From the NCBI GenBank assembly GCA_964413375.1, contig CAYPSI010000120.1:4607-68606 (forward strand): 64,000 nucleotides of DNA, in the 5' to 3' direction. This stretch comes from an uncultured Spirochaetales bacterium (GTDB lineage Bacteria; Myxococcota_A; UBA9160; SMWR01). Below the pieces are notes generated by a model. That model ran no database searches, had not been told where the DNA came from, and saw only the letters and a program-made list of their open reading frames with translations. Within the stretch, counting starts at the first letter, position 1, and each line of letters opens with the position of its first letter. Of this stretch, positions 1-64,000 are shown one piece after another. The position numbers and the translations under genes are program-made.

Positions 1-1
1 C

Positions 2-1168
2 GATGAACCACTGGTACACGCCGGCCGGATTCTCGCCGCTCAGCGTTCCGGTCTTGCCCGCGACGCGCACCGGGCCGAGGATCGGCGCTCCGCGCGCATC
101 GAGAAACGCGCTCTTCGCCGTGCCCTGGGTGGTGACGCCGACGAGGAGCTCGCGGAGCTGGTCCGCAAGCTCGGGCAGCCACACGCGCTGCGGCGCCTCG
201 GGGGCCGGGAGAGCGAGGGAGCGACCTTGCGAGTCCTGGACATGAGCGATCCAGTGCGGGCGCACCAGCTCTCCGTGGGCCAGCACCGCCGCCAGGCGCA
301 CGGCGGCCAGCGGAGAGATGAACGAGCCGGCGAGGCCGGAGCCCAGGCGTCCGAGGTCGAGCGCATCCCGGACCGGCGCGAAGAGGCCTGCGGGGTGGCC
401 GGGCGCCGGGGCCTCGAGCAGGCCCACGCTCGCCATCTCGCTCAGCATCGCTTCCGCACCCACGTCGCCGACGGCCAGGCGGGCGAAGCACTGGTTGTTG
501 GAGTTCGCGAGTGCGCGCCAGAAAGGGTCCACGCTGCCGCCGCGCAACGGAGCGACGAGCTCCGCCGGCCCGAGGGTGTAGGGGCTTCCGAGGTAGCGGC
601 AATCGCGCCCGGCGGCAGCCGGTGCGCGTCGCAGGACGGCCGCCGCCGTCACCACCTTGGCGAGCGAGGCCGTCGGATAGGTGCGGGTGACGGGAAACGC
701 GATCGGATCGGTCGAAACGTAGGCGAGTAGCGCGCCGCTCACGGGATCCATCAGGACGACGCTGCCTAGCTTCACACCACCGCGCCGGAGCAGCTCGCGC
801 ACGCTCACTTCGAGCTCGCGATCGATCGTGTACTCGACCTGGATCCGCTCGCGCGCGTCGCCGGAGGGCGTCGCGCGCTCGACTTGTTCGACGAGCCAAC
901 CCGACGCGCCCGAGCCGTCTCCCGCCGCGGCGTCCGTCGCAGGCACCCAGTCGGAGGGGCTCCCCGCAGGCCGCGCACCGGGCGGCAGCAGCTCGGCGAT
1001 CCCGGCGGGCACCGGCGAGACGAGGGGGGGATGCGCCGAGACCGGCGGCAGCGCCGCTTGCGGGTCGCCCTCGGGCGCCGGCTCCGCCACGGCAGCGCCC
1101 GTCAACGCAGTCGCGAGCAGGAGGATCCACCCGACGCAGGTCCAGCGCGGTCGCATCGGCACGAGCAT
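2..1168 (-). CDS. penicillin-binding protein, transpeptidase domain (C-terminal end runs off the window)
   Basis: Absent from the ORF track because there is no stop inside the window. Manual reverse-complement translation from ATG 1168 (alternative ATG 1156) gives an uninterrupted frame to the window edge. It has an N-terminal hydrophobic anchor WTCVGWILLLATALTGAAVA. SxxK (TASLAK), SxN (ANSNNQ) and KTG (AGKTGT) motifs follow in canonical order. Confidence 0.7.
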   Translation of the reverse strand, partial: MLVPMRPRWTCVGWILLLATALTGAAVAEPAPEGDPQAALPPVSAHPPLVSPVPAGIAELLPPGARPAGSPSDWVPATDAAAGDGSGASGWLVEQVERATPSGDARERIQVEYTIDRELEVSVRELLRRGGVKLGSVVLMDPVSGALLAYVSTDPIAFPVTRTYPTASLAKVVTAAAVLRRAPAAAGRDCRYLGSPYTLGPAELVAPLRGGSVDPFWRALANSNNQCFARLAVGDVGAEAMLSEMASVGLLEAPAPGHPAGLFAPVRDALDLGRLGSGLAGSFISPLAAVRLAAVLAHGELVRPHWIAHVQDSQGRSLALPAPEAPQRVWLPELADQLRELLVGVTTQGTAKSAFLDARGAPILGPVRVAGKTGTLSGENPAGVYQWFI

Positions 1169-1226
1169 AGGCCGAGACCCTGGCGCCGGGCATCGGCTTC
1201 CCCGCCACCCGCCGCGGCGCCCAGCC

Positions 1227-1294
1227 CTAGCGGACGCGGAGAGCTAGCGGACGCGGAGAGCTAGCGGACGCGGAGAGCTAGCGGGCGCGAAGAG
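1227..1294. repeat. 17-bp tandem repeat x4 (CTAGCGGACGCGGAGAG; 4th copy CTAGCGGGCGCGAAGAG)
   Basis: Read directly. Units 1227-1243, 1244-1260 and 1261-1277 are identical; 1278-1294 has 2 substitutions. Each unit carries CTAG, which explains the track ORF ends at 1244 and 1261. It is intergenic, between the PBP start and the small basic ORF. Confidence 0.9.
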
Positions 1295-1403
1295 GTGCCC
1301 GGATCGGACCTCGAAGTGCGCCGTCTCTGCGGCGGAAGCGACGCTGCTGGACTTCCCGACCTGGATTCGCATCCTCCCCGAGCGCCGGGGAGAATCCCGC
1401 CGG

Positions 1404-1544
1404 CTACTTCTTGCCCTTCGCAGGCGTCCGCGGTGCCTGACTCTGGCTGTCCTGCTTGGACTTCGCCTCGGCCGCGCCCCCTGCCTTGGCGATGTTCTTC
1501 TGCTTCTGGCCGCGCTGTTTCGACTTGGGTGACTTGTCGCCCAC
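1404..1544 (-). CDS. small (46 aa) lysine-rich basic protein, function unknown
   Basis: Below the track length cutoff. GTG at 1544 has GGGAGG 5 nt upstream (gaaGGGAGGcacccGTG). Product is VGDKSPKSKQRGQKQKNIAKAGGAAEAKSKQDSQSQAPRTPAKGKK, followed by TAG at 1404-1406. Third positions in this frame are G/C-rich. Confidence 0.5.
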   Translation of the reverse strand: MGDKSPKSKQRGQKQKNIAKAGGAAEAKSKQDSQSQAPRTPAKGKK

Positions 1545-1774
1545 GGGTGCCTCCCTTCGATGGCCCAGGCCATCTGCGCGACGATCGCAGTCGCTGCATC
1601 CAAGGGCAAGGGTCGGCCGGATTCGGAGGGTCGGCCGTCATCGAGAGCCAGAAGCGCAGTCCGAGGCGCGCGCTTCGCACCCGCATGGGTGCACCCGATC
1701 GATTCGACTCGAGGCATGGCAGGAGCAGCGCAACCGCCGCTCTTGACTTCGGATCCACGCGGATCTCCACGCGG

Positions 1775-3487
1775 CTAGCCCCGCGCGACGACCGGGATGT
1801 AGCTCGGGTACCAGACCGCGCTGCGGACCGTCTTCTCGATCTCGTCGTCGGGGATCATCCTTCCGAGCTGTGCGTCGCGGGCATGGCGCACGACGGCGCA
1901 GGCGATCTGGAAGCTGACCTCGCGCAGCGCGTTCTGGCTCGGAAACAGGGCTCCCGACGCCAGGCGCTCCTCACTCACGCAGCTCGAGAGCGTCCGTGCG
2001 GCCACCGAGAACATCTCGTCGTCGATCTCGCTCGCCTCGGAGACGAGCGCACCGAGACCCACGCCGGGGAAGATGTAGACGTTGTTCCCCTGCCCGATCA
2101 CGTGCCGCCGTCCCTCGTAGAGGACGTCGTCGTAGGGGCTGCCCGTGGCCACCAACGCCCGGCCTCCGGTCCAGGCGAGGGCGTCCTTCGGCGCGCACTC
2201 CGACTTCGAGGTGGGGTTCGAGAGCGGCAGGACGAGAGGCCGCTCGACGTGCTCCGCCAGCTCCTCGAGCATCTCCCGGGTAAAGGCTCCCGGCTGTCCG
2301 GTCGCGCCCACCAGGATCGTCGGCTTGAAAGCGCGGATCATCTCCACCGGACTCGGGTCCGCGCTCGCGTCGAGGCCGTAGAACTCGAGGCTCTGCCCGT
2401 CGAGCGCGAACTCCCGCTTGAAGGGCTCGCGAATCTCGCGCCCCTCGCGTAGCAGGCCCCGGGAGTCGAACGCGGCGATGGCGCGTCGGGTCCTTAGCTC
2501 GTCGGTCCCCGCCTGGCGCATGGCCGCCCGCGTCAGCCGGGCGATGCCCGTGCAGGCGCTTCCCGCCCCGATGAAGAGCACGCGCTGGTCGCCGATCGCC
2601 TGTCCCGTGATGCGCAGCGCCGAGAAGATGCCGCCCAAGATCACCGCGGCCGTGCCCTGGATGTCGTCGTTGAAGCTAGGGACACGCTTGCGGTAGCGCT
2701 CGAGCAGGTCGAAGGAGTGCGTGTTGGCGAAGTCTTCCCACTGGATCAGGGCGCGCGGGAAGACCTCGTGCACGCCCTGCACGAAGCGCTCCACGAAGTC
2801 GAGGTAGCCCTGACCCGTGAGCCGGCGTTCGCGGTAGCCGTGGTAAAGCGGGTCGTCCAGCAGCGCCTGGTTGTTCGTGCCCACGTCGAGGCTCACGGGC
2901 AGGCACTTCGAGGGGTGGATGCCGGCGCCGGCCACGTAGAGCGCCAGCTTGCCGATCGGGATGCCCATGCCGCCGGCGCCCTGGTCCCCCAGCCCGAGGA
3001 TGCGCTCGTTGTCGGTGACCACGATCAGCCGGATGTCGCCGAAGGGGGCGTTCGCGAGCACCTCGCGCGCGTTCTCGATGTTGCCCGGCGTGATCGAGAT
3101 GCCCCGCGCATCTCGGAAGATGTGGCTGAACTCCTGACAGGCCTGCCCCACCGTCGGCGTGTACACGATGGGCAGCAGCTCCGGCAGGTTTTCGACCAGG
3201 ACGCGGTAGAAGAGCACCTCGTTGCGATCCTGCAGGCTCGCGAGCCCGATGTACTTCTCGAGACTCGTCGACTTGGCGCGGAGGTGCTCCACCTCGAGCT
3301 CGACCTGCTGCTCGAGCTCGAGCACCTGGTGCGGTAGCAGCCCCTCGAGTCCGAGCTGGCTGCGTTCGGCCCGCGTGAAGCCGAGTCCCTTGTTCGTCGA
3401 GGGGTTGTTCAGCAGCCAGACCCCTCGCTTGCGGGTCTCGATCTGGCCCTCCCCACCGAGCTTCTGGTCGTAGGTCTCGTCCTTCAA
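1775..3487 (-). CDS. maeA: NAD(P)-dependent malic enzyme (oxaloacetate-decarboxylating)
   Basis: Track ORF 1775..3583. LLNNPSTNKGLGFTRAER, IVYTPTVGQAC, VVTDNERILGLGDQGAGGMGIPIGKL and FNDDIQGTAAV are typical of SfcA/MaeA-type malic enzymes. The in-frame TTG at 3487 (G-run RBS upstream) gives about 570 aa, the usual family length. The ATG at 3583 would add an Arg/Trp-rich extension. Confidence 0.85.
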   Translation of the reverse strand: MKDETYDQKLGGEGQIETRKRGVWLLNNPSTNKGLGFTRAERSQLGLEGLLPHQVLELEQQVELEVEHLRAKSTSLEKYIGLASLQDRNEVLFYRVLVENLPELLPIVYTPTVGQACQEFSHIFRDARGISITPGNIENAREVLANAPFGDIRLIVVTDNERILGLGDQGAGGMGIPIGKLALYVAGAGIHPSKCLPVSLDVGTNNQALLDDPLYHGYRERRLTGQGYLDFVERFVQGVHEVFPRALIQWEDFANTHSFDLLERYRKRVPSFNDDIQGTAAVILGGIFSALRITGQAIGDQRVLFIGAGSACTGIARLTRAAMRQAGTDELRTRRAIAAFDSRGLLREGREIREPFKREFALDGQSLEFYGLDASADPSPVEMIRAFKPTILVGATGQPGAFTREMLEELAEHVERPLVLPLSNPTSKSECAPKDALAWTGGRALVATGSPYDDVLYEGRRHVIGQGNNVYIFPGVGLGALVSEASEIDDEMFSVAARTLSSCVSEERLASGALFPSQNALREVSFQIACAVVRHARDAQLGRMIPDDEIEKTVRSAVWYPSYIPVVARG

Positions 3488-3663
3488 CCGGGTGCCCCCC
3501 TGTACCGCCGGGCTAGAACACCGCCACCACGGCTCCGCCCATTGCAAGGTCTCCCTTGCGAGCCGCGGGGCAGCGCGCTTCACGAACCCGTTTCCGCCAC
3601 TCTATCGCAGGCGTCATGGGGCAAGTCGAAGTCGCCGCAGCGAGTGACGAGCCAGCACTCGCT

Positions 3664-5511
3664 TCAGATCCGCTCGGCGAGCGCCTCGAAGCTCAGGCGG
3701 CCGAGGGCATGCGTGGCGGAGCGAAGGAGATTCTCGAGCAGGCGGATCTTCAGCTCGGGGCAGGTGGCGTCGAGGGAGGCGAAGGTTGCGCGCTTCAGCA
3801 CCCAGCACACGGAGGGGCGGTCAGCGCGGACGAAGGCGCTGCGCGTGGCGCCCTCCACCATCGAGGGCTCGCCAAAGCCCATCCCGGGCGAGAGCGTGGC
3901 GAGGCGCCGCAAGCGGCCGTCGGCAAGATCGGAGAGCACGGAGAGTGCTCCGGAGACGAGCAGGAAGAGCTCGTCGGCGGGATCGCCCTTGCGCACCACC
4001 ATCTCTCGCGCCGCGAAGCTGCGGCGCTCCATCAGGTCCGCCATCCGCTCGAGCCCATCGGAGTCGAGCCCGCGCAGCAGCTCGTGCTTCGCGAGCGGGA
4101 GCTCCTGGTGCGGATCGACGGCCGCGCCGTGGGCGGCGAGGATCGCATCCTCACACCACTCCACGGCGACCTCCAGCTCGTCGAACACCGTGGGCGCCGG
4201 CGACCCATCCCGTACCCTCGCCTCCTCCAGCAGGCGCAGCAGGCGCGGGTGACGCGTCATGCCCGAGAATGCCACCGCACGTCCCTGCTCCGCGAGCGAC
4301 GCGTTCAGCGCGAGCAGCAGCCGCGCCGACGAAGGATCCACGTCCGTGACCCGGCCGAAGTCGAGCACGAAGCGGTTGAGCTCGGGCGCCCCGCTCACGA
4401 GCCGGCGGACGATGGCCTCCGTACCGGCGAAGGAGAGCTCTCCCTGGAGCTGGTAGATGATCGCCTCGTTCCCGTGCGCGTCGAGGGCCTCCCGCTCGGA
4501 GTCGACGCGGACGCGCTTCGATCCGAAGGCGCGAACCGTGGAGCGCGAACGCACGGCCGAGACGGAGGGGCGCGGTGCGCGCAGGAAATGGAGATCGAAC
4601 TCGTCGGAGATCGCCTCGCAGACGGCTACACCGCGCACGCTGTTGCCGCGTTCGTCGAGCGGAGGCGAGAAGACGCCGATGGCGAGCTGCCCGGGCAAGA
4701 CCGCCAGGATGCCGCCCGCGACACCGCTCTTCGCGGGGAGCCCCACACGGTAGAGCCACCCGCCGGAGTAATCGTACATGCCGCAGGTGGTCATCACGCT
4801 CAACACTTCGTCCACGTGCGAGGGTAGGAGGGCGCGCTCGCGCGTCACCGGGTTCGTTCCGCCCGTGGCGAGCGTGGCTCCGATCATGCTGAGATCGCGG
4901 CAGGTGACCTCGATCGAGCACTGGCGGAAGTAGAGATCGAGGTCCGGCTCCGGGTCGTGCTCGATGATTCCGAAGTTCCGCAGCATGTGACTGATGGCGC
5001 GATTGCGGTGGCCGGTGTCCCGCTCCGAGTGGTAGACGCTTTCGTCCAGGCGCAGGCTCCGCCCGGCATAGCTCGAGAAGAGCGCAAGAATCCGCGCCCA
5101 GCGGTCCTCGAGGGAGTGCCCCGCCACGAGCGAGGTGGCGGTGATGGCCCCGGCGTTGATCATCGGGTTGCGAGGGCGGCCGGTGGGCGACTCCAGACTG
5201 ATCTCGTTGAAGGCGTCGCCGGTGGGCTCGACTCCGATGCGCTCGAGCACTGCCGTCTTGCCGCGGTCCTCGAGTGCCAGCCCGTAGACCAGGGGCTTCG
5301 AGATCGACTGGATCGTGAAGGGGTGCCGCGTGTCGCCGACCTCGTACACGTAGCCATCGGCGGTCGCGAGGCTGATGCCGAACCAGCTCGGGTTGGCCCG
5401 GGCGAGCTCTGGAATGTAGCTGGCGACCGCGCCCGCCCTGAGCGGCTGGAAGCGCTCGTGCAGCGCGCACAAGGAGCGCCGGATCGGGCACAGATCAGCA
5501 GCGGCAGCCAC
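3664..5511 (-). CDS. glsA: glutaminase A fused to STAS and cyclic-nucleotide-binding domains
   Basis: Track ORF 3664..5580. Glutaminase motifs: ASYIPELA, QSISKPLVYGLALE (SxxK), NPMINAGAI, GLPAKSGVAGGILAV. A STAS-like segment follows (IIYQLQGELSFAGTEAIV...VLDFGRVTDVDPSSARLL). A cNMP-binding-like C-terminus follows that (VVRKGDPADELFLLVSGALSV...GMGFGEPSMVEG...RSAFVRA). The GTG at 5511 has AGGA 5 nt upstream; the GTG at 5580 lacks an RBS. Confidence 0.8.
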   Translation of the reverse strand: MAAAADLCPIRRSLCALHERFQPLRAGAVASYIPELARANPSWFGISLATADGYVYEVGDTRHPFTIQSISKPLVYGLALEDRGKTAVLERIGVEPTGDAFNEISLESPTGRPRNPMINAGAITATSLVAGHSLEDRWARILALFSSYAGRSLRLDESVYHSERDTGHRNRAISHMLRNFGIIEHDPEPDLDLYFRQCSIEVTCRDLSMIGATLATGGTNPVTRERALLPSHVDEVLSVMTTCGMYDYSGGWLYRVGLPAKSGVAGGILAVLPGQLAIGVFSPPLDERGNSVRGVAVCEAISDEFDLHFLRAPRPSVSAVRSRSTVRAFGSKRVRVDSEREALDAHGNEAIIYQLQGELSFAGTEAIVRRLVSGAPELNRFVLDFGRVTDVDPSSARLLLALNASLAEQGRAVAFSGMTRHPRLLRLLEEARVRDGSPAPTVFDELEVAVEWCEDAILAAHGAAVDPHQELPLAKHELLRGLDSDGLERMADLMERRSFAAREMVVRKGDPADELFLLVSGALSVLSDLADGRLRRLATLSPGMGFGEPSMVEGATRSAFVRADRPSVCWVLKRATFASLDATCPELKIRLLENLLRSATHALGRLSFEALAERI

Positions 5512-5659
5512 CGGCGTCCTCGCTCGGCCACGGCGAAAGGAGTCCGGGGCCGCGGTACAGCAAGATGCATGCCTATCCACCGACGCTCGAGCGGCGTCCT
5601 CGCGGCGCCGCTGGCTAGCGGCGGAGCAGTCCCTGCCTCGAAAGCCAGCAGGCGCTCGC

Positions 5660-6298
5660 CTACGCCTTGCGGCAGACCATCGCGAGCCAGGGCTGTTGTG
5701 AGCGCGGAAGACCGGGCGGGCGGAAGTAGTGCTCCAGCTCGACGAAGCCCACCGAGCTCACGATGCCTCGCCAGGTCTCGACGTCGAGATAGCTGGCGTA
5801 GCGCCGGTCGCGCCAGCCTTCTTCGTTCTGCCCGTGGGGATTCGAGCTGAAGAGGATGCCGCTCGGGCGGAGCGCGTCGCGAAGCTCCCCGAGGACGCGC
5901 GGCAGCTCCTGTGCCGGAACGTGGAAGAGCGATGCATTCGCGAACACGCCGTCGAAGTGCGCTGCGGGGAGGTCGAGCGCGAGGAAGTCCTGCTGCAGGA
6001 CCTCGCAGCCGCTGTGCTCGCGCGCCATCTCGACGAAGCGCGCGGCACCGTCGAGGCCGACGGCCTCGTGTCCCAGATCCCGGAACGCGCGCAGATCGCG
6101 ACCGGGGCCGCAGCCGAAATCGAGGATTCGGAAGGGGCCGGCACCGAGGTGGGAGAGCAGCGCGTGGATGTTCTGGCTGACGTCGTGATTGCGAGTCCCT
6201 TCCCAGAACCCCTCCGCCGTGTCGTGATAGTGGGCGAGCGTAGTCTGCGAGATCTTCCGGAGTTCGCTCCGATCGAGCGTCGTCCGCGGAGCCATCAC
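5660..6298 (-). CDS. class I SAM-dependent methyltransferase
   Basis: Track ORF. SAM-binding motif I is ILDFGCGPGRD; downstream it has FDGVFANASLFHV. Confidence 0.8.
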   Translation of the reverse strand: MMAPRTTLDRSELRKISQTTLAHYHDTAEGFWEGTRNHDVSQNIHALLSHLGAGPFRILDFGCGPGRDLRAFRDLGHEAVGLDGAARFVEMAREHSGCEVLQQDFLALDLPAAHFDGVFANASLFHVPAQELPRVLGELRDALRPSGILFSSNPHGQNEEGWRDRRYASYLDVETWRGIVSSVGFVELEHYFRPPGLPRSQQPWLAMVCRKA

Positions 6299-6469
6299 GC
6301 GGAACGCCTGCGCAGGGCGGCGGCGTCCCGGCGCACTTCGCGCACCCGAGCGACGAGCCGTGCAACTCCGTTGGACGGAGATGATACCCGCGCTTCGGTT
6401 TCTGCTATAGCAAGAGCCACCAGGAGACCTCGATCAGGGATCCTAGGATTTCGCTGGGGAGGAAGCGAC

Positions 6470-8437
6470 ATGACTTCGCGACGATGGCTCGCGCCGGAGA
6501 TCGCGTTCGGACTCGTCACGCTGGCGGCCCTCGCCCACTCCCAGGAGCGCGCGGTCACCGACATCGGAACGCTCGATGCGACGAGCGTCGCGAAGCCCTT
6601 CAAATCGACACAGACCTACTCGCCCGCCGCCGGCTGGAACTATCCGAGCCGGGTCTACTGGGGCGACACGCACCTGCACACCAGCGCTTCGATGGACGCC
6701 GGCGCCTTCGGAAATCGCCTCGGCTTCGAAGACGCCTACCGTTTCGCGCGCGGTGAGGAGCTCAGCTCATCGACGGGCCAGCGCGTGAAGCTGTCCCGCC
6801 CGCTCGATTTCCTCGCCATCGCGGACCATTCGGACAACATGGGCTTCTTCCCGGATCTCTTCGCGGGCAAGCCCTCCATCCTCGCCGACCCGACCGGAAA
6901 GCGCTGGTACGAGATGGTCCAGAAGGGCGGCAAGTCCGGCGGGGACGCGGCGCTCGAGATCATCGATGCCTTCTCGCGCGGCACCTTCCCGAAGGCGTTG
7001 ATGTACCTGCCGGGCTCAAAGGCCTACCTCTCCACCTGGCAGCAGATCATCGCCGCCGCCGAGAAGTACAACGAGCCGGGCCATTTCACCGCGTTCATCG
7101 GCTACGAGTGGACCTCGCAGGTTCCGCCCGGAAACAATCTGCACCGCGTGGTGCTGTATCGCGACGGCGGCGACAAGGCGATCCAGACGGAGCCCTTCAC
7201 GACCTACCCGCCCACCGGCAGCACGACGCCCGAGGATCTCTGGAAGGCGCTCGAGATCTACGAGAGCAAGAGCGGTGGACGCGTGCTCGCGATCGCGCAC
7301 AACGGGAACCTGAGCAACGGGATGATGTTCCCGTCCGAGACGAATCCGGCGACGAAGGAGCCGCTCTCGAAGGAGTACGCGGCCACGCGGACGCGCTGGG
7401 AGCCCCTCTACGAGGTGACCCAGATCAAGGGCGACGGCGAGGCCCACCCCTTGCTCTCCTCGACGGACGAGTTTGCGGATTTCGAGCGCTGGGACGTCGG
7501 CAATCTCAATCTGAGCGAGATCAAGCAGCCCGAGATGCTGGCGAACGAGTACGCGCGAAGCGCGCTCCAGATCGGCTTGCAGCTCGAGTCCAGGCTCGGC
7601 GTGAATCCCTACAAGTTCGGGATGATCGGCTCGACCGACAGCCACACCTCCCTCTCGACCGCGGACGAGGAGAACTTCTTCGGCAAGCACTCCGGTGCCG
7701 AGCCGAGCCCCGAGCGTGCCACCCACGCCTTCATGCGCAACGGCGATGCCGTGCTGATGGGCTGGCAGATGGTCGCCTCGGGCTACGCGGGCGTCTGGGC
7801 GACGGACAACTCGCGCGAGGCGCTGTGGGACGCGATGAAGCGCAAGGAGACCTACGCGACCACGGGCTCCCGGATGATGGTGCGCTTCTTCGGCGGCTGG
7901 GACTTTGCGCCCGAGGACGTACGAACGCGCAACCCCGCCGAGGCGGGCTACACGAAGGGCGTGCCGATGGGCGGCGATCTTCCGCCCTCGACCCGCGGCA
8001 AGACGGCGCCAAGCTTCCTGGTCGCCGCGCTGAAGGATCCCATCGGCGGGAATCTCGACCGCGTCCAGATCGTCAAGGGATGGATCGACGCCGACGGCGC
8101 GCGGAAGGAGAAGGTCTACGACGTCGCCTGGTCGGGGGACCGGAAGCCCGGCGCGGACGCAAAGCTCCCGCCGGTCGGCAACACGGTCGACGTCGCCAAT
8201 GCCAGCTGGACGAACACGATCGGAGCGACCGAGCTCGCGACCGTCTGGAAGGACCCGGAGTTCGCGCCGGGCCTGCGCGCCGTCTACTACGTCCGCGTGA
8301 TCGAGATCCCGACGCCGCGCTGGACCGCCTACGACGCGAAGCGCCTCGGGGTGAAGATGCCTCCCGAGGTGCCGATGTGGAGCCAGCAACGCGCCTACAC
8401 CTCGCCGATCTGGTACACGCCCGAAGGACGAAGCTGA
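6470..8437 (+). CDS. DUF3604 domain-containing secreted protein
   Basis: Same frame as track ORF 5729..8437. ATG 6470 follows GGGGAGGAAG. Signal peptide MTSRRWLAPEIAFGLVTLAALAHS. YWGDTHLHTSASMDAG and IADHSDNMG are characteristic of DUF3604 (PHP-like metal site). The upstream part of the track ORF is antisense to the methyltransferase. Confidence 0.8.
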   Translation: MTSRRWLAPEIAFGLVTLAALAHSQERAVTDIGTLDATSVAKPFKSTQTYSPAAGWNYPSRVYWGDTHLHTSASMDAGAFGNRLGFEDAYRFARGEELSSSTGQRVKLSRPLDFLAIADHSDNMGFFPDLFAGKPSILADPTGKRWYEMVQKGGKSGGDAALEIIDAFSRGTFPKALMYLPGSKAYLSTWQQIIAAAEKYNEPGHFTAFIGYEWTSQVPPGNNLHRVVLYRDGGDKAIQTEPFTTYPPTGSTTPEDLWKALEIYESKSGGRVLAIAHNGNLSNGMMFPSETNPATKEPLSKEYAATRTRWEPLYEVTQIKGDGEAHPLLSSTDEFADFERWDVGNLNLSEIKQPEMLANEYARSALQIGLQLESRLGVNPYKFGMIGSTDSHTSLSTADEENFFGKHSGAEPSPERATHAFMRNGDAVLMGWQMVASGYAGVWATDNSREALWDAMKRKETYATTGSRMMVRFFGGWDFAPEDVRTRNPAEAGYTKGVPMGGDLPPSTRGKTAPSFLVAALKDPIGGNLDRVQIVKGWIDADGARKEKVYDVAWSGDRKPGADAKLPPVGNTVDVANASWTNTIGATELATVWKDPEFAPGLRAVYYVRVIEIPTPRWTAYDAKRLGVKMPPEVPMWSQQRAYTSPIWYTPEGRS

Positions 8438-8438
8438 C

Positions 8439-8735
8439 CTAGCCGCCGGCCATTGCTCCGAGGACCACGTAGGGCTCGGCCCCCGTCGCCACCGCGTCCG
8501 GCAGCGGGGCGTCGGGAAGCTCGTGGGACAGATCCTCCCCGCAGGCGAAGAAGCGCACGAAGGCCCGCCGCTGCTTCGTGACGTGATCGCGGATCGTGCC
8601 GCGCAGCACCGGATGGCGGAGTTCGAGCGCATCGAGGAGCGTGTGCTGTGTTACCCGACCCTCGATCTCGAGCTGCACCTCGGCGCCGACGCGCGCCAGC
8701 GTCCGCAGGTGGGCCGGAAGCGCGACCCGGATCAT
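8439..8735 (-). CDS. MoaD/ThiS family ubiquitin-like sulfur-carrier protein
   Basis: 98 aa ending in GG (GAMAGG). The length and beta-grasp-like pattern fit. Its start overlaps the stop of the upstream BNR gene by 4 nt. Confidence 0.7.
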
Positions 8736-9847
8736 GGCAGCGTCTGCACCTCGATGGAGAGCACTGCCGGAAGGTCACGCACGATGGCGTCCCAGCTGTC
8801 GCCGGCATCGGCCGAGGCGTACACCTGCCCGCCGGTGGTCCCGAAGTACACGCCGCAGGGCTCCAGCGAGTCGACGGCCGAGGCGTCGCGCAGCACGTTG
8901 ACGTAGCAGTCGCGTTGCGGGAGACCCTTCGTGAGCGGCTCCCACTCGTTCCCACCCGTCCGGCTGCGATACACGCGCAGCTTCCCCTCGGGTGGAAAGT
9001 GCTCCGAATCGCTCTTGATCGGAACCACGTAGAGGGTGTCCGGCTCGTGCGCGTGCACCTCGATCGGGAAGCCGAAATCGCTCGGCAGGTTGCCGCTGAC
9101 CTCGTGCCACGAATCGCCGCCGTCATCGCTGCGCATCACGTCCCAGTGTTTCTGCATGAAGAGCACCTTCGGCCGTGAGCGGTGCATCGTGATGCGGTGG
9201 ACGCAGTGGCCGACCTCGGCCGTGGGGTCGGGGATCTGCTCGGAGCGCAGTCCACGATTGATCGGTCGCCAGGTCTTGCCGGCGTCCTCACTGCGAAACG
9301 CCCCCGCCGCCGAGATCGCGATGAAGATGCGCATCGGATCGCTCGGATCGAGAAGGATGGTATGCAGGCACAGTCCGCCGGCGCCCGGTTGCCAGGAGGG
9401 CCCCGAGCCATGGCCGCGCACACCTGGGAGCTCCTGCCACGCTTTTCCGCCGTCGGTCGAACGGAACAGCGCCGCGTCCTCGACCCCGGCGTAGACCGTG
9501 TCCGGATCGGTGAGCGAGGGCTCGAGATGCCAGACGCGCGCGAACTCCCAGGGGTGCGGCGTGCCGTCGTACCACTGGTGCGTGCCCGGGACGCCCTCGT
9601 ACACGAACTCGTTGCCCACCGGCTCCCAGGTCCTGCCGCCGTCGTTCGAGCGCTGGATCAGCTGGCCGAACCAGCCGGTGGATTGCGAGGCATACAATCG
9701 CATCGGGTCGGCGGGGGATCCCTTGAGGTGATAGACCTCCCAGCCCGCGAAGTGCGGCCCATTCACGTCCCAGCGCTTGCGCCTGCCGTCGGACGTCAGA
9801 ACGAACGCGCCTTTGCGCGTACCCACCAGCATCCGCACGCCGCTCAT
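8732..9847 (-). CDS. BNR/Asp-box repeat (sialidase-like beta-propeller) protein
   Basis: Five Asp-boxes (SxDxGxxW): [48 protein letters not shown] 9847 ([15 protein letters not shown]) follows GGAAGGAG. The track start at 9907 adds 20 unlikely residues. Confidence 0.8.
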
Positions 9848-10077
9848 CTGCGACTCCTTCCCGGGCTTGCAGGGCTCCACGCCCGGCGGTGGAGAACATG
9901 CCAGCAAAGGCGCGTCGGCACCCCCGTCGCGGGGGTCCCTGGAGACGGGGCGGCCTCAGGCCGTCGGCTACGCCGCCCAGCGCCCTGCATCGGCCCGCGT
10001 CGGCGCTACGCTCGACGAGCGATCCCCACCACGGGGGCGAAGCGTGGCGAAGATCTTCGATCTCGGGCTGCTCGGAG

Positions 10078-10677
10078 ATGCGTCGAGCCCCCAAGCAGGA
10101 GGAAGGCGTGTATCTCTTCTTCGACACCGAGACGACGGGCGTCCCGCGGAACTGGAAGGCGCCGGCGAGCGACCTCGCCAACTGGCCTCGCCTCGTCCAG
10201 ATCGCGTGGGTCGAGTGCGACGCGAGTGGAAAGGTCGTCGCACGAGAGCAGTTCATCGTGAAGCCGGAGGGATTCTCGATTCCGCCGGATGCCGCGCGCG
10301 TCCACGGCATCACGACCGACCGGGCCAGCCGGGAAGGCGTCGGCCTGAAGCAGGTACTCCTGGCCTTCTCCGCGGCGGCGAGCAAGAGCTCCCAGGCGAT
10401 CGCCCACAATCTCGACTTCGACGAGAAGGTGCTCGGAGCGGAGTTTTCTCGGGCGGGGCTGGGGGACCCCCTGCCCCGCCTGGAGCGCCTGTGCACGATG
10501 CGGGCGGCCACGGACCACTGCCAGCTTCCCGGGCGCTACGGCTACAAGTGGCCCACGCTCGAAGAGCTCTACCGCCATCTCTTCGACGAGGCGCTGCAAG
10601 GGGCCCATGACGCCGCCACCGATGCGGGGGCCTGTGCGCGCTGCTTCTTCGAGCTGCGCCGCCTCGAGGTCCTCTAG
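10078..10677 (+). CDS. DEDDh 3'-5' exonuclease (DnaQ/epsilon-like)
   Basis: Exo I is FFDTETTG, Exo II is AHNLDFDEKVL, Exo III is GAHDAATDA. ATG 10078 is in frame with track ORF 9889..10677. Confidence 0.8.
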   Translation: MRRAPKQEEGVYLFFDTETTGVPRNWKAPASDLANWPRLVQIAWVECDASGKVVAREQFIVKPEGFSIPPDAARVHGITTDRASREGVGLKQVLLAFSAAASKSSQAIAHNLDFDEKVLGAEFSRAGLGDPLPRLERLCTMRAATDHCQLPGRYGYKWPTLEELYRHLFDEALQGAHDAATDAGACARCFFELRRLEVL

Positions 10678-10752
10678 GGGATCGCGCCGCGCGACCCGGT
10701 ACACTGCTGCCCGACCGGCAGCTCGCTTGCGGTGCCGGGAGAGTCGGGAGCC

Positions 10753-11247
10753 ATGTACGCCAAACTCTTCGCGCGGGATCTCGCGATCGTGGCGACGATC
10801 GTGGCACTCTGGAGGCTCACTGCCCGCTTCTCCGTGGGGGACGGACCGATCGCCGACCTGAGCGGGCTGCTGCTGGGGGCGGCTCTCGGCGCGTGCGCGC
10901 TTCCGCTCCACGAGTGGGGCCACTTTCTCGGCGGCCTGGCGAGTGGAAGCGCGATGCGCCCGACCGAGAGCCTGCGCAAGCTGTTCTCCTTCAGCTTCGA
11001 CTCGCGCAGCAACTCGCAACGCCAGTTCCTCGCGATGTCCTTCGCTGGATGGGCGGGGACGGCAGCGGCCGTCTGGGTCGCCTACGGGCTGCTGCCGTCG
11101 GATCTACTGGCAACTCGCGTGGCGCGCGGGATGACGCTCTTGTCCGTCCTCCTCGTCGTGGTCACCGAGGTGCCGCTGCTGGTGCGCGCGTTTTGGACGG
11201 GAAGGATTCCGCCGGTGGAGACGGTCAAGCCCCACCCTACGGCCTAG
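10753..11247 (+). CDS. small polytopic membrane protein with HExxH motif (DUF3267-like putative zincin)
   Basis: ATG 10753 follows GGGAG. It has about 4 hydrophobic segments and LHEWGHFLGG (HExxH) after TM2. The family assignment comes from motif plus architecture only. Confidence 0.55.
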   Translation: MYAKLFARDLAIVATIVALWRLTARFSVGDGPIADLSGLLLGAALGACALPLHEWGHFLGGLASGSAMRPTESLRKLFSFSFDSRSNSQRQFLAMSFAGWAGTAAAVWVAYGLLPSDLLATRVARGMTLLSVLLVVVTEVPLLVRAFWTGRIPPVETVKPHPTA

Positions 11248-11284
11248 CGCGCTTTCGAGCGCACGCGGGTGTACACTGGGCTCC

Positions 11285-11890
11285 GTGCGCGAGTTCCTCC
11301 CGGGCATCCTCGTCTGGCCCCGGCTCTCCGAGCGCCACGGCTACGACTTCAATGGAACCCTGGTCCTCCACGAAGGCGGAAACCTCTGCATCGACCCGGT
11401 CGAGCCGCCGGACGAGGTCCTCGAAGGGCTGGCCAAGGAGGGCGTCGCGCGCATCCTGCTCACCAACCGCAACCACACGCGTGCGGCGAACCGCGTTCGC
11501 GAACGCACGGGCGCGGCGACCTCGATCCACCCGGCCGATGCCGAGTACGCGCGCGGTCAAGGAGTGATCCTCGACGCGGAGCTCGCGATTGGTGAGCAGA
11601 TCGGTCCCTTCCGGGTGGTGGCCGTCCCTGGGAAGTCGCCCGGCGAGATCGCGCTCCACGATGCTCGGCGGCGCCTGCTCGTGGTGGGAGACGCACTGAT
11701 CGGAAATCCGCCGGGGAAGCTCTCGCTGCTCAGCGAGCGCGTGATGGACGACCCCGCACGGCTGCGCGCGAGCGTGCGTAGTCTCCTCGAGCTCGACTTC
11801 GACGCAATCCTCGTGGGCGACGGCGCGCCGATCGCCAGCGGAGCCCGCGAGCGCCTGGCGGAGCTCGTGACGAGCTTCCCCGCCGGCTGA
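11285..11890 (+). CDS. MBL-fold metallo-hydrolase
   Basis: Track ORF (GTG start). ILLTNRNHTRAA, VVAVPGKSPGEIAL and LLVVGDALIG fit the beta-lactamase-fold pattern, but the first metal motif is atypical. Confidence 0.6.
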   Translation: MREFLPGILVWPRLSERHGYDFNGTLVLHEGGNLCIDPVEPPDEVLEGLAKEGVARILLTNRNHTRAANRVRERTGAATSIHPADAEYARGQGVILDAELAIGEQIGPFRVVAVPGKSPGEIALHDARRRLLVVGDALIGNPPGKLSLLSERVMDDPARLRASVRSLLELDFDAILVGDGAPIASGARERLAELVTSFPAG

Positions 11891-11892
11891 GC

Positions 11893-12166
11893 GTGTACCG
11901 CTTCGCGCCGAAGCTCGCTGCACTGCTGCTGCTGGCCGGCGCGGCCGCATGCACGAGTCTCGTCGCCCCTCGTCCTCGTGGTACGACTCGGGAGAGCGCG
12001 CCAGGCGAACTCCTGCGGCTCGCTCCGAAACGTGGCCTACGAGCTGCGCCAGGCCGGAGTCAGCGTGGCCGTGATCAAGGGCAGGGGCTGGGTCGGCTCG
12101 TGCAGCCCGAGCCTCCTGCGCGACATGAATGCCGTCCTCGCCCATCTCTTCGACTCCAGGATGTAA
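11893..12166 (+). pseudogene. small membrane/lipoprotein-like gene apparently frameshifted at a C4 run (or a sequencing error)
   Basis: Frame 1 from GTG 11893 gives VYRFAPKLAALLLLAGAAACTSLVA with high GC3, then decays. From about 11966 the high-GC3 frame shifts to the one ending at TAA 12166 (...NVAYELRQAGVSVAVIKGRGWVGSCSPSLLRDMNAVLAHLFDSRM). The switch coincides with CCCC at 11966-11969. Removing one C restores a roughly 90-aa ORF. Confidence 0.35.
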
Positions 12167-12190
12167 CGCGGCACGAGGTCCGACCCGACG

Positions 12191-13243
12191 ATGCACGCCT
12201 ACCAGCTCCTCGACTGGCAGAAGGCGGGCTTCCGCGAGGTCGCGGTGCCCGAGCCGGGTCCCGGTCAGGTGCGGGTGCGCATCGGCGGCGCCGGGCTCTG
12301 CCACAGCGATCTGCTCTTCCTCGACGCGCCGCCCGGGCGCTGGCCCTTTGCGCTGCCGATGACCCTCGGCCACGAGAACGCGGGCTGGGTCGACCGGATC
12401 GGACCGGGCGTCGAGGGCTTCGCCGAAGGCGACGCGGTGCTGCTCGAGACACACTGGTGGTGCCGTCGCTGCGAGTTCTGCCGCAGGGGCGCCGACAACT
12501 ACTGCACCCGCGGCTGGGGGCGCGCCCACGGCGTGGGCGCGCCGGGCGGCCTCGCGCCCTATCTGGTGACCGAGGTCCAGCAGCTCGTACCCCTCGGCGA
12601 TCTCGAGCCGATCGATGTGGCCCCGCTGGCAGATGCCGGTCGCACCTCGTACCACGCGGTCAAGAAGAGCTTGCCGAAGCTCATCCCCGGCTCGACGGCA
12701 CTCGTGATCGGTGCCGGGGGCCTCGGCGGCTACGCCATCCAGTGGCTGCGCCTGCTCTCCCCCGCCCGCATCGTGGCCATCGACCTCGACGCGAAGCACC
12801 TCGAAGCGGCTCGAGAGCTCGGAGCGGAGGAGACGCTGATCTCGGATGGGGATGCCGCGGACGCATTCCGCGAGCTCAGCGGCGGGCGCGGCGCCGAGGT
12901 GGTCTTCGACTTCGTCGGCGTCGATGCGACGATGGAGCTCGCGCTGCGCAGCGCGCGGATCCTGGGCTCCGTGGCCTTCGTCGGCGCGGGCGGCGGGAGC
13001 GCGCGCATCGGCTGGGAAAGTCTCCCGCGCGACTGCGAGCTCTGGTCTCCGCAGGGGGGGACCCACCCCGAGCTGCACGAGGTCGTGAAGCTCTGCCAGC
13101 GCTTCCCGGTCCGGCATCGGGTCGAGCGCTTCGCCTTCGACGAAACTCCGCTCGCGTACGAGCGGCTGCGCGCCGGCGATCTCGCCGGACGAGCGGTCGT
13201 CCTTCCCTCGCAGTCGCAACGCGAGTCCAGACGGACTCGCTGA
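12191..13243 (+). CDS. zinc-dependent alcohol dehydrogenase (MDR family)
   Basis: GLCHSDLLF, LGHENAGWV, a CRRCEFCRRGADNYC structural-zinc cysteine cluster, and a GAGGLGGYA Rossmann motif. Confidence 0.85.
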   Translation: MHAYQLLDWQKAGFREVAVPEPGPGQVRVRIGGAGLCHSDLLFLDAPPGRWPFALPMTLGHENAGWVDRIGPGVEGFAEGDAVLLETHWWCRRCEFCRRGADNYCTRGWGRAHGVGAPGGLAPYLVTEVQQLVPLGDLEPIDVAPLADAGRTSYHAVKKSLPKLIPGSTALVIGAGGLGGYAIQWLRLLSPARIVAIDLDAKHLEAARELGAEETLISDGDAADAFRELSGGRGAEVVFDFVGVDATMELALRSARILGSVAFVGAGGGSARIGWESLPRDCELWSPQGGTHPELHEVVKLCQRFPVRHRVERFAFDETPLAYERLRAGDLAGRAVVLPSQSQRESRRTR

Positions 13244-13253
13244 GGAGCCACTC

Positions 13254-14561
13254 ATGGACGAGCCCCTGCCCTTCCTGATCAACGACGCCGACAACCACTT
13301 CGTCGAGCCGCTCGACGTGTACGAGCGCTACATCGAGCCCCGCTGGCGTGACAAGGCGGTTCGCTGGGTGAAGGACCCCAAGGGCGAGCTCGTCCAGCTC
13401 TTCGCCGGACGCCCGTCGAAGACGCGCCTCTCCCGCGACTCGGCGCCCGAGAACGAGGCGGAGCTCGAGAAGCTCGCAGCGCGCATCTCGCCGACTCCGG
13501 GCAGCGACGCGCTCGCCCCGGGCGACGGTGGAGCGCGGGCGCCGGGCATGTTCCTGCACCGCCTCAACCCCTACAAGGGCAGGCCTCCCGCCGAGCAGAA
13601 GGCGCTGCTCGCGAAGTTCATGCAGCAGCGGGAGGCCTGGGGCAGCCGCGAGGGTCGCCTCGAGCTGATGGACGAACAAGGCATCCACGCGGCGCTGATG
13701 TTCCCGGGCCTGCTGCTGGCACTCGAGTTCGAGTTCCAGGACGACGTCGACGCGCTGCACGCGAACGCGCAGGCCTTCAACCGCTGGATCTACGACGAGG
13801 TGGGTTACGCGCACCAGCAGCGCCTCTTCCTGCCGCCCTACATCCCGCTGGCCGACGTCGACCTCGCGGTGCGCGAGCTCGAACGCGTGATCCGCGAGGG
13901 CGCTCCGCTGGTACAGATCGTCACGGGACACGCACACGGCGGCCGCGACAATCCGCGCGGGGGCCGCTCGCTCGCCGATCCGCTCTTCGACCCCTTCTGG
14001 GCGCGCATCGACGAGGCCGGGGTCCGCGTGACGACGCACCTCGGCCCCACCGACTACGCCAAGTACGGCGCCGATTGGAGCGAGGACCCGGAAGCGGTGC
14101 TGCGCGACTACGACGCGCTGCAGTGGGTGCTCTACTGGGGCGACCGCCCGGCGATGGAGACGGTCGCCGGCATGATCCTGCACGGCCTCTTCAGCCGCTT
14201 CCCCCGGATCCGCGTGTGCATCGCGGAGCAGGGCACCGTGTGGCTTCCCTACCTGCTGCGCAAGATGGACCACGCCTTCCTGATGGGGCGCAAGGCGCGC
14301 TTCGGCAGGCTCGACCGCCGCCCGAGCCAGATCTTCCGCGAGCACTTCATCGTGGCGCCCTTCCCCGAGGAGAACGTGAAGCGCGTGGTGGCCGAGGTCG
14401 GCGTCGAGTCGATCGTCTTCGGCTCGGACTTCCCGCACGGCGAGGGACTGGCCTTCCCGAGCCAGTACGTGGCAGCGCAGCTCCAGGGCATGCCGGACGC
14501 CGAAGTGAAGGCGATCATGCGCGACAACCTGGCGCGCTTCCTCGATCTGCCGGCGCCCTGA
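13254..14561 (+). CDS. amidohydrolase family protein (PF04909 / ACMSD-like), paralog 1
   Basis: N-terminal INDADNHFVEP (metal-binding HxH-type start) and C-terminal VFGSDFPHGEG, typical of Amidohydrolase_2. Confidence 0.8.
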   Translation: MDEPLPFLINDADNHFVEPLDVYERYIEPRWRDKAVRWVKDPKGELVQLFAGRPSKTRLSRDSAPENEAELEKLAARISPTPGSDALAPGDGGARAPGMFLHRLNPYKGRPPAEQKALLAKFMQQREAWGSREGRLELMDEQGIHAALMFPGLLLALEFEFQDDVDALHANAQAFNRWIYDEVGYAHQQRLFLPPYIPLADVDLAVRELERVIREGAPLVQIVTGHAHGGRDNPRGGRSLADPLFDPFWARIDEAGVRVTTHLGPTDYAKYGADWSEDPEAVLRDYDALQWVLYWGDRPAMETVAGMILHGLFSRFPRIRVCIAEQGTVWLPYLLRKMDHAFLMGRKARFGRLDRRPSQIFREHFIVAPFPEENVKRVVAEVGVESIVFGSDFPHGEGLAFPSQYVAAQLQGMPDAEVKAIMRDNLARFLDLPAP

Positions 14562-14598
14562 CGCGGGGTGCCCGAGCCTCGAAAGGATGCCACGAGCT

Positions 14599-16281
14599 TC
14601 AGCGTCCGGTCCGCGCAGGAGCGTTCGTCAAGATCGTCCCGGGCAGGCGGTCGAGGCGCTCGACGATCGGAACGCCGTCGGAGCGGATCGGAACGCCGGC
14701 GACCAGCACGTGGTCGATCCCGACCGGCGCATCTGCCACGAGGCGCTCGCCGTCGGCCGGCATGTCGCGCACGCGTCGGATCGGACCCGGCGACAGCCGC
14801 TCGTAGTCGAGCACCACGAGGTCTGCGGGAGCCCCGACCTGCAGCAGGCCCCGGTGGAGCTCCATCACCTCGGCAATCTCCCCACTGAGCTTGCGGATGC
14901 CCCGCTCGAGGGTCATCACCTCCCGGTCGCGGACCCAGTGCGCCAGGAAGTCCGTCGGCAGGATTGCGTCGCAGATCTGGGCGACGTGCGCCCCGGCGTC
15001 CGAGAGGCCGAGAATGCAGCCGTCCGCCTGGAGCAGCCGCGTCACGCCTTCGACGTCATCGTTCGCGAAGGTCACGCAAAGGCGCGTGCAAAGCCCGTCG
15101 TCGATCGAGAGCTCGCAGATCGCATCGAAGGGGGAGCTTCCGCGCGCGGCGGCGATGCTCCCGATGCTGCGCCCGACGAGCTCCGGGTGCGCGGGCGATT
15201 CCAGCACCCGCATCCCGTCCCAGCGGCTGTTGAGCAGGCCATTCTCGTCGAGATTCGCCTGCACCCGGGCGCGCCAGCCGAGGTCGGCATAGAGACCCGC
15301 GCGCTTCTCGTGCGGCAGCGCGACCAGCTCGGAGAAGGCCGGCATCACGTAGAACGCGGTGGGCTCGCGCATCAGCAGCTCCTGCTCGATCGGGCGGCAG
15401 GTCACCTGCACCCAGACCCTTGCGCCGGCGCGCCGCCGGGCTTCGTGATCCGCGAGCTTCTGCTGGTAGGGCGCCCGCTTCACCTCGGGCGGATAGGTCA
15501 GGATCGCAGACCAGTGGAGCGGTCGACCGATGCGCCGCTGGAGCGCGTAGACCCAGGCGTAGTCCTCGCCGGGCGCCACGTGCACGACCCCGTGGCCGAG
15601 CTCGCCGACGACCTCCATCAACGCCTCGGTCTCCTGCTGCGTCGCCGCCATCGAAGGGACCGGCCGGCCGCCGTCCCCCAGGTGGAAGCCCGCGCGATCG
15701 GTCGAGAAGCCGAGCGCTCCGCCGCGAAGCGACTCGGCCACCAGCTGCTTCATCTGCGCGATCTCGCGCTCGCTCGCAGGACGCTCGTAGGCCTCGTCGC
15801 CCAGCGCGTAGAGGCGGACCGCGCTATGACCGACGTAGCCGCCGAAATGGATCGCGCATCCCCGGCGGCGGACCGCGTCGAGGTACTCGGGGTAGGACTC
15901 GAAGTCCCACGCCACGCCCGCCTCGAGGGTCGCGAGCCGCATGTCCTCGACCTTGTCGAGCGTGCGCAAGAGCGACGCCCGCCCTTCGGGCCGGGTCGGC
16001 GCCAGGCTATAGCCGCAGTTGCCGGCCACCACCGAGGTGACCCCGTGCCAGGAGGAGGGCGTCAGCGCCGGGTCCCAGAGCACCTGAGGGTCGTAGTGGG
16101 TGTGGATGTCGATGAAGCCCGGCACGACCAGCCGGCCCGACGCGTCGATCTCTCTCGCGCCGCTGACGCGTGCGCCGATCTCGGCAACGCGCCCCCCCGC
16201 GATTCCGACGTCGGCGCGGCGCGCCGGCGCTCCGGTCCCGTCGATGAGCGTTCCGCCCCGGACCGCGATCTCGTGCGCCAC
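14599..16281 (-). CDS. N-acyl-D-amino-acid deacylase (D-aminoacylase) family amidohydrolase
   Basis: IAVRGGTLIDGTG...VVPGFIDIHTHYD...HGVTSVVAGNCG. The GTG at 16281 follows GGGGAGGG and leaves a 22-nt gap to the upstream gene. The track start at 16356 would overlap that gene. Confidence 0.8.
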   Translation of the reverse strand: MAHEIAVRGGTLIDGTGAPARRADVGIAGGRVAEIGARVSGAREIDASGRLVVPGFIDIHTHYDPQVLWDPALTPSSWHGVTSVVAGNCGYSLAPTRPEGRASLLRTLDKVEDMRLATLEAGVAWDFESYPEYLDAVRRRGCAIHFGGYVGHSAVRLYALGDEAYERPASEREIAQMKQLVAESLRGGALGFSTDRAGFHLGDGGRPVPSMAATQQETEALMEVVGELGHGVVHVAPGEDYAWVYALQRRIGRPLHWSAILTYPPEVKRAPYQQKLADHEARRRAGARVWVQVTCRPIEQELLMREPTAFYVMPAFSELVALPHEKRAGLYADLGWRARVQANLDENGLLNSRWDGMRVLESPAHPELVGRSIGSIAAARGSSPFDAICELSIDDGLCTRLCVTFANDDVEGVTRLLQADGCILGLSDAGAHVAQICDAILPTDFLAHWVRDREVMTLERGIRKLSGEIAEVMELHRGLLQVGAPADLVVLDYERLSPGPIRRVRDMPADGERLVADAPVGIDHVLVAGVPIRSDGVPIVERLDRLPGTILTNAPARTGR

Positions 16282-16303
16282 GCTGCCCTCCCCGGCGCGC
16301 CCT

Positions 16304-17488
16304 TCAGCGTCCGGCCGGTAGCTCGAAGCCGTACAGGCGCGCAGCGTTGCCAGCAACGATCGCGCGCGCCTCTTCGGCCGGAACCCCCGCGAGGAAGCCC
16401 GCCGCGATCTGCTGGCTGCGCGGGAAGGTCGACTCGGTGTGCGGGTAGTCGCTCCCCCAGGTGATCGCGTCCACGCCGATCAGGTCGCGCAGGCGCACTC
16501 CGGTAGCGTCCTCCTGGAAGCTCGCGAAGCAGTTCCGGCGCCAGAACTCGGAGGGCAATACGCCGCGCTCCTTGAAGCGGTACCAGTTGCCACGCGCCGG
16601 ACGGTCCGTGTAGGTGTAGTCCATCTGCTCCAGGAAGAAGGGAATCCAGCCGAGCTCGTGCTCGACCGAGCCCACCCGCAGCCGCGGAAAGCGCTCGAAG
16701 ACCCCTTCGAGGATCAGGTCCGCGAGCGCCTGGCGAACCTGATAGTCCTTGTTGATGAAGACGGAGGGAGGCACCCGCTTCACGTCGAGGTGGAAGGCCG
16801 CGTCGCCCCCGCGCGGATCGCCTCGATCGGTGGCCACGTGCAGGCTGATCGGGAGTCCCTGGTCCTGTGCCGCGGCCCAGAAGGGCTCGTAGACGTCCGA
16901 GTGGAAGGGGGCCCAGGGGGGAGGTTTCACGGTGATCAGCACCCCCGCGAGCCCCGCCCGACGCACCCGCTCGAGCTCGGCGATCGCGGCGTCGATCTCG
17001 TCGACATTCACCATCGCGATCCCCTTCAGGCGCGACGGATCCTGCGCGCAGAAGTCCACGATCCAGTCGTTGTAGGCGCGCATCGCGGCGCTCACCACCT
17101 CGGTGTTGGGGACCGAGAAGATCACCAGCCCCTCGCTCGGGTAGAGGACGGAGCCCCAGACCCCGTCCTGCTCGTTCTCGGCGAGATAGCGCTGCGGATC
17201 GTAGGCGGCAGCACGGACGTCCTCGAAGCGCGCCGAGGTCACGAGCCTGGCGGGGTCCTTCGCGAAGCGGGCGCCGGTCTGGATCCCGACGAAGGACATC
17301 GTCTTGCGGCCGTCGACGACCCACCAGTCGCCGTCGTGCTGCGAGACCACGCGCGGCGCACGCTCGACGAGCGCGCGGGGAACGCGGGCCGTCCACAGGT
17401 CCGGCGGCTCGACGATGTGCGAATCCGAAGAGATCATCCAGCCGCCGGCGGGCGGCTTCGCTTCCTGGGAGCTCCGGGAGGGCGCCAT
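16304..17488 (-). CDS. amidohydrolase family protein (PF04909), paralog 2
   Basis: MISSDSHIVEPPDLW and ITWGSDYPHTEST. An alternative start is ATG 17437. Confidence 0.8.
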   Translation of the reverse strand: MAPSRSSQEAKPPAGGWMISSDSHIVEPPDLWTARVPRALVERAPRVVSQHDGDWWVVDGRKTMSFVGIQTGARFAKDPARLVTSARFEDVRAAAYDPQRYLAENEQDGVWGSVLYPSEGLVIFSVPNTEVVSAAMRAYNDWIVDFCAQDPSRLKGIAMVNVDEIDAAIAELERVRRAGLAGVLITVKPPPWAPFHSDVYEPFWAAAQDQGLPISLHVATDRGDPRGGDAAFHLDVKRVPPSVFINKDYQVRQALADLILEGVFERFPRLRVGSVEHELGWIPFFLEQMDYTYTDRPARGNWYRFKERGVLPSEFWRRNCFASFQEDATGVRLRDLIGVDAITWGSDYPHTESTFPRSQQIAAGFLAGVPAEEARAIVAGNAARLYGFELPAGR

Positions 17489-17517
17489 CAGCTTGCCAAC
17501 CTTTCTGCGCTCCGGCG

Positions 17518-18105
17518 TCAGCGCCCGGTTTCGGGCAGCTTCGGAAGCTCGGCCTCGACCGGGACGCCCAGCGACTCGGCGACCATCGAGAGCATCGTGT
17601 ACTGCCCCACGATGAAGGGGATCTCGATCCGCTGGGCCTCGTCGAAGCCGGGCGCGAGTGCGGCCCAGGTCGCATCCGAGATGCGCTGGTTCGCGTGGAG
17701 CTCGTCAGCCGCGGCCAGGAGCATCCGCTCGCTCTGCGTCCAGTCCGCTGCAATCTTCCGCTGCGCCACGCGGGCGACCTCGTCTTCGCTGATGCCCGCC
17801 GCGCGGGCGTAGTGGACGTGGTGCCCCCACTCGAAGGCCGAACGACAGTTCCAGGCCGCCCGCAGCGCGAGCAGCTCGGAGTGGCGACGCGAGAGCACAC
17901 CCCGGGTCGCGAGCGTAGCGCTGAACTCGAGGAAGGGGCCGAGCAGGGTCGGGTGCCGCGCGATCACGGTCAGGATCGGGAGCGGCCGGGCTGGAGCGCG
18001 CCCTTCGAGCCCCGCCACGCGGCGGACGGTCGACTCGAGGCGCTCGCGCGTCTCGGGGCTCCACTCCTCCGGCGGGAGCGGCTCGATGCGAAGCGGGGCC
18101 CGCAC
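17518..18105 (-). CDS. carboxymuconolactone decarboxylase (AhpD-like) family protein
   Basis: C-terminal part of track ORF 17518..18627. It contains ELLALRAAWNCRSAFEWGHHV. The GTG at 18105 lies 2 nt after the stop of the upstream amidohydrolase (18108), which suggests translational coupling. Confidence 0.7.
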   Translation of the reverse strand: MRAPLRIEPLPPEEWSPETRERLESTVRRVAGLEGRAPARPLPILTVIARHPTLLGPFLEFSATLATRGVLSRRHSELLALRAAWNCRSAFEWGHHVHYARAAGISEDEVARVAQRKIAADWTQSERMLLAAADELHANQRISDATWAALAPGFDEAQRIEIPFIVGQYTMLSMVAESLGVPVEAELPKLPETGR

Positions 18106-18107
18106 GC

Positions 18108-19220
18108 CTACAGCGCGTAGAGGCGGGCCGCGTTGCCACCCACCATCTTGCGGCGCTCCTCGGGCGGAACGTCGCCGAAGTGCTTCTCGATGTACACGCG
18201 CGATTCGGGCCAGCTGCTGTTCACGTGGGGGTAGTCGCTCGACCACATGATGTTCTCGACGCCGATGATGTCGCGATTGCGCACGCCCACCACGTCGTCG
18301 ATGAAGGTGCCGAGCACCTGGCGATGGAAGTAGAAGCTCGGCGGCTCGCTCAGCTCGGACTTCGTGTGGTAGCGGTGACGCTGGAAGACGTGATCCATCC
18401 ACGGGATCAGGAAGGCCATCCAGCCGATGCCGCTCTCGACCGAGATCAGCTTGAGCTTCGGATGGCGCTGGAGGACTCCCGAGAAGATGAAGGTCGCGAT
18501 CGGCTCGCACATCACGGATTTGTTGACGGAGATCAGGGCCATCAGGTTCTTCTCGAGGTCGCGGCTCACCGGGCGCGTGCCCAGATGGAAATGGATCGGC
18601 AGGTTCAGGTGCTCGAGGGCAGCCCACAGCCGCTCGTAGTGCGGATCGAGATAGGACTTGTCGTCCGGCGGCGAGTCGACATAGGCCGGCACGGCCGGGA
18701 GCAGCACGCCGCGCAGGCCGAGCGCAGCACAGCGCTGCGCCTCCTCGAGCGCAGCGTCCAGATCCCAGATCGGAATTTCACCGATGCCGATCAGGCGCTG
18801 CGGACACGCGCGACAGAACTCGGCCAGCCACTCGTTGTAGGCGCGCATCATCACCCGCTGCATCGGACGCTCGAGGGTCCGGATCGCCACGCCACCGCCC
18901 GCCCCGCTGCCAAAGAGCACCTGAGCGTCGACACCGTCGAAGTCCATGTCTTCGATACGCGCAGCGGGATCCCAGCCGCCGCGCCGGCCCTCGGACTTGC
19001 TCTTCGCCAGCAGCTTCACGTCTTTCGACGCGACGCCCGCGGAGCCCTCGAGCAGGCTGATCGGGCGCTCGTTGCCCTCGAAGACGAGGAAGTCCCGGTC
19101 GCCGCGCGGCTCGATGCGCGGCATCCGGTCGCGCCATTGCGACGGAACGCGCTCGGCGTACATCGTCGGGGGCGGGTTCACGTGATCGTCGGCCGAGATG
19201 ATCCGCGAATCCGTGCTCAC
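18108..19220 (-). CDS. amidohydrolase family protein (PF04909), paralog 3
   Basis: IISADDHVNPPP and IMWSSDYPHVNSSWPES. Confidence 0.8.
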   Translation of the reverse strand: MSTDSRIISADDHVNPPPTMYAERVPSQWRDRMPRIEPRGDRDFLVFEGNERPISLLEGSAGVASKDVKLLAKSKSEGRRGGWDPAARIEDMDFDGVDAQVLFGSGAGGGVAIRTLERPMQRVMMRAYNEWLAEFCRACPQRLIGIGEIPIWDLDAALEEAQRCAALGLRGVLLPAVPAYVDSPPDDKSYLDPHYERLWAALEHLNLPIHFHLGTRPVSRDLEKNLMALISVNKSVMCEPIATFIFSGVLQRHPKLKLISVESGIGWMAFLIPWMDHVFQRHRYHTKSELSEPPSFYFHRQVLGTFIDDVVGVRNRDIIGVENIMWSSDYPHVNSSWPESRVYIEKHFGDVPPEERRKMVGGNAARLYAL

Positions 19221-19347
19221 CGCGCTGCCTCCTCACCCGGTGCCGGGCTCCGGGGACGCTGCCCCGCAGACAGGGTTCCCGCGCCGCCCGTCGGGCGCAA
19301 GAGGCCTGCCGCTCGTGCCGGCGGCGGGATTCCGGTTAGAATGCGGC

Positions 19348-19878
19348 ATGCGGATGTGGCTCACCGTCGCTTGCCTGGCAGTCCTCGCGGGCGCGGCCCC
19401 GGCCCGCGCCGTCGAGCTCGCGGTGGGCGCCCCGGCGCCGGAGTTCGCGCTTCCCGGGTCGGATGGCGAGCTGCACCGGCTCGCGGACTCCGTCGGGAAG
19501 CGCGGCGTGGTGCTCGCGTGGTTCCCGAAGGCCTTCACACCCGGCTGAAGCGAGGAGCTCCGGGCGCTGCGGGACAGCGCCGAGGCGATCGACCGCTATG
19601 ACGTGGCGGTCTTCATGCTGAGCCTCGACACGCCCGAGAAGAACCGCGAGTTCGCGAAATCCCTCGAGGCGAAGCACGTGCTGCTCTCCGACCCCACGGG
19701 CGAGGTGGCGAAGGCCTACGGGGTGACCGGCTTCGCGGGGCACTTCGCGAAGCGCTGGACCTTCTACATCGACGCCAGCGGAACGATCCGCGAGATCGAT
19801 CGCGAGGTCCTGCCCGCCAGCGCCGGCCAGGACATCGCGCGCAAGCTCGCAGAGCTGGGTTTCCCGAAGCGCCCCTGA
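19348..19878 (+). CDS. periplasmic AhpC/TSA (BCP/PrxQ-like) peroxiredoxin with in-frame TGA (probable selenocysteine) at 19546-19548
   Basis: Track ORFs 19198..19548 and 19603..19878 share one frame, interrupted only by TGA. Signal peptide MRMWLTVACLAVLAGAAPARA. GKRGVVLAWFPKAFTPG-[TGA]-SEELRAL aligns with the family motif FPxxFTPGC(T/S)xE. High-GC3 coding signal continues after the TGA (DTPEKNREFAKSLEAKHVLLSDPTGEVAKAYGV). Confidence 0.7.
19558..19584 (+). promoter_or_regulatory. SECIS-like hairpin downstream of the in-frame UGA
   Basis: Lower stem CUC(19558-60)/GAG(19582-84), 2-nt bulge, perfect 7-bp upper stem GGCGCUG(19563-69)/CAGCGCC(19575-81), loop CGGGA(19570-74). The apical loop lies 22-26 nt after the UGA and has G in loop positions 2-4. 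Confidence 0.5.
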
Positions 19879-19890
19879 GCGCTGGCGGTG

Positions 19891-21831
19891 TCACTCGAGC
19901 CGCAGGTCCTCGAGCCGGGGCTCCTTCGTCCAGCGCCAGTAGTCGAGGAGCCTCCACGGCGAGAGCACGGTCACGCGTCCCTCGCGATTGCGATACCAGC
20001 TGCTCTTGATCGAGGGGTGCGACCAGACCATGCGCGAGAGCGCGTCGGCGAGCTTCGCCTCGTAGGCGTCGTGGACCTCCGGCCGGCATTCGATCGCCTC
20101 GAAACCGCCTTCGAGCAACGCCTTCAGGCAGCCGAGGATGTAGCGGACCTGGCACTCCGAGTGGAAGACGAGGCTGCCACCGTGCGCGAGGTTGGTTCCC
20201 GGACCGTAGATGCAGAAGAGGTTCGGAAAGCCCGGGACCGTGATCCCGAGGTACGCGGAGGGTTCGTCGCCCCACTGCTCGGCGAGCTTCACGCCGCCCT
20301 TCCCGGTGATCTCCATCGGCCAGAGGAAGCGGTTGGCGTGGAAGCCCGTCGCATAGACGATGACGTCGACGGGGACTTCGGCGCCGCTCTCGCAGACGAT
20401 GCGGTCCTCGCGGATCTCTGCGATCGGGTCCGTCACGAGATCCACGTCGTCGCGCCGGAGAGCGGCAAGCCAGCTGCCGTTGTCCTGGAGCGTCCGCTTG
20501 CCGAGGCATACGTAGTCCGGAACGACCTTCGCGAAGAGCTCCTCGTCGCCGCCGACCTGGTCCTTCAAATACTGGGTGAAGGCCTGGCGAGTGGCATCGT
20601 TCAACGCGCTCGTCGAGCGCTCCGGGTGCGGCCACTCCGGGTCGATGCGCATGGCCTCGAGCCCGCCGTCGCAGCCCGGCCAGAAGAGCAGGAAGCGGTA
20701 CCAACGGCCGTAGTAGGGCAGATGCCGCAGGGCCCACTTCTTCCCGGGTCCGACCTTCGCGTGGTAGTTCGGGTTCGGGAACATCCACGGCGCCGAGCGC
20801 TGGAAGACGGTGAGCCGGCCCGTTCGTTCGGCGATCGCCGGCACGATCTGGAACGCGCTCGCGCCGGTGCCGATCACGGCGACGCGCTTGCCCGACAGAT
20901 CGCAGCCCTGCTGCCAGGCCGCGGAGTGCATCGAGGGCCCCTGGAAGCGGTCGATGCCGCGGATGTCCGGGAGCTTGGGGCGGTTCAGCTGACCCACTGC
21001 GCTGACGAGCGCGTTCGCCTGCAGGGTCTCGCTGCTGCCGTCGGCCTTCCGGATCCGCACGGACCAGCGCCGCGCGCTCTCGTCCCAGCTCGCCGCCACG
21101 ACCTCCGTCTCGAAGCGGATCCGGTCGCGGACGCCGTACTTCTCCATGCAGCGCTCGAAGTAGGCCTGGAGCTCGCTCTGCTGCGCGAAGAACTCCGTCC
21201 AGTCCGGGTTGGGCTCGAAGGAGTAGCAGTAGAAGTGGTTGCCGACGTCGACGCGACAGCCGGGGTAGCGGTTCTCGAACCAGGTGCCGCCGACCGCCGG
21301 GTTCTTCTCGATCACCGTGAAGGGGATCCCGGCCTCCTTCAAACGGATCGCCGCGAGGAGCCCCGCCATGCCGCAGCCGACGACGACGACGTGGAAGGCC
21401 CGTCTCGTCTCCTCCGGCACCGGACGGTCCCAGTGGAACTCGCGCTGGTCGCGCCCGTCGAGCTCCATCTCCTCGAGCATCATCGGCACGTATTCTTCGG
21501 GCACGTCGCCCGCGACCAGGAAGCACATCATCTCCCGGATCGTCTCGGGCGAAGGAGGCGGCGGGAGCCGGCAGCCGCCGTCGCGGAAGGCCTTGATCAC
21601 CTCGAGCGCTCGAGCGCGGACCACCGCCTTGTCCGCTTCGGACATGAACCCCTGCACTTCGTTCAGGAACACACCGCGCGGCCGGATCGGATCGCGCAGC
21701 AGACTCGCGTCTCCGCTCATGTGGACCATCGACATCAGCAGGGTCGGGATGCTCACGTCCTCGAGCGCAGCCGCGATGGTTGCGTCGTCGTCCGCAATCG
21801 GCAGTCCGGCCGGATCGACGCGATCGGTCAC
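19891..21831 (-). CDS. Baeyer-Villiger (flavin-containing) monooxygenase, HAPMO-like with N-terminal extension
   Basis: VVVGCGMAGLLAA (FAD GxGxxG), BVMO fingerprint FQGPSMHSAAW (FxGxxxHxxxW), second Rossmann motif VAVIGTGASA. The GTG at 21831 overlaps the GST stop as GTGA. The product is about 646 aa. Confidence 0.85.
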   Translation of the reverse strand: MTDRVDPAGLPIADDDATIAAALEDVSIPTLLMSMVHMSGDASLLRDPIRPRGVFLNEVQGFMSEADKAVVRARALEVIKAFRDGGCRLPPPPSPETIREMMCFLVAGDVPEEYVPMMLEEMELDGRDQREFHWDRPVPEETRRAFHVVVVGCGMAGLLAAIRLKEAGIPFTVIEKNPAVGGTWFENRYPGCRVDVGNHFYCYSFEPNPDWTEFFAQQSELQAYFERCMEKYGVRDRIRFETEVVAASWDESARRWSVRIRKADGSSETLQANALVSAVGQLNRPKLPDIRGIDRFQGPSMHSAAWQQGCDLSGKRVAVIGTGASAFQIVPAIAERTGRLTVFQRSAPWMFPNPNYHAKVGPGKKWALRHLPYYGRWYRFLLFWPGCDGGLEAMRIDPEWPHPERSTSALNDATRQAFTQYLKDQVGGDEELFAKVVPDYVCLGKRTLQDNGSWLAALRRDDVDLVTDPIAEIREDRIVCESGAEVPVDVIVYATGFHANRFLWPMEITGKGGVKLAEQWGDEPSAYLGITVPGFPNLFCIYGPGTNLAHGGSLVFHSECQVRYILGCLKALLEGGFEAIECRPEVHDAYEAKLADALSRMVWSHPSIKSSWYRNREGRVTVLSPWRLLDYWRWTKEPRLEDLRLE

Positions 21832-22442
21832 GCGTTCGCGCTCGGCCGTGCCTTGGTGGCCTCGAGCCAGGCCGCGAGATTCTTGAGGCTCGGATCGAGC
21901 GCCTGCCCCACCATGCCGCCGAAGTCGAGGAAGGCGTAGAGCACGACGTCGGCCAGCGTGAAGCGGCCCGGCACGAGGGTCGTGCGGCCGGCGAGCTGCC
22001 CATCGAGCCACTCGAGACCGTCCCGGGCAATCGCCTTCAGGCCCGCGGCCGCCTCCGGCAGCGTGCGAATGCGATCCTTGAAGATCGGGAGCCCCTCGGC
22101 AAAGCGGAAGCCGTCGGCCATCGGCTGCACGATCTTCCACTCGATGCGGCGCACCCACATGCGCGTCAGCGCGCGTTCCGTCGGCGTGCTCCCGATCAGC
22201 GCGGGCAAGGGCTTCTGCTCCTCGATGAGCTCGCAGATCGCAATCGTTTCCGAGATCACGCTGCCGTCGGAGAGCTCCACGCAGGGAAGCTGTCCGGCCG
22301 GATTCTTGGCGAGGTAGGGCGCCTTGCGATTCGCGCCGCCGGCGAGGTCGACCTTCTCGACCTCGGAGAAGGAGAAGCCCTTCTCCGCGGCGAACACGCG
22401 CACGAGCTTCGGGTTGGGACCGATCGAGTCGTATAGTTTCAC
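21828..22442 (-). CDS. glutathione S-transferase family protein
   Basis: VKLYDSIGPNPKLVRVFAAEKG...QLPCVELSDGSVISETIAICELIEE is a thioredoxin-like N-domain with a helical C-domain. The GTG at 22442 follows GGCAGGAGAAG. Confidence 0.8.
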   Translation of the reverse strand: MKLYDSIGPNPKLVRVFAAEKGFSFSEVEKVDLAGGANRKAPYLAKNPAGQLPCVELSDGSVISETIAICELIEEQKPLPALIGSTPTERALTRMWVRRIEWKIVQPMADGFRFAEGLPIFKDRIRTLPEAAAGLKAIARDGLEWLDGQLAGRTTLVPGRFTLADVVLYAFLDFGGMVGQALDPSLKNLAAWLEATKARPSANA

Positions 22443-22472
22443 GGGGCTTCTCCTGCCAGTGGGGATGACGGA

Positions 22473-22500
22473 GCCGGCCCGTCGGGCCGGCCGCTTTTTT
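22473..22500 (+). terminator. intrinsic-terminator-like hairpin plus T6, oriented on the plus strand
   Basis: GCCGGCCC-gtc-GGGCCGGC (8-bp GC stem), then CGC, then TTTTTT (22495-22500). Coordinates were derived from the track frames. It sits between the lipoprotein stop (22566) and the GST start (22442), both on the minus strand. Confidence 0.4.
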
Positions 22501-22565
22501 GGCCCGGGCACTCTAACAAGTCCCGGCCGCCTCTCCCATGCCGGGGCCGGAGCTGCGCGCGGGAC

Positions 22566-23042
22566 TCAGGGAGCGAACGTGCCGTCGTCGCGCATGCAGT
22601 GGACGCCGTCGGCGAAGCCGAAGCTGCCCTTGAAGGCACCTGGCGCGGAGACTCCCGCCCCTGCGGCCCCGGCGGCGAGCTGCGCGGCCTCCGTCACGAA
22701 ACGCGGGAATGCCGATGTGTCCTGGTTCGCGGTGAGCGCCGTCAGCTGGCCTGCTTCGAGCTCGAGCTTCCAGTCCTGCTTCGCGAGCACGGTGAGGGGC
22801 TTCAGGTCGTAGGCCCGCGCGAAATCGGGGAAGGTCGCGATCACGGTGGAGTTCGCGCTGCGATCGACGAGCAGACAGACCTTCGGCGGATAGACCCGGA
22901 TCCCTTCGGGCGCCCTCTCGAGATCCGCCTTGCGAGTGACGAGGGTGGCGCAGCCGGAGATCCCGACGGCAGTCAGGGCCATTCCGATTCCGATTCCCAT
23001 TCCCATTCCGATTCCGATTCGCAAGCGCAGCTGCCTTCGCAT
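22566..23042 (-). CDS. lipoprotein, function unknown
   Basis: C-terminal part of track ORF 22566..23870. MRRQLRLRIGIGMGMGIGIGMALTAVGISGC has the lipobox ISGC. The ATG at 23042 shares 1 nt with the protease stop (TGATG). Confidence 0.65.
   Translation of the reverse strand: MRRQLRLRIGIGMGMGIGIGMALTAVGISGCATLVTRKADLERAPEGIRVYPPKVCLLVDRSANSTVIATFPDFARAYDLKPLTVLAKQDWKLELEAGQLTALTANQDTSAFPRFVTEAAQLAAGAAGAGVSAPGAFKGSFGFADGVHCMRDDGTFAP
22983..23018 (-). repeat. in-frame hexanucleotide microsatellite (ATSGGA)x6 encoding IGIGMGMGIGIG in the signal peptide
   Basis: The plus strand reads tccgat tccgat tcccat tcccat tccgat tccgat. This corresponds to codons 9-20 of the lipoprotein. Confidence 0.85.
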
Positions 23043-24040
23043 CACCGCTTTCCTCCTGGTCCGCTCGGATCGAAGATCCGGAGCGGAAGTCCGTAGAGCT
23101 CCTCGAGGTGGGCGATCGCCCCTGCGAGCGGCTGGAAGAGACCCCACCCGGCCTGGCCCGGGGGATCGCCTCCCGCCACGGCGACCAGGATCCCGACGGC
23201 CTCGTCGCCGTCGAAGACGATCCCTCCCGAGTCCCCTGGCCGCGGCCGAGCTTCGAGCAGAAAGAGGTTGCGCACGCGATACACGACCCGATCGAGGCGG
23301 ATGCGGAGCGATCTCGCATCGGAGGCTACCCAGCCCGCAAAGCGACCGGAGCTCGCGCTCGCGCACTCGACGCGCTCTCCGGGAAGGATTGCGTCCGCGC
23401 TGCGAAGGCGCCGCAGCGGCATCCGCGAGCCCGCCACGCGCCGCTCGGGCTGCGGAACGCAGCGGGCCTCGACTCTCGCCAACGCGACGTCCCAGTCCAC
23501 CACTCCCTGTCGCGCGACGGAGTGGACCACCGTCGTCGCGAAGTGGCCACCCGGACAGCACTCGCTCTCGAGGCGCGGGTCGCCGGGCGTCGCCTGCGCG
23601 AGGCTTCCGGCGACGTGCGCACAGGTGAGGAGATGGAAGAGCCCATCCGAACGGTTGCGGAACAAGAGGGTCAGCGTGCCGATCTCGCCGGGAGCGTCGA
23701 GGCGGGTCCCCGCAGCGCACGCAAAGCGCGCATCGCGCACGACGACGACGTCGGTCGGGATCCGCTGGCGGCGGTCGGGTGAACCGTCGCGACGCCGGGC
23801 ATACACGAAGCGCGGCAGTCGGCTCGCGCCCGGACGGCGCAGCTTGCGGCTCACGCAGAACTGCACGCACAGGCCTTCGCCGCTGCGCCGGCCGGCCCGG
23901 TACTTCACCCCGATGCCGACGTCGAGCACATTGCGTCGATGCCTGTAGCTGCGCCGGCAGGCCGCCGCGGTGCGCCGCAGCACCCGGAGCTGCGCCGAAT
24001 CGGGTCGGGACGCGGACCTGCGCCGACGCCTCGTTTGCAC
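23042..24040 (-). CDS. trypsin-like (S1/chymotrypsin-fold) serine protease without recognisable signal peptide
   Basis: The catalytic triad is in order: LLTCAHVAG (His), VDWDVALARV (Asp), RPGDSGGIVF (Ser). The N-terminus is Arg-rich (MQTRRRRRSASRP...) with a roughly 100-aa pre-domain. It starts with GTG. Confidence 0.75.
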   Translation of the reverse strand: MQTRRRRRSASRPDSAQLRVLRRTAAACRRSYRHRRNVLDVGIGVKYRAGRRSGEGLCVQFCVSRKLRRPGASRLPRFVYARRRDGSPDRRQRIPTDVVVVRDARFACAAGTRLDAPGEIGTLTLLFRNRSDGLFHLLTCAHVAGSLAQATPGDPRLESECCPGGHFATTVVHSVARQGVVDWDVALARVEARCVPQPERRVAGSRMPLRRLRSADAILPGERVECASASSGRFAGWVASDARSLRIRLDRVVYRVRNLFLLEARPRPGDSGGIVFDGDEAVGILVAVAGGDPPGQAGWGLFQPLAGAIAHLEELYGLPLRIFDPSGPGGKR

Positions 24041-24157
24041 GTCATGCAGCTTGCCACGCGAGCGCGCGGCGAGGAAGCGAAAACACCGGGCGAGCGCGTG
24101 CCGAGCCTGTAGAATCGCGCGCCAGCATCGGGCCCGGGCCCACTGAGGAGGGAAGAC

Positions 24158-25129
24158 ATGTCACGACGCGCCCGCGCGCGGAGCCAGGCAAGATCTCGCA
24201 GGCCCTCGGGCAAGCGAGACGCAGCGCAAACCCCGCGCCGGCGCAGCTGCGGCTGCCTCCAGGCGCATTTCGCGCTGCTCGACCGCTTTCCCGAGGCCCG
24301 GGCGAACCAGGCGGCGATCGAGACCTTCGCGCGTGCGGCACGCGAGGGCCGGCAGGCGCTCCGTCGCGGCGTGGTCCGGATCCCCGTCGTCGTGCACATC
24401 GTGCTGCGCAAGCCGACGCAGGTGACCGACGCACAGGTACGCCGCCAGATCGAGCGGCTGAACCTCGACTTCCGCAAGCAGAACCCGGACGTGGCGAAGG
24501 TTCCGGCCGCGTTCCGTCCGCTCGTCGCCGACGCGAAGATCGCGTTCGAGCTCGCGCGCCAGACGCCGACCGGCCGCGCCACGAAGGGCATCCGCCGCAA
24601 GAGAACCTCGAAGGCGAGCTTCAGCCACGTCCTCGACGACGTGAAGGATCCGAAGACGGGCGGTCTCGCGCCCTGGGATCCCGAGCGCTACCTGAACCTT
24701 TGGGTCTGCTCGCTCGAAGGCGGAACACTCGGCTACGCGCAGTTCCCGGGCGGCCCGCCGGAGACCGACGGCGTGGTCATCCTCGACGCCGCGTTCGGTA
24801 GCGGCGGAAGCGCCGAGGCCCCCTTCGATCTCGGCCGCACGGCGACCCACGAGGTGGGCCACTACCTGAACCTCTCGCACATCTGGGGAGAGAACCGGAT
24901 TCCGACCTGTCAGGACGACGACTTCGTCGGCGACACACCGGCGCAATTCGACAAGAACTACGGAACGCCGTCGTTCCCGCACCTCTCGTGCCACAACGGC
25001 CCGCACGGCGATCTCTTCATGAACTACATGGACTACGTCGACGACGAGGCGATGTTCATGTTCACGAAGGGACAGGTCACACGGATGCGCGCGACTCTCT
25101 CCGGGGCGCGTCGACGCCTCGGCAGCTGA
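24158..25129 (+). CDS. M43 (pappalysin/ulilysin-like) metzincin zinc metalloprotease
   Basis: HEVGHYLNLSHIWGE is the extended HExxHxxxxxH site. The N-terminal RRSCGC...LLDRFPE region resembles the propeptide region of M43B proteins. ATG follows GAGGAGGGAAG. Confidence 0.8.
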   Translation: MSRRARARSQARSRRPSGKRDAAQTPRRRSCGCLQAHFALLDRFPEARANQAAIETFARAAREGRQALRRGVVRIPVVVHIVLRKPTQVTDAQVRRQIERLNLDFRKQNPDVAKVPAAFRPLVADAKIAFELARQTPTGRATKGIRRKRTSKASFSHVLDDVKDPKTGGLAPWDPERYLNLWVCSLEGGTLGYAQFPGGPPETDGVVILDAAFGSGGSAEAPFDLGRTATHEVGHYLNLSHIWGENRIPTCQDDDFVGDTPAQFDKNYGTPSFPHLSCHNGPHGDLFMNYMDYVDDEAMFMFTKGQVTRMRATLSGARRRLGS

Positions 25130-25136
25130 CGCAGTC

Positions 25137-25469
25137 GTGAGCGTCGAGACCGGAAGCCTCGAGGGGGAGTGGATCCACCGACACGAGGAGGACGCAGGCG
25201 CGCGCCAGGTCTTCGTCCGGCTCGGAGCCCCACTCCCGAGAAGCCGCGGGCGACGCCGGCTGACGCTGCGAGCCGGAGGAGCGCTGGAAGCGAGCGTCCC
25301 CGGTCGCAGCGATGCTCCCGAAGTGCTGCGCGGAAGCTGGCACCTCGAGCCCCCCGATCGACTGTGCTTCGTCTGGGCGACGCCCGAAGCCGGCAAGGAG
25401 AGCTTCCGGGTCGACGCGGTGGACGCCGACCGGCTCGTGTGGGTCCGGATCCCGACCGGATCCGGCTAG
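25137..25469 (+). CDS. hypothetical protein (110 aa) immediately downstream of the M43 protease
   Basis: Track ORF with a GTG start 5 nt after the M43 stop. GC3 is uniformly high. It has no recognised motif (GEWIHRHEEDAG...LCFVWATPEAGKESFRVDAVDADRLVWV). Confidence 0.55.
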   Translation: MSVETGSLEGEWIHRHEEDAGARQVFVRLGAPLPRSRGRRRLTLRAGGALEASVPGRSDAPEVLRGSWHLEPPDRLCFVWATPEAGKESFRVDAVDADRLVWVRIPTGSG

Positions 25470-25550
25470 ACCCGCCATTTCATCCCGTTCCCGTCGGGCG
25501 TATGATCGGCGGCCTCGGGGAGGGGGGCCATCGCCGTCGAGGGGTCGCCG

Positions 25551-25769
25551 ATGGGATTCGCACGGCTGGTGCTCCTGGTATGCACGGCGTCGCTCGCCGG
25601 CGCCTGGTGGGCCAGCGTCTACACCAGCACCCAGGGCGCCAGCTTCGGCGCGCTCTCCAGGCGTCGAGTCCCGGTGGTGCACGGCTCCCTGAGCGTGCGC
25701 GACGTGCAGATCCGGCGCATGTTCGCGGCGATGGGCTCGCCGCAGGTCCGGAGCCGGACCCACCCGTGA
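25551..25769 (+). CDS. small secreted/membrane protein (72 aa), function unknown
   Basis: MGFARLVLLVCTASLAGAWWASV is a hydrophobic N-terminus. GC3 is high. Its stop overlaps the GTG start of the next gene as GTGA. Confidence 0.5.
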   Translation: MGFARLVLLVCTASLAGAWWASVYTSTQGASFGALSRRRVPVVHGSLSVRDVQIRRMFAAMGSPQVRSRTHP

Positions 25770-26854
25770 AGGCCGCCGTCTGCCGCGCACTCGGCCAGCT
25801 GGCGGTCGAGGAGATCGACGAGCCGCGCCCGCAGGCCGGGGAAGTGCTGCTCGAGATGGTTGCCACCGGAGTCTGCGGGACCGACCTCTCGATCTTTCGC
25901 GGGCACCTGCCCTCGCCCTTCCCGATCGTGCTCGGCCACGAAGGCGTGGGCATCGTGCGCGAGATCGGGCCCGGCGTACGCGGACTCTCGCCGGGTGATC
26001 CCGTCGTCTGCACGATCATCCCGAGCTGCGGCCGCTGCTTCTACTGCGTGCGCGGCGAGGACCCGCTCTGCGAGGAGATCACCTTCTACACCGGAAAGAT
26101 GCTCGACGGCACCACCCGCCTCGCGAGCCGCGGGGAGCCGATCCACAGCCTCTCGTACCAGGCCTCCTTTGCGGAGCGCGCGGTCGTACCGGAACGCTGC
26201 GCGATCAAGGTGCGGCGCGATGCGCCGCTCGAATCGCTGGTGGGTCTCGCCTGCGGCGTCAGCACAGGGCTCGGCGCCTCGATGCTGCGCTCGCCGGTGG
26301 AGCCCGGGAGCAGCGTCCTCGTGATCGGCGCAGGGGGCGTAGGTCTCTCGACGCTGATGGGTGCGCGCCTTCGCGGCGCCGGCTGTCTCATCGCCGCGGA
26401 CGTCGTGCCCGCGAAGCTCGAGCGAGCGCGCGCCCTCGGGCTGGCAGACCACGCGATCGATCCGCGCAGCGAGCCCCTCGCGGAGCGCGTGCGCGCGCTG
26501 ACCGGCGGGCGGGGCGCGGACCACGCCTTCGACGCCGCCGGCGTCCGCGGCACCCTCGAGGCGGCCGTGGCGGCGCTGCGGCCCGGCGGCACCGCAGTCG
26601 CGATCGGTCTCGCAGATGCGAAGCTCACGGTGACGCTTCCGACGCCGGCACTGCTGCGCCAGCGCTGGGTGACCGGAACCTTCGGCGGCTCGATCGCCCC
26701 GCGCCGGGACATCCCCGCCTTCGTCGAGCTCCAGATGGCCGGACGCCTCGACCTGGGCTCGCTGATCGACAGCTGGTACCGGCTCGACGAGCTCCCGCGC
26801 GCCTTCGACGACCTCGCCCACGGTCGCGTCACGCGCGGCGCGATCCGGTTCTAG
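25766..26854 (+). CDS. zinc-dependent alcohol dehydrogenase (MDR family)
   Basis: In frame with track ORF 25169..26854. GVCGTDLSIF, LGHEGVGIV, a CGRCFYCVRGEDPLC structural-zinc cluster, and VIGAGGVGLS. Confidence 0.85.
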   Translation: MKAAVCRALGQLAVEEIDEPRPQAGEVLLEMVATGVCGTDLSIFRGHLPSPFPIVLGHEGVGIVREIGPGVRGLSPGDPVVCTIIPSCGRCFYCVRGEDPLCEEITFYTGKMLDGTTRLASRGEPIHSLSYQASFAERAVVPERCAIKVRRDAPLESLVGLACGVSTGLGASMLRSPVEPGSSVLVIGAGGVGLSTLMGARLRGAGCLIAADVVPAKLERARALGLADHAIDPRSEPLAERVRALTGGRGADHAFDAAGVRGTLEAAVAALRPGGTAVAIGLADAKLTVTLPTPALLRQRWVTGTFGGSIAPRRDIPAFVELQMAGRLDLGSLIDSWYRLDELPRAFDDLAHGRVTRGAIRF

Positions 26855-26913
26855 GACGTTGCGTCGATCTGGGAGAGCGTACTCGTCTCCGCTCGCCTGC
26901 GGCTCGCTGCGCG

Positions 26914-26992
26914 CTTCGCTTGCCTTTCCCGGGCCTCGCGCTCGTTCTTCGCTCGAGCTCGGGCTCCGGGCTTCGCTTGCCTTTCCCGGGCC
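26914..26992. repeat. 22-bp direct repeat (CTTCGCTTGCCTTTCCCGGGCC) x2, 57 bp apart
   Basis: The copies lie at 26914-26935 and 26971-26992, in the convergent gap between the ADH stop and the crotonase remnant stop. Confidence 0.8.
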
Positions 26993-27008
26993 GTGGGCGA
27001 TGCGCGGC

Positions 27009-27654
27009 TCACGAGCTTCGCGAACGCTCTACCGCGTCGCGCTCGAGCGCCGTCGCGAGGCCCTCTTGGATCCGCGGGTCGAAGTAGTGGTCGACCGAGT
27101 GGCCGATCTCGAACGCGCGCTGCGCGGAGAGCATTTCGCCGGTGTAGAGGAGCCACCGGGTCATCCGGTCTCCGACGGCCTCCCTTAGCGTCTGCGAGGC
27201 ACCACCGCCCCCGACCCCGGCGGGATGACAGTATCCGAGGGTCGCAGGCGAGGGCGAGCTCGATCCCGCCCATCGAGGCCGGCCCGTTCACCGCCGCCAC
27301 GATCGGCTTCGGAACCGACTGCATCAGCAGGTGCAGGTCGCGCACGCCCAACAGGAATGCCCGGTAGGCGTTGCGGTCGCCAAAGTACTTCTCGCCGATC
27401 TCGTCTCCGTCCGCGCTGCGGCAGAAGGCGCTGCCCTTGCCGCTCAGGATCACCGCGCCGACGCCCACATCCTGCGCGATTTCCCGGAAGGCCTCGGCCA
27501 GCGCGGCGTGAAGCGCGTCGTCCAGCAGGTTCTCCTTCTCCGGCCGGTTGAGCCACAGCCGCTCGACCGCTCCGATCCTCTCGCGGAGCAGGACCTGCGC
27601 CATCTCGCGCACCTGCTCCGCCAGGACCTGGTGAGCGACTTCCACGGGCTGCAC
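27009..27654 (-). pseudogene. enoyl-CoA hydratase/isomerase (crotonase) gene with internal deletion and frameshift
   Basis: Frame A (track ORF 26851..27654) is crotonase-like up to VAAVNGPASMGGIELALACD, then becomes Arg-rich nonsense. The +1 frame continues the family sequence (LGYCHPAGVGGGGASQTLREAVGDRMTRWLLYTGEMLSAQRAFEIGHSV...) to TGA 27009-27011. About 12-16 residues, including the G-x-P-E catalytic Glu region, are missing between ACD and the glycine loop. Confidence 0.55.
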
Positions 27655-27770
27655 GGCGCGACGCGGACGGCTCCAGCTGAAGCCGCCGCTATCCTCCCGT
27701 CCTCTCCGGGGGGTGGGGGCGGGCGGTTCCGAACGAGCACCAGCTGCTGATCTTCTGGCTCGAGCTGCTC

Positions 27771-29924
27771 GTGCTGCTCGGCGTGGCGCGCGGCCTCGGC
27801 GCGCTGATGCGACGCGTGGGCCAGCCGGCGGTGGTCGGCGAGCTGGCGGCGGGATTCGTGCTCGGACCGGGCCTCCTGGGAGCGCTCGCGCCGGATCTCC
27901 AGGGCTGGCTCTTTCCGCCCGATCCGGTGCAGCAGAGCCTGCTCGCGGGCCCGGCGTGGATCGGTGTCTTCCTGCTGCTCGTCCTCACCGGTCTCGAGAC
28001 CGACATCGCGCTGATCCGACGCCTGGGTCGCGGCGTCGCCTACGTCGCGGCGGGAAGCCTCTTGATTCCCTTGATCGCCGGGATCAACCTCGGCTTCTAC
28101 CTCCCCGATGCCTTCGTCGCGGAGACGGCGCCGCGCCCGATCTTCGCGCTCTTCCTCGGCACGGCCTTTGCAATCTCGGCGCTGCCCGTGATCGCGAAGA
28201 TCCTCTCGGATCTCGACCTGATGCGGCGCAACGTCGCCCAGATGCTGCTTGCTGCCGCCATGGCCGACGACGTCGTCGGCTGGGTGCTGCTCGGCATCGT
28301 GGCGGGGATGGCGCAGTCCGGCTCCTTCGAGGCCGGAGCGCTCGCGCTGCGGATCGGGGGGCTCGCGCTCTTCCTGGGCCTCGCCTTCACGCTGGGGCAG
28401 CGCATCGTCGACGCCGTGCTGCGCCGCGTGCGCATCCGCGGCGGTGGCATCTCGGGAAGCCTTGGCACCGCCCTGCTCGTCTCGGTGGCCTCCGGGGCGC
28501 TCACCCACGCGATCGGCCTCGAGGCGATCTTCGGTGCGTTCATCGCGGGGATCGTGCTCGGGCGCTCGCGCTTCCACGACGCGGAGGTCTTCTCGCACCT
28601 CGACGGCATCACCCGCTCCTTCTTCGCCCCGCTCTTCTTCGCCACCGCGGGGCTGCGGGTGGATCTGGCACTTCTCGCCGATCCCGAGATTCTCGCCTGG
28701 GGTTCGCTCGTGATCGCGGCCGCGACCGTCACGAAGTTCGCCGGCGCATGGTTCGGTGGCAGGCTCGCGGGGCTGCCGCGACGCGAGGCGCTCGCGCTCG
28801 GTGCCGGGCTCAACGCGCGAGGCGCGGTGCAGATCGCGATCGCAGCGGTGGGTCTCTCCCTCGGCGTGTTGAATGCGCACTCGTACACAGTGGTCGTGCT
28901 GATGGCGATCGTCACGTCGATGATGGCGCCGCCCACCCTGCGGGCGATCCTGCGCGGCTGGGCCGGCTCCGAGGAGGAGCGCGAGCGGCTCGCGCGCGAA
29001 CGACTGCTCGGGGAGAACGCGCTGCTGCGACCGTGGCGCATCCTGATCCCCAGCCACGGCGGACCGAACTCCATCCTCGCAGCGCGCATCGTGGACCTCG
29101 CCTGGCCGGAGGGCATCGAGGCGACCGTGCTCGCAGCCGGGCGGGACGTGCCCGCAGAAGACGTGGCCCGCGTCCGGGCCGCGTTCACCGCGCGTCCGCT
29201 GGTGTACGAGCAGGCGCCGACCGAGGAGCCGCTCGCGGCGATCCTGGAGCGCGCGAAGCTCGGCTACGGCGCGATCGCGCTGGGCGCTACCGACACCCGG
29301 ATCGCCGGAACGCTCGTCTCGCCGGTCGTCGACGCGCTACTCGCCGCAAGCCCGCTGCCCGTGATCATGGTGAGACGCGGCGCCGGCGCGGACCCGATGG
29401 CACCGCCCGCCTTCCGCCGCATCCTGGTTCCCGCCGTGGGGACCCTTCCCGGCCGCGCCGCGCAGGAGATGGCCTACAGCGTGGCGCGTAGCCTCGGCGC
29501 GCAGGTCTGGATCGCGCACGTGGTGACCCTCCCCTCGCTGGGACAGACGCTGGCCTACGCCTCCGAGGGAGACGAGCCGAGATCACGAGAGCTGCGCGAG
29601 CGGGCGGAGGTCGCCGAGCGGGTCGTGGAAGAGGCGCGCACCCTCGCGCACGACATGGGTGTGCGCGCCGAGCCCTTGATCCGTACCGCCGTCTCCGCCC
29701 CGGAGACGATCCTCGCGCTGGCGCGTGAGCGCGACATCGACCTGCTCGTCCTCGCCGCCAACCGGAGGCAGCTCACCGGCCGTCCCTTCCTCGGCCACGG
29801 TGTCGAATTCCTGCTGCGCGAGAGTCCGACCGCAGTGGTCGTGGTCAGCGTACCGCCGGGCTGGGGGGGCTCGGCGGGGACACCCCGCGCGGCAGCCGGA
29901 GTGCCAGCACCGCGACCACGATGA
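27771..29924 (+). CDS. CPA2 cation:proton antiporter fused to tandem universal-stress-protein (USP) domains
   Basis: GQPAVVGELAAGFVLGPGLLG and multiple TM segments (Na_H_Exchanger). The C-terminal roughly 270 aa carry two USP-like units (ILIPSHGGPNSILAARI...; RILVPAVGTLPGRAAQEMAYSVARSLGAQVWIAHVV...DLLVLAAN). It starts with GTG. Confidence 0.8.
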   Translation: MLLGVARGLGALMRRVGQPAVVGELAAGFVLGPGLLGALAPDLQGWLFPPDPVQQSLLAGPAWIGVFLLLVLTGLETDIALIRRLGRGVAYVAAGSLLIPLIAGINLGFYLPDAFVAETAPRPIFALFLGTAFAISALPVIAKILSDLDLMRRNVAQMLLAAAMADDVVGWVLLGIVAGMAQSGSFEAGALALRIGGLALFLGLAFTLGQRIVDAVLRRVRIRGGGISGSLGTALLVSVASGALTHAIGLEAIFGAFIAGIVLGRSRFHDAEVFSHLDGITRSFFAPLFFATAGLRVDLALLADPEILAWGSLVIAAATVTKFAGAWFGGRLAGLPRREALALGAGLNARGAVQIAIAAVGLSLGVLNAHSYTVVVLMAIVTSMMAPPTLRAILRGWAGSEEERERLARERLLGENALLRPWRILIPSHGGPNSILAARIVDLAWPEGIEATVLAAGRDVPAEDVARVRAAFTARPLVYEQAPTEEPLAAILERAKLGYGAIALGATDTRIAGTLVSPVVDALLAASPLPVIMVRRGAGADPMAPPAFRRILVPAVGTLPGRAAQEMAYSVARSLGAQVWIAHVVTLPSLGQTLAYASEGDEPRSRELRERAEVAERVVEEARTLAHDMGVRAEPLIRTAVSAPETILALARERDIDLLVLAANRRQLTGRPFLGHGVEFLLRESPTAVVVVSVPPGWGGSAGTPRAAAGVPAPRPR

Positions 29925-31158
29925 GCGAGAACGCAAGGAGCAGGAGACCCGGAGCGAAGCTCCCGGTCGCTTGCTTGAGGAGCCCGAGCGCCCAGGGTCC
30001 GGCGAAGCCGCCGAGGTTTCCGATCGAGTTCACGACGGCGATACCGCCCGCCGCCGCGCTACCGGAGAGGAAGGCGGTCGGGAGCGTCCAGAAGGGACCG
30101 AGCGCGCTCCAGATGCCGAGCGCCGCGAGCGAGAGGCTGGCCAGTGCCAGCACCGGATGCGAGAAGCCCGCGCTCGCGGCGAAGCCCACTGCTCCGACGA
30201 GGGCCGGCGCCGCGATGTGCCAGCGGCGTTCACCGCTGCGATCCGAGTGCGCCCCGACCACGACCATTCCGACCGATGCGACGACATAGGGAATCGCGGA
30301 GACGAGGCCGACTTCGAAGTCGCTCATCTCCGCCAGGCCGGCCACGATCTGCGGCAGCCAGAGGCTGACCGCGTAGATCGAGAGGACGAGCGCGAAGTAG
30401 AGCAAGCCGAGCGACCAGACGCGTGCGTCTACGAGCGCATGCCGGAGCTCGGTGCGCCCGTGCGCGCGCTCGATCGACGCGCGCTCCTCGGCGAGCTTTG
30501 CCACGAGCCAGCTTCGCTCCTCCGGCTCGAGCCATTGCGCCTGCTCCGGACGATCGGTGAGGACGACGAGCACGACGAAGGCGAGAGCCACCGCCGGGAG
30601 CCCCTCGAGCAGGAAGAGCCACTGCCAGCCCTCGAGCCCGGCGAGGCCGTCCATCTCGAGTAGCGCCCCCGAAATCGGCCCCCCGATCACGCCCGCCATC
30701 GCGGTCGCGGTCATGAAGAGTGCGACCGCGCGCGCCCGCTCGGCCGCGGGGAACCAGTAGGTCAGGTAGAGCACCATGCCCGGAAAAAACCCCGCCTCGG
30801 CCACGCCGAGCAGGAATCGGAGCGTGTAGAAGGCGGCCTCCCCGTTCACGAACATCATCGCGGACGAGATCACGCCCCAGGTCAGCATGATTCGCGCGAT
30901 CCAAAAGCGCGGCCCGACCCGCTCGAGGATCAGGTTGCTCGGGACCTCGAAGAGGAAGTAGCCGATGAAGAAGATCCCGGCGCCGAAGCCATAGACTGCG
31001 TCGCCGAAGCCGAGATCCTGCTTCATCTGGAGCGCGGCGAAGCCGACGTTCACGCGATCGAGGAAGGCCACGATGTAGAGCAGGAACAGGAAGGGGATCA
31101 GGCGACGCGTGACCTTGGCCGTCACGCGGCCCGCTTCGACCGCGACCTCGCCCCCCAT
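29845..31158 (-). CDS. MFS transporter (anion:cation symporter/ACS-like)
   Basis: LIPFLFLLYIVAFLDRVNVGFAALQMKQDLGF and 12 hydrophobic segments. ATG 31158 is preferred over 31209, which would abut the divergent gene. Confidence 0.8.
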   Translation of the reverse strand: MGGEVAVEAGRVTAKVTRRLIPFLFLLYIVAFLDRVNVGFAALQMKQDLGFGDAVYGFGAGIFFIGYFLFEVPSNLILERVGPRFWIARIMLTWGVISSAMMFVNGEAAFYTLRFLLGVAEAGFFPGMVLYLTYWFPAAERARAVALFMTATAMAGVIGGPISGALLEMDGLAGLEGWQWLFLLEGLPAVALAFVVLVVLTDRPEQAQWLEPEERSWLVAKLAEERASIERAHGRTELRHALVDARVWSLGLLYFALVLSIYAVSLWLPQIVAGLAEMSDFEVGLVSAIPYVVASVGMVVVGAHSDRSGERRWHIAAPALVGAVGFAASAGFSHPVLALASLSLAALGIWSALGPFWTLPTAFLSGSAAAGGIAVVNSIGNLGGFAGPWALGLLKQATGSFAPGLLLLAFSLIVVAVLALRLPRGVSPPSPPSPAVR

Positions 31159-31252
31159 ACACGCGAGCGTAGCGTCCAGATTTTCGGCGCGCGGTTGACG
31201 CGGCCCCATGCGTTGCGGTACCGAAGGGCTTTCACCCCGAAGGACCGAAGAG

Positions 31253-32443
31253 ATGACGACCCTCCCCTACCGCATCTACGACGCCGACAACCACTACTAC
31301 GAGCCCGATGACTGCTTCACCCGGCACATCGAGGCCGGCTTCCGGGAGCGCAGCGTCCGCATCGAGCGCAGTCGGCCCGGCCCGGGCACGATGTTCGTCG
31401 GCGACGAACGCTGCCACTTCTTCAGCGTCGGCGCGGGCGACAGCGTCGGGGCTCCCGGCGCGATGAAGGAGTTCCTGCGCGGCCGCAGCGACGAGGGCGG
31501 GAGCCCGAGCCTGCGCCCGATCGATGGCCTCGCGGTGCCCGAGTTCACCGACCGCCGTGCCCGCCTCGCGAAGATGGACGAGCAGCGGGTCGAGGCGTGC
31601 CTGATCCTGCCGACGGCCGGGGTCGGCGTGGAGCCTCAGCTGCGCGAAGCGCAGCACCGGGAGGCGCTCTATCCGAGCCTGCGCGCGTTCAACCGCTGGC
31701 TCGAAGAGGACTGGGGCTACGGCCGCGACGGGCGCATCTACGGCGCGCCTCTCGACTCACTCGTCGATCTGGACGAGGCCGTCGCCGAGCTCGATCGCGT
31801 GCTCGCGCGCGGGGCGCGCTTCCTCATCGTCACGGCCGGCCCGGTGGACGGGCGCTCCCCCGGCGATCCCCATTTCGACCCCTTCTGGGCGCGCTGCCAG
31901 GAGGCGGGAATCAACGTCGTCTACCACATCGGGCGCACACCCTTCAGCGAGATGTACAACACGCCGTGGGGGCTGCGGCCGCACCCGCCCTCGCACCGCC
32001 ACTCGCTGATGGAGTACACGCTCTCCTTCACCGAGCGTCCGATCGCGGACACGCTGACGGCGCTCGTCGCCGATAACCTTTTCGGGCGCTTCCCGGCACT
32101 CAAGATCCTGTCGGTCGAGTACGGGGCCTCGTGGCTGGCTCCCCTCGTGCACAAGCTCGACAAGATCTCGCGCCTGTACAGCAAGGACATGTGGCGCTTC
32201 GGCGCCCCGCCGCTGCGCCCGAGCGATACGCTCCGGCAGAATCTCTGGATCGCTCCCTTCTACGAAGACGACGTCGTCGCGCTCGCGAAGCTGATCGGCG
32301 CAGACCACGTGCTCAACGGCTCCGATTATCCGCACCCGGAAGGCCTGCTCTGGCCGGCCGAGTTCGCCGAGGAGTGCGCGGGCCTTCCCGAGGCGGACGT
32401 GAAGAAGATCATGCGCGACAACCTCGCCGGCCTCGTGGCTTAG
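31253..32443 (+). CDS. amidohydrolase family protein (PF04909), paralog 4
   Basis: MTTLPYRIYDADNHYYEP and VLNGSDYPHPEGL. ATG 31253 is in frame with track ORF 31208..32443. Confidence 0.8.
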   Translation: MTTLPYRIYDADNHYYEPDDCFTRHIEAGFRERSVRIERSRPGPGTMFVGDERCHFFSVGAGDSVGAPGAMKEFLRGRSDEGGSPSLRPIDGLAVPEFTDRRARLAKMDEQRVEACLILPTAGVGVEPQLREAQHREALYPSLRAFNRWLEEDWGYGRDGRIYGAPLDSLVDLDEAVAELDRVLARGARFLIVTAGPVDGRSPGDPHFDPFWARCQEAGINVVYHIGRTPFSEMYNTPWGLRPHPPSHRHSLMEYTLSFTERPIADTLTALVADNLFGRFPALKILSVEYGASWLAPLVHKLDKISRLYSKDMWRFGAPPLRPSDTLRQNLWIAPFYEDDVVALAKLIGADHVLNGSDYPHPEGLLWPAEFAEECAGLPEADVKKIMRDNLAGLVA

Positions 32444-32451
32444 GAGTGCCT

Positions 32452-33921
32452 GTGGATCCGCGCACCCCCGTGCTGGTGGGGGTCGGCGCCGTGCAGCAGC
32501 GCGAGGACGACCCGTCGCAGGCCCGCGAGCCGGTCGAGCTGATGATCGCCGCGCTCGCGAAGGCCGCCGAAGACGCCGGGAGTCGAGCTCTGCTCGCCCG
32601 AGCCGACCGGATCGCCGCGCCGCGCGGCTTCTGGGATTACCTGGATCCGTGTCGCATCGTCGCCGAGCGCTTCGGCGCCGCGCGGGCCCGGACCGAGCTG
32701 GCGGAGATCGGCGTGCTCCAGACGACGCTCCTCGGCCGCGCGGCCGCCGCGATTGCAAAGGGCGAGGCCGACGTCGTGCTGGTCACCGGGGGCGAGGCGA
32801 AGCACCGCGAACAGCGAGCGACCAAGCGCGGAGCCGCGGCACCCCTGACGCGCCAGGCGGATCTGGCGCCCGACGAGGTGCTGCGCCCGAGCGGAGACAT
32901 CCTGAACCGATTTGAGCTCGCTGCCGGGATCGCGATGCCAGTCGGGCAATACGCGATGGTCGAGAACGCGCTGCGCGCAGCCGACGGCCAGTCCCTCGAC
33001 GCCCACCGGCGAGAGATCGCGCTGCTCTGGTCGCGGATGAGCCAGGTCGCGGCAGACAATCCCGACGCCTGGAGCCGTGAGTCGATCGCTGCGGACGCGA
33101 TCCGGGAGCCGGTCGGCCGCAACCGGATGCTGGCCTTCCCGTATACGAAGCTCCACAACTCGCAGTGGAACGTCGACCAGGCCGCGGGCCTCATCTTCTG
33201 CTCGCTCGCGACCGCGCGCGCACTCGGCATTCCCCGCGAGCGCTGGGTCTTCCCGCTCGCCGTCGCCGACGCGAACCAGATGGTGCCGCTGACCGAGCGG
33301 CGCTTCCCGCAGCGCTGTCCAGGCTTCGCCCGCGCCGGCGAGAAGGCGCTCGCGGCAGCCTCGCGCGAGATCGGAGACGTCGCGCACCTGGAGCTCTACA
33401 GCTGCTTTCCGTCGGCGGTGCGCGTGCAGGCGCGCGAGCTCGGCATCGACGAGTCGAGGCCGCTCACCGTGACGGGCGGAATGGCCTTCGCGGGAGGCCC
33501 CCTCAACAACTTCGTCTACCAGGCGCTGGTGCGGATGGCGCAGGTGCTGCGCGCCGATCCCGGGAGCACCGGCATGCTGAATGCGGTGAGTGGCGTGCTC
33601 ACCAAACAGGGTGTCTCGCTCTGGTCGACGGAGCCGGCGCCGCAAGGCTTCCGCTTCGAAGACGCGAGCGAGGAAGTCGCGCGCGAGCTCGAGGTGATGC
33701 CGCTGGTGGAGGACGCCACCGGCGACGCCACCGTCGTCACCTACACCGTCCTCTTCGACGGAGAATCCCCGAGCCGGACCGTGCTGCTCTGCGATCTCGG
33801 GGATGGACGCCGCAGCCTCGTCACCAGCGCCGATCCGGCCCTCGCCGCCACCGCGCTGAGCGAGGAGCTCTGCGGGCGCAAGCTCCGGCTCGCTGCCCAG
33901 CGAGCGGTCACACTCGGCTGA
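32452..33921 (+). CDS. thiolase-like protein (acetyl-CoA acetyltransferase family, non-canonical)
   Basis: In frame with track ORF 32131..33921. PVLVGVGAVQQRED, VVLVTGGEAK, ELYSCFPSAV and TVTGGMAFAGGPLNNF resemble SCP-x/Ltp-type thiolase-fold proteins. The GTG at 32452 lies 5 nt after AGGAG; an alternative GTG is at 32446. Confidence 0.6.
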   Translation: MDPRTPVLVGVGAVQQREDDPSQAREPVELMIAALAKAAEDAGSRALLARADRIAAPRGFWDYLDPCRIVAERFGAARARTELAEIGVLQTTLLGRAAAAIAKGEADVVLVTGGEAKHREQRATKRGAAAPLTRQADLAPDEVLRPSGDILNRFELAAGIAMPVGQYAMVENALRAADGQSLDAHRREIALLWSRMSQVAADNPDAWSRESIAADAIREPVGRNRMLAFPYTKLHNSQWNVDQAAGLIFCSLATARALGIPRERWVFPLAVADANQMVPLTERRFPQRCPGFARAGEKALAAASREIGDVAHLELYSCFPSAVRVQARELGIDESRPLTVTGGMAFAGGPLNNFVYQALVRMAQVLRADPGSTGMLNAVSGVLTKQGVSLWSTEPAPQGFRFEDASEEVARELEVMPLVEDATGDATVVTYTVLFDGESPSRTVLLCDLGDGRRSLVTSADPALAATALSEELCGRKLRLAAQRAVTLG

Positions 33922-33958
33922 GCCCGTCGCGTTCCTGGGCCCTGGGATCCGCTCGCGC

Positions 33959-35383
33959 TCACTCCCCGCCGGGCGCGAGAGTCGGCCAGTGCGGATGCCA
34001 CGGACGCTCGCGCTGGAAGGCCAGCGCGGCGCGCAGCACGAGATCCTCGCGGTGGCGCGGGCCGACGATCTGGAGCCCCACCGGCAGGCCGCGGCGCGAG
34101 AGGCCCGCGCGCAGCGTCGCCGCGGGATGCCAGGAAAGGTTGAACGGGATCGTGAAGGAGGCCACTCCGGCGGGCGGCTGCGGGCGCCCCTCGATCTCCT
34201 CGGGGAAGGGCCCACCGGCCGGGGGCGGATCGTAGGGCACCGTCGGGGTCAACAGCAGGTCGACGCGCTCGAAGAGCTGCGCGCACCAGGCATTGAGCTC
34301 GCTGCGCTTGCGCGCGATCGCGCCCCAGCGCTCCGCCGTCATCCGGCTTCCGGCGCGCAGCCCCTTCGCAAAGGCCCGCGTGAAATCCCCCTCGCGCTCC
34401 GGAAGGTAGGAATGGAGGCGCGAGAGTTGCTCGAAGGAGCCGAGCAGCCCCCACTCGATGCCGAGCTTCGGCGGGCCCCCATCGATCGACACGAGACGGT
34501 GTCCAAGCTTTCCGAACACGCGCGCCGCCTCCTCGACCACCTGCGCCACGTCGGATTGCACGACCGCATGGCCCAGATCCGGCGAGAAGCCGAAGCGCGT
34601 GCCCGGCGGCAGCGCCTCGCGGAGCGCGTCGACATACGAGCTTCCCGGATGCGGAAGCGAGTTCGGGTCGCAGGGCGAGGCTCCGCAGCACAGATCGAGC
34701 TGGAGGGCCGCATCCTCCACGGTCTTCGTGAGCGGTCCGGCGACGGAGGTATCGTCGTACTCCCACTGCGCAAAGGGCCCGCGCGGGATCCTGCCGAAGG
34801 AGACCTTGAGGCCGAAGCTCCCGGTAAAGCTCGCCGGGATGCGGATCGATCCACCGCCGTCGCTGGCCGTCACGAGCGGGCAGAGAGAGCCAGCGAGCGC
34901 CGCCGCCGAGCCGCCGCTCGAGCCACCCGGTGTGCGCTCGAGATCCCAGGGCGAGCGCGTCGTGCCGTGGACCAGGTTCTTCGTGATCGCGGTGTGTCCG
35001 AACTCGGGCGTGTTGGTCTTGCCGACGACGATCGCTCCGGCGGTCTCGAGACGCAGCACCTGGGTCGTCGTGGGGTCGGCGATCTGCCCTGCAAAGATCC
35101 GCCTCCCGTGCGAGGTGGGAAGGCCTTGAACGTCCTCGAGATCCTTGACTCCGAGCGGAATTCCTTCGAGCGGACGCCCCTCCCCGCGCGCGATGCGGAC
35201 TTCGGCGCCTGCGGCATCGGCGAGCAACGCATCGCGCTCGCGCAGTACTACGAACGCGTTGAGCCGTGGGTTCAGCTCGTCGATGCGGCCGAGCACCGCG
35301 TGCATCAGCTCGACGGGAGAGGCGCGGCGGGCGCGCAGCCTTTCGCTGAGCTCCGTCAGCGAGAGCGCGAGGAGTTCGTGCAT
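33959..35383 (-). CDS. amidase (amidase-signature family, GatA-like)
   Basis: The GGSSGGSAAALA signature, GGSIRIPASFTG and VKDLEDVQGLPTSHG. Confidence 0.85.
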   Translation of the reverse strand: MHELLALSLTELSERLRARRASPVELMHAVLGRIDELNPRLNAFVVLRERDALLADAAGAEVRIARGEGRPLEGIPLGVKDLEDVQGLPTSHGRRIFAGQIADPTTTQVLRLETAGAIVVGKTNTPEFGHTAITKNLVHGTTRSPWDLERTPGGSSGGSAAALAGSLCPLVTASDGGGSIRIPASFTGSFGLKVSFGRIPRGPFAQWEYDDTSVAGPLTKTVEDAALQLDLCCGASPCDPNSLPHPGSSYVDALREALPPGTRFGFSPDLGHAVVQSDVAQVVEEAARVFGKLGHRLVSIDGGPPKLGIEWGLLGSFEQLSRLHSYLPEREGDFTRAFAKGLRAGSRMTAERWGAIARKRSELNAWCAQLFERVDLLLTPTVPYDPPPAGGPFPEEIEGRPQPPAGVASFTIPFNLSWHPAATLRAGLSRRGLPVGLQIVGPRHREDLVLRAALAFQRERPWHPHWPTLAPGGE

Positions 35384-35439
35384 GATCGAGAGAGTAGCGC
35401 GCTGGCCACTCCGGCGTTCCCATGCGATGCTGCGGCGCG

Positions 35440-36213
35440 ATGAGCCCCCTCGCAGCGGCGCGACCTCGGATTCGCGTCGCGCTTCGCAGACGCGCCAGGC
35501 TGCTCGCCGCCCTCGCCATCGCGTTGCTCGCCGCCGGATGCGCGGGCCGCAACACCGTCCTCGGTGGCTACAAAGGGGCGGCGGCGGTGCGCGAGGTCGT
35601 GCTCCTCCCGCTGAACGTCGTGGTCCCGCTGCCCCCGGGTCTCGAGGCAGCCGCCCCCTTCGTCGAAGAGGAGATCCGCAAGTACCTCGACTCGCACGGC
35701 AAGCGCGTGCAGTTGCTGACCGGCGAGGAAGCGCAGGTTGCCTGGCTCGCGAGCGCCCAGGCGCTCAAGGCAGAGGTCGGAGCGTCGCAGATGAGCTTCG
35801 AGGGAGCCGCTGCGATCCTCGCGAAGCAGCTGCATGCGGAGCGCCCTTTCGACGCCCTCGTGCTGCCGTGGATCGCGCTGCGGCCGGCGAAGGTGCGCGG
35901 GCGAACGGTCAGCTGGGACGGCGTTACCCGGACACTCCGGATCGTGAACCCGGAGGGCCGCAGCCTCCAGGTGCTGAAGGACCTGGAAGCCCAGGCCGCG
36001 GCCCCGTCTCTTCAGCTCGCCGTGTTCGCGCCCGACGGCCGCAAGCTCTTCGAGGGCTTGGGAGGCCTCGACCTGCTCCACGCACTCGTCCTCGAAGGCG
36101 AGCCGACCCGGATCGACGCCGAGCTGCTGCCGCGTTCACAGATCTTCGCCGACCGCAGTTCCCTCCAAGAGGGCGTCGCGGTCGCCTTCGACCCCTTCCT
36201 GCCGAAACGCTAG
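35440..36213 (+). CDS. lipoprotein, function unknown
   Basis: MSPLAAARPRIRVALRRRARLLAALAIALLAAGC has the lipobox LAAGC. The track start is 35422. Confidence 0.55.
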   Translation: MSPLAAARPRIRVALRRRARLLAALAIALLAAGCAGRNTVLGGYKGAAAVREVVLLPLNVVVPLPPGLEAAAPFVEEEIRKYLDSHGKRVQLLTGEEAQVAWLASAQALKAEVGASQMSFEGAAAILAKQLHAERPFDALVLPWIALRPAKVRGRTVSWDGVTRTLRIVNPEGRSLQVLKDLEAQAAAPSLQLAVFAPDGRKLFEGLGGLDLLHALVLEGEPTRIDAELLPRSQIFADRSSLQEGVAVAFDPFLPKR

Positions 36214-36354
36214 GCCCTGCGCGATCCGGGCCCCGGCGAATCGATCGAACTCCTTCGACGCAGGAGACGCTTCGCAATCACCGCGTACGCCGCCCGGCTC
36301 GGTCGATCCAGCGGCGCATGATAGGATCCCTGCTGCGCGCGCGGGAGGGAAGAG

Positions 36355-37578
36355 ATGCCGCCTCACGTGATCGTGGTCGGTGCGGGGCCGGCGGGGGCGC
36401 TGCTCGCCTACCTGCTCGCGCGCCGCGCGCTTTCGGTGACGCTGCTCGAGCGCACGCGCGATTTCGCGCGAGAGTTCCGCGGCGAGGTGCTGATGCCGAG
36501 CGGCCTCGATGCGCTCGATCAGACCGGCCTGTGGACCGAAGTCGATGCGGTTCCCCACGTGCCGCTGCGCGCGGTCGAGTTCTACCTGAACGGGGTGCGC
36601 CGGCTTCGGCAGGAGCTTCCGGCCGAGGCCTTCGGTCGCCACCGACCGCGCTGGATGTCGCAGCCCGAGCTGCTCGAGATGCTCGTGGCGCAGGCCGCCC
36701 GCCATCCCGGCTTCCGCTTCGAGCGCGGCGCGACGGTGCGCGGCCTCTGCGAACAGGCTGGCCGGGTGCGCGGCGTACGCGTGCTCCAGGCCGACGGCAG
36801 CGAGTGCGAGCTCGACGCGGATCTGGTCGTCGGGACGGACGGACGCTCGTCGACGGTGCGCCGGCGCGCCGGGCTTCCCGAACGGGCCGACCGCGTCCCG
36901 ATCGACATCGTCTGGTGCCGGCTGCCGCGCCCGGACTTTCTGGCCGAGGACGAGCACTTCCGCTTCTACGTCGGGAACGGACATCTGCTGCTGGCCGCGC
37001 CCGTCCCGGGCGGCCTGCTCCAGATCGGGTGGATCATCTCGAAGGGGGCCTACGGGGACCTGCGCCAGCGCGGCATCGCCGAATGGCTCGACGAGATGAA
37101 GATGCACGTCTCGCCGGACCTGGCAGAGCACCTGCGCCGCCACCGCGATCGGGCGAGCCTTCCCTTTCTGCTGTCCACCGTCTCGGACCGGGCGCTCGCG
37201 TGGAGCCGACCCGGCGTCCTCGTGCTGGGCGATGCGGCGCACACGATGTCGCCGGTCGGAGCCCAGGGGATCAACCTCGCGCTGCGCGATGCGGTCGAGG
37301 CCGCGAACCAGCTGGTCCCGGCGCTCGAGTCCGGGGCGAACCCGGCCGCCCTCGACGCCGCCTGCCGGCAGGTCGAGGCGCTGCGCCTGCCCGAGGTGCG
37401 CTCGATCCAGCGCCTCCAGGCCCTTCCGCCGCGGATCCTCTTCCGGCGCACCTGGTGGGCACGGCTCGTGCTGGAACTCGTACCGCGGCTCCTCGGCTCG
37501 GACATCACGCGCGCCCGTCGCGGATCGGTCTTTCGCCGCTTCGCGTTCGGTGTGACCGAGGTGAGGCTGCGCGTCTGA
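36355..37578 (+). CDS. FAD-dependent monooxygenase (UbiH/PHBH-like aromatic hydroxylase family)
   Basis: VIVVGAGPAGALLAYLLARR (GxGxxG), DLVVGTDGRSS, LVLGDAAHTMSPVGAQGINLALRDA. RBS is GGGAGGGAAGAG. Confidence 0.8.
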   Translation: MPPHVIVVGAGPAGALLAYLLARRALSVTLLERTRDFAREFRGEVLMPSGLDALDQTGLWTEVDAVPHVPLRAVEFYLNGVRRLRQELPAEAFGRHRPRWMSQPELLEMLVAQAARHPGFRFERGATVRGLCEQAGRVRGVRVLQADGSECELDADLVVGTDGRSSTVRRRAGLPERADRVPIDIVWCRLPRPDFLAEDEHFRFYVGNGHLLLAAPVPGGLLQIGWIISKGAYGDLRQRGIAEWLDEMKMHVSPDLAEHLRRHRDRASLPFLLSTVSDRALAWSRPGVLVLGDAAHTMSPVGAQGINLALRDAVEAANQLVPALESGANPAALDAACRQVEALRLPEVRSIQRLQALPPRILFRRTWWARLVLELVPRLLGSDITRARRGSVFRRFAFGVTEVRLRV

Positions 37579-37610
37579 GCGGAAGGCGAATCGCGCTGCT
37601 TCGCGACCCG

Positions 37611-38330
37611 GTGCCCGGGAGCGCCGCTCTCGATACGGCCGCGTCGCGCGAGATCCTGGATGAGGTCGCGCGCGGCGAGAGGCCGGAGACGCTGCGGCTG
37701 TGGTGCCCGGCCGACGCGCTCGCCTTCTCGGTGCTGGACCGCACGCGCCCGGGCTTTCCCGAGGCCGTCGCTGCGGCACGCGCCGCGGGCTTCGAGCCCT
37801 TCCTGCGCCTGGCCGGAGGACATGCCGCGGTGTATGCCCGGGAGGTGCTGGCCTTTGCCTGGGTGATCCCCGCGCCGGACCCCCGCGTCGGGATCGCCGA
37901 GCGCTTCGAAGAGGTGGCCGGCTTCGTCGTCGCGGCGCTTCGCGCACTCGGCGTCGAGGCCCGGATCGGAGAGGTGCCGGGCGAGTACTGCCCGGGGAGC
38001 CACAGCGTGAACGCCCGCGGGTGCGTGAAGCTGATGGGCGTGGGCCAACGCGTGGTACGCGGCGCGGCCTACGTGGGCGGCGCCATCGTCGCGGGCGGTA
38101 GCGATCGACTGCGCGGCGTCCTGCGACCCGTCTACGCCGCGCTCGAGCTCCCCTTCGACCCGAAGGCCCTCGGCAGCGTCGAGGACGAGCGTGCCGGCAC
38201 GGGGCCAGACGAAGTCGCGCTGGCGCTGCTCGCCGTCCTCGCCCGCCACACCACGCTCGAGCCGGGAAGCCTCGACCCGGAGCTCCTCTCCCGCGCGGAG
38301 CTCACGCAAGCGCGCTACGCCGTCGCGTGA
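37611..38330 (+). CDS. lipoate/biotin protein ligase (LplA/LipB-fold) family protein
   Basis: Last part of track ORF 35145..38330. ETLRLWCPADALAFS, AGGHAAVY and GCVKLMGVGQRVVRGAAYVGG fit the conserved Lys motif pattern. The N-terminus is uncertain. The GTG at 37611 is the only canonical start after the upstream stop, and it truncates the expected N-terminal strand. Confidence 0.55.
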   Translation: MPGSAALDTAASREILDEVARGERPETLRLWCPADALAFSVLDRTRPGFPEAVAAARAAGFEPFLRLAGGHAAVYAREVLAFAWVIPAPDPRVGIAERFEEVAGFVVAALRALGVEARIGEVPGEYCPGSHSVNARGCVKLMGVGQRVVRGAAYVGGAIVAGGSDRLRGVLRPVYAALELPFDPKALGSVEDERAGTGPDEVALALLAVLARHTTLEPGSLDPELLSRAELTQARYAVA

Positions 38331-38965
38331 CGGGCTCCACGCGGAGACGACGGCGGGGCGCTGGCGCTCGGCAGCTCGCTTTCCGCCAGGCGCACCACCG
38401 TGATCGCCTCGTCGAGGCAGCGCAGCAAGCGGTTGTAGAGGTAGACCTTCACCGACTCCATCGACGCGAAGCCGAGCAGTGCCAGCACCGTCGCGACCAG
38501 CGCCGTCCCGAGCGCGCCGAGCTCGAGAGCCTGGTTGGAGAGATGCATCGAGAGCAGGCGCATCAGGATTCCGATCGTCGTCCCGGTGAAGCCGATCGGC
38601 GGGAGCAGGTTCGCGTACATCGAGATCGGGCGCGCGTAATGCGTCTCGTACTCGCCGAGCACGTACTGCTTGGTGGCGTCGAGCAGGAACTCGCGCGGAA
38701 GGCCTTCCGGCGCGCTGCCCTCGCGCTGCGACTGGCGCAGCACGCGGACGAAGAGCAGCGCGAGGGGCTCTCCAGCATTATTCGGGGCCTGGCGCCCGCG
38801 TCGCAGATCGGAGGCGTGGACGCGACGCGTGGCGGCGGCCGCGCGCAGGCACACCCGCATCCCGCGGTAGAAGGGGACCCATACCGCCGCGAGCGCCACG
38901 ATCCCCGCCAGGGTCGTGAGGCCCGCCTCGCTCGCCACCAGCTGCGTCAGCAATCCGTCGCCCAA
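38315..38965 (-). CDS. MotA/TolQ/ExbB-family proton-channel protein (3 TM)
   Basis: Three TM segments. The family-typical loop/TM2 motif is MYANLLPPIGFTGTTIGILM, followed by TM3 LGALGTALVATVLALLGFA. Confidence 0.65.
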   Translation of the reverse strand: MGDGLLTQLVASEAGLTTLAGIVALAAVWVPFYRGMRVCLRAAAATRRVHASDLRRGRQAPNNAGEPLALLFVRVLRQSQREGSAPEGLPREFLLDATKQYVLGEYETHYARPISMYANLLPPIGFTGTTIGILMRLLSMHLSNQALELGALGTALVATVLALLGFASMESVKVYLYNRLLRCLDEAITVVRLAESELPSASAPPSSPRGARHATA

Positions 38966-38980
38966 AGCACTTCTCCTTGC

Positions 38981-39511
38981 TCAGCCCCGCCACTTGCGTC
39001 GGCGCAGGGCCTCGATCGCGGTTCCCAGCGGGCTCTGTTCCCCGACCGGGTAGTCGACGAGCAGGCTCTCGCGGCCCGCGTAGCGGCGCGCCAGCTCGTC
39101 GAGTTCGTGCTGCACGCGCCCGGTGTCGCGAAGCTCGACGAGCAGCTCGGCCTCGAGCAGGCGCAGGCTCGCGTCGAGCGCCATCAGCTCCGCATGGCGA
39201 CTCTGCCACTCGCTGCGCAGCAGCGGGGCGAGGTGACGCGCGAGGTAGGCCTGGAGGAAGCTCCCGAAGAGCATCGATCCGTTGCGGTCCTCGCGCCGAC
39301 GCAGGTCCAGCAGCGTCGTGCGCTGGTGCACCATGTCGCGGTAGGCGCGCTCCATCTCGCGGCGCCGTTGAGCCAGCGCCGCGCCACCCAGCGGCGTCGT
39401 CTGCTCCTCGATCGTCTCCTCTCCATCGAAGGCGTGAAGGGGATCGGGCGCAGTCGCGCAGCCGGCGAGTGCGGTCGCGACGAGCGCGAGAGCCCGGAGA
39501 CGATGCAGCAT
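38981..39511 (-). CDS. helical lipoprotein, function unknown
   Basis: C-terminal part of track ORF 38981..39985. ATG 39511 follows GAGGAGGG. MLHRLRALALVATALAGC has the lipobox LAGC. The remainder is predicted helical and charged. Confidence 0.6.
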   Translation of the reverse strand: MLHRLRALALVATALAGCATAPDPLHAFDGEETIEEQTTPLGGAALAQRRREMERAYRDMVHQRTTLLDLRRREDRNGSMLFGSFLQAYLARHLAPLLRSEWQSRHAELMALDASLRLLEAELLVELRDTGRVQHELDELARRYAGRESLLVDYPVGEQSPLGTAIEALRRRKWRG

Positions 39512-39546
39512 GGCACGACCCTCCTCGCAGAAGCGCTTCCGGTCGC

Positions 39547-41544
39547 TCACGAGCGCGACTCGAAATACATCCGGCGCAGCAGCGTGTGCACCGGGTGGTC
39601 CCGCCGCGCGCGCAGCTCGTCGGAGAGCCCCTGCGTGGCACGCGCCGCCCGGTAGGCCGGGAGCGCGCGCGCGCGGGCCTCGACCTGCGACTCGAGGTTC
39701 TCGAGCAGCGCCGCCAGCTCGACCCGCTCGCGCACTCGGTCGTTCCGATCGAGGATCTCGGCAGCCGCCGCGGGCGGCGCCGCCACCTCCGGGTCGCTTC
39801 CGCCGAGCGCGGCGAGCCGCGCCCGGGCCTGGTCGCGCTCCGCGCGGAGCGCGACGAGCCCGCGCTCGAGCTCCTCCACGCCCATCCCCTCCGCGAAGCC
39901 GAGGTGCAGGATCGCTTCGCTGTTCGCGAGCCCCGCGCGCACCCCCGCGATCTGCTCCGCACCGGCCTGCCCCTGCTCGACCCACGCGTCGACGACCTGC
40001 GAGCCCGTGACCCGCTCGGCCACCGCGCGCCCGAGAGCCAGGAACTCGCTCTCGCGGCCCTGGTTCTGGAGCGCGGCACCGAGCGCCGGCCAGAGCCGAC
40101 GCTCGAAGGGGAAGAGCAGCAGGGCCTGCCGGTACGCCTGCGTCGCGAGCTCGATCTCCGCCTGGGTCGGGTGCGCCGCGTACGCGAAGAAGGCGTCCCC
40201 GAGCCCTCGCGCCGCCTCGTGCGCGGCGAACCAGGCGGAATCCGGCACTCCCTGCTGGCCCGCCGTCTCGGCGAACTCCCGGAAGAAGGCGAGCATGCGC
40301 GCATGGATCCGCGCCGCGTTTCGGCTGTGGAGATCCGCCGCCTCGGGCTTCTCCGCCGCCAGTGCCAGATAGTGGTCCGCGGCGTTGAGCCCCGCCTCCT
40401 GGATCTCCTCCCAGAGGCCACGCATCGCCGCGAGATAGGCCGCGCGTCCGACGCCGGCGTAGCCGAGATCCTGCCAGCCCTCTCCCTCGGCGCCGCGGAG
40501 CTCGCGGTAGACGGCGATCGCGCCTTCGATGTCGAAGGGGAGCGCGATCTCGGGATCCGCGCCGAGCCGCTGCTTCGCGGCGTAGACCTCGCCGATCAGG
40601 CGCAGCGCCCGCGTATGCACGGCGCAGCGACCCTGCGCGGTGTCCGCGCGCTCGAGCGCGCGCTCGTAGGCCGCTCCCGCCACGCGGATCGCTTCGGAGG
40701 TCTTGGGCTCGAAGCCCTTCTCCGCGAGCAGTCCGCGCGCGCGATCGTGATGCTTCGCCGCCTCGAAGAGCGCGAGCGTGAAGGTGAGGCTCCCCGCGTC
40801 GGACTCCGGGCCGTCGAGCCTCGCCACGATCCGCTCGACGTAAGCGCGCGAGGAGGCCTCCCGCGGAACCACGCGCGGGTGGGCACCCACGCGCCCGTCG
40901 AGGAGCATCCGGACCACCGCGCCGAGCGGGTCGAGACCGCGATCGATCCCGCGCTCCTGGCTGCGGATCAAGATCAGCCGCGCGACGTTCTCGTAGACGT
41001 AGGGGAGTGCCGCGACGAAACCCGCGCCGGTTCTTTCGTCCAGCGCGAGCGCCCGAAGCGCCTCGAAAGAACCCTCGAGAGGAACCACCACCTCGAGCCA
41101 GAGAGAAAGCACCTCCGCGACGAAGTCGTGACGGCGCCCGGTGGCCAGCGCCTCGTGGGCCAGAACCGTGTGGTGCCAGTAGCGGTTCTCGTGGCGCCCG
41201 AGCCAGCGCTCGAGTGCGTGCGCGGCGCGCACGCTGCGCTCCAACGCCTCCGCATCTCCGGTGGCGAGGTGTTGCAGCAGCCAGGCGATCGCCGTGCGGC
41301 GCGTTGCGGTCTCTTCGAGCGATGCTGCGTCGGCCGCGCCGCCGTAGCCCGCGAGCACGCGCTCGAAGGGAGTCCCCGCCTCGCGCCCGTACTGCTCGAG
41401 CCTCGCGCTCAATGCGCCGGGATCTGCCGACGAGTAGACGTAGGCGTAGTCGAGGTAGGCGTCCCAGGCCGTCCCCTCGTCCGCGGCGGACGGGAGCGAC
41501 GCGCAGACTGCCGCCAGGAAGATGGCCAAGAGCGTGCTTCTCAT
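39547..41544 (-). CDS. 665-aa secreted all-helical (TPR-like) protein with C-terminal coiled coil, function unknown
   Basis: C-terminal two-thirds of track ORF 39547..42927. ATG 41544 overlaps the upstream stop as ATGA. Signal peptide MRSTLLAIFLAAVCASLPSAA. It shows Ala/Leu/Arg-rich helical repeats and then ERDQARARLAAL...LENLESQVEARARAL. Confidence 0.6.
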   Translation of the reverse strand: MRSTLLAIFLAAVCASLPSAADEGTAWDAYLDYAYVYSSADPGALSARLEQYGREAGTPFERVLAGYGGAADAASLEETATRRTAIAWLLQHLATGDAEALERSVRAAHALERWLGRHENRYWHHTVLAHEALATGRRHDFVAEVLSLWLEVVVPLEGSFEALRALALDERTGAGFVAALPYVYENVARLILIRSQERGIDRGLDPLGAVVRMLLDGRVGAHPRVVPREASSRAYVERIVARLDGPESDAGSLTFTLALFEAAKHHDRARGLLAEKGFEPKTSEAIRVAGAAYERALERADTAQGRCAVHTRALRLIGEVYAAKQRLGADPEIALPFDIEGAIAVYRELRGAEGEGWQDLGYAGVGRAAYLAAMRGLWEEIQEAGLNAADHYLALAAEKPEAADLHSRNAARIHARMLAFFREFAETAGQQGVPDSAWFAAHEAARGLGDAFFAYAAHPTQAEIELATQAYRQALLLFPFERRLWPALGAALQNQGRESEFLALGRAVAERVTGSQVVDAWVEQGQAGAEQIAGVRAGLANSEAILHLGFAEGMGVEELERGLVALRAERDQARARLAALGGSDPEVAAPPAAAAEILDRNDRVRERVELAALLENLESQVEARARALPAYRAARATQGLSDELRARRDHPVHTLLRRMYFESRS

Positions 41545-42635
41545 CCCTCGTGAAGCTCCCTTCGCATCCCGCGCGCGAGGCAATCGAGCGCCAGGGTCAG
41601 CTCCTCGCAGCGGTCCCCGGCGCGCCGCATCGGCGAGCGCTCGACCCAGAGGAGGAATGCGTTCACGTTCTTCGTCTCGACGAAACGCCAGGTACCGGCT
41701 TCGCTCGTGCACTCTTCGGGCCTCGCTACCGATGCGACGACGCGCTGGCGCAGCGCATCTTCCTCGCGGTCCGACAGGCAGGCCGCGAGGGCGGCGAGCG
41801 AGACGCCCTGCAGCTTCGAGCTCGCCGGCGTGGCAACGCTCGGAGACGCGGGCGGCGGCGGCGTGGGCGCGAGCGCGCGCCCGCTGGAAGGAGCCGGAGA
41901 CGCCGAGCCGGGAGAGGCCTGCGCGAAGCGCGGAGGGACGAGTGCTTGAGGCCGCGACGAGGCGGCGCGCGGCGACTCGCCCGCGCGTTCCCGGCGCGGC
42001 GCGCGCGACGAAAGCTCCGGCGATGCAGCCAACGCGAGCGGCGGAGCCAGCGGCGCTGCGAGATCCGCGAGCGTGCGCATCGCGCGGGGCGGCGCGCGGC
42101 GCGGGGCGACGCGCGGCGCAACGACAGTCTCGAGCGGCAGCGCGGCCACGCGCAGCGGCTCCGGCGCGATGACCGGTCGCACCGGCTCTCGCACCGTCCG
42201 CGCGGCCTCGGGTGCGGGCGGTGGCACTGACGACACGAGCCGAGCCGGCGCCGGATCGACGGCTCTCGCGACGAGCGGCTGCGCAGGCGGAGGCAGCTCC
42301 GGCTCTGGCAGAGCGGCCTCCGGCGGCGGGAGCTTCTCGGGCAGGTCGGGTGCGAGCGAGGCGATCTCCACCAGCAGCTCGGCGGGAGGCTCGAGCCAGA
42401 CCATCTCGCGCTCCGAGGGCTCGTCGAAGACGCTTGCGAGTGCCAGCAGCAACGCGAACGCCGCGCCGGCGAACGCTCCGCCGCGCAGCAGCGCACACAG
42501 CCCTCCCGCGCTCCCGAGCTCGCGCAGCGCGGTCCGCAGCCCCGCCGCGCTCGACGCCGAAGCGTGTGGCGAGGCCGGCAACGCGAGCCGCGCAGCGCCA
42601 AAGCCGTACTGAGCGACCAGACGCGCGTTCGTCAC
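41541..42635 (-). CDS. TonB-like proline-rich membrane-anchored protein with non-TonB C-terminal 4-Cys domain
   Basis: In frame with track ORF 41541..43055. The GTG at 42635 overlaps the upstream stop as GTGA. Single TM GGAFAGAAFALLLALASVF. Pro-rich spacer LPEKLPPPEAALPEPELPPPAQP...PPPAPE...PPPPASP. C-terminal roughly 90 aa: ACLSDREEDALRQRVV...ECTSEAGTWRFVETKNVNAFLLWVE...DRCEELTLALDCLARG. Confidence 0.55.
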   Translation of the reverse strand: MTNARLVAQYGFGAARLALPASPHASASSAAGLRTALRELGSAGGLCALLRGGAFAGAAFALLLALASVFDEPSEREMVWLEPPAELLVEIASLAPDLPEKLPPPEAALPEPELPPPAQPLVARAVDPAPARLVSSVPPPAPEAARTVREPVRPVIAPEPLRVAALPLETVVAPRVAPRRAPPRAMRTLADLAAPLAPPLALAASPELSSRAPRRERAGESPRAASSRPQALVPPRFAQASPGSASPAPSSGRALAPTPPPPASPSVATPASSKLQGVSLAALAACLSDREEDALRQRVVASVARPEECTSEAGTWRFVETKNVNAFLLWVERSPMRRAGDRCEELTLALDCLARGMRRELHEG

Positions 42636-43084
42636 TGGGGGCTTGGCAGCCGATCGACGAGCGCGAGGCGGACGCCGGGCCAGTCGATCTCGAGCAGGCT
42701 CGCCGCCGCGAGCAGATCGCTGCTGCGCGAGTCCTCGTGGGGTGCGAGCAGAGGACGTTCCGCCCGGGCATCTCGCAGCGCATGCAGACGCGCCCGCAGC
42801 TCGCCCTCGGCAAGGCGCTCGGAAGCTCCCTCGTTGCCGCGCACGAGCGCGAAGGGCGGCGCCGCCGCCTCCGGAGCGTAGACGCGCAGCTGCCAGCGAT
42901 CGCCCGCGCGGGCCGAGAGCGCGGCACCCGACTCGCGCGCGATCTGAGGCACCTCGAACTCGCCGAGCTTCGGCGCCGAGGCCGCGTCGGGATCCACCTG
43001 AGTGAGCATCACGAGCGTCAGGAACGAGGTGAGATCCACGAAGGAGAAGAGCCACGCGGGAGCCCCGTCACTGGATCGCGACAT
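42632..43084 (-). CDS. ExbD/TolR-family protein
   Basis: ATG 43084 is in frame with track ORF 42632..43261. The N-terminal TM carries the conserved Asp (WLFSFVDLTSFLTLVMLT). The periplasmic domain pattern is FEVPQIA...WQLRVY...LLAPHEDSRSSDLLAAASLLEIDWPGVRLALV. Confidence 0.6.
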   Translation of the reverse strand: MSRSSDGAPAWLFSFVDLTSFLTLVMLTQVDPDAASAPKLGEFEVPQIARESGAALSARAGDRWQLRVYAPEAAAPPFALVRGNEGASERLAEGELRARLHALRDARAERPLLAPHEDSRSSDLLAAASLLEIDWPGVRLALVDRLPSPQ

Positions 43085-43202
43085 GGAAGAAGTAGCGGCA
43101 ATGCGCACCGCCACCCGGTGAGCCGCGTCACGCAGCACTCGCGCCGCTCGCGCGATGCAGCCAACACGCAATCGGAATCCACCCGATGGGAGCCCCTCCC
43201 CG

Positions 43203-43955
43203 ATGCGATCTTCCCGCCTCGGAGTCCATGCCCTGCTCTTGCTGATCGGGCTTGCTGGCACACTGCCGGCCCCTGCCGCCCGCGCCGGCGACGTCTACGC
43301 CTCCGCCACGCTCGCGATCTCCACCGGCGAGGGACGCGCGGGAGGCAGCACTCCCTTCTTCGCCAACGGCGGCAGCGACACGGACTCGTCGCCCGCGTAT
43401 GGCCTCGCTGCGGGCTTCGCGATCCCCTTCGAGGAAATCTTCCCGGATCGCCGCACAGCGATCTCGGACTGGTCCGTGCGGGTCGAGCTCGAGGGTCTCG
43501 CTGGGCGCGACTACGAGCTGCGTGCGCAGGGAGCCGAGCCCTACCTCTCCGAGGTCTACACCTGGACACTGATGCAGAACGTCTGGCTCGACGTACCCCT
43601 CGAGCGGCCGATCGCACATTTCTTCGGGCGCATCCCCGTGCTGGCGCCGCTCTCCTTCTCGCTCGGCGCCGGGATCGGGCTCGGCGCGAACGACGTCACG
43701 ACGACGGACAACGTCTCCAAGGGGAGCAGCGTCTCCTACGCCTTCGCCTGGCAGGCCGGCGCGGGCATCGGCTACGCGCTCACGCGCAACGTCCACATCG
43801 GCCTCGCCTATCGCTATCTCGACCCGGGCCAGGTGGAGCTCGATCTGAGCGCGGGGCAGACCCCCTTCGGAAGCTTCGAGCTCGATCTCTCCGCTCACGA
43901 GGTTGCGACCACCCTGCGCGTATCCTTCTACCCGGTGCCGCTGCGCGGGCGCTGA
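43203..43955 (+). CDS. outer-membrane beta-barrel protein (OmpW/opacity/porin-family-like)
   Basis: Signal peptide MRSSRLGVHALLLLIGLAGTLPAPAARA. It has alternating-hydrophobic strands (FAWQAGAGIGYAL, VHIGLAYRYL) and a C-terminal aromatic strand, TTLRVSFYP. Confidence 0.65.
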   Translation: MRSSRLGVHALLLLIGLAGTLPAPAARAGDVYASATLAISTGEGRAGGSTPFFANGGSDTDSSPAYGLAAGFAIPFEEIFPDRRTAISDWSVRVELEGLAGRDYELRAQGAEPYLSEVYTWTLMQNVWLDVPLERPIAHFFGRIPVLAPLSFSLGAGIGLGANDVTTTDNVSKGSSVSYAFAWQAGAGIGYALTRNVHIGLAYRYLDPGQVELDLSAGQTPFGSFELDLSAHEVATTLRVSFYPVPLRGR

Positions 43956-43963
43956 GCCGTCGC

Positions 43964-46510
43964 GTGCGCAGCCGCGCGCCGAGGACGGGCGTTCGGAAGA
44001 CCTCGCGCCGCAGCGGCATCGCCACCTTCGCGCTGATCCTCGTGGCTGCCGCGCGGGTCGGCACGGCGGCGCAGCCGCCGGTCGCGATCTACGGCGCCGA
44101 GATCTTTGCCGACGGAGCGAGCGAGCGCGTGCTCGTGTTCGCCGACCGCCCGGTCGAGGCGAGGCTCGATCGCGTCGGCCCGGACCACCTGCGGCTCTGG
44201 ATCGCGGGCGCCGTGCTCGACGATTCGGCGCCGCGATGGCTGGCGCCTGCAGCGCCGCGCGAGGTCCTTCGCGTGGATCTCTCCGAGGCGTCCGGCCTCG
44301 ACACGCCCACCGTGCTGATCGAGATCCAGGGCACGCGAGCGATCGAGCGCGCCGAGCTTTCGCGCGAGGCCGCGCTCCTCGCCATCGAGATTCCGCTGCG
44401 CGCCGCGGAGCCGGGCGACGGGATCGTCCTCTCGATGCGCGCGACGTCGCTTCCGGACGCCGTGCGAGCGGTCGCGAGCTCGACCGGTACGCGTTTCGTC
44501 TTCGACGAGCGGCTCGCCGGTCGCGTGACGCTCAGCACTCCCGCACCGGTCAGCGTCGCCGAGGCGCTCGGCCTCCTCGATGTGGCGCTCGCTCTGAGCG
44601 GCTTCGTCGCACTCCCCGCCCCAGATGGATCGCGCCGCATCCTCCCGGCCGACCTCGCAGCGGCACTGGCTCCCTGGAAGCCGCAAGACGGCGGCGAGCC
44701 GGGCGAGCTGCGAGGTGAAGGCGAGCACGGGGCGGGCCCCCGCGCGGGATCGCTCGAGAGCGACCGCGAGGCCCCGGTCGTGACGCTCGTGCGGCTCGCT
44801 GCGGCGCGCGCGGAGGAGGCGGTCGCTGCCTTGCGTCCCTGGCTCGGAGGCGCCCTCGCCTACGCCCACGCACCCGGCAACGCCGTGCTACTCGCCGGCT
44901 CCGAAGCGCGCCTGCACGGAATCCTGGCGCTGCTGCGCGCCCTCGACGAGGCAGCGGCGGAGACGCTCTGGGTGCGCCGCGTGCGCCACCGCCCGGCGGG
45001 CGACCTCGCGGAGTGGCTGCGCGCGGGGCTCGCAGCGCCCCGAGGCCGGGCTTCGAGCGCCCAAGTCTGGTCCGACGCGCGCAGCAACGCACTCATCGTG
45101 CGGGCTTCCCACGATGAACTCGGCGCGATCCAGGCACGGGTCGCGAGGCTCGACCGGGCCGAAGCCCAGCAGGGCGCGTTGCGCGTACTGCGCGTGCGCC
45201 ACGCGGAACCCCGGGCGCTGGCCGAACGGATCCGCGCCCTCGCAGCCTCGGGCGAGGCGGCGGAGGGAGCGACGCTCGCGACGCGGGCGCTCTCGGTCGC
45301 ACTCGACGCGCCCACCCACTCGCTACTGATCGCGGCCGACCCGGAGACCCATGGCCTGGTCGAGGATCTGGTGCACGAGCTCGATCGCCCGGCCCGGCGC
45401 ATCGCCGTCGAGGCGATCGTGCTCCAGGTCGAATCCGACGCCTCGCTCGCGATCGGCTTCGACGCCTTCCTCCCGCTCGTGATGCCCAAGGCACCGGGCG
45501 ATCTCGTCGCGGCAATGCTCCTCGATCCGACCGGCGCAGGCCTCTTGCAACCGGGCGCCGGAGCGGGGCCCGCGGGCGCGGCGCGCTACACGCGCGAGCC
45601 GCTCGTGATCCCGATCGTCGACGCCAACGGGAATCCGACCGAGGTGCTGGTTCCGCGCGAGAGCTTCGTCGTGACGGCCGACGGACGGGAGATCACCTCG
45701 CGCGTGCTGATGCGCCCGCATCTCGTGGTGGCGAGCGGCGAGGAGCAGGAGATCTTCGCGGGCGATCAGGTCCCGATCCCGGTCGCCGCGAAGGAAACCG
45801 GAAACGTCTTCGAGGTGAGGCAGGAGATCGAGCGCCAGGACGTCGGCGTGCGGATGCGCGTGCGGCCGACGCTCGGCGCGGCGGGCCTGGTGCGGCTCGA
45901 GCTCGACCTCGAGCTCTCGCACGTGGTGGCCGGAGCCCGCGTCGGCCGGCACGCGGGGCCGGTGCTGCGCCAGCGGCGGCTCCAGTCCACCGTCCACCTC
46001 GCCGACGGCGAAGTCGCCGTCGTCGGGCTCGCGCGCGAGGAGCTCGATCAGGCGATGCAGCGGGGAACGCCCGGGCTCGCGGATGCCCCCGGCATCGGCG
46101 CGCTCTTCCGCGCCACACAGGAGCGCCGACGCACAGCCGAGGTCGCCGTTGCGGTGCACGTGCGCGTCCTCCGCGACGACGCCGAGCTCGCCGCGGACGG
46201 GATCCGCCGACGCCTCGGCGTCGAGCGCAGCCTCGCTCGGCAGGGCCCCCTCGGCGCGCACGGCGACGCAGGCTGGGCGCTGCTCGTCGCGACGCACGAC
46301 GAGGCGGCGGTGGCCGGTGCGCTCGCCGACTCGCTCGCGCGCGAGGGTCTCGCGATGCGGACCGTCGCATGGACCTGGGAGGGTCTCACCCGCTTCGACG
46401 TCTACGCGACCGGCTTTGCGGACCTCCCGGCCGCCGCCGCCAGCGCGAGCCGCCTGGCGGCCCGTGGGCTCAACGCCGAGCTCGTAGCGCTTCCGGTTCC
46501 CGGGGCCTGA
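43964..46510 (+). CDS. secretin (GspD/PilQ family) with N-terminal AMIN-like domain and C-terminal SPOR-like domain
   Basis: Last 848 codons of track ORF 42212..46510. The GTG at 43964 lies 8 nt after the OMP stop. Signal-like segment RKTSRRSGIATFALILVAAARVGTAA. Repeated secretin_N-like units (VVTLVRLAAARAEEAVAALRPWL...; LRVLRVRHAEPRALAERIRAL...). Secretin core: QEIFAGDQVPIPV...VGVRMRVRPTL...STVHLADGEVAVVGL...TPGLADAPGIGALFR. C-terminal segment: GWALLVATHDEAAVAGALADSLAREGL...FDVYATGFADLPAAAASASRLAARGLNAELVAL. Confidence 0.75.
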   Translation: MRSRAPRTGVRKTSRRSGIATFALILVAAARVGTAAQPPVAIYGAEIFADGASERVLVFADRPVEARLDRVGPDHLRLWIAGAVLDDSAPRWLAPAAPREVLRVDLSEASGLDTPTVLIEIQGTRAIERAELSREAALLAIEIPLRAAEPGDGIVLSMRATSLPDAVRAVASSTGTRFVFDERLAGRVTLSTPAPVSVAEALGLLDVALALSGFVALPAPDGSRRILPADLAAALAPWKPQDGGEPGELRGEGEHGAGPRAGSLESDREAPVVTLVRLAAARAEEAVAALRPWLGGALAYAHAPGNAVLLAGSEARLHGILALLRALDEAAAETLWVRRVRHRPAGDLAEWLRAGLAAPRGRASSAQVWSDARSNALIVRASHDELGAIQARVARLDRAEAQQGALRVLRVRHAEPRALAERIRALAASGEAAEGATLATRALSVALDAPTHSLLIAADPETHGLVEDLVHELDRPARRIAVEAIVLQVESDASLAIGFDAFLPLVMPKAPGDLVAAMLLDPTGAGLLQPGAGAGPAGAARYTREPLVIPIVDANGNPTEVLVPRESFVVTADGREITSRVLMRPHLVVASGEEQEIFAGDQVPIPVAAKETGNVFEVRQEIERQDVGVRMRVRPTLGAAGLVRLELDLELSHVVAGARVGRHAGPVLRQRRLQSTVHLADGEVAVVGLAREELDQAMQRGTPGLADAPGIGALFRATQERRRTAEVAVAVHVRVLRDDAELAADGIRRRLGVERSLARQGPLGAHGDAGWALLVATHDEAAVAGALADSLAREGLAMRTVAWTWEGLTRFDVYATGFADLPAAAASASRLAARGLNAELVALPVPGA

Positions 46511-47438
46511 GCCGGCCCCGGCGCGGCGCGCGGCCAGCCGCCGCCGCGAGCGAGCCTCCGAGGCGCCCCCGCGCGTCCATCCACACGTTCGGGAGTCCCA
46601 GCCGATCGAGCCAGGCCGGGCCGGCGACCCGGCCGCGAAGCATCGCCACGGTCGAAGCGGTGCCGGCCACCAGGCAGTGAGCTGCTGCGACGCTGACGGC
46701 GGAGAGACCCGAGACGGGCCAGCCGCTGCGCGGGTCGAGAACGTGTGCGTAGCGCCGCCCGTCGACGACGAGGCAGCGCTCGTAGTCGCCGCTGCTCGCG
46801 AGCCCCCCGCCGAGAAGCGAGACGGTCGCCATCGCGCTCCCGGGATCGCGGGGATCTCGGATCCCGATCCGCCAGGGAACGCCACCCGGGTGCGGACCCA
46901 CGACGGCGAGGTCTCCACCGAGATCGACGAGGCCGTGATGCGCGCCGTGTCGGCGGCAGAGCTCCGCCGCCCGATCGGCCGCGTACTCCTTCACGTAGCC
47001 TCCGAAGTCGAGCTCCATGCCCGCGTCTGGAAGCGCGACCCTCGGCCGCTCCCAGAGAACGCGCCCGAAGCCCACGAGCGGGAGCAGCGCCAGGATCTCC
47101 TCGCGGCCGGGAACCCGCCCGGAGCGGAAGTTCCACGCGCGGCGCAGCACGCCCGAGCTGATGTCGAAGAGTCCGTCGCTCTCGCGGTACGCAGTCGCCG
47201 CGTAGTCGAGCAGCGTCGCCGTCTCCTCATCCACCACGACGCCCGCCGGATCGCCGGCACTGCGATTGATCCGGGAGGCGAGGCTCGTCTCCTGGTAGCG
47301 CGAGAACTTTCGCTCGAGGCGGCCCACTTCGGCGATGGCCGCTCCCGCCACCGCGCAGGCGGCCTGCTGCGAGCCGCCGTAGAGCCGGATCTCGCAGGGG
47401 CTCCCCATCGCGCGAAAAGGAAAGTGGAAGAGCTCCAC
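46470..47438 (-). CDS. apbE: FAD:protein FMN transferase (ApbE family)
   Basis: FRAMGSPCEIRLYG, FSRYQETSLASRINRSAG, DFGGYVKEYAADRAA and LVDLGGDLAVVG are typical ApbE blocks. Confidence 0.85.
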   Translation of the reverse strand: MELFHFPFRAMGSPCEIRLYGGSQQAACAVAGAAIAEVGRLERKFSRYQETSLASRINRSAGDPAGVVVDEETATLLDYAATAYRESDGLFDISSGVLRRAWNFRSGRVPGREEILALLPLVGFGRVLWERPRVALPDAGMELDFGGYVKEYAADRAAELCRRHGAHHGLVDLGGDLAVVGPHPGGVPWRIGIRDPRDPGSAMATVSLLGGGLASSGDYERCLVVDGRRYAHVLDPRSGWPVSGLSAVSVAAAHCLVAGTASTVAMLRGRVAGPAWLDRLGLPNVWMDARGRLGGSLAAAAGRAPRRGRLRPREPEALRARR

Positions 47439-47441
47439 GCC

Positions 47442-48626
47442 TCAGAACCTCGCGCTGAGTGCGATCGAGAAGAGGTGGAAGGAGACGAGTCCGGGATTCT
47501 CGAGCGAGACCTTCCCGAGCGCATAGTCCCCGGAGCTCAGATAGCGCTGCCACGAGAAGGCCGCGCGCCAGTCGATGGGCCCCGTCGCAAAACGCGTCTC
47601 GGCCTTCAGGCGCCACGAGATCGCACCGTAGGGCGAGAGCCGATAGTCGCTCGAGGCCTCGCCATCGGAAGGCGCCGTCTCGAAATAGGGGCCGTAGAAG
47701 TCCGCCTGGCTCTGGCTGTAGTAGCGGAAGGAGGGGACCAGGTGGATCGCATCCCAGATCGCCTGATCCCAGGCCAGCTCGAGCGTGTGCGAAGTGACCT
47801 TCCAATCGTCCGCGTAGAAGCGGTAATCCGCCTGGAGCGTGCCGGCGATCGGCTCGACGTGGTGCCGATAGCGCGTGAGCCAGGTGAGCTGATGCCGCGC
47901 ATCCGGGCGGCTGTCGGCGACCGGATTGCCTGCCACGAGCACCTGTTTGTAGGGATCCGAGAGGTAGCCCGTCTGGCGCTGGAAGGTGAGCGAAGACTGG
48001 AGCGCCGCTTCGCGGCTCAGGATCTGCGCGATTCCGGCGAAGACCGTGCCGCTCCACTTCTTCTCGTGCGAGGGGCGCGTCGGAAAGAGCTCGGCGTCGG
48101 TGGGCTCGATCCGATCGATCGAGAACGCGCTGCCCGCGGAGAGGGTCGTCCGCTTGTCCGCGAACTCGCGCTCGCCGCGCAGGCTCCCGTTCCACGCGAA
48201 GTAGTCGTTCTCCTTCGAGATCCCCCCGCCGAGGGTCGCCCGACCGCGATCGAAGTGCAGCATCGCCTCGACGAGCGCATCCGTGCGCTGGTCCTCGATC
48301 GTGGCGCCGCTCATGACCTGCACCGGGTTGCCATCGGCGTCCGGGATGACGTACCAGGGCGAGGCGCCGCTCATCTTCTCGTGCACCAGATCGACCCCGA
48401 GATCGACGCGCGCAAAGAGCGGGCCGGCGAGACGGATCTGGTGGATGTCGACTTCGTAGCGGCTGCGCTCGCCGCCGGGCGTCACCTTCGACGCAGGCAG
48501 CGGGTCCTCGGAGTAGCGCGAGTAGCTGTACTCGGCCGAAAGCTGCGAAAGGGGGCCCTCCGCTGCAGCGTCCCGCGCGAGGCCCGGAAGCGCCAGCGCC
48601 GCGCTGCTGAGGGCCGCGAGCGCCAC
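47442..48626 (-). CDS. DUF3570 domain-containing (predicted outer-membrane barrel) protein
   Basis: Track ORF 47442..48911. YSYSRYSED...YEVDIHQIRL...ENDYFAWNGSL...YLSDPYKQV...YRFYADDW...FRYYSQSQADFY matches my recollection of DUF3570. The start is uncertain. The GTG at 48626 is the only canonical start downstream of the DUF4266 stop. The in-frame upstream stretch is hyper-basic (RRRARRRRARREPARRRCRKRRS). Confidence 0.65.
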   Translation of the reverse strand: MALAALSSAALALPGLARDAAAEGPLSQLSAEYSYSRYSEDPLPASKVTPGGERSRYEVDIHQIRLAGPLFARVDLGVDLVHEKMSGASPWYVIPDADGNPVQVMSGATIEDQRTDALVEAMLHFDRGRATLGGGISKENDYFAWNGSLRGEREFADKRTTLSAGSAFSIDRIEPTDAELFPTRPSHEKKWSGTVFAGIAQILSREAALQSSLTFQRQTGYLSDPYKQVLVAGNPVADSRPDARHQLTWLTRYRHHVEPIAGTLQADYRFYADDWKVTSHTLELAWDQAIWDAIHLVPSFRYYSQSQADFYGPYFETAPSDGEASSDYRLSPYGAISWRLKAETRFATGPIDWRAAFSWQRYLSSGDYALGKVSLENPGLVSFHLFSIALSARF

Positions 48627-48750
48627 GCTGCGCCGCTTGCGGCATCGACGCCGTGCGGGCTCACGTCGCGCGCGGCGGCGCCGTGCGCGACGCCGCCCGA
48701 TGGCGTGCGACGGCCTCAGGAGCGGATCGGGGGCGCCCCGCGGCGCGAGA

Positions 48751-48963
48751 TCAGTTGCATCCGCATCCCCCGCCGCCAGCGCCCCCGCCCGGGAGCGACG
48801 CCTCCTTGCTGAAGTAGACGTGCTGGCTGCGCCGGGACTCCATCGGGTCCGGGTCGAAGGCCATCTCGGGCTTCGCCAGGAGGTCGCGCTCCCACGGCTG
48901 CACCGGCGCACAGGCAGCGCAGGCGAGGAGGCCCAGCAGCGAGCCGATGGCTACGCGCAGCAT
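48751..48963 (-). CDS. DUF4266-like small lipoprotein ending in GGGCGCN
   Basis: MLRVAIGSLLGLLACAAC carries a lipobox. It contains ERDLLAKPEMAFDPDP and a Gly/Cys C-terminus, GGGAGGGGCGCN. Confidence 0.7.
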   Translation of the reverse strand: MLRVAIGSLLGLLACAACAPVQPWERDLLAKPEMAFDPDPMESRRSQHVYFSKEASLPGGGAGGGGCGCN

Positions 48964-48968
48964 CGCGC

Positions 48969-49481
48969 TCAGCGCCCGCCGACGAGATCGGCGATCCGGG
49001 CGCGCAGAATCGCCACGTCACCACGTTCGAAGCCGCGGTGCACGTAGCGGATCACGCCCTTGCGATCGATCAGGTATGAGGTGGGCATCGTCTCGACCCC
49101 GAAACGCGCGGGAATCAGGCCCTCCGGATCCATCGCGCTCGCGTAGCCGACGGGGCTGCGCGCCAGGAAACGACGCGCCGCTTCGGGCTCGCGATCGACG
49201 TTCACCGCGAGCACCGCGAAGGCCTCGGCCGGAAACTCGCGGCGCAACATCTCGAGCGCCGGTAGCGCCGTGCGGCAGGGGGCGCACCAGGAAGCCCAGA
49301 AGTCGAGGTACACGACCTTGCCGCGCGCGGCGGAGAGCGACACGGGTGCTCCACCCACGAGCGCCGGAGCGCTCCAGTCGGGAGCCACGTCGCCTTCCTC
49401 GATCGCGAACGCGGGCCGAGCGACGAGCGCGGCGCAGATCGCGAGCAAGCAAACGAGAGAGGAGGGAGTCTGCGGGTACAT
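48969..49481 (-). CDS. TlpA-family periplasmic thiol:disulfide oxidoreductase
   Basis: In frame with track ORF 48969..50687, starting at ATG 49481. It has a signal peptide and LDFWASWCAPCR (the WCxxC thioredoxin motif). Confidence 0.85.
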   Translation of the reverse strand: MYPQTPSSLVCLLAICAALVARPAFAIEEGDVAPDWSAPALVGGAPVSLSAARGKVVYLDFWASWCAPCRTALPALEMLRREFPAEAFAVLAVNVDREPEAARRFLARSPVGYASAMDPEGLIPARFGVETMPTSYLIDRKGVIRYVHRGFERGDVAILRARIADLVGGR

Positions 49482-49537
49482 CGACGGCTCGCTCTCCCAT
49501 CGCATCGACCGGCGGGCGGGCGCCCGCGTGATTCGGA

Positions 49538-51343
49538 TCACGACGCGGCCGCGGCGCGGAGCGCCCCGACCAGCAGATCGACCGTGAGCAGCTCCGGAAG
49601 CATCCGCGGCGTCGCAGCGTCGCCCCCCCCATAGACGACGTAGGCGGGGACGCCGGCGCGTCCGAAGCGCGCCAGCTCGGAGCGGATCGCCTCGTCGCGG
49701 CGGGTCCAGTCCGCGCGAAAGACCGCGACGCCGAGCTCGCGAAGCGTCGCGCGGACGCGTTCGTCGTCGAGCACGAGCCGCTCGTTCAGCTTGCAGGTCA
49801 CGCACCAGTCGGCCGTGAAGTAGACGAAGGCCACGCGACCGGACGCGACCTGCGCCGCGACCGCTACCGGGTCGAAGACGAGCGCCGGCGCAGCGTCGTC
49901 TCCGACCATCGCCTCGAAGCGCGAGAGTCCCACTAGAGTCGCCAGCAGCGCCGCCCCGATCGATACCGTTGCCGCGAGACGCCCGCGCCCCTCCGCGCGC
50001 TGCCGCCAGCCGAGCCCGTGCGCGACGAGTGCCGCGAGCCAGAGCAGCACGAGCGTCGCCGAGACCGCGCCGGACTCCGCGACGCGACCGAGGACGAAGA
50101 GCAGCCAGACGACGGTCGCGAGCAGCGCGAGACCGCCGAGCCGGCGCAGCTCCAGCATCCACGGACCCCCGCGCGGGAGGAAGCGCATCGCCCCGGGTGC
50201 GACGACGACCACGAGGACCGGCAGGGCGAGGCCGAGGCCGATCGCGGCGAAGACGACGAGCACCTGCTCGGCGGAGCCCGCAAGCGCGAAGCCCACCGCC
50301 GCACCGAGGCAGGGGGCCGTGCAGGGAGTCGCGAGCGCCACCGCGAGAAGCCCATCGAGAAAGCTCCGGCGCGGGCCCGTCGCCTGCGAGCCGACCCGGG
50401 CGAGTGAACCCGGAGGGGCGCCGATCTCGTAGACCCCGAGCAGGTTCGCCGCGAGGAGTGCCGTCACGATCGCGAGCGCCGCCACGAAACGGGGCTCCTG
50501 GAGCTGGAAGCCCCAGCCGACGGAGGCCCCGCCCGCACGCACGAGGAGCGTCGCCGTCGCGAGCATCCCCATCGCGGAGAGGGTTCCTCCCGCATAGGCG
50601 AGCGCGTGGGCCACCATCGCCCGCCGCTCGAGGCGGGCTACCTCGGCGAGCCAGGCGAGCTTGATCGCAAGCACCGGCAGCACGCACGGCATCGCGTTGA
50701 GCAGCAGCCCGCCGAGGAGCCCGAGCGCCACGGCGGCCAGCAGGCCCGAGGCGCCCGCTGGCGACGACGCGCGGGAGCCGCGCCCGACCGCATGCTGTGT
50801 CTCGAGCGGGAGCGCGGCGAAGCGCGCGCGCACCCGCGCGGCATCCGGGTCCGCACGTCCATCGAGCGTGCGTACCAGCGAGATCTGCGCGGGGATGCAG
50901 CGGTCACGGCATGCGACGAGATCGATCTCGGCGCGCGCGACGCTCGGCATCGCGGCCTGACCTTCGAAGCGAGCTTCGCTCGGCAGCCAGAGCGTCCCCG
51001 AGTGAACTCGGGTCGCGAGGCCCTCCTCGACGAGCTCGCTCGGCGCAGGCCAGGCGATCGGAGCGACGCGGGCACCCTCCACATGGAGGGCGACGCGCGT
51101 CGGCAAGCCGAGCTCGCCGGGATCCCGGTCGTAGACGTGCCAGCCCGGTGCGATCTCGAGCTCGACGCCGAGACGCACGCGCCCTCGCGGCACCACGTCG
51201 TCCGGATGCGCTAGCAGCCGCGCGATGACTCGCGGCTCGCCCTCATCGATCGCGGCGGCCACGCGCAGGGAATCGCTCGGCTCTGCCGCAGCCGTACCCG
51301 CGAGCCATGCGAGGAGTCCCAGACCGGTGAGCGCTCGCCTCAT
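49538..51343 (-). CDS. DsbD/ScsB-family thiol:disulfide interchange protein (N-terminal periplasmic domain, TM core, C-terminal thioredoxin)
   Basis: In frame with track ORF 49538..51739, starting at ATG 51343 (MRRALTGLGLLAWLAGTAAA). N-domain motif VACRDRCIP. TM-core cysteines at NAMPCVLPVL and ATPCTAPCLG. C-terminal VYFTADWCVTCK. Confidence 0.8.
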   Translation of the reverse strand: MRRALTGLGLLAWLAGTAAAEPSDSLRVAAAIDEGEPRVIARLLAHPDDVVPRGRVRLGVELEIAPGWHVYDRDPGELGLPTRVALHVEGARVAPIAWPAPSELVEEGLATRVHSGTLWLPSEARFEGQAAMPSVARAEIDLVACRDRCIPAQISLVRTLDGRADPDAARVRARFAALPLETQHAVGRGSRASSPAGASGLLAAVALGLLGGLLLNAMPCVLPVLAIKLAWLAEVARLERRAMVAHALAYAGGTLSAMGMLATATLLVRAGGASVGWGFQLQEPRFVAALAIVTALLAANLLGVYEIGAPPGSLARVGSQATGPRRSFLDGLLAVALATPCTAPCLGAAVGFALAGSAEQVLVVFAAIGLGLALPVLVVVVAPGAMRFLPRGGPWMLELRRLGGLALLATVVWLLFVLGRVAESGAVSATLVLLWLAALVAHGLGWRQRAEGRGRLAATVSIGAALLATLVGLSRFEAMVGDDAAPALVFDPVAVAAQVASGRVAFVYFTADWCVTCKLNERLVLDDERVRATLRELGVAVFRADWTRRDEAIRSELARFGRAGVPAYVVYGGGDAATPRMLPELLTVDLLVGALRAAAAS

Positions 51344-51593
51344 CGGTCTTCGCAATCGGTTGCAGGCAGCCTCCGGAGCGTGACGAAAGACCCGAAGCGA
51401 CCGCAGCGCTACGACCCCGTTGCCGGTGCACGCCGCACGTAGCGGCTGCGAAGCTCCCGCGCGAATCGCCCGCGCCGCCTTGGCTTTGGCCGCTGGTGAC
51501 TCGTGATACCGGTTCCCCCCGCGCGCTGGCCGATCTCTCCCCTTGCGACCGCGCGTTGGCCCCGCCGACGCGGTCGGGAGCGGAGGCCCTGCG

Positions 51594-52751
51594 ATGCAAC
51601 AGCTCGGGATCGTCATCGCGATCGCCCTCGCCTTCACGGCCAGCGGCGCCGCGGCGGGGCCCCGCGAGCAGGCGAAGCGGATGCACGACCGCCTCGTCGG
51701 CGTGCCGCCGCCCGAGGCCCTCCTCGACGCGATGGCCACCGAGATCTCGGCCGGCGATCCGATCGCCGCAGCCTACCGGGCGATGGAGCATCCGGCCTTC
51801 TACACGACGCTGCTGCGCAACTTCGTGACGCCGTGGACCAACGTCGCGCAGACCGTGTTCGCAGAGCTCAACGACTACAGCGCGACGGTGATCGGGATGG
51901 TCCGGGACGAGGTGCCCTTCGACCAGATCCTCTCGGCGGATCTGGTCTACGTGGGCGCACCCGGCGTGGTCGGCGCCGCGTACTCGCACACGAACAACGA
52001 CCACTATCGGCAGCTCGAGGCGTCGCGCGCGAACCTCGGCGACCCGGCCGTGCTGGTGGCGCGCACCCAGTCGGGGATCTCGGGTTCCCAGCTCGCCGCG
52101 GCCGACACGGCGGGAGTGATGACGACGCGGGCCGCGGCCGAGGCCTTCTTCAGCGCCGGCACGAACCGTCGCATGTGGCGCTTCGTCGCGATGAACTTCC
52201 TGTGTCGCGACATGGAGGAGCTCAAGGACATCACCCGGCCGACGGGCCGGATCCGCCAGGACTTGAGTCGGAGCCCCGGAGGCGACAGCTCGGTGTTCCT
52301 GAACCACTGCTCCGGCTGCCACTCCGGGATGGACCCGATGGCGGGCGCCTATGCCTTCCTCGAGTGGGACGCGGCAGCGGAGCGTCTCGTCTCGACGCCG
52401 GGTCGCGTGCAGGCAAAGTATCTGATCAACGCAAACACCTTTCCGGCGGGCTACGCGACCGTCGACGACCGGTGGGACAACTACTGGCGCGCCGGCCCCT
52501 ACGCGTCCCTCGGCTGGCGCGGGCCCGAGGCCGGCGGCTTCGGGCCGAAGAGCCTCGGCCGCGAGGTCGCGGCGAGCCGGGCCTTCTCGCTCTGTCAGGT
52601 CGACAAGATCTTCGAGCTGGTCTGTTTCCACCCGCCGAGCTCGGCGGCGGAGCTCGCGGAGCGCGAGCGCATCGCCGACGTGTTCGAAGCCCGGGCCTAC
52701 AGCCTGAAGCGGGTCTTCGCCGAGGTGGCCACCACGTGCCGCGGCAACTGA
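51594..52751 (+). CDS. secreted CxxCH protein, DUF1588-like (planctomycete-cytochrome-type domain)
   Basis: ATG 51594 follows GGAGCGGAGG. Signal peptide MQQLGIVIAIALAFTASGAAAG. NHCSGCHSGMDPMAGAYAFLEWD resembles the CxxCHxxxDPxG block of DUF1588-type proteins. Confidence 0.55.
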   Translation: MQQLGIVIAIALAFTASGAAAGPREQAKRMHDRLVGVPPPEALLDAMATEISAGDPIAAAYRAMEHPAFYTTLLRNFVTPWTNVAQTVFAELNDYSATVIGMVRDEVPFDQILSADLVYVGAPGVVGAAYSHTNNDHYRQLEASRANLGDPAVLVARTQSGISGSQLAAADTAGVMTTRAAAEAFFSAGTNRRMWRFVAMNFLCRDMEELKDITRPTGRIRQDLSRSPGGDSSVFLNHCSGCHSGMDPMAGAYAFLEWDAAAERLVSTPGRVQAKYLINANTFPAGYATVDDRWDNYWRAGPYASLGWRGPEAGGFGPKSLGREVAASRAFSLCQVDKIFELVCFHPPSSAAELAERERIADVFEARAYSLKRVFAEVATTCRGN

Positions 52752-54934
52752 GCGCGACGCTGAAGGCCCGGAGGGCGCCCCTGCGCGGCTCGCAACATCG
52801 TTTCCGGCTTGCGGCGATCGGCTTCGCTGCGGCGCTGGCCCTCGCCTGCGGCGACTACGGCGGCTCCGGTGGAGGATCTTCTGCGGGATCGAGCAGCAGC
52901 GCGGGCACGCCCCCGCCGATCTCGCTTCCGGGAACGGGCGATCCCGGCGGCGGCACCGCCAGCAACGGCATCGCCGCGTTCGAAGCGACGGTCCATCCGC
53001 TGCTCACGCTCTACTGCGCGGACTGTCACGCCGGAGCGGGGCCCGGCTCGCCCTCGATCTCGCACCCCGACAGCGCGGTCGCCTACGACGCGGTGGTGCG
53101 CAACCAGAAGGTGAATCTCGCCTCGCCGTCGAGCTCCCGGCTCGTGCGGCGCCTCGTCGCCGACTTCCACCACTGCTGGAGCGACTGCCTCGCCGATGGG
53201 ATGGCGATGCAGGCCGCGATCGAGCAGTGGGCCGCGATGCTCGCCGCGGCGCCCCCCGGCGGCGGCGGCACCACCACCACCACGGGCACGATCACGACGC
53301 CGAGCCTCGCTCTCGCCGAAGGGATCGAAGACACCGGCGCCGAGCGCTACAGCGGGAATCTGATCGCGTTCTTCGATTTCAAGGAGGGCTCGGGCGCGGT
53401 CGCACACGACACGAGCGGCGTCGCTCCCCCGATGAACCTCGCGCTCAGCAACGCCAACTGGCTCTCGAGCCACGGGCTAGAGTTCATGCCGGGCAAGGCG
53501 CAGGCGGGCGTCGCGACGAGCCGCAAGCTCTACGACCGCATCGCCGAGCCCGGAAGCGGCACGCAGCAGTACAGCATCGAGGCCTGGTCTGTCGCGGCGA
53601 ACGTCACGCAGGAGGGACCGGCTCGGATCGTGGCCTACGCGAGCGGGACCGGGAGCGCCAACTTCACGCTGGGCCAGGTGCTCTACAACTACAGCTTCCG
53701 CAACCGGAGCCTCGCCGCCGGAATCGGCGGGAACGGGACGCCAGACCTCTCGACGCGCGACGCGGACCAGGATCTCCAGGCGACGCTCCAGCACGTGGTC
53801 CTGACCTACGACCAGTACCGGGGGCGCCGCATCCACGTGAACGGCGTCTTCACCGGAGACGTCGATGCACAGGGTGCCGGCCGCCTGTGGAGCTGGAGCG
53901 AGAGCCACTCCTTCGTCCTCGGAAATGCGACCAGCAACGATCGGCCCTGGCTGGGCAAGCTCCAGCTCGTGGCGATCTACGACCACGCGCTCAGCGAGGC
54001 GCAGATCCTGCAGAACTTCGCCGCGGGGGTCGGAAAGCGCCTGATCCTGCGCTTCGACATCGGCCAGTGGGCGGGCGCCGGAAGTCTGCTCGAGTTCACG
54101 GTGAGCGAGCTCGACGAGTTCAGCTATCTCTTCTGCAAGCCCACCTTCCTGACCTCGAACCCTAGCGGCCAGCGCGTGACCGGAATCCGGATCGCGGTCA
54201 ACGGTCGGGTTCCGGTGGCCGGACAATCCTTCCTCGATCTCGACGCGGTGATCGGGGCCGCGCGCCAGGAGCTCTCGCCGCTCTGCGCCGTCGTCGCGAA
54301 GGAAGGCGGCGCCGCGCTCGACCGCTTCTCGCTCCAGTTCGACACACTCGGCAACTTCGCGAGCCCCGCGGCGCCGCTCCTGCCTCCGCCTCCGCCGCCC
54401 GTGCCGATGCCCTCGCTGAACCCGCTCGAGGGAATCCGGAGCTTCGACCGGTTGAACGAGACGCTGGCGGCGATCACCGGGATCTCGCCCGCTGCGCCGG
54501 GCGTGGCCGCGACCTTCCAGGAGATCGAGCAGCAGCTCCCGCCCGGCGTCGATCTGCGCGCCTTCTCCTCCTCGCAGCAGGTCGGCATCGCCAAGCTGGC
54601 ACTCGAGTACTGCGACGCGCTCATCGAGGCACCTGCGGCGCGCAACGCCTTCTTCGGTGCCAACCCGCCCTTCCCCTTCGATTCGCCCGCGACGACGGTC
54701 TTCGCCGACCCGACGCTGCGCGATCGGCTGGTGCGCGCACTCGTCGACCGCGCCTACGGGATCTCGCTCGCGAACCAGCCCGCGGCCGCCGACGCGGCGC
54801 CCGCGCTGAACCAGCTCTTCGACACTCTGAGCGCGGGCTGTACTCCTTCGACTTGCCCCGCGCTGCGAACCCGTACGATCGCGAAGGCGGCCTGCGCGGC
54901 AGTGCTTGCGAGCCCGGGGGTACAGGTCCATTGA
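52736..54934 (+). CDS. lipoprotein with N-terminal CxxCH (cytochrome-c-like) module and LamG/concanavalin-like domain
   Basis: In frame with track ORF 51503..54934. GTG 52736 overlaps the upstream gene by 16 nt. Lipobox LALAC. LYCADCHAG. The LamG-like core is NLIAFFDFKEGSG...YSIEAWSVAAN...GRRIHVNGVF...FVLGNATSNDRPWLGKLQLVAIYDHALSEAQI. Confidence 0.6.
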   Translation: MPRQLSATLKARRAPLRGSQHRFRLAAIGFAAALALACGDYGGSGGGSSAGSSSSAGTPPPISLPGTGDPGGGTASNGIAAFEATVHPLLTLYCADCHAGAGPGSPSISHPDSAVAYDAVVRNQKVNLASPSSSRLVRRLVADFHHCWSDCLADGMAMQAAIEQWAAMLAAAPPGGGGTTTTTGTITTPSLALAEGIEDTGAERYSGNLIAFFDFKEGSGAVAHDTSGVAPPMNLALSNANWLSSHGLEFMPGKAQAGVATSRKLYDRIAEPGSGTQQYSIEAWSVAANVTQEGPARIVAYASGTGSANFTLGQVLYNYSFRNRSLAAGIGGNGTPDLSTRDADQDLQATLQHVVLTYDQYRGRRIHVNGVFTGDVDAQGAGRLWSWSESHSFVLGNATSNDRPWLGKLQLVAIYDHALSEAQILQNFAAGVGKRLILRFDIGQWAGAGSLLEFTVSELDEFSYLFCKPTFLTSNPSGQRVTGIRIAVNGRVPVAGQSFLDLDAVIGAARQELSPLCAVVAKEGGAALDRFSLQFDTLGNFASPAAPLLPPPPPPVPMPSLNPLEGIRSFDRLNETLAAITGISPAAPGVAATFQEIEQQLPPGVDLRAFSSSQQVGIAKLALEYCDALIEAPAARNAFFGANPPFPFDSPATTVFADPTLRDRLVRALVDRAYGISLANQPAAADAAPALNQLFDTLSAGCTPSTCPALRTRTIAKAACAAVLASPGVQVH

Positions 54935-54969
54935 GCGTGCGAAGCCCTTGCCGCCGGGACGGAGGTGTC

Positions 54970-56487
54970 GTGACGCAACGAAGCGACGACGCGGACGAGG
55001 CGCTCGTGCCCTTCCGCCACGAGCAGCACCGGAAGCCCGTGACGCGCCGGGACTTCCTCGCGCAGGGTCTGATCGCCGGCCTCGGCTTCGTCGTCGGCCC
55101 GAGCCTCTTCGGGTTGCTGGCCGCGCCGCGCCGCGCGCGAGCGCAGATGCTGCAGTGCAATCTCGGCTCCGGAGCCGGGCGCATCCCCTTCCTCTGCTTC
55201 GATCTCGCGGGGGGAGCGAACGTGGCGGGCTCGAACGTGCTCGTCGGTGGGCCGGGCGGCCCGCTCGATCTCCTCGGCGCGAACGGCTACGAGCAGCTGG
55301 GGCTCCCGGCCACGATGCTGCCGCAGCTCGCGGGGCAGACGAGCCTGGAGCTCGGGCTCCCCTTCCACGCCGACAGCGCCTTCCTGCGCGGAATCCTCTC
55401 GAAGACCTCGCCGACGACGCGGGCCCACGTGAACGGCACGGTAGTCTGCGCCCGCTCGGAGAACGACACGGGCAACAACCCCCACAACCCGACCTACGGC
55501 ATCGCTCGCGCCGGCGCCGCCGGCGAGCTCGCCGTGCTGGTCGGGACGGAGAGCTCCGTATCCGGGGGCAACTCGCAGGCGCCGATGTCGATGATCGACG
55601 CCGCGCTGCGGCCGACCAAGATCGATCGCCCGAGCGACGCCACCGGGCTCGTCGACACCGGAAAGCTCGTGAATCTGCTCAACCAGGCGGATGCCGCCGC
55701 CGTCATGCGCACGGTCGAAGCGCTCGCCGAGCAGAAGCTCACGCACATGAACGAGGCCCAGGCCGTCGAGGATCTCATGCGCTGCGGCTACATCGAGACG
55801 ACCCAGCTGGTCGCCAGCTTCGGCGACCCGACGATCCTCGATCCAAGGCTCGATCCGGACATCGTCGGCGCAGCCAACAGCATCTTCACGGCTGCCGAGT
55901 TCGGGCGTTCGGCCTTCGTGAAGACCGGGTCGGTGATGAAGCTGGTGGTGAACGGCTTCGCGGGTGCCGGGACCCTGGAGCTCGGCGGCTACGACTACCA
56001 CGACAGCACCCGAGCCACCGGCGAGCGCAAGGATTTCGAGGCCGGCCAGGCGATGGGCGCCGCGCTCGAGTATGCGGCGCGGCGCAGCCGCCAGCTGATG
56101 CTCTACGTCTTCAGCGACGGTTCCGTCAACTCCACCGGCGAGCTCGACAACTCGGTGGATGGGCGCGGCAAGGGAATCTGGAAGGCCGACGACTCGCAGA
56201 CCGCGGCCGCGCTCATCCTGGTGTACGACCCGGCCGGAAGGCCCCAGCTCGCCCGGCCCGAAAGCGGGCAGATCGGGTGGTTCCGACCGAACGGCGACCT
56301 CGAGACCGGGGCGACGCGCATCAGCAACAACGTGGCGTTGCTGGCCGAGGCGATCGTGCTCAACTATCTCGCGCTGCACGACGAGGTCGGACGCTTCGCG
56401 CAAGTGCTCCCGGGCCACGGCCTGGGCTCGGCGGCGGAACAGGACCGCCTGATCGCCTTCGCACCGATCCGGGCGGCGGGCGGCTGA
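54970..56487 (+). CDS. Tat-signal protein, DUF1501-like (sulfatase/alkaline-phosphatase-fold)
   Basis: The GTG at 54970 lies 4 nt after GGAGG. Twin-arginine signal VTRRDFLAQGLIAGLG. LELGGYDYHD resembles the GGWDTH block of DUF1501. Confidence 0.5.
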   Translation: MTQRSDDADEALVPFRHEQHRKPVTRRDFLAQGLIAGLGFVVGPSLFGLLAAPRRARAQMLQCNLGSGAGRIPFLCFDLAGGANVAGSNVLVGGPGGPLDLLGANGYEQLGLPATMLPQLAGQTSLELGLPFHADSAFLRGILSKTSPTTRAHVNGTVVCARSENDTGNNPHNPTYGIARAGAAGELAVLVGTESSVSGGNSQAPMSMIDAALRPTKIDRPSDATGLVDTGKLVNLLNQADAAAVMRTVEALAEQKLTHMNEAQAVEDLMRCGYIETTQLVASFGDPTILDPRLDPDIVGAANSIFTAAEFGRSAFVKTGSVMKLVVNGFAGAGTLELGGYDYHDSTRATGERKDFEAGQAMGAALEYAARRSRQLMLYVFSDGSVNSTGELDNSVDGRGKGIWKADDSQTAAALILVYDPAGRPQLARPESGQIGWFRPNGDLETGATRISNNVALLAEAIVLNYLALHDEVGRFAQVLPGHGLGSAAEQDRLIAFAPIRAAGG

Positions 56488-56507
56488 GCGTGCAGGCGAA
56501 GCGGGAA

Positions 56508-57206
56508 TCAACCGTGGCTGCCGCGCCACTCCTCGAGGGCCGCGAGGCCGGCGACACGAGCCCAGCGCAGGTCGGTCCAGAACTTGCGCCACGGGCGCGC
56601 GATCCCTTCGCGGGCGCGCTCGCCACCCGCCAGTGCGGCGTGCGAGGCCGCCTCGCCGCAGGCGGCCGCGGCCTGGGGCGGCAGGATCGGCGCGAGAGGG
56701 CCGGTGTGACCCGGGGGTGCCGTGCCGATGCCGAGCGCCGAGATCACCCCGACCAGCGTGATCAGGAGGCGCGTCGGCAACGCCATCCGGGTGGCAAGCA
56801 GGCGGTGGAAGGGAGGTGCCACGAGCAGCCCACACAGGAGCAGCGACAGCGCCTCGAGCGGGTCGCGATCGATCAGCGCGTCGAGGCCCCCGATCGAGAA
56901 GAGCGTCCACAGGACCCAGCCCGCGTAGCGACACAGCCGCTCGAGCAGCGTGATTTCCGCCTGGGCTGGTGCTGGCGCGGCGCGCGGTCGCGCCGGAGCG
57001 GGCAGCGACGGGGGACCCGGGGGCAGCACGGCGACGGCCGCGGCGTTCTGACCGGGAGCGGGTAGCGCGCGCAGGTGCACGGTCGCGGGCCGCGGCGGCG
57101 CGCGGAGGACGGCCTCCTTCTCGCGCTGGAACTCGCGTCGCGAGATGGCACCGAGGTCGCGCAGCCGCGCCAGTCGTTCGAGCAGCTCCATCTGCTCGGC
57201 GTCCAT
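56508..57206 (-). CDS. membrane protein with N-terminal SHOCT-like domain
   Basis: ATG 57206 follows GAGGAGG. MDAEQMELLERLARLRDLGAISRREFQREKEAVL is SHOCT-like. A Pro-rich linker and 3-4 TM segments follow. Confidence 0.55.
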   Translation of the reverse strand: MDAEQMELLERLARLRDLGAISRREFQREKEAVLRAPPRPATVHLRALPAPGQNAAAVAVLPPGPPSLPAPARPRAAPAPAQAEITLLERLCRYAGWVLWTLFSIGGLDALIDRDPLEALSLLLCGLLVAPPFHRLLATRMALPTRLLITLVGVISALGIGTAPPGHTGPLAPILPPQAAAACGEAASHAALAGGERAREGIARPWRKFWTDLRWARVAGLAALEEWRGSHG

Positions 57207-57367
57207 CGTACCTCCTCGCGCAAACGCTGATATTCGAAGCTTGGAGATATGTTGCACGCCGATGGTTCTTGTGACACGAAAAGAGGTTGTTGCCTACGCG
57301 TGCGCGAGCAGGCGCGGTGCGACGGCGGTGCAGGCGGACGAGCGAAGTCCCCGCCCCCGCTGGACTC

Positions 57368-58615
57368 TCAGCGTGCTCCGCGACCGACCGGGATCTCGCG
57401 GAAGGGTCGGTCCTTGTCCACCCGGATCTCGGGCGGGAGCCCGAGTACCCGCTCGGCGATGATGTTGCGCAGGATCTCGTCGGTTCCGCCCGCGATTCGC
57501 AGGCCCGGGGCTCCGAGATAGGCCTCCTGCCACAGGGCCTGCTGCGGAGCGAGGTCCGGATCGAGGAGCGCGCCCATCGCGCCCTGCAGCTCCATCGCGA
57601 ACGAGGCCATTTCCTGGCCGAGGGGGGCACCCACCGCCTTGCCGATCGAGCCCTCGGGTCCCGGCGTGGCGCCGCGACTGACGGCTGAGAGCGTGCGGTA
57701 GCCGGTGTACTGGAGGCCCTTCGCACGGATGTAGAAGTCCGCGAGCTTCTGGCGCACGGCGTGGTTCTCGATCGCGGGGCGCCCAGCGATGCGCGCCTCG
57801 CGCGCGAGCCGGAAGAGCTCGCGCACGCGGCCGCTGCCGCCGCCGGCCCCGATCGCCACGCGCTCGTTCATCAGCGTCGTGAGCGCCACCCGCCAGCCGT
57901 CGCCCACGCCGCCGACGCGGTTCGCATCGGGTACACGCACGTCGTTCAGGAACACCTCGTTGAAGCCGGAGGCGCCGTTGATCTGACGGATCGGGCGCAC
58001 TTCGATCCCCGGCGCGTGCATGTCCACGATGAAGTAGGTGAGACCCGCGTGCTTGGCTGCATCGGGATCCGAGCGTGTCACGATCATCCCGTAGTCGCAG
58101 TAGTGCGCGCCCGTGCTCCAGATCTTCTGGCCGCGGAGCACCCAGTCATCGCCCTTCCGCACGGCGCTCATGCGCAGTCCGGCGAGATCGCTTCCGGCGT
58201 CGGGCTCGCTGAAGAGCTGGCACCAGACCACCTGGCCCCGCCCCATCTCGCGCACGTAGCGGTCCTTCTGGTCCTTCGACCCGTGGGCCAGGAGCGTCGG
58301 TGCCAGCATCCCGTGCCCGATCGCATAGAGGTTGGCCGGCGTGTCGAAGCGGGCCTCCTCCTGGTTCCAGATCACCTGCTCCATGCGGCCCAGATCCTGG
58401 CCGCCGTACTCCTTCGGCCAGGTGAGGCAGGCCCAGCCCTCGTCGAACTTCCTGGTCTGCCATGTCTTGGCTTCGCGGATCGCGTTGGGATCCTCGCGTT
58501 CGCGCAGCGGATCTGCGCTCGGCCCGTCGGGATCGCGCGGCTTCGAGTTGAGTTCGAGCCAGGCGCGCGCGCGGGCGCGGAAAGAGGCTTCCTGCAGGGT
58601 GTCGTCGAAGTCCAT
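57368..58615 (-). CDS. acyl-CoA dehydrogenase family protein
   Basis: 415 aa. WCQLFSEPDAGSDLAGL, IWSTGAHYCDYGMI and YLGAPGLRIAGGTDEILRNIIAE (C-terminal ACAD block). Confidence 0.85.
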   Translation of the reverse strand: MDFDDTLQEASFRARARAWLELNSKPRDPDGPSADPLREREDPNAIREAKTWQTRKFDEGWACLTWPKEYGGQDLGRMEQVIWNQEEARFDTPANLYAIGHGMLAPTLLAHGSKDQKDRYVREMGRGQVVWCQLFSEPDAGSDLAGLRMSAVRKGDDWVLRGQKIWSTGAHYCDYGMIVTRSDPDAAKHAGLTYFIVDMHAPGIEVRPIRQINGASGFNEVFLNDVRVPDANRVGGVGDGWRVALTTLMNERVAIGAGGGSGRVRELFRLAREARIAGRPAIENHAVRQKLADFYIRAKGLQYTGYRTLSAVSRGATPGPEGSIGKAVGAPLGQEMASFAMELQGAMGALLDPDLAPQQALWQEAYLGAPGLRIAGGTDEILRNIIAERVLGLPPEIRVDKDRPFREIPVGRGAR

Positions 58616-58652
58616 GATCGCTCCTCGGTTGCGAGGGATGGGGGGCGTGCGT

Positions 58653-59765
58653 TCAGGCGGCTTCGCGCGCCTCGAGGCGCTCGATCAGCAGCTCTCGCCA
58701 GGCACTCGGAGTCCCGAGCCATGCGGAGAGAAGCTTTGCCCGGCGGTAGAAGAGGTGGCAGTCGTACTCCCAGGTGAAGCCGACGCCGCCGTAGATCTGG
58801 ATCATCTCGCGCGTCGCGAGCTCGAAGGCGTCGCTCGCGGCGGCGCGGAAGCTGCAGGCCGCGAGCTCGAGCTCGTCGCTTCCGGAGGAGAGGGCCCATG
58901 CGGCGTAGTAGCCGTTCGAGCGCGCGAGCTCGATGGCGGCGTACAGATCGGCGAAGCGGTGCTTGATCGCCTGGAAGGAGGCGATCGGCCGGCCGAACGC
59001 GTAGCGACCGAGTGCGTAGTCGCGTGCCGCCTCGAGCGCGCGCGTGGCGCCCCCGAGCTGCTCGAAGCCGGTCATCACGGCGGCCCGGTCGAGCAGCCTG
59101 CGGATCGCGTCCGTGGCGTCCGGGGGACCGAGCAGCTCTGCGGCCGCTCCGTCGAAGACGAGCCGCGACTGCGGGCGGCTCGGGTCGAAGGACTGGAGCG
59201 GCACGCGCGTGACACCGGGCCCCGACAGGTCGACGACGGTGAGGACCGGCCCGCTCGCCGCGCGCGCGACGACGACGCCGAGGCCTGCCGATCCGCCATC
59301 GAGCACCGGAAGCTTCTCGCCCCGGAGGCGGCCCTTCTCGAAGCGCGTCTGGAGGCCGGAGCTTGCGAGGTCTCCCGTGCCCTCGGCGAGAGCGAAGGTT
59401 CCGATGAGATCCCCGCTGGCGAGCCGGGGCAGATGGCGCGTCTTCTGGGCGTCGCTCCCGAAATGCAGCAGAGCCTCGCTCGCCAGGTACACGGACGGAC
59501 CGAAGGGGATCGGCGCGAGGGCTCGGCCGATTTCCTCGGCGATCAGCACCAGCTCGAGATAGCCGAGTCCGGCGCCTCCGAGAGCTTCGGGGACGGCTGC
59601 GCCGAGCCAGCCCATCTCCGCGACGCCCTTCCAGAGCTCCGCGTCGAAGTCGATCTCGGGAGACTCGAGGACGCGCCGGCACGCGTCGAGTCCGGATCGC
59701 TTCGCGAGGTAGTCGCGGGCGGTCTTCTGCACGAACTTCTGGTCCTCGGAAAACTCGAGATTCAT
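58653..59765 (-). CDS. acyl-CoA dehydrogenase family protein
   Basis: 370 aa. The ACAD fold pattern is FGRPIASFQAIKHRFADL and IQIYGGVGFTWEYDCHLFYRRAK. Confidence 0.8.
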   Translation of the reverse strand: MNLEFSEDQKFVQKTARDYLAKRSGLDACRRVLESPEIDFDAELWKGVAEMGWLGAAVPEALGGAGLGYLELVLIAEEIGRALAPIPFGPSVYLASEALLHFGSDAQKTRHLPRLASGDLIGTFALAEGTGDLASSGLQTRFEKGRLRGEKLPVLDGGSAGLGVVVARAASGPVLTVVDLSGPGVTRVPLQSFDPSRPQSRLVFDGAAAELLGPPDATDAIRRLLDRAAVMTGFEQLGGATRALEAARDYALGRYAFGRPIASFQAIKHRFADLYAAIELARSNGYYAAWALSSGSDELELAACSFRAAASDAFELATREMIQIYGGVGFTWEYDCHLFYRRAKLLSAWLGTPSAWRELLIERLEAREAA

Positions 59766-59940
59766 CGCAGCGGCTCCTGGGTTCCCGGGCGGTCGAGATC
59801 GCGCCTACTGTACCCTCTCGGAGCCGCAGGGGGGAGCCGTCGCCGTCGAGCTGCTACGTCGCGCGCTCTGGCGGGGCCCCACACTGCTGCTGGCGCAAGC
59901 CGCGCTGCACCGACGTCCGGAAGCGCGTCTGCCCGAAAGT

Positions 59941-60141
59941 GTGGCGATCTGGCTCGTTCACGGCCTGCAGGACGAGCTCATCGATCCCGACGAGAGCCGC
60001 CGGCTCGCCGCGACGGGGAGCCCCGACTTCGTGCGGCTCATGCTGGTCGACGACGACCATCGCCTCGCGGCTTCGGTTGCCGAGGGCCGACTCGTGGAGT
60101 GGGTGCGCGACCTCGCGGCCTGGCGGCCGCAGCTCCGCTGA
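59941..60141 (+). pseudogene. C-terminal remnant of an alpha/beta-hydrolase
   Basis: Track ORF (GTG start, 66 aa). VAIWLVHGLQDELIDPDESRRL...LVDDDHRL is the Asp/His end of an alpha/beta-hydrolase. The in-frame upstream sequence (GGAVAVELLRRALWRGPTLLLAQ...) has no start. No nucleophile-elbow region is present. Confidence 0.35.
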
Positions 60142-60151
60142 TCCGGGTCGC

Positions 60152-61348
60152 TCAGGACCCCATCAGCGTGAAGAAGCCGCCTTCGCGATCGATCAGCACG
60201 CCGACGGTTTCTTGTTCCTTCACGAAGTAGAGCAGCAGCTCAGACGAGACCAGCGTCTTGTGCCAGCCGGCCTGCTCCATCTCGCGCTCGTAGAATCCCA
60301 CGATCTCCTGCGCCGGCGCCTCGATGGCGTAGGTCTCGGTCGGGTGATCGTCGACCCCGCCGGACCCGTGGGAGCGCCCGGAGAGCGATGCGCCCTTCGG
60401 GAGCGGGCAGTCGAGGATGCCCGCCGTCCCCGACGACGCGGCGAGGCTGGCGGCGATCGTCGGCCTGGCGGCATCCACGCGCCGGGGTGCCGGGGGCGCG
60501 GCCGGCGCCGGAGCGGGTGCGAGCGCCGCACTTTGCATGGCTACCGGAGGCGGAGCGGGCAGCGTGGCGACGGGCGGCGACGGAGCCGGCAGCGTCGCAA
60601 CGGGCGCCGGCGGCGCCGACTGCCGCGGCGCGCTCTTCTCGACCGGCTTCGCGGCCCGGGGCTTCGCAGCTTTGCGCGGCGGCAGCGGCGCTTCGCCCGA
60701 AACGCTGGTGTAGGAGTCCCACACCCACCCGACCCGACCATCGGCGAGGCGGATCTGCTCCCAATCACCCGAGCGATCGAGCACCTCGACCGGAGTGCCG
60801 CGATGCAGCTTCTCCATGAAGGCGCCGACCGAGCCCGGACGCGAAGCGACCACGAGCGACTCGACGTTCACCTTCTCGATCGGACCGGACTCTGCCTGCG
60901 CATGCGGCGCGGCTACCGCGGGTGTCTGCGACATCAGTCGACGCATCCGATAGGTCACGTCCTCGTAGAGCGGCCAGAGCGCCACGATCGGCAGGCGCGA
61001 GGTGGCCAGGCTCTCGCGGTAGTAGAGGATCGCGAGCTCGGGGCTCTCGGTCGCCTCGGCGACGCGGCCGAGCAGGTACCAGGAGCGCCCGGAACCGTCG
61101 CCGCTGCGAAGGATCCCGAGCACGAGCGGATCGTAGTGGCCGTCTTCGAGCAGCCACTCGGCACCGCGGAAATCGTAGCGGCAACGCGCGCAGTCGAGAC
61201 GCACCTGGCCCGAGCGGAACTGATCGAGCAGCACCTCGGGCGGCGCCGGCGCCTGGACCGGAGCACTTGCACAGGCGGCGAGCCCAGCGGCGAGCACGAG
61301 TGCCGCAGCCGCACGGGCGCAACGCTTGCCGGCCAGTCTCGCGTTCAT
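60152..61348 (-). CDS. lipoprotein with bacterial SH3 domain and Pro/Ala-rich linker
   Basis: ATG 61348 follows GGAGGAG. Lipobox LAAC (MNARLAGKRCARAAAALVLAAGLAAC). The SH3b-like segment is VNVESLVVASRPGSVGAFMEKLHRGTPVEVLDRSGDWEQIRLADGRVGWVW. The linker carries PVATLPAP twice. Confidence 0.6.
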   Translation of the reverse strand: MNARLAGKRCARAAAALVLAAGLAACASAPVQAPAPPEVLLDQFRSGQVRLDCARCRYDFRGAEWLLEDGHYDPLVLGILRSGDGSGRSWYLLGRVAEATESPELAILYYRESLATSRLPIVALWPLYEDVTYRMRRLMSQTPAVAAPHAQAESGPIEKVNVESLVVASRPGSVGAFMEKLHRGTPVEVLDRSGDWEQIRLADGRVGWVWDSYTSVSGEAPLPPRKAAKPRAAKPVEKSAPRQSAPPAPVATLPAPSPPVATLPAPPPVAMQSAALAPAPAPAAPPAPRRVDAARPTIAASLAASSGTAGILDCPLPKGASLSGRSHGSGGVDDHPTETYAIEAPAQEIVGFYEREMEQAGWHKTLVSSELLLYFVKEQETVGVLIDREGGFFTLMGS

Positions 61349-61420
61349 CGTCACTCCTCCACCACCAGGGGCGGCATGCGGAAAGCGGGACGAAGGGCTC
61401 CTCGCTCGCGGGGTCGTCGC

Positions 61421-61463
61421 GGCGCTCCTGTGTTCCAGGCGGAGCGCCAACATCTGGCGCTCC
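61421..61463 (-). terminator. GC-rich hairpin(s) downstream of flp; three-segment alternative-pairing element
   Basis: Plus strand: A GGCGCTCC (61421-28), B GGAGCGCCA (61441-49), C TGGCGCTCC (61455-63). B pairs perfectly with C (9 bp, loop ACATC). B also pairs with A (8 bp, 12-nt loop). There is no U-tract on either strand. Confidence 0.4.
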
Positions 61464-61491
61464 GCCTGGCTGGGTTGTCGACGCGCCGGAG

Positions 61492-61671
61492 TTACGGCGT
61501 TGCGGGGTTGAGCTCGGCCTCGATGTCACCGAGCGCGGCGTCGATGTTGGTGGCGAGGTCGCCCCAGAAGGCAGCGGCGGCCACGGCGAACACGACTCCG
61601 ACGATGGCCCACTCGACCATCTCCATTCCGGCCTCATCGCGGACGAGGCGCTTCAGATTGCTCACGATCAC
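61492..61671 (-). CDS. flp: Flp/Fap-family type IVb pilin
   Basis: C-terminal part of track ORF 61492..61974. The GTG at 61671 lies 6 nt after GGTAGGAGA. VIVSNLKRLVRDEAG|MEMVEWAIVGVVFAVAAAAF fits the Flp motif: Gly cleavage site, Glu at +5, an aromatic residue at +6, and a hydrophobic helix. Confidence 0.7.
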   Translation of the reverse strand: MIVSNLKRLVRDEAGMEMVEWAIVGVVFAVAAAAFWGDLATNIDAALGDIEAELNPATP

Positions 61672-62009
61672 GGTTGGTCTCCTACCTGGCGGCGAGTTCC
61701 GACCCGATCGACTGAAGAAGAGCTTGGGCCGGGTCCCTGGAACGACGCACCTCGCGCACGTCCCCGGACGGAGTGGCTGAGCTGCAAGCGACGTGCCGCG
61801 CAGCCTGCCGCGGGCCGCATCGAGCGCGCGACACGTCGGCAGGCGCAGATGCGCGGAGAGCTGCCGGCGACCTGCGCGTGCGACGGGCAGCTCGCGCGCT
61901 CGATCGGAGGCGAGCGCGCTTCCACTCTTGTGAGGAGGAGAGGAGCGTTTCCGTTGAGCTCCGCCGGCCCGCAAAGAGCTGCGTAGGAGCCGACGCTCGG
62001 GTCGGAGGG

Positions 62010-62408
62010 CTAGCTCACCCGCCCTACGCCGAGGGGACGCGGAGCGCGGCGAGGCGGCCGACCCGCGCGGGAATCGAGCCAGGCGTCAGGATCCTCGTAC
62101 GCGCGGCTGCGCTCGGGATCCGAGCAGTAGCGCAGGTCGACGAGCAGGCTCTCGATCGAGGCGGGCCCGATGCGAAGATCGCGTCGCGCCGCAGCCGAGA
62201 TCACCGCACTCGCGCCGTCCACCTCGCCCATCTGCCGGAAGGGCGCGAGTGCGTGGTGGATGCGAAGTGCCGGGTCGGAGGCCAGGCGCGGGCGGGCGAT
62301 CCCGAACCAGCGCCGCCAGCGAGGCTCGTGGAGAAAGGGAAAGCGCTCCAGGGTCTCCGTCTGCTTTGCGGAGCGCCAGATCTCGATGGGCTTGGGGATC
62401 ACGGACAT
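62010..62408 (-). CDS. hypothetical protein (132 aa)
   Basis: ATG 62408 follows GGAGGG. MSVIPKPIEIWRSAKQTETLERFPFLHEPRW... has no recognised motif. Confidence 0.45.
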   Translation of the reverse strand: MSVIPKPIEIWRSAKQTETLERFPFLHEPRWRRWFGIARPRLASDPALRIHHALAPFRQMGEVDGASAVISAAARRDLRIGPASIESLLVDLRYCSDPERSRAYEDPDAWLDSRAGRPPRRAPRPLGVGRVS

Positions 62409-62434
62409 GGCTTCGGCACCCTCCGATCGACACT

Positions 62435-62520
62435 TGAGTTCGGCGTCCGACGGGGCCGGGAACGTGGTTGCAATCACTGAGTTCGGCGTCCGACCGGGCC
62501 GGGAACGTGGTTGCAATCAC
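62435..62520 (+). repeat. 43-bp tandem duplication (1 mismatch) in a divergent intergenic region
   Basis: TGAGTTCGGCGTCCGAC(G/C)GGGCCGGGAACGTGGTTGCAATCAC occurs at 62435-62477 and at 62478-62520. Confidence 0.9.
62457..62515 (+). promoter_or_regulatory. two tandem sigma54-like -24/-12 elements (GG-N10-GC with TTGCA), one per repeat unit
   Basis: cGGGAACGTGGTTGCA occurs at 62457-62472 and at 62500-62515. GG and GC are spaced as in TGGCAC-N5-TTGCW. The -12 element is a perfect TTGCA, but the -24 element matches only at GG and one A. The downstream gene starts at 62595. Confidence 0.3.
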
Positions 62521-62594
62521 GTTTGGCAGGCGTGCATGATACGTGCGGCGCGCTGGCGGCCTCGCTCGACACCATCGGCCGCGGGGGGAAATCC

Positions 62595-63257
62595 ATGCCG
62601 ATGCTTCGCGTCCGGAACCTCGTCGCAGCGGCCCTTGCCACCCAGAGCGCCCTGCTCCTCGGGACGCCCCGGGCCTTTGCCCAGGACTACGTCCGCGAGG
62701 GCTGGTACGTCGGAGCCCATGGGGTCTATGCCGTGGAGGACTTCGACATCCGCGGAACGGCCGCCAACGACTTCGGCTTCAACCTCTTCGCCGGCTATCG
62801 AATGTTCCGGGGTCTCGCGAGCGACTTCGAGTTCGAGTACGTCGATGCCCTGTCTGCCCGAGGCGATCCCGCCGGGCCCAACTACGACGTCCGGACCTTC
62901 GACTTCGCCTGGAACTTCCGCCTCTACCCGCTCGCCTGGGCCTTCGAGCCGAGCTCGGACTTCCAGCGCGTACAGCCCTATCTGAGCGCGGGACCCTCGC
63001 TCCAGTGGGTGCAGCTCCAGCGCCTTCCGGGTGGCGACCGCGACGACGGCGATTTCGCCGGGCGCCTCGGCGGGGGGATCGACTTCCTCCTGACCGAGAA
63101 CGTCGCGCTCGGCGCCGACGCGATCTATACGATCGGCACTGGCGACGTGCGCGACTACCGCTACCTCTCGATCGGGTGGGGCTTGAGCTACCGCTTCGGC
63201 GGCGGGGAGTCCTCGGCCGCTGCGGACGACGAGGAGAGCGAAGAGAGCGACCCGTAG
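62595..63257 (+). CDS. outer-membrane beta-barrel protein (OMP_b-brl/porin-family-like) with acidic C-terminal tail
   Basis: ATG 62595 is in frame with track ORF 62511..63257. Signal peptide MPMLRVRNLVAAALATQSALLLGTPRAFA. Strands include GWYVGAHGVYAV, FNLFAGYRMF and YLSIGWGLSYRF. The tail is GGGESSAAADDEESEESDP. Confidence 0.65.
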   Translation: MPMLRVRNLVAAALATQSALLLGTPRAFAQDYVREGWYVGAHGVYAVEDFDIRGTAANDFGFNLFAGYRMFRGLASDFEFEYVDALSARGDPAGPNYDVRTFDFAWNFRLYPLAWAFEPSSDFQRVQPYLSAGPSLQWVQLQRLPGGDRDDGDFAGRLGGGIDFLLTENVALGADAIYTIGTGDVRDYRYLSIGWGLSYRFGGGESSAAADDEESEESDP

Positions 63258-63333
63258 TCGACCTTCACACTCGCGCTGCGAGTCTTCGCGAGCGCCCTCC
63301 GGCGCACTTGCTCCGAGAGCTCTCCCCGTCGAG

Positions 63334-63385
63334 ACTGTGGCTTCATTTGCACAGTCGATGTGAACTGTGATAGCCATTTCACAGT
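63334..63385. promoter_or_regulatory. two 22-bp palindromic operator-like sites ACTGTG-N10-CACAGT separated by 8 bp
   Basis: ACTGTGGCTTCATTTGCACAGT lies at 63334-63355 and ACTGTGATAGCCATTTCACAGT at 63364-63385. They sit in the only AT-richer stretch of this intergenic region, about 50 nt upstream of the SorC-family gene. Confidence 0.6.
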
Positions 63386-63436
63386 TCTGGTAGGGGGCGG
63401 AGCGCCGGGGTCGGTGCCCGCTCCGGAGGTGCTCCG

Positions 63437-64000
63437 GTGACGAGCGTGCGCGACCTCGATGCGACCATCCTGCTGCGGGCCTGCGAGCTCTTCTTCCAGA
63501 AGAAGCTCGCGACCAAGGCGATCAGCGACGAGATCGCGGTGGAGCTGCGGCGGATCGGCTCGGATTTCGAGATGAGCCGCGAGAAGGTCTACGAACTGAT
63601 CCGCGAGGCCCGTCAGCGCAAATTCTTCCAGATCGTTCCACCGCTCGAGGACGAGCTCCGCAAGCGGCTCGAGGGGCGCTACCCCGGGGAGTTCCAGGTC
63701 GCGCACATCACGGAGCTCGATCACCTCGCGGTCTCCGCCGCCCGGGTGGTGGCGAACCTGATCGAGCGCCTGCACCGCGAGGGGCGCGACGAGGTGCACG
63801 TAGGACTCGGCGCCGGCCAGACGAGTCAGCTCGTCGCACGCCACCTCGCGGTGCTCCTGCGCGCGGCGCAGCAGCTCCCGAAGCTCGTCTTCCACGCGCT
63901 CACGTCGGGATTCCACGTGACCGAGCCCCACACGGCGCCGGTTTCCTTCTTCGGGTTCTTCGAGGCGATTCCGGCCGAGATCTCCTACGTGAGCCTCTTC
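63437..64000 (+). CDS. SorC/DeoR-family (CggR-like) sugar-binding transcriptional regulator, 3' end off the window
   Basis: Absent from the track because no stop lies in the window. The GTG at 63437 lies 7 nt after GGAGG. Manual translation gives VTSVRDLDATILLRACELFFQKKLATKAISDEI...MSREKVYELIREARQRKFFQIV (an HTH-like segment). VHVGLGAGQTS follows (the sugar-binding domain start). The frame stays open through position 64000. Confidence 0.6.
   Translation, partial: MTSVRDLDATILLRACELFFQKKLATKAISDEIAVELRRIGSDFEMSREKVYELIREARQRKFFQIVPPLEDELRKRLEGRYPGEFQVAHITELDHLAVSAARVVANLIERLHREGRDEVHVGLGAGQTSQLVARHLAVLLRAAQQLPKLVFHALTSGFHVTEPHTAPVSFFGFFEAIPAEISYVSLF

Follow-up and report, generated by a model that had tools for sequence, protein, structure and literature searches.

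A probable selenocysteine-containing, predicted exported BCP/PrxQ-type peroxiredoxin encoded through an in-frame UGA codon

In the 64-kb stretch of DNA analysed here (the window), two apparently separate open reading frames very probably constitute one gene for an exported BCP/PrxQ-type peroxiredoxin (Prx) whose peroxidatic residue is selenocysteine (Sec), inserted at a UGA codon decoded by SelB together with a hairpin shortly downstream (Table 1). Translation of 19198-19878 on the forward strand encountered a single internal stop, the TGA at 19546-19548, and ORFs 19198..19548 and 19603..19878, 405 nt apart, share a common frame; coordinates and translation therefore agree with the initial annotation, which had read the two ORFs as one TGA-split gene. 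ATG 19348 is the likely start codon. The read-through product matched the Pfam AhpC-TSA profile (PF00578) with 100.2 bits against a gathering cut-off of 26 (E=1e-28), and this match covered positions 1-123 of 124 and spanned the TGA, confirming the proposed identity as an AhpC/TSA protein of the BCP/PrxQ-like kind. Coding-type GC3 bias and family-like sequence had been reported to continue past the TGA, and both were recovered, with a GC3 after the TGA of 0.94-0.95, which is the full coding level, and a conserved 3′ part. Genome-wide reassignment of UGA was ruled out, as TGA is the stop codon of 30 of the 44 window genes. The region upstream of 19348 yielded no sigma-70-like promoter, and no terminator-like site was found between the Prx gene and the convergent monooxygenase ORF, the stop end of which lies 13 bp from the end of the Prx gene (window 19878-19891).

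Table 1. Features of the Prx locus and of the surrounding window (window positions)
Feature	Position	Strand	Basis or remark
Probable complete selenoprotein gene, 176-codon predicted exported BCP/PrxQ-type peroxiredoxin via UGA read-through	19348..19878	+	stop TGA 19876-19878
Predicted Sec-pathway signal peptide MRMWLTVACLAVLAGAAPARA	19348..19410	+	read from sequence
Active-site block W-F-P-K-A-F-T-P-G-U (PxxxTxxU), putative Sec codon TGA 19546-19548	19519..19548	+	homologue alignment
SECIS-like hairpin, stem GGCGCUG/CAGCGCC (19563-19569 / 19575-19581), loop CGGGA (19570-19574)	19563..19581	+	MFE, centroid, comparative data
Span matched by covariance model R1, UGA plus 45 nt	19546..19593	+	33.6 bits, E about 5.2e-8
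DsbD-type thiol:disulfide interchange protein	49538-51739	-	DsbD_N, DsbD_TM, Thioredoxin_7
DUF3570 outer-membrane-like protein	47442-48911	-	downstream of DsbD gene, one strand
ApbE flavin transferase	46470-47438	-	after DUF3570 gene, one strand
Amidohydro_2 genes	13254-14561, 16304-17488, 18108-19220, 31208-32443		
Amidohydro_3 gene	14599-16356		
Baeyer-Villiger-type flavin monooxygenase	19891-22158	-	
CMD/AhpD-like domain protein	17518-18120	-	

The TGA occupies the position of the catalytic Cys of the family. Of 1974 homologues found by protein search at E<=1e-5, the best 27 full-length sequences, some of them named Myxococcota, were aligned with the window protein, to which they are 57-71% identical. 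The TGA column held Cys in 27/27 of these homologues, within an invariant block WFPxAFTxGC(T/S)xE, and the earlier assignment of the TGA to the peroxidatic Cys position was thereby upheld. P60, T64, and G66 are invariant, U67 corresponds to the TGA, and the catalytic Arg R136 (KRWTFY), which lies after the TGA, is likewise invariant and aligns with the Arg of both BCP 3drn and AhpE. The sample is skewed towards Cys forms, given that automated gene calling ends Sec-type genes at the TGA and thereby keeps them out of any set of full-length proteins. The closest solved structures were BCP 3drn (E=8e-19) and AhpE Rv2238c, and the best NCBIfam match was NF006960 (BCP), at 75 bits versus a cut-off of 140 and hence below equivalog level, while NF053650 scored 58.9 bits versus a cut-off of 260. 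Typical members of the clade are likewise under every NCBIfam cut-off. The window protein is BCP-like yet outside every curated equivalog.

The same TGA recurs in many relatives. The DNA pattern WFPxAFTxG-TGA-xxE, which fixes about 20 bases and for which roughly a handful of chance matches are expected, was run on representative-genome and metagenome collections and matched at least 120 loci in each, 240 in all. At least 90 open codons followed the TGA in 223 of the 240 listed loci, and all 223 encode homologues of the window protein (37-80% identity). The listed loci are from MAGs labelled mostly Acidobacteriota/Vicinamibacterales, with Myxococcota, Gammaproteobacteria, Planctomycetota, Verrucomicrobiota, Actinomycetota, and others among the remaining labels. 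Among the matches listed, L232 (79-80%), L226 (77%), and L161 (73%) were closest; next came three MAGs of the genome collection, L070 (70%, labelled Spirochaetales), L094 (69%, Myxococcota), and L046 (68%, Myxococcales). Among all sequences compared, the nearest relative overall is the Sec form L232, to which the window gene is sister in a rough NJ tree. Around the window gene this tree mixes Sec and Cys forms, a pattern anticipated where Sec and Cys have been exchanged repeatedly within a family (PMC1794560). The Sec-Prx gene of L070 (CAZTOE010000072.1), which is binned as 'uncultured Spirochaetales', groups with Myxococcota in the tree, a placement that may reflect mis-binning or horizontal transfer.

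An independent assembly reproduces the TGA. L241, a 2198-bp Logan assembly of run SRR11849544 that also carries the neighbouring amidohydrolase, aligned to window 17575-19772 with 99.09% identity, 19 substitutions, and 1 gap, and both the TGA and the hairpin are kept. Four of the differences fall within the Prx gene, all of them in signal-peptide codons. The reproduction of the TGA in this 99.1%-identical sequence suggests that the codon, on which the initial annotation depended, is genuine. In L241 the gene was called as a 66-residue 'AhpC-TSA (weak)' product. The dN/dS ratio after the TGA was 0.22-0.49 against seven of the eight closest listed Sec-type relatives and 0.77 against L046, thus below 1 against all eight, and pN after the TGA (0.12-0.31) was broadly like that of the upstream half (0.16-0.23). 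The region after the TGA is under purifying selection, consistent with the conservation of the 3′ part that had been anticipated.

With respect to the residue that would resolve the oxidized enzyme, 195 of the 223 listed Sec-type relatives carry a Cys at +4 (U-T-A-E-C), and this is likely the resolving residue. In classical BCP proteins the spacing is CxxxxC (+5). The other 28 of the 223, which make up the sub-clade of the window gene, have no Cys anywhere in the mature protein, and the close Cys-type homologues of the window protein are also without a further Cys in the mature protein. The Prx-like thiol:disulfide oxidoreductase selenoproteins are defined by UxxC (PMC1088965); the window protein has T-P-G-U-S-E-E-L and lacks a Cys at +3, which places it outside the UxxC/UxxU oxidoreductases.

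The protein is also predicted to be exported. The N-terminal segment MRMWLTVACLAVLAGAAPARA has a basic n-region, a 13-residue hydrophobic core, and an AxA motif, after which the protein continues VELAVG..., and it would be cleaved after ARA. A similar hydrophobic N-terminal segment is found in all 27 aligned homologues, and at least nine of 12 N-terminal residues are hydrophobic in 182 of 204 Sec-type relatives. These features are consistent with the signal peptide predicted in the initial annotation. A lipoprotein attached via the Cys within the signal peptide was considered and rejected: as a lipobox T-V-A-C is poor, the hydrophobic core extends beyond the Cys, and homologues do not conserve this residue.

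Downstream of the UGA, the sequence GGCGCUG-CGGGA-CAGCGCC forms both the MFE and the centroid structure. Its 7-bp stem begins 14 nt after the UGA and is embedded in the codons for (R)A-L-R-D-S-A, and its loop lies 22-26 nt after the UGA, with G residues at 23-25 nt (counting the U of UGA as nt 1, nt 18-24 pair with nt 30-36 and the loop is nt 25-29). The hairpin as first described comprised this stem, loop, and position, all of which were substantiated, together with a 3-bp lower stem and a 2-nt bulge, which were not conserved. The three lower-stem pairs are formed in 56, 26, and 74% of relatives and the lower stem was not recovered by RNAalifold, and lower stem and bulge were dropped as parts of the element. 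The 66-nt local fold, at 71% GC, was no more stable than shuffled sequences (z=0.6), and the stability of the single hairpin was consequently discarded as evidence. Because the window hairpin alone is not beyond chance, its significance rests on comparative data. The 64-kb window contained no Rfam match at gathering thresholds, and no Rfam family fits the hairpin.

The comparative data provide clear evidence for selection on the RNA. Among 216 unique Sec-type relatives, every one of the seven stem positions is paired in 88-94%, and all seven pairs are present together in 159; the family loop consensus is CGKGA. Two main co-varying versions of the stem were observed, UCGCUC...GAGCGG (encoding SLRESG) and GCGCUG...CAGCGC (encoding ALRDSA, as in the window), along with smaller compensatory changes at synonymous sites (UCA/AGU, CUU/GAA, and UUC/AAC). 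In a set of 110 sequences, all less than 60% identical in protein to the window, 93.1% of cells were paired and 52 double-sided changes were counted versus 7.1+-2.3 in shuffles; the covariation score was 0.259 versus 0.089 in shuffles, with 0 of 500 shuffles reaching it and slid registers giving at most 0.108. RNAalifold predicted the same helix and nothing else. Codon use points in the same direction: the loop Arg codon in Sec forms is CGU in 173, CGG in 27, and CGC in 0, while Arg codons elsewhere in the same genes are 41% CGC and 8% CGU. Ser+6 is UCG in 93% of Sec forms, Ser+10 is AGC in 90%, and Glu+9 is GAG in 97%, and synonymous entropy is 0.2-0.9 bits over codons +4 to +10 versus 1.0-1.7 bits in the flanks. 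These results demonstrate that selection at the RNA level maintains a stem that displays a C-G-K-G-A loop.

The stem is partly forced by the peptide, given that A-L-R-D-S-A in GC-rich codons is almost self-complementary. Since the stem overlaps conserved codons in this way, DNA of Cys-type homologues was fetched as controls, yielding eight distinct Cys forms; a TGY version of the pattern run on viral contigs gave no match and hence no added Cys controls. The eight Cys forms had 4, 5, 7, 5, 7, 4, 4, and 5 of the seven pairs, fewer than Sec forms (Mann-Whitney p=4e-4; 7/7 in 2/8 versus 159/216), and L248, a Cys form, encodes the same ALRDSA peptide but disrupts the stem by using GCA CUA. Five of seven Cys forms have CGC as the loop Arg codon, and the loop is the best discriminator between Sec and Cys forms. 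Two Cys-type homologues, L243:3187-3234 (P0008) and L245:314-361 (P0005), form all seven stem pairs where the SECIS would lie, with CGC as the loop codon; these may be fossil SECIS elements left after a recent Sec-to-Cys conversion. Their 7/7 stems weakened the stem alone as a Sec/Cys discriminator, and a stem-only test was replaced by stem statistics, loop codon bias, and covariation.

The initial annotation had placed a SECIS-like element shortly after the TGA, and a covariance-model check of this region gave one significant match, precisely at 19546-19593. The model, R1, was built from the 110 relatives with less than 60% protein identity, with the window and all relatives of at least 60% identity excluded, and was run with filters off. 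The match was the sole significant one on both strands of the 64 kb, the next best scoring 9.3 bits. Sec relatives scored 42.6-48.6 bits and Cys homologues 9.3-25.2 bits (24-25 bits for L243 and L245), so that the window, with its 33.6 bits, falls under the other Sec forms and over all Cys forms.

Given these data, it is improbable that the locus is a pseudogene or a sequencing or assembly error, i.e., an ordinary Cys-Prx with a TGC-to-TGA change and a hairpin that is a by-product of the ALRDSA codons. Such a change requires one base only, Cys-type homologues are many and close (up to about 75% identity), two of them share the 7-bp stem without a UGA, and the window hairpin is no more stable than shuffles. 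However, the TGA persists in L241, an independent assembly separated from the window by 19 substitutions and 1 indel, the closest listed relatives L232 and L226 also have TGA, and the 3′ half is under purifying selection with a GC3 of 0.94-0.95. Moreover, the window stem is a perfect 7/7 and its loop codon is CGG, as in Sec forms, versus the CGC of most Cys forms.

A second possibility is that the UGA is read without selenium, by near-cognate insertion of Trp or Cys, the Sec machinery having been lost or never present and the gene being left over from a Sec ancestor. Among 41 ORFs of the 64-kb window scanned with Pfam, none matched SelA, SelB, or SelD, and ARAGORN found no tRNA or tRNA-Sec within the window, and no tRNA-Sec in 250 fetched loci. 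The absence of selA, selB, selD, and tRNA-Sec genes from the window is compatible with a selenium-free reading but uninformative for a stretch of 64 kb; the interleaving of Sec and Cys forms in the tree, which implies frequent conversions in the clade, would also fit it. We nevertheless give this explanation little credence, as loss of the Sec trait normally leads to gene loss or UGA-to-Cys conversion (PMC1794560), whereas the window gene retains its UGA, a perfect stem, and a G-rich loop, all shared with the strain-level variant L241; a peroxidatic Trp would in addition make an inactive enzyme, which is at odds with purifying selection. We infer from the Prx gene, together with Sec use in related lineages such as Anaeromyxobacter (PMC1794560), that the source organism probably has the Sec-decoding trait. 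Two further places in the window where coding segments abut in one frame, 46470-48950 (-) and 11135-13243 (+), were considered as candidate second selenoprotein genes, but each is a pair of neighbouring genes: a DUF3570 outer-membrane protein and ApbE in the first case, an MBL-fold hydrolase and a zinc-ADH in the second.

That the locus makes two products, a 66-residue secreted N-terminal fragment and a separate 91-residue protein from GTG 19603, is how gene callers treat it (the 66-residue call in L241 and the two ORFs listed in the window), but this is exceedingly unlikely because neither half has a complete thioredoxin fold, the Pfam profile is continuous across the TGA, relatives conserve codons 19549-19602, between the ORFs, at both the protein and the RNA level, and the same architecture occurs in at least 223 homologues with the hairpin exactly at the SECIS place.

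Under the favored interpretation, a single Sec-containing peroxiredoxin, the UGA at 19546-19548 would be decoded by Sec-tRNA(Sec) brought by the elongation factor SelB, which the hairpin 14 nt downstream would recruit as the ribosome reaches the UGA, as occurs with the SECIS of E. coli fdhF. The fdhF SECIS is a SelB-binding hairpin just 3′ of the UGA, with a stem from 11 nt, G23-U24 in its loop, and a bulged U. It resembles the window hairpin in being located within the coding sequence, at a short fixed spacer, with a small loop containing G/U (G26-K27 in the window family) that is constrained against codon bias, but differs in that the window stem starts 14 nt rather than 11 nt after the UGA and in that no conserved bulged U was seen. 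The full-length product would then leave via the signal peptide to the periplasm, where Sec67, positioned by T64 and R136, would reduce peroxides and be converted to a selenenic acid. Because the mature protein of the window sub-clade is without any Cys, members of this sub-clade presumably act as '1-Sec' enzymes, comparable to a 1-Cys Prx such as AhpE, the selenenic acid of which would be reduced directly by an external periplasmic thiol, possibly fed by DsbD. A DsbD-type gene is present in the window, and DsbD, DUF3570, and ApbE look like a periplasmic redox cluster; this cluster could be the source of reductant for the exported Prx, although the DsbD gene is 30 kb away and the connection is speculative. 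A periplasmic Prx with a lone Sec and no resolving Cys raises the question of its reductant.

Sec-Prx, characterized by TxxU or PxxxTxxU and belonging to COG1225 / PF00578, has been a known selenoprotein family since 2001-2005 (PMC1088965, PMC1794560, PMC13188914), with the PxxxTxxU motif as its definition (PMC13188914), and three Sec-Prx genes have been predicted in Anaeromyxobacter dehalogenans, a member of the Myxococcota (PMC1794560). The argument from precedent in the initial annotation is therefore well founded (PMC1794560, PMC1088965, PMC13188914), but the family extends beyond the anaerobes and deltaproteobacteria named there, the listed relatives being mostly Acidobacteriota/Vicinamibacterales MAGs. 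The window gene shares with the Sec-Prx family the Pfam domain, the active-site motif with Sec in place of the peroxidatic Cys, and a post-UGA hairpin with a small G-containing loop; it has each sequence-level feature of this family, namely the UGA at the Cys column, conservation on both sides, and a SECIS-like hairpin. There is no difference in family definition, and the window clade adds a predicted signal peptide. Judged by these features, the window gene appears to be an added member of the known Sec-Prx family, one that is usually mis-annotated.

Comparison with individual proteins places the window protein more precisely. PrxU of Eubacterium acidaminophilum is presented as an experimentally verified Sec-Prx in the work of Sohling et al. 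(2001), as cited in PMC13188914. Like PrxU (NF040737), the window protein would be a Prx with a peroxidatic Sec decoded from UGA, but it scored 46.4 bits versus the NF040737 cut-off of 270 and is not a PrxU equivalog. PrxU is cytoplasmic, longer (a 233-position profile), and of another Prx subfamily, whereas the window protein has a predicted signal peptide and is nearest to BCP/PrxQ and AhpE. The best curated and structure matches, BCP/PrxQ (E. coli Bcp, NF006960; Sulfolobus Bcp1, 3drn) and M. tuberculosis AhpE (Rv2238c), have the Thr, peroxidatic residue, and Arg in common with it, and the 1-Cys AhpE, like the window protein, is without a resolving Cys. These proteins are cytoplasmic and use Cys, in contrast with the predicted Sec and predicted export of the window protein.

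A narrow literature search found no paper on the exported clade specifically. It is possible, although we put this forward with some doubt, that a large exported BCP-type Sec-Prx clade with its own highly conserved SECIS, a 1-Sec sub-clade, and fossil stems in Cys descendants that record recent Sec-to-Cys conversions is previously undescribed. The same tentative reading, taken as a whole, includes a CGUGA loop within L-R-E/D-S codons, a clade missed by curated models and systematically truncated by gene callers, abundance in soil and freshwater Acidobacteriota and Myxococcota and thus in largely non-anaerobic lineages, and a sub-clade that has lost the +4 Cys.

The main value of these observations concerns annotation, given that standard gene callers split or truncate the Prx gene. 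As the clade falls under all NCBIfam cut-offs and its genes are called in truncated form, hundreds of exported Sec-Prx proteins from Acidobacteriota, Myxococcota, and other MAGs are probably missing from, or truncated in, protein databases. Presence of the Prx gene makes selenium use probable for the source organism and for many Acidobacteriota and Myxococcota MAGs from soil, and the extent to which soil bacteria use selenium may have been underestimated. Neither Sec decoding nor peroxiredoxins need to be understood differently in the light of these results.

Several further features of the window were noted. A 1126-codon ORF at 39547-42927 (-) fills approximately 4 kb in which a GC3-based gene filter had called nothing, and no Pfam match was found for it at E<=1e-5. 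Amidohydrolase genes are unusually dense in window 13254-19220 and 31208-32443, and the Prx gene is further surrounded by the monooxygenase and CMD/AhpD-like genes listed in Table 1, which suggests a catabolic gene neighbourhood around it.

Follow-up and report, generated by a model that had tools for sequence, protein, structure and literature searches.

Does a run of five minus-strand genes from an uncultured bacterium encode an undescribed envelope machine driven by the proton-motive force? A sequence-only reading had proposed such a machine at positions 38315-43084 of a 64,000-nucleotide stretch of DNA (the whole of it is called the window here). All five open reading frames are present there, and because their third-position GC is 0.83-0.90 and their second-position GC 0.48-0.63, in a window of ~72% GC, they are coding and not spurious high-GC frames. 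The tight coupling claimed for the five co-directional genes was confirmed by reading the sequence directly: the exbD-like gene and the gene of the transducer, T, share a GTGA overlap at 42632-42635, T and the third gene, X, an ATGA overlap at 41541-41544, and the remaining intergenic gaps measure 35 nt and 15 nt. The lipoprotein gene (GC3 0.87) has a GGAGG 8 nt 5' of its ATG, and the exbB-like gene starts with TTG and has AAGGAG upstream. The two motifs quoted earlier, FSFVDLTSF and LLPPIGFTGTTIG, were both found in window proteins. NCBIfam and PADLOC gave no match for the five-gene locus (Table 1) and every homologue of the five proteins is named 'hypothetical', so that the locus is not one annotated as Tol-Pal, Glt/Nfs or defence.

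Table 1. Genes of the five-gene module and of its neighbourhood, with positions in the window.
Feature	Position	Strand	Length and start	Properties
ExbB-like, MotA/TolQ/ExbB family	38315..38965	-	216 aa	three TM helices
Lipoprotein	38981..39511	-	176 aa	helical; lipobox LAG/C, Ala at +2
X	39547..41544	-	665 aa, ATG start	Sec-exported
Transducer T ("TonB-like")	41541..42635	-	364 aa, GTG start	
ExbD/TolR-like	42632..43084	-	150 aa, ATG start	GC3 0.83
OMP_b-brl small outer-membrane beta-barrel	43155..43955	+		Pfam OMP_b-brl E 1e-10; divergent from module, secretin next
GspD-like secretin	43964..46510	+	start codon uncertain	N0, three Secretin_N, Secretin, C-terminal SPOR-like domain
c5	51543..52751	+	~400 aa	secreted; one conserved CxxCH
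c8	52736..54934	+	~730 aa	probable lipoprotein; N-terminal CxxCH; Laminin_G_3 (ConA-like)
c7	54853..56487	+	~500 aa; start codon uncertain	twin-arginine (RRxFL) signal

The ExbB-like protein of the window scores 23.9 bits with Pfam MotA_ExbB (cut-off 22.9), a model that is matched by 32 of the 51 orthologues and by a distant one with 37 bits. A PDB search with the family profile returned TolQ (E 0.0085), MotA and PomA as its only matches, and hhalign against E. coli TolQ gave an alignment across TM2-TM3 (E 4e-4). The family conserves a TM2 motif, LLPPxGxxG(T/N), a Ser/Thr in TM3, Glu148 and Glu170; T145 and T178 of TolQ align with the TM2 Thr/Asn and the TM3 Ser/Thr. Judged by these profile matches, the protein, which had been read as a MotA/TolQ/ExbB-like channel, is a divergent member of that family.

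The proposed ExbD/TolR identity of the 150-aa protein, with its conserved TM Asp, is borne out as remote homology. A short cytoplasmic N-terminus precedes one TM helix (predicted at residues 10-28) and a periplasmic domain of ~110 aa; Asp17 in the helix (FSFVDL) is invariant among 40 orthologues and is retained in distant ones (FAFADL, FSFTDT). The family consensus reaches 25.2 bits with PF02472 (E 1.9e-5), just under the cut-off of 25.4, over profile positions 10-115 of 128, which include the TM and the periplasmic domain, and 9 of the 40 members have Pfam ExbD as their best-scoring family. The window's own protein gave no match with Pfam ExbD, a PDB search with the family profile recovered neither ExbD nor TolR, and hhalign against E. 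coli TolR was negative. The Ton system (ExbB-ExbD-TonB) likewise combines a MotA/TolQ/ExbB channel with an ExbD-like subunit whose TM Asp is essential; compared with it, the two module proteins are so divergent that they are borderline cases for the Pfam models.

T consists of an N-terminal cytoplasmic YGxGAA motif, a TM helix (predicted at residues 52-70), a Pro/Ala-rich linker of ~200 aa and a C-terminal domain of ~90 aa, with an overall composition of 14% Pro and 20% Ala. In Ton, too, the third protein is N-terminally anchored, Pro-rich and spans the periplasm, so the label 'TonB-like' holds for the layout; the C-terminal domain, however, resembles no known domain. T showed no similarity to Pfam, PDB or TolA, its C-terminal domain none to TonB_C or TolA domain III, and the AF2 model (pLDDT 66) found no match with Foldseek. 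The four Cys noted earlier in the last ~90 aa (C22, C45, C79 and C88 of the domain) do not vary across 52 sequences, distant phyla included. T thus shares only its layout with TonB and ends in a Cys-rich domain without a detectable relative.

In the ~27 loci with a dedicated stator, T mostly carries an N-terminal [YH]GxG[AGV][AGT] or a near variant, and in none of them does its TM helix have a His in an S/TxxxH context. In the three loci that encode T but no stator (L027, L034, L063), T lacks the [YH]GxG motif; its TM helix has instead a His within S/AxxxH, which resembles the motor-binding motif of TonB/TolA; the role of the TM His in motor binding has been described (PMC12204202). The same study recently proposed periplasmic force transducers of the vWA type, neither TonB nor TolA, whose genes lie beside those of TolQR-like motors and of an uncharacterised TPR protein (PMC12204202). 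They resemble the module in joining a motor to a novel transducer head, but theirs is a vWA head that binds the motor via a TM His, whereas T has a four-Cys head and, with a dedicated stator, no TM His; Myxococcota, secretin, SPOR and AMIN are not mentioned in that study.

The AF2 model of X (pLDDT 86, pTM 0.79) agrees with the earlier description of a secreted, all-helical, TPR-like protein with a coiled-coil end: an all-alpha TPR-like solenoid is followed by a long coiled coil (~residues 594-635), after which comes a conserved C-terminal helix. With this model Foldseek returned only generic TPR superhelices (TM-scores 0.1-0.2), and neither Pfam nor NCBIfam gave a match. The X family comprises 305 representatives at 50% identity among 1.84 billion proteins. 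The lipoprotein, also without a Pfam or NCBIfam match, belongs to a family without annotation that is kept in 55 Myxococcota loci and, by family HMM, adjoins X in 8 of 8 distant loci in which the flank is present. X and the lipoprotein form the invariant core of the module, found together also in loci without the stator or without T, and Ton has no counterpart of these two obligatory extras. Since five Myxococcota loci (L027, L032-L035) have no stator genes at the locus, this effector pair may not depend on a dedicated motor.

The arrangement of the five genes is far from chance: 39 of 60 related Myxococcota loci contain all five, 12 more of the 60 are cut by contig ends, and 4-nt overlaps recur in orthologous operons. 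The sequence-only reading had staked its proposal on support for the MotA/ExbB and ExbD assignments, on the locus not being a characterised one and on synteny across genomes, and on each point the result went its way, with both assignments supported, no characterised counterpart found and the five genes strongly syntenic. Five distant loci (L065, L066, L068, L070 and L071; GC 40-61%) share the order lipo-exbB-exbD-T-X, L066 being a Thermodesulfobacteriota MAG, and single X homologues are labelled Desulfobacterales and Nitrospirota. The window order does split the stator pair, as had been pointed out, but the order in the distant loci, which includes the exbB-exbD-T order of Ton, indicates that this "split stator" is a lineage-specific cyclic permutation. 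All module loci come from uncultured organisms. A loose resemblance to the Myxococcus Agl-Glt/Nfs machines had also been suggested. The generic likeness stands (a myxobacterial envelope complex that joins a TolQR-type motor and OM barrels with TonB-like and TPR proteins), as does the remark that the window locus is much smaller and lacks the other components, here the GltA/B/H/K-type set; nothing more specific emerged: none of the five proteins matches a named family beyond MotA_ExbB, and lineages that do not glide, e.g. Thermodesulfobacteriota MAGs, carry the module too.

The divergent neighbours of the module had been taken for an OM barrel and a secretin, and Pfam OMP_b-brl and N0/Secretin_N/Secretin matches bear this out. 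Against TIGR02517 (GspD) the secretin scores 220 bits, below the cut-off of 351; a SPOR domain could be recognised in 7 of the 21 secretin orthologues (best E 7e-9) but gave only a weak match in the window's own protein (E 0.012), and AMIN was recorded on the orthologues of L001 and L002. Of the 60 loci, 26 have the secretin beside the module, and four different arrangements occur among them, divergent, convergent and co-directional ones included. The barrel family adjoins the module in 15 loci; in the stator-less L032 and L034 its gene lies directly 5' of the T/X genes on the same strand. Three further conserved genes of the neighbourhood are c5, c8 and c7. The first clusters with ORFs of 18 loci and has no Pfam or NCBIfam match. 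The Laminin_G_3 domain of c8 (E 3e-17) is shared with the L021 and L044 orthologues, and CxxCH occurs in 13 of 16 c8-family ORFs, two of the 16 being fragments of one gene. For c7, no Pfam, NCBIfam or PDB relative was found; 14 of the 16 family members keep the RR motif. In class B loci c7 lies directly 5' of the secretin gene and the trio shares the secretin operon, whereas in L041, L044, L049 and L051 c7 lies directly 5' of exbD and the trio is part of the module operon. Altogether, eight loci have the trio joined to the secretin operon, and ~10 others have it 5' of the module, whole or as far as the contig end or gene call leaves it.

Both this recurrent adjacency and the two positions of the trio would fit a motor-driven secretin pathway, in which the ExbB/ExbD-like stator and T replace the type II pseudopilus and ATPase, the orphan SPOR-secretin is opened or loaded, and Sec/Tat-exported c5, c8 and c7 reach the cell surface, with X and the lipoprotein as periplasmic scaffold and pilotin. 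The Tat signal on c7 and the CxxCH of c5 and c8 point the same way, GspE, GspF and GspG-type genes were not found in the 64 kb window, and its larger ORFs include no T2SS/T4P ATPase, platform or pilin, although T2SS genes could sit elsewhere in the genome. Precedent for a pilotin is given by Tgl and TadD, TPR lipoproteins that serve secretins as pilotins, and for a scaffold by GspB/OutB, which like T crosses the inner membrane once, continues through a periplasmic linker to a small C-terminal domain and is encoded beside a GspD-like secretin. GspB/OutB ties the secretin to the inner membrane and, as in our proposal for the module, to peptidoglycan (PMC9239104); GspB, however, is not coupled to an ExbB/ExbD motor, the Cys-rich domain of T matches no solved structure, and the window holds no other T2SS genes. 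A Ton-type motor acting on a secretin has no known precedent. Moreover, no secretin lies within ~9 kb of the module in 8 distant loci, and ~8 Myxococcota loci whose flanks are complete lack both the secretin and c5-c8-c7 nearby, so that secretin coupling cannot be what the module did ancestrally; it is plausible, but confined to this lineage. We consider a secretion pathway of this kind unlikely.

A different reading makes the module an analogue of Tol-Pal in envelope integrity or cell division: PMF-energised T would pull an OM-anchored lipoprotein-X complex at septal peptidoglycan, X being CpoB-like and the lipoprotein Pal-like, and the adjacency to the secretin would reflect only a shared septal or polar installation. 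The parts do parallel tolQ-tolR-tolA-(tolB)-pal-cpoB, in that, among solved structures, the ExbB-like family matches TolQ best and both systems are multi-gene operons with an OM lipoprotein and a coiled-coil, TPR-like protein (in X, TPR-like repeats plus coiled coil); the module is, besides, autonomous in distant phyla. Ties to domains that bind septal peptidoglycan also recur. SPOR, which targets septal peptidoglycan, is found on a protein directly 5' of the module in L068 and L071. The X of L065 has a C-terminal AMIN domain (30 bits) and an AMIN protein adjoins the module in L069, AMIN being another domain that targets septal peptidoglycan (PMC2572700). However, a TolB-like propeller is absent, the all-helical lipoprotein has no OmpA-like PG-binding domain, the C-terminal domain of T and TolA domain III are unrelated by sequence, and X is ~2.5 times as large as CpoB, with no TPR match detected in Pfam. 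Localisation alone hardly explains why, in Myxococcota, the module has repeatedly come together again with the secretin and c5-c8-c7, and we regard a Tol-Pal analogue, too, as improbable.

The module could also be compared with the Vibrio TonB2 cluster (TtpB-TtpC-ExbB2-ExbD2-TonB2-TtpD), a Ton-type motor operon flanked by helical periplasmic and TPR proteins. Its overall layout mirrors lipo-exbB-exbD-T-X, in the sequence of a helical periplasmic protein, ExbB, ExbD, a TonB-like and a TPR protein. The module would then energise uptake through an OM transporter whose gene lies elsewhere, or through the small barrel that adjoins it in 15 loci, X and the lipoprotein being accessories like TtpD and TtpB. 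Yet TonB_C is absent and the window T lacks SxxxH; the lipoprotein has no DUF3450 match, a large TtpC-type protein is missing, the small barrel has no plug domain, and the two systems belong to different phyla. Among the larger ORFs of the window there is no TonB-dependent receptor, TolB or Pal, in keeping with what had been remarked earlier. An import energiser seems very improbable.

Conservation of the five-gene set extends across uncultured Myxococcota into related phyla, and the set was previously undescribed. On balance, we lean towards the view that it is an undescribed PMF machine of the Ton/Tol class working as follows. The ExbB-like protein would combine with the ExbD-like one, whose TM Asp is invariant, into an inner-membrane proton channel of the 5:2 type that drives T; the Pro/Ala-rich linker of the inner-membrane-anchored T would span the periplasm, and its four-Cys C-terminal domain would engage the effector pair, X and the lipoprotein, near the outer membrane. 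SPOR or AMIN modules might position the complex on peptidoglycan, a part that in the Myxococcota lineage would fall to the SPOR-tailed GspD-like secretin, together with the small OM barrel. Because the secretin would be the PG-binding partner in that lineage, the most probable client of the motor in the lineage of the window may be this orphan secretin together with the exported c5-c8-c7 proteins.

The module comprises five minus-strand genes encoding an ExbD-like protein, a TonB-like anchored protein (T), a TPR-like solenoid protein (X), a lipoprotein and an ExbB-like protein; the ExbB-like and ExbD-like proteins make up the stator pair. Because the G+C content of the window is ~72%, long spurious ORFs are abundant in it. 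The five ORFs carry a clear coding signature (GC3 0.83-0.90, GC2 0.48-0.63), and the coordinates, start codons and junctions proposed by the sequence-only reading were recovered from the sequence. The genes form a translationally coupled operon, and orthologous operons share the same 4-nt overlaps. A promoter and terminator scan of positions 37800-46800 gave nothing exceeding the shuffled expectation. The divergent neighbours are, by Pfam, an OMP_b-brl barrel and a GspD-like secretin, as first described, and the claim that no TonB-dependent receptor, TolB or Pal lies nearby agrees with Pfam scans of the larger ORFs of the window, in which none of these and no T2SS or T4P component was found; the other large ORFs are metabolic genes and a DsbD-redoxin-DUF4266-DUF3570-ApbE block. 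NCBIfam gave no match to any of the five module proteins or to the products of c5, c8 and c7, three conserved exported-protein genes of the window. A second OMP_b-brl barrel gene (E 6.5e-12) is located ~19 kb from the first, and a 263-aa probable lipoprotein (LAAGC) is encoded on the opposite strand, 2 kb past the downstream end of the operon; it has no Pfam match and is not conserved beside the module in other loci.

Coordinates of the module, its neighbours and the compared features of related loci (positions are those of the window unless a locus is named)
Feature	Position	Strand	Description
exbD-like	42632-43084	-	150 aa
T	41541-42635	-	364 aa; GTG start overlapping upstream stop as GTGA
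X	39547-41544	-	665 aa; ATG start overlapping upstream stop as ATGA
Lipoprotein	38981-39511	-	176 aa; 35-nt gap before; GGAGG upstream of ATG
exbB-like	38315-38965	-	216 aa; 15-nt gap before; TTG start after AAGGAG
Probable lipoprotein	35422-36213	+	263 aa
Secretin C-terminus	~46200-46510		
DsbD-redoxin-DUF4266-DUF3570-ApbE block	46470-51739	-	
c5-c8-c7	51543-56487	+	just beyond the DsbD-ApbE block
c5			~400 aa; one CxxCH
c8			~720 aa; lipoprotein; CxxCH and Laminin_G_3
c7			~500 aa; twin-arginine signal
Second OMP_b-brl barrel	62532-63257	+	
T of L027	6940-8004		no stator genes
T of L034	6700-7935		no stator genes
T of L063	2600-3928		no stator genes
X variant of L065	8342-10819		C-terminal AMIN domain
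X pair of L069	887-4967		tandem paralogues
Genes following the module in L070	11473-14974		cytochromes and PAP2 phosphatase

The assignment of the ExbB-like protein to the MotA/TolQ/ExbB family is well supported. The window protein scores 23.9 bits on Pfam MotA_ExbB (PF01618), above the gathering cut-off of 22.9, a distant orthologue reaches 37.3 bits, and the family is matched by 32 of 51 orthologues (E<0.01). Searched against all PDB sequences, the family profile (529 homologues are known) found only TolQ (E 0.0085), MotA and PomA, and hhalign aligned TM2-TM3 with those of E. coli TolQ (E 4e-4). The three-TM layout of MotA/TolQ/ExbB is present, with a cytoplasmic TM1-TM2 loop and polar Thr/Ser residues in TM2 and TM3: hydropathy places TM1 at 10-28 and TM3 at 149-167, and residues ~115-140 align with TM2 of TolQ. 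The TM2 motif LLPPxGxxG(T/N) retains its G(T/N), and TM3 position 159 is S/T, in 51 of 51 sequences; these polar residues of TM2 and TM3 correspond to T145 and T178 of TolQ. Two membrane glutamates (Glu148 and Glu170) are conserved or invariant.

The ExbD-like protein is more remote. Its predicted architecture is that of ExbD/TolR, a single N-terminal TM helix (10-28) followed by a periplasmic domain, and the TM aspartate noted at first sight (Asp17) is invariant in 40 orthologues and retained in distant ones. PF02472 (ExbD) is the commonest and top family among these 40 orthologues (9 match at E<1, best 0.0014), and their consensus scores 25.2 bits (E 1.9e-5), just below the cut-off of 25.4, over positions 10-115 of 128, i.e., both the TM helix and the periplasmic domain. 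However, the window protein alone had no Pfam match, and the family profile gave only chance matches among PDB sequences (E>0.4). Comparisons with single E. coli sequences (TolR by hhalign; ExbD and TolR by a local hmmsearch) aligned only a few TM residues and, with one sequence as the template, are uninformative. No canonical ExbD/TolR was found by tblastn across ~1 Mb of fetched loci. We treat the protein as a putative remote ExbD/TolR homologue. Of the two stator proteins, one is a clear and the other a remote homologue of its Ton/Tol counterpart, and both the proton-binding Asp and the polar residues of the channel are conserved. A Zorya-like defence reading was also considered; since seven proteins compared with the PADLOC models, including ZorA/ZorB, gave no match at E<0.01, it was dropped.

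T has the layout of TonB/TolA that had been proposed for it: a cytoplasmic N-terminus, a predicted TM helix at 52-70 and a Pro/Ala-rich linker of ~200 residues (14% Pro and 20% Ala in the whole protein), leading to a C-terminal domain of ~90 residues. Four Cys of this head domain are invariant in 52 sequences, including those from distant phyla, and probably form two disulfides. The head was said not to resemble a TonB C-terminal domain, and all comparisons agree: neither T nor the consensus of its head had a Pfam match (no TonB_C), the 52-sequence profile found no TonB or TolA, nor anything else, in the PDB, and a comparison with E. coli TolA by hhalign was negative. An AF2 model of the head from a 13-sequence alignment was of low confidence (pLDDT 66; order beta-alpha-beta-beta-beta-alpha) and had no Foldseek match at E<0.1; a protein-collection search with the domain returned 12 fragments only, owing to the word index.

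The description of X as a secreted, all-helical, TPR-like protein ending in a coiled coil is borne out by its signal peptide and by its AF2 model (pLDDT 86, pTM 0.79), an all-alpha solenoid with a long coiled coil at its end. Foldseek retrieved only generic TPR superhelices (Ctr9, OGT, IFT-A, APC; TM-scores 0.1-0.2) and no specific relative, and Pfam gave no TPR match. The word index lists 418 homologues of X, all named 'hypothetical' and none with a Pfam domain; the few that bear an organism label are from Myxococcota MAGs. The helical lipoprotein has a LAGC lipobox, as expected from the first description, with Ala at +2. It is a probable outer-membrane lipoprotein; it matched no family and is not an OmpA-like Pal. 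T is a periplasm-spanning anchored protein and X a periplasmic TPR-like solenoid, and the synteny of the module is conserved across phyla.

Scanning a single genome for each GTDB species yielded 58 loci, every one from a MAG of uncultured Myxococcota or 'Deltaproteobacteria'; counts below refer to 60 loci, as they include two that were fetched first (L001 and L002, duplicates of L007 and L016). All five genes occur together in the order of the window in 39 of 60 loci, which upholds the proposed synteny, and in another 12 the module is cut by a contig end. Five loci (L027, L032-L035) are truly stator-deficient and keep T, X and the lipoprotein. A ~200-aa gene that follows the lipoprotein in stator-less loci was considered as a hidden ExbB and ruled out, as it encodes a kinase-like P-loop protein. 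In one locus (L053), exbD and T do not intervene and X comes straight after c7. The MAGs with the module come from soil and sediment samples, and among its carriers are chromosomes that are complete or nearly so (OZ252299.1, OZ245015.1 and contigs of 1.7-3 Mb). Several loci stem from MAGs labelled 'uncultured Spirochaetales/Spirochaetaceae' (L008, L010, L013, L033, L034, L036, L040, L041, L045, L047, L048, L054, L058); they carry a Myxococcota-type locus with protein identities of 43-56%, and 'MYXO' is part of one isolate name; the labels are probably wrong.

When 1.84 billion representatives were searched exhaustively with a profile, 305 X-family clusters were recovered (89 below E 1e-30), including a tier of distant full-length relatives; those with names are annotated as 'hypothetical' and come from MAGs of Thermodesulfobacteriota, Desulfobacterales and Nitrospirota, the latter two labels being represented by single X homologues only. 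Distant loci (40-61% GC) were checked with HMMs built from the Myxococcota families. Five of them (L065, L066, L068, L070, L071) encode all five families in the order lipo-exbB-exbD-T-X, with exbB and exbD adjacent, while L063 has lipo-T-X, L067 lipo-X and L069 T-X-X, the latter with a tandem pair of X paralogues. From these gene sets, the lipoprotein and X are the invariant core. At a minimum, Myxococcota and Thermodesulfobacteriota-type lineages share the module. In the window, exbB and exbD are in the same operon with three genes between them, and the sequence-only reading had singled out this split stator; the order stands, but as exbD-T-X-lipo-exbB is a cyclic permutation of the order in the distant loci, the split is a rearrangement and not a functional peculiarity. 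In L070, the module is followed by genes for a mono-haem cytochrome c, a PAP2 phosphatase and a multi-haem cytochrome; these cytochromes may be a counterpart of c5 and c8, the CxxCH proteins encoded near the Myxococcota modules.

The N-terminal region of T differs between loci with and without stator genes. In most of the ~27 stator-encoding loci, T starts with [YH]GxG[AGV][AGT] or a close variant, and in all of them the TM helix lacks a His in the S/TxxxH setting; T of the window has neither an SxxxH motor motif nor a TM His. T of three stator-less loci lacks the N-terminal motif and carries a TM His, in SxxxH (L034 and L063) or AxxxH (L027); the three stretches are GSLLLHG, GAALLHG and ASAVLHI. 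This is the pattern of the motor-binding motif of TonB/TolA, where a TM His has a role in motor binding (PMC12204202). The simplest reading is that the orphan T plugs into a housekeeping ExbBD or TolQR, whereas the other T proteins co-evolved with their own stator. This correlation, from a small sample (three loci versus ~27), supports T as a transducer. The alternation of S/AxxxH and YGxGAA-type motifs looks like a natural switch of motor choice.

Clustering of all ORFs of the loci showed that a secretin adjoins the module in 26 of 60 loci, and its placement varies: it can lie upstream in divergent orientation, accompanied by the OMP barrel (the arrangement of the window), converge on the module from immediately beyond exbB (eight loci), precede the module on the same strand (L039, L050) or, in loci without stator genes, occupy the space that separates ApbE from the barrel. 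These secretins carry N0, Secretin_N and Secretin domains; a C-terminal SPOR domain is detectable in 7 of 21 orthologues (best E 7e-9), and AMIN is on record for the orthologues of L001 and L002. A literature search found no description of a SPOR-tailed secretin. For the trio c5-c8-c7, present besides the window in L018, L021, L023, L026, L028, L030, L031, L041, L044, L049, L051 and L052, Laminin_G_3 of c8 is the sole match among families and PDB entries (a phmmer search of the PDB with c7 gave one weak, irrelevant match); c7 contains a GGYDYH stretch, which we take to recall the DUF1501 motif. Depending on the genome, this unannotated exported trio shares an operon either with the secretin or with the motor module. 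Convergent-class loci have an operon c5-c8-c7-secretin, and gene calls in L041, L044, L049 and L051 show a co-directional operon c5-c8-c7-exbD-T-X-lipo-exbB; the c5-c8-c7-module layout recurs in L042, L052 and L058, where some members were not called, and in L046 and L047 c7 alone is visible at the contig end. Module, secretin and trio, all three, have been re-associated with one another through rearrangements, which argues for a functional link in the Myxococcota clade. No secretin was found within ~9 kb of the distant modules. There, a SPOR protein is encoded directly upstream of the module in L068 and L071, the AMIN domain of X in L065 scores 30 bits, and an AMIN protein is encoded beside the module in L069. 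From these SPOR and AMIN links, a septal or polar localisation would be predicted. The DsbD-ApbE block adjoins the secretin or the module in many Myxococcota loci (L001, L002, L005, L027, L032, L034, L039, L050); this may be local synteny only, and a disulfide-handling block beside the four-Cys T and the CxxCH proteins is suggestive.

With moderate confidence, we interpret the module as an energy-transducing module of the Ton/Tol class. The stator would form a 5:2 motor that energises T, the four-Cys head of which would engage X and the lipoprotein at the outer membrane; SPOR or AMIN modules might position the complex on the peptidoglycan, and in the Myxococcota lineage its client may be the SPOR-secretin with c5, c8 and c7. 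A true motor-driven secretin pathway, to which the repeated re-association points, is rather unlikely, given that the distant modules have no secretin nearby. Its most explicit form, in which a Ton-type proton motor operates a secretin instead of a pseudopilus and ATPase, with the stator pulling via T on the X-lipoprotein pair docked under a SPOR-anchored orphan secretin, thereby gating or loading the secretin so that the folded Tat/Sec-exported haem-motif proteins c5, c8 and c7 cross the outer membrane, we consider improbable. Among the larger ORFs of the window there is no GspE ATPase, GspF platform or GspG/pseudopilin, and the window secretin scores 220 bits on TIGR02517 (T2SS GspD), below the equivalog cut-off of 351.

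The Ton/Tol-class module that we favour would resemble Ton and Tol in its mode of working, yet fails the defining tests of TonB/TolA, Tol-Pal and T2SS. T shares the anchor and the periplasm-spanning linker with TonB/TolA but has no TonB_C or TolA domain III and, in the window, no SxxxH. A division or envelope role like that of Tol-Pal, with which the SPOR and AMIN proteins beside the distant modules might be compatible, is unlikely: neither the five proteins nor their neighbours include a TolB beta-propeller or a Pal (OmpA-like PG-binding lipoprotein). The TonB2 cluster with TtpB and TtpD is among the closest conceptual relatives of the module; import of the TonB2 type is very improbable, and no TonB-dependent receptor was found among the larger ORFs of the window. 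Equally among the closest conceptual relatives are vWA force transducers with a TPR partner (PMC12204202) and the GspB/OutB secretin scaffolds (PMC9239104). From the Agl-Glt/Nfs machines, the far smaller five-gene locus is set apart by its parts list only (the barrels GltA/B/H, GltK, GltC/D/E, GltG/J): GltG/J have TonB_C and T has none, and GltC/D/E are TPR proteins, whereas X has no TPR Pfam match. Full-text literature searches found no description of the five-gene module. Here a known class of motor is combined with a head domain and with a pair of obligatory partners, none of which has detectable relatives, and in Myxococcota the module is repeatedly linked to an orphan secretin.

To our knowledge, the routes by which proton energy of the inner membrane reaches the outer membrane are few: Ton, Tol, Agl-Glt, GldLM/PorLM and, as proposed recently, vWA transducers. 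The module would add another, because the head of T and its partners X and the lipoprotein lack detectable relatives, because it is conserved beyond Myxococcota in Thermodesulfobacteriota-type lineages (with single X homologues labelled Desulfobacterales and Nitrospirota), and because it has been re-linked repeatedly to an orphan secretin in one lineage. This re-linking makes a Ton-type motor working a secretin a directly testable question and, if true, a motor-operated secretin would place PMF-driven secretion, or uptake, in a system class of its own that is new. T with and without a dedicated stator also constitutes a natural experiment, and the difference in motifs could show how transducers choose their motors.
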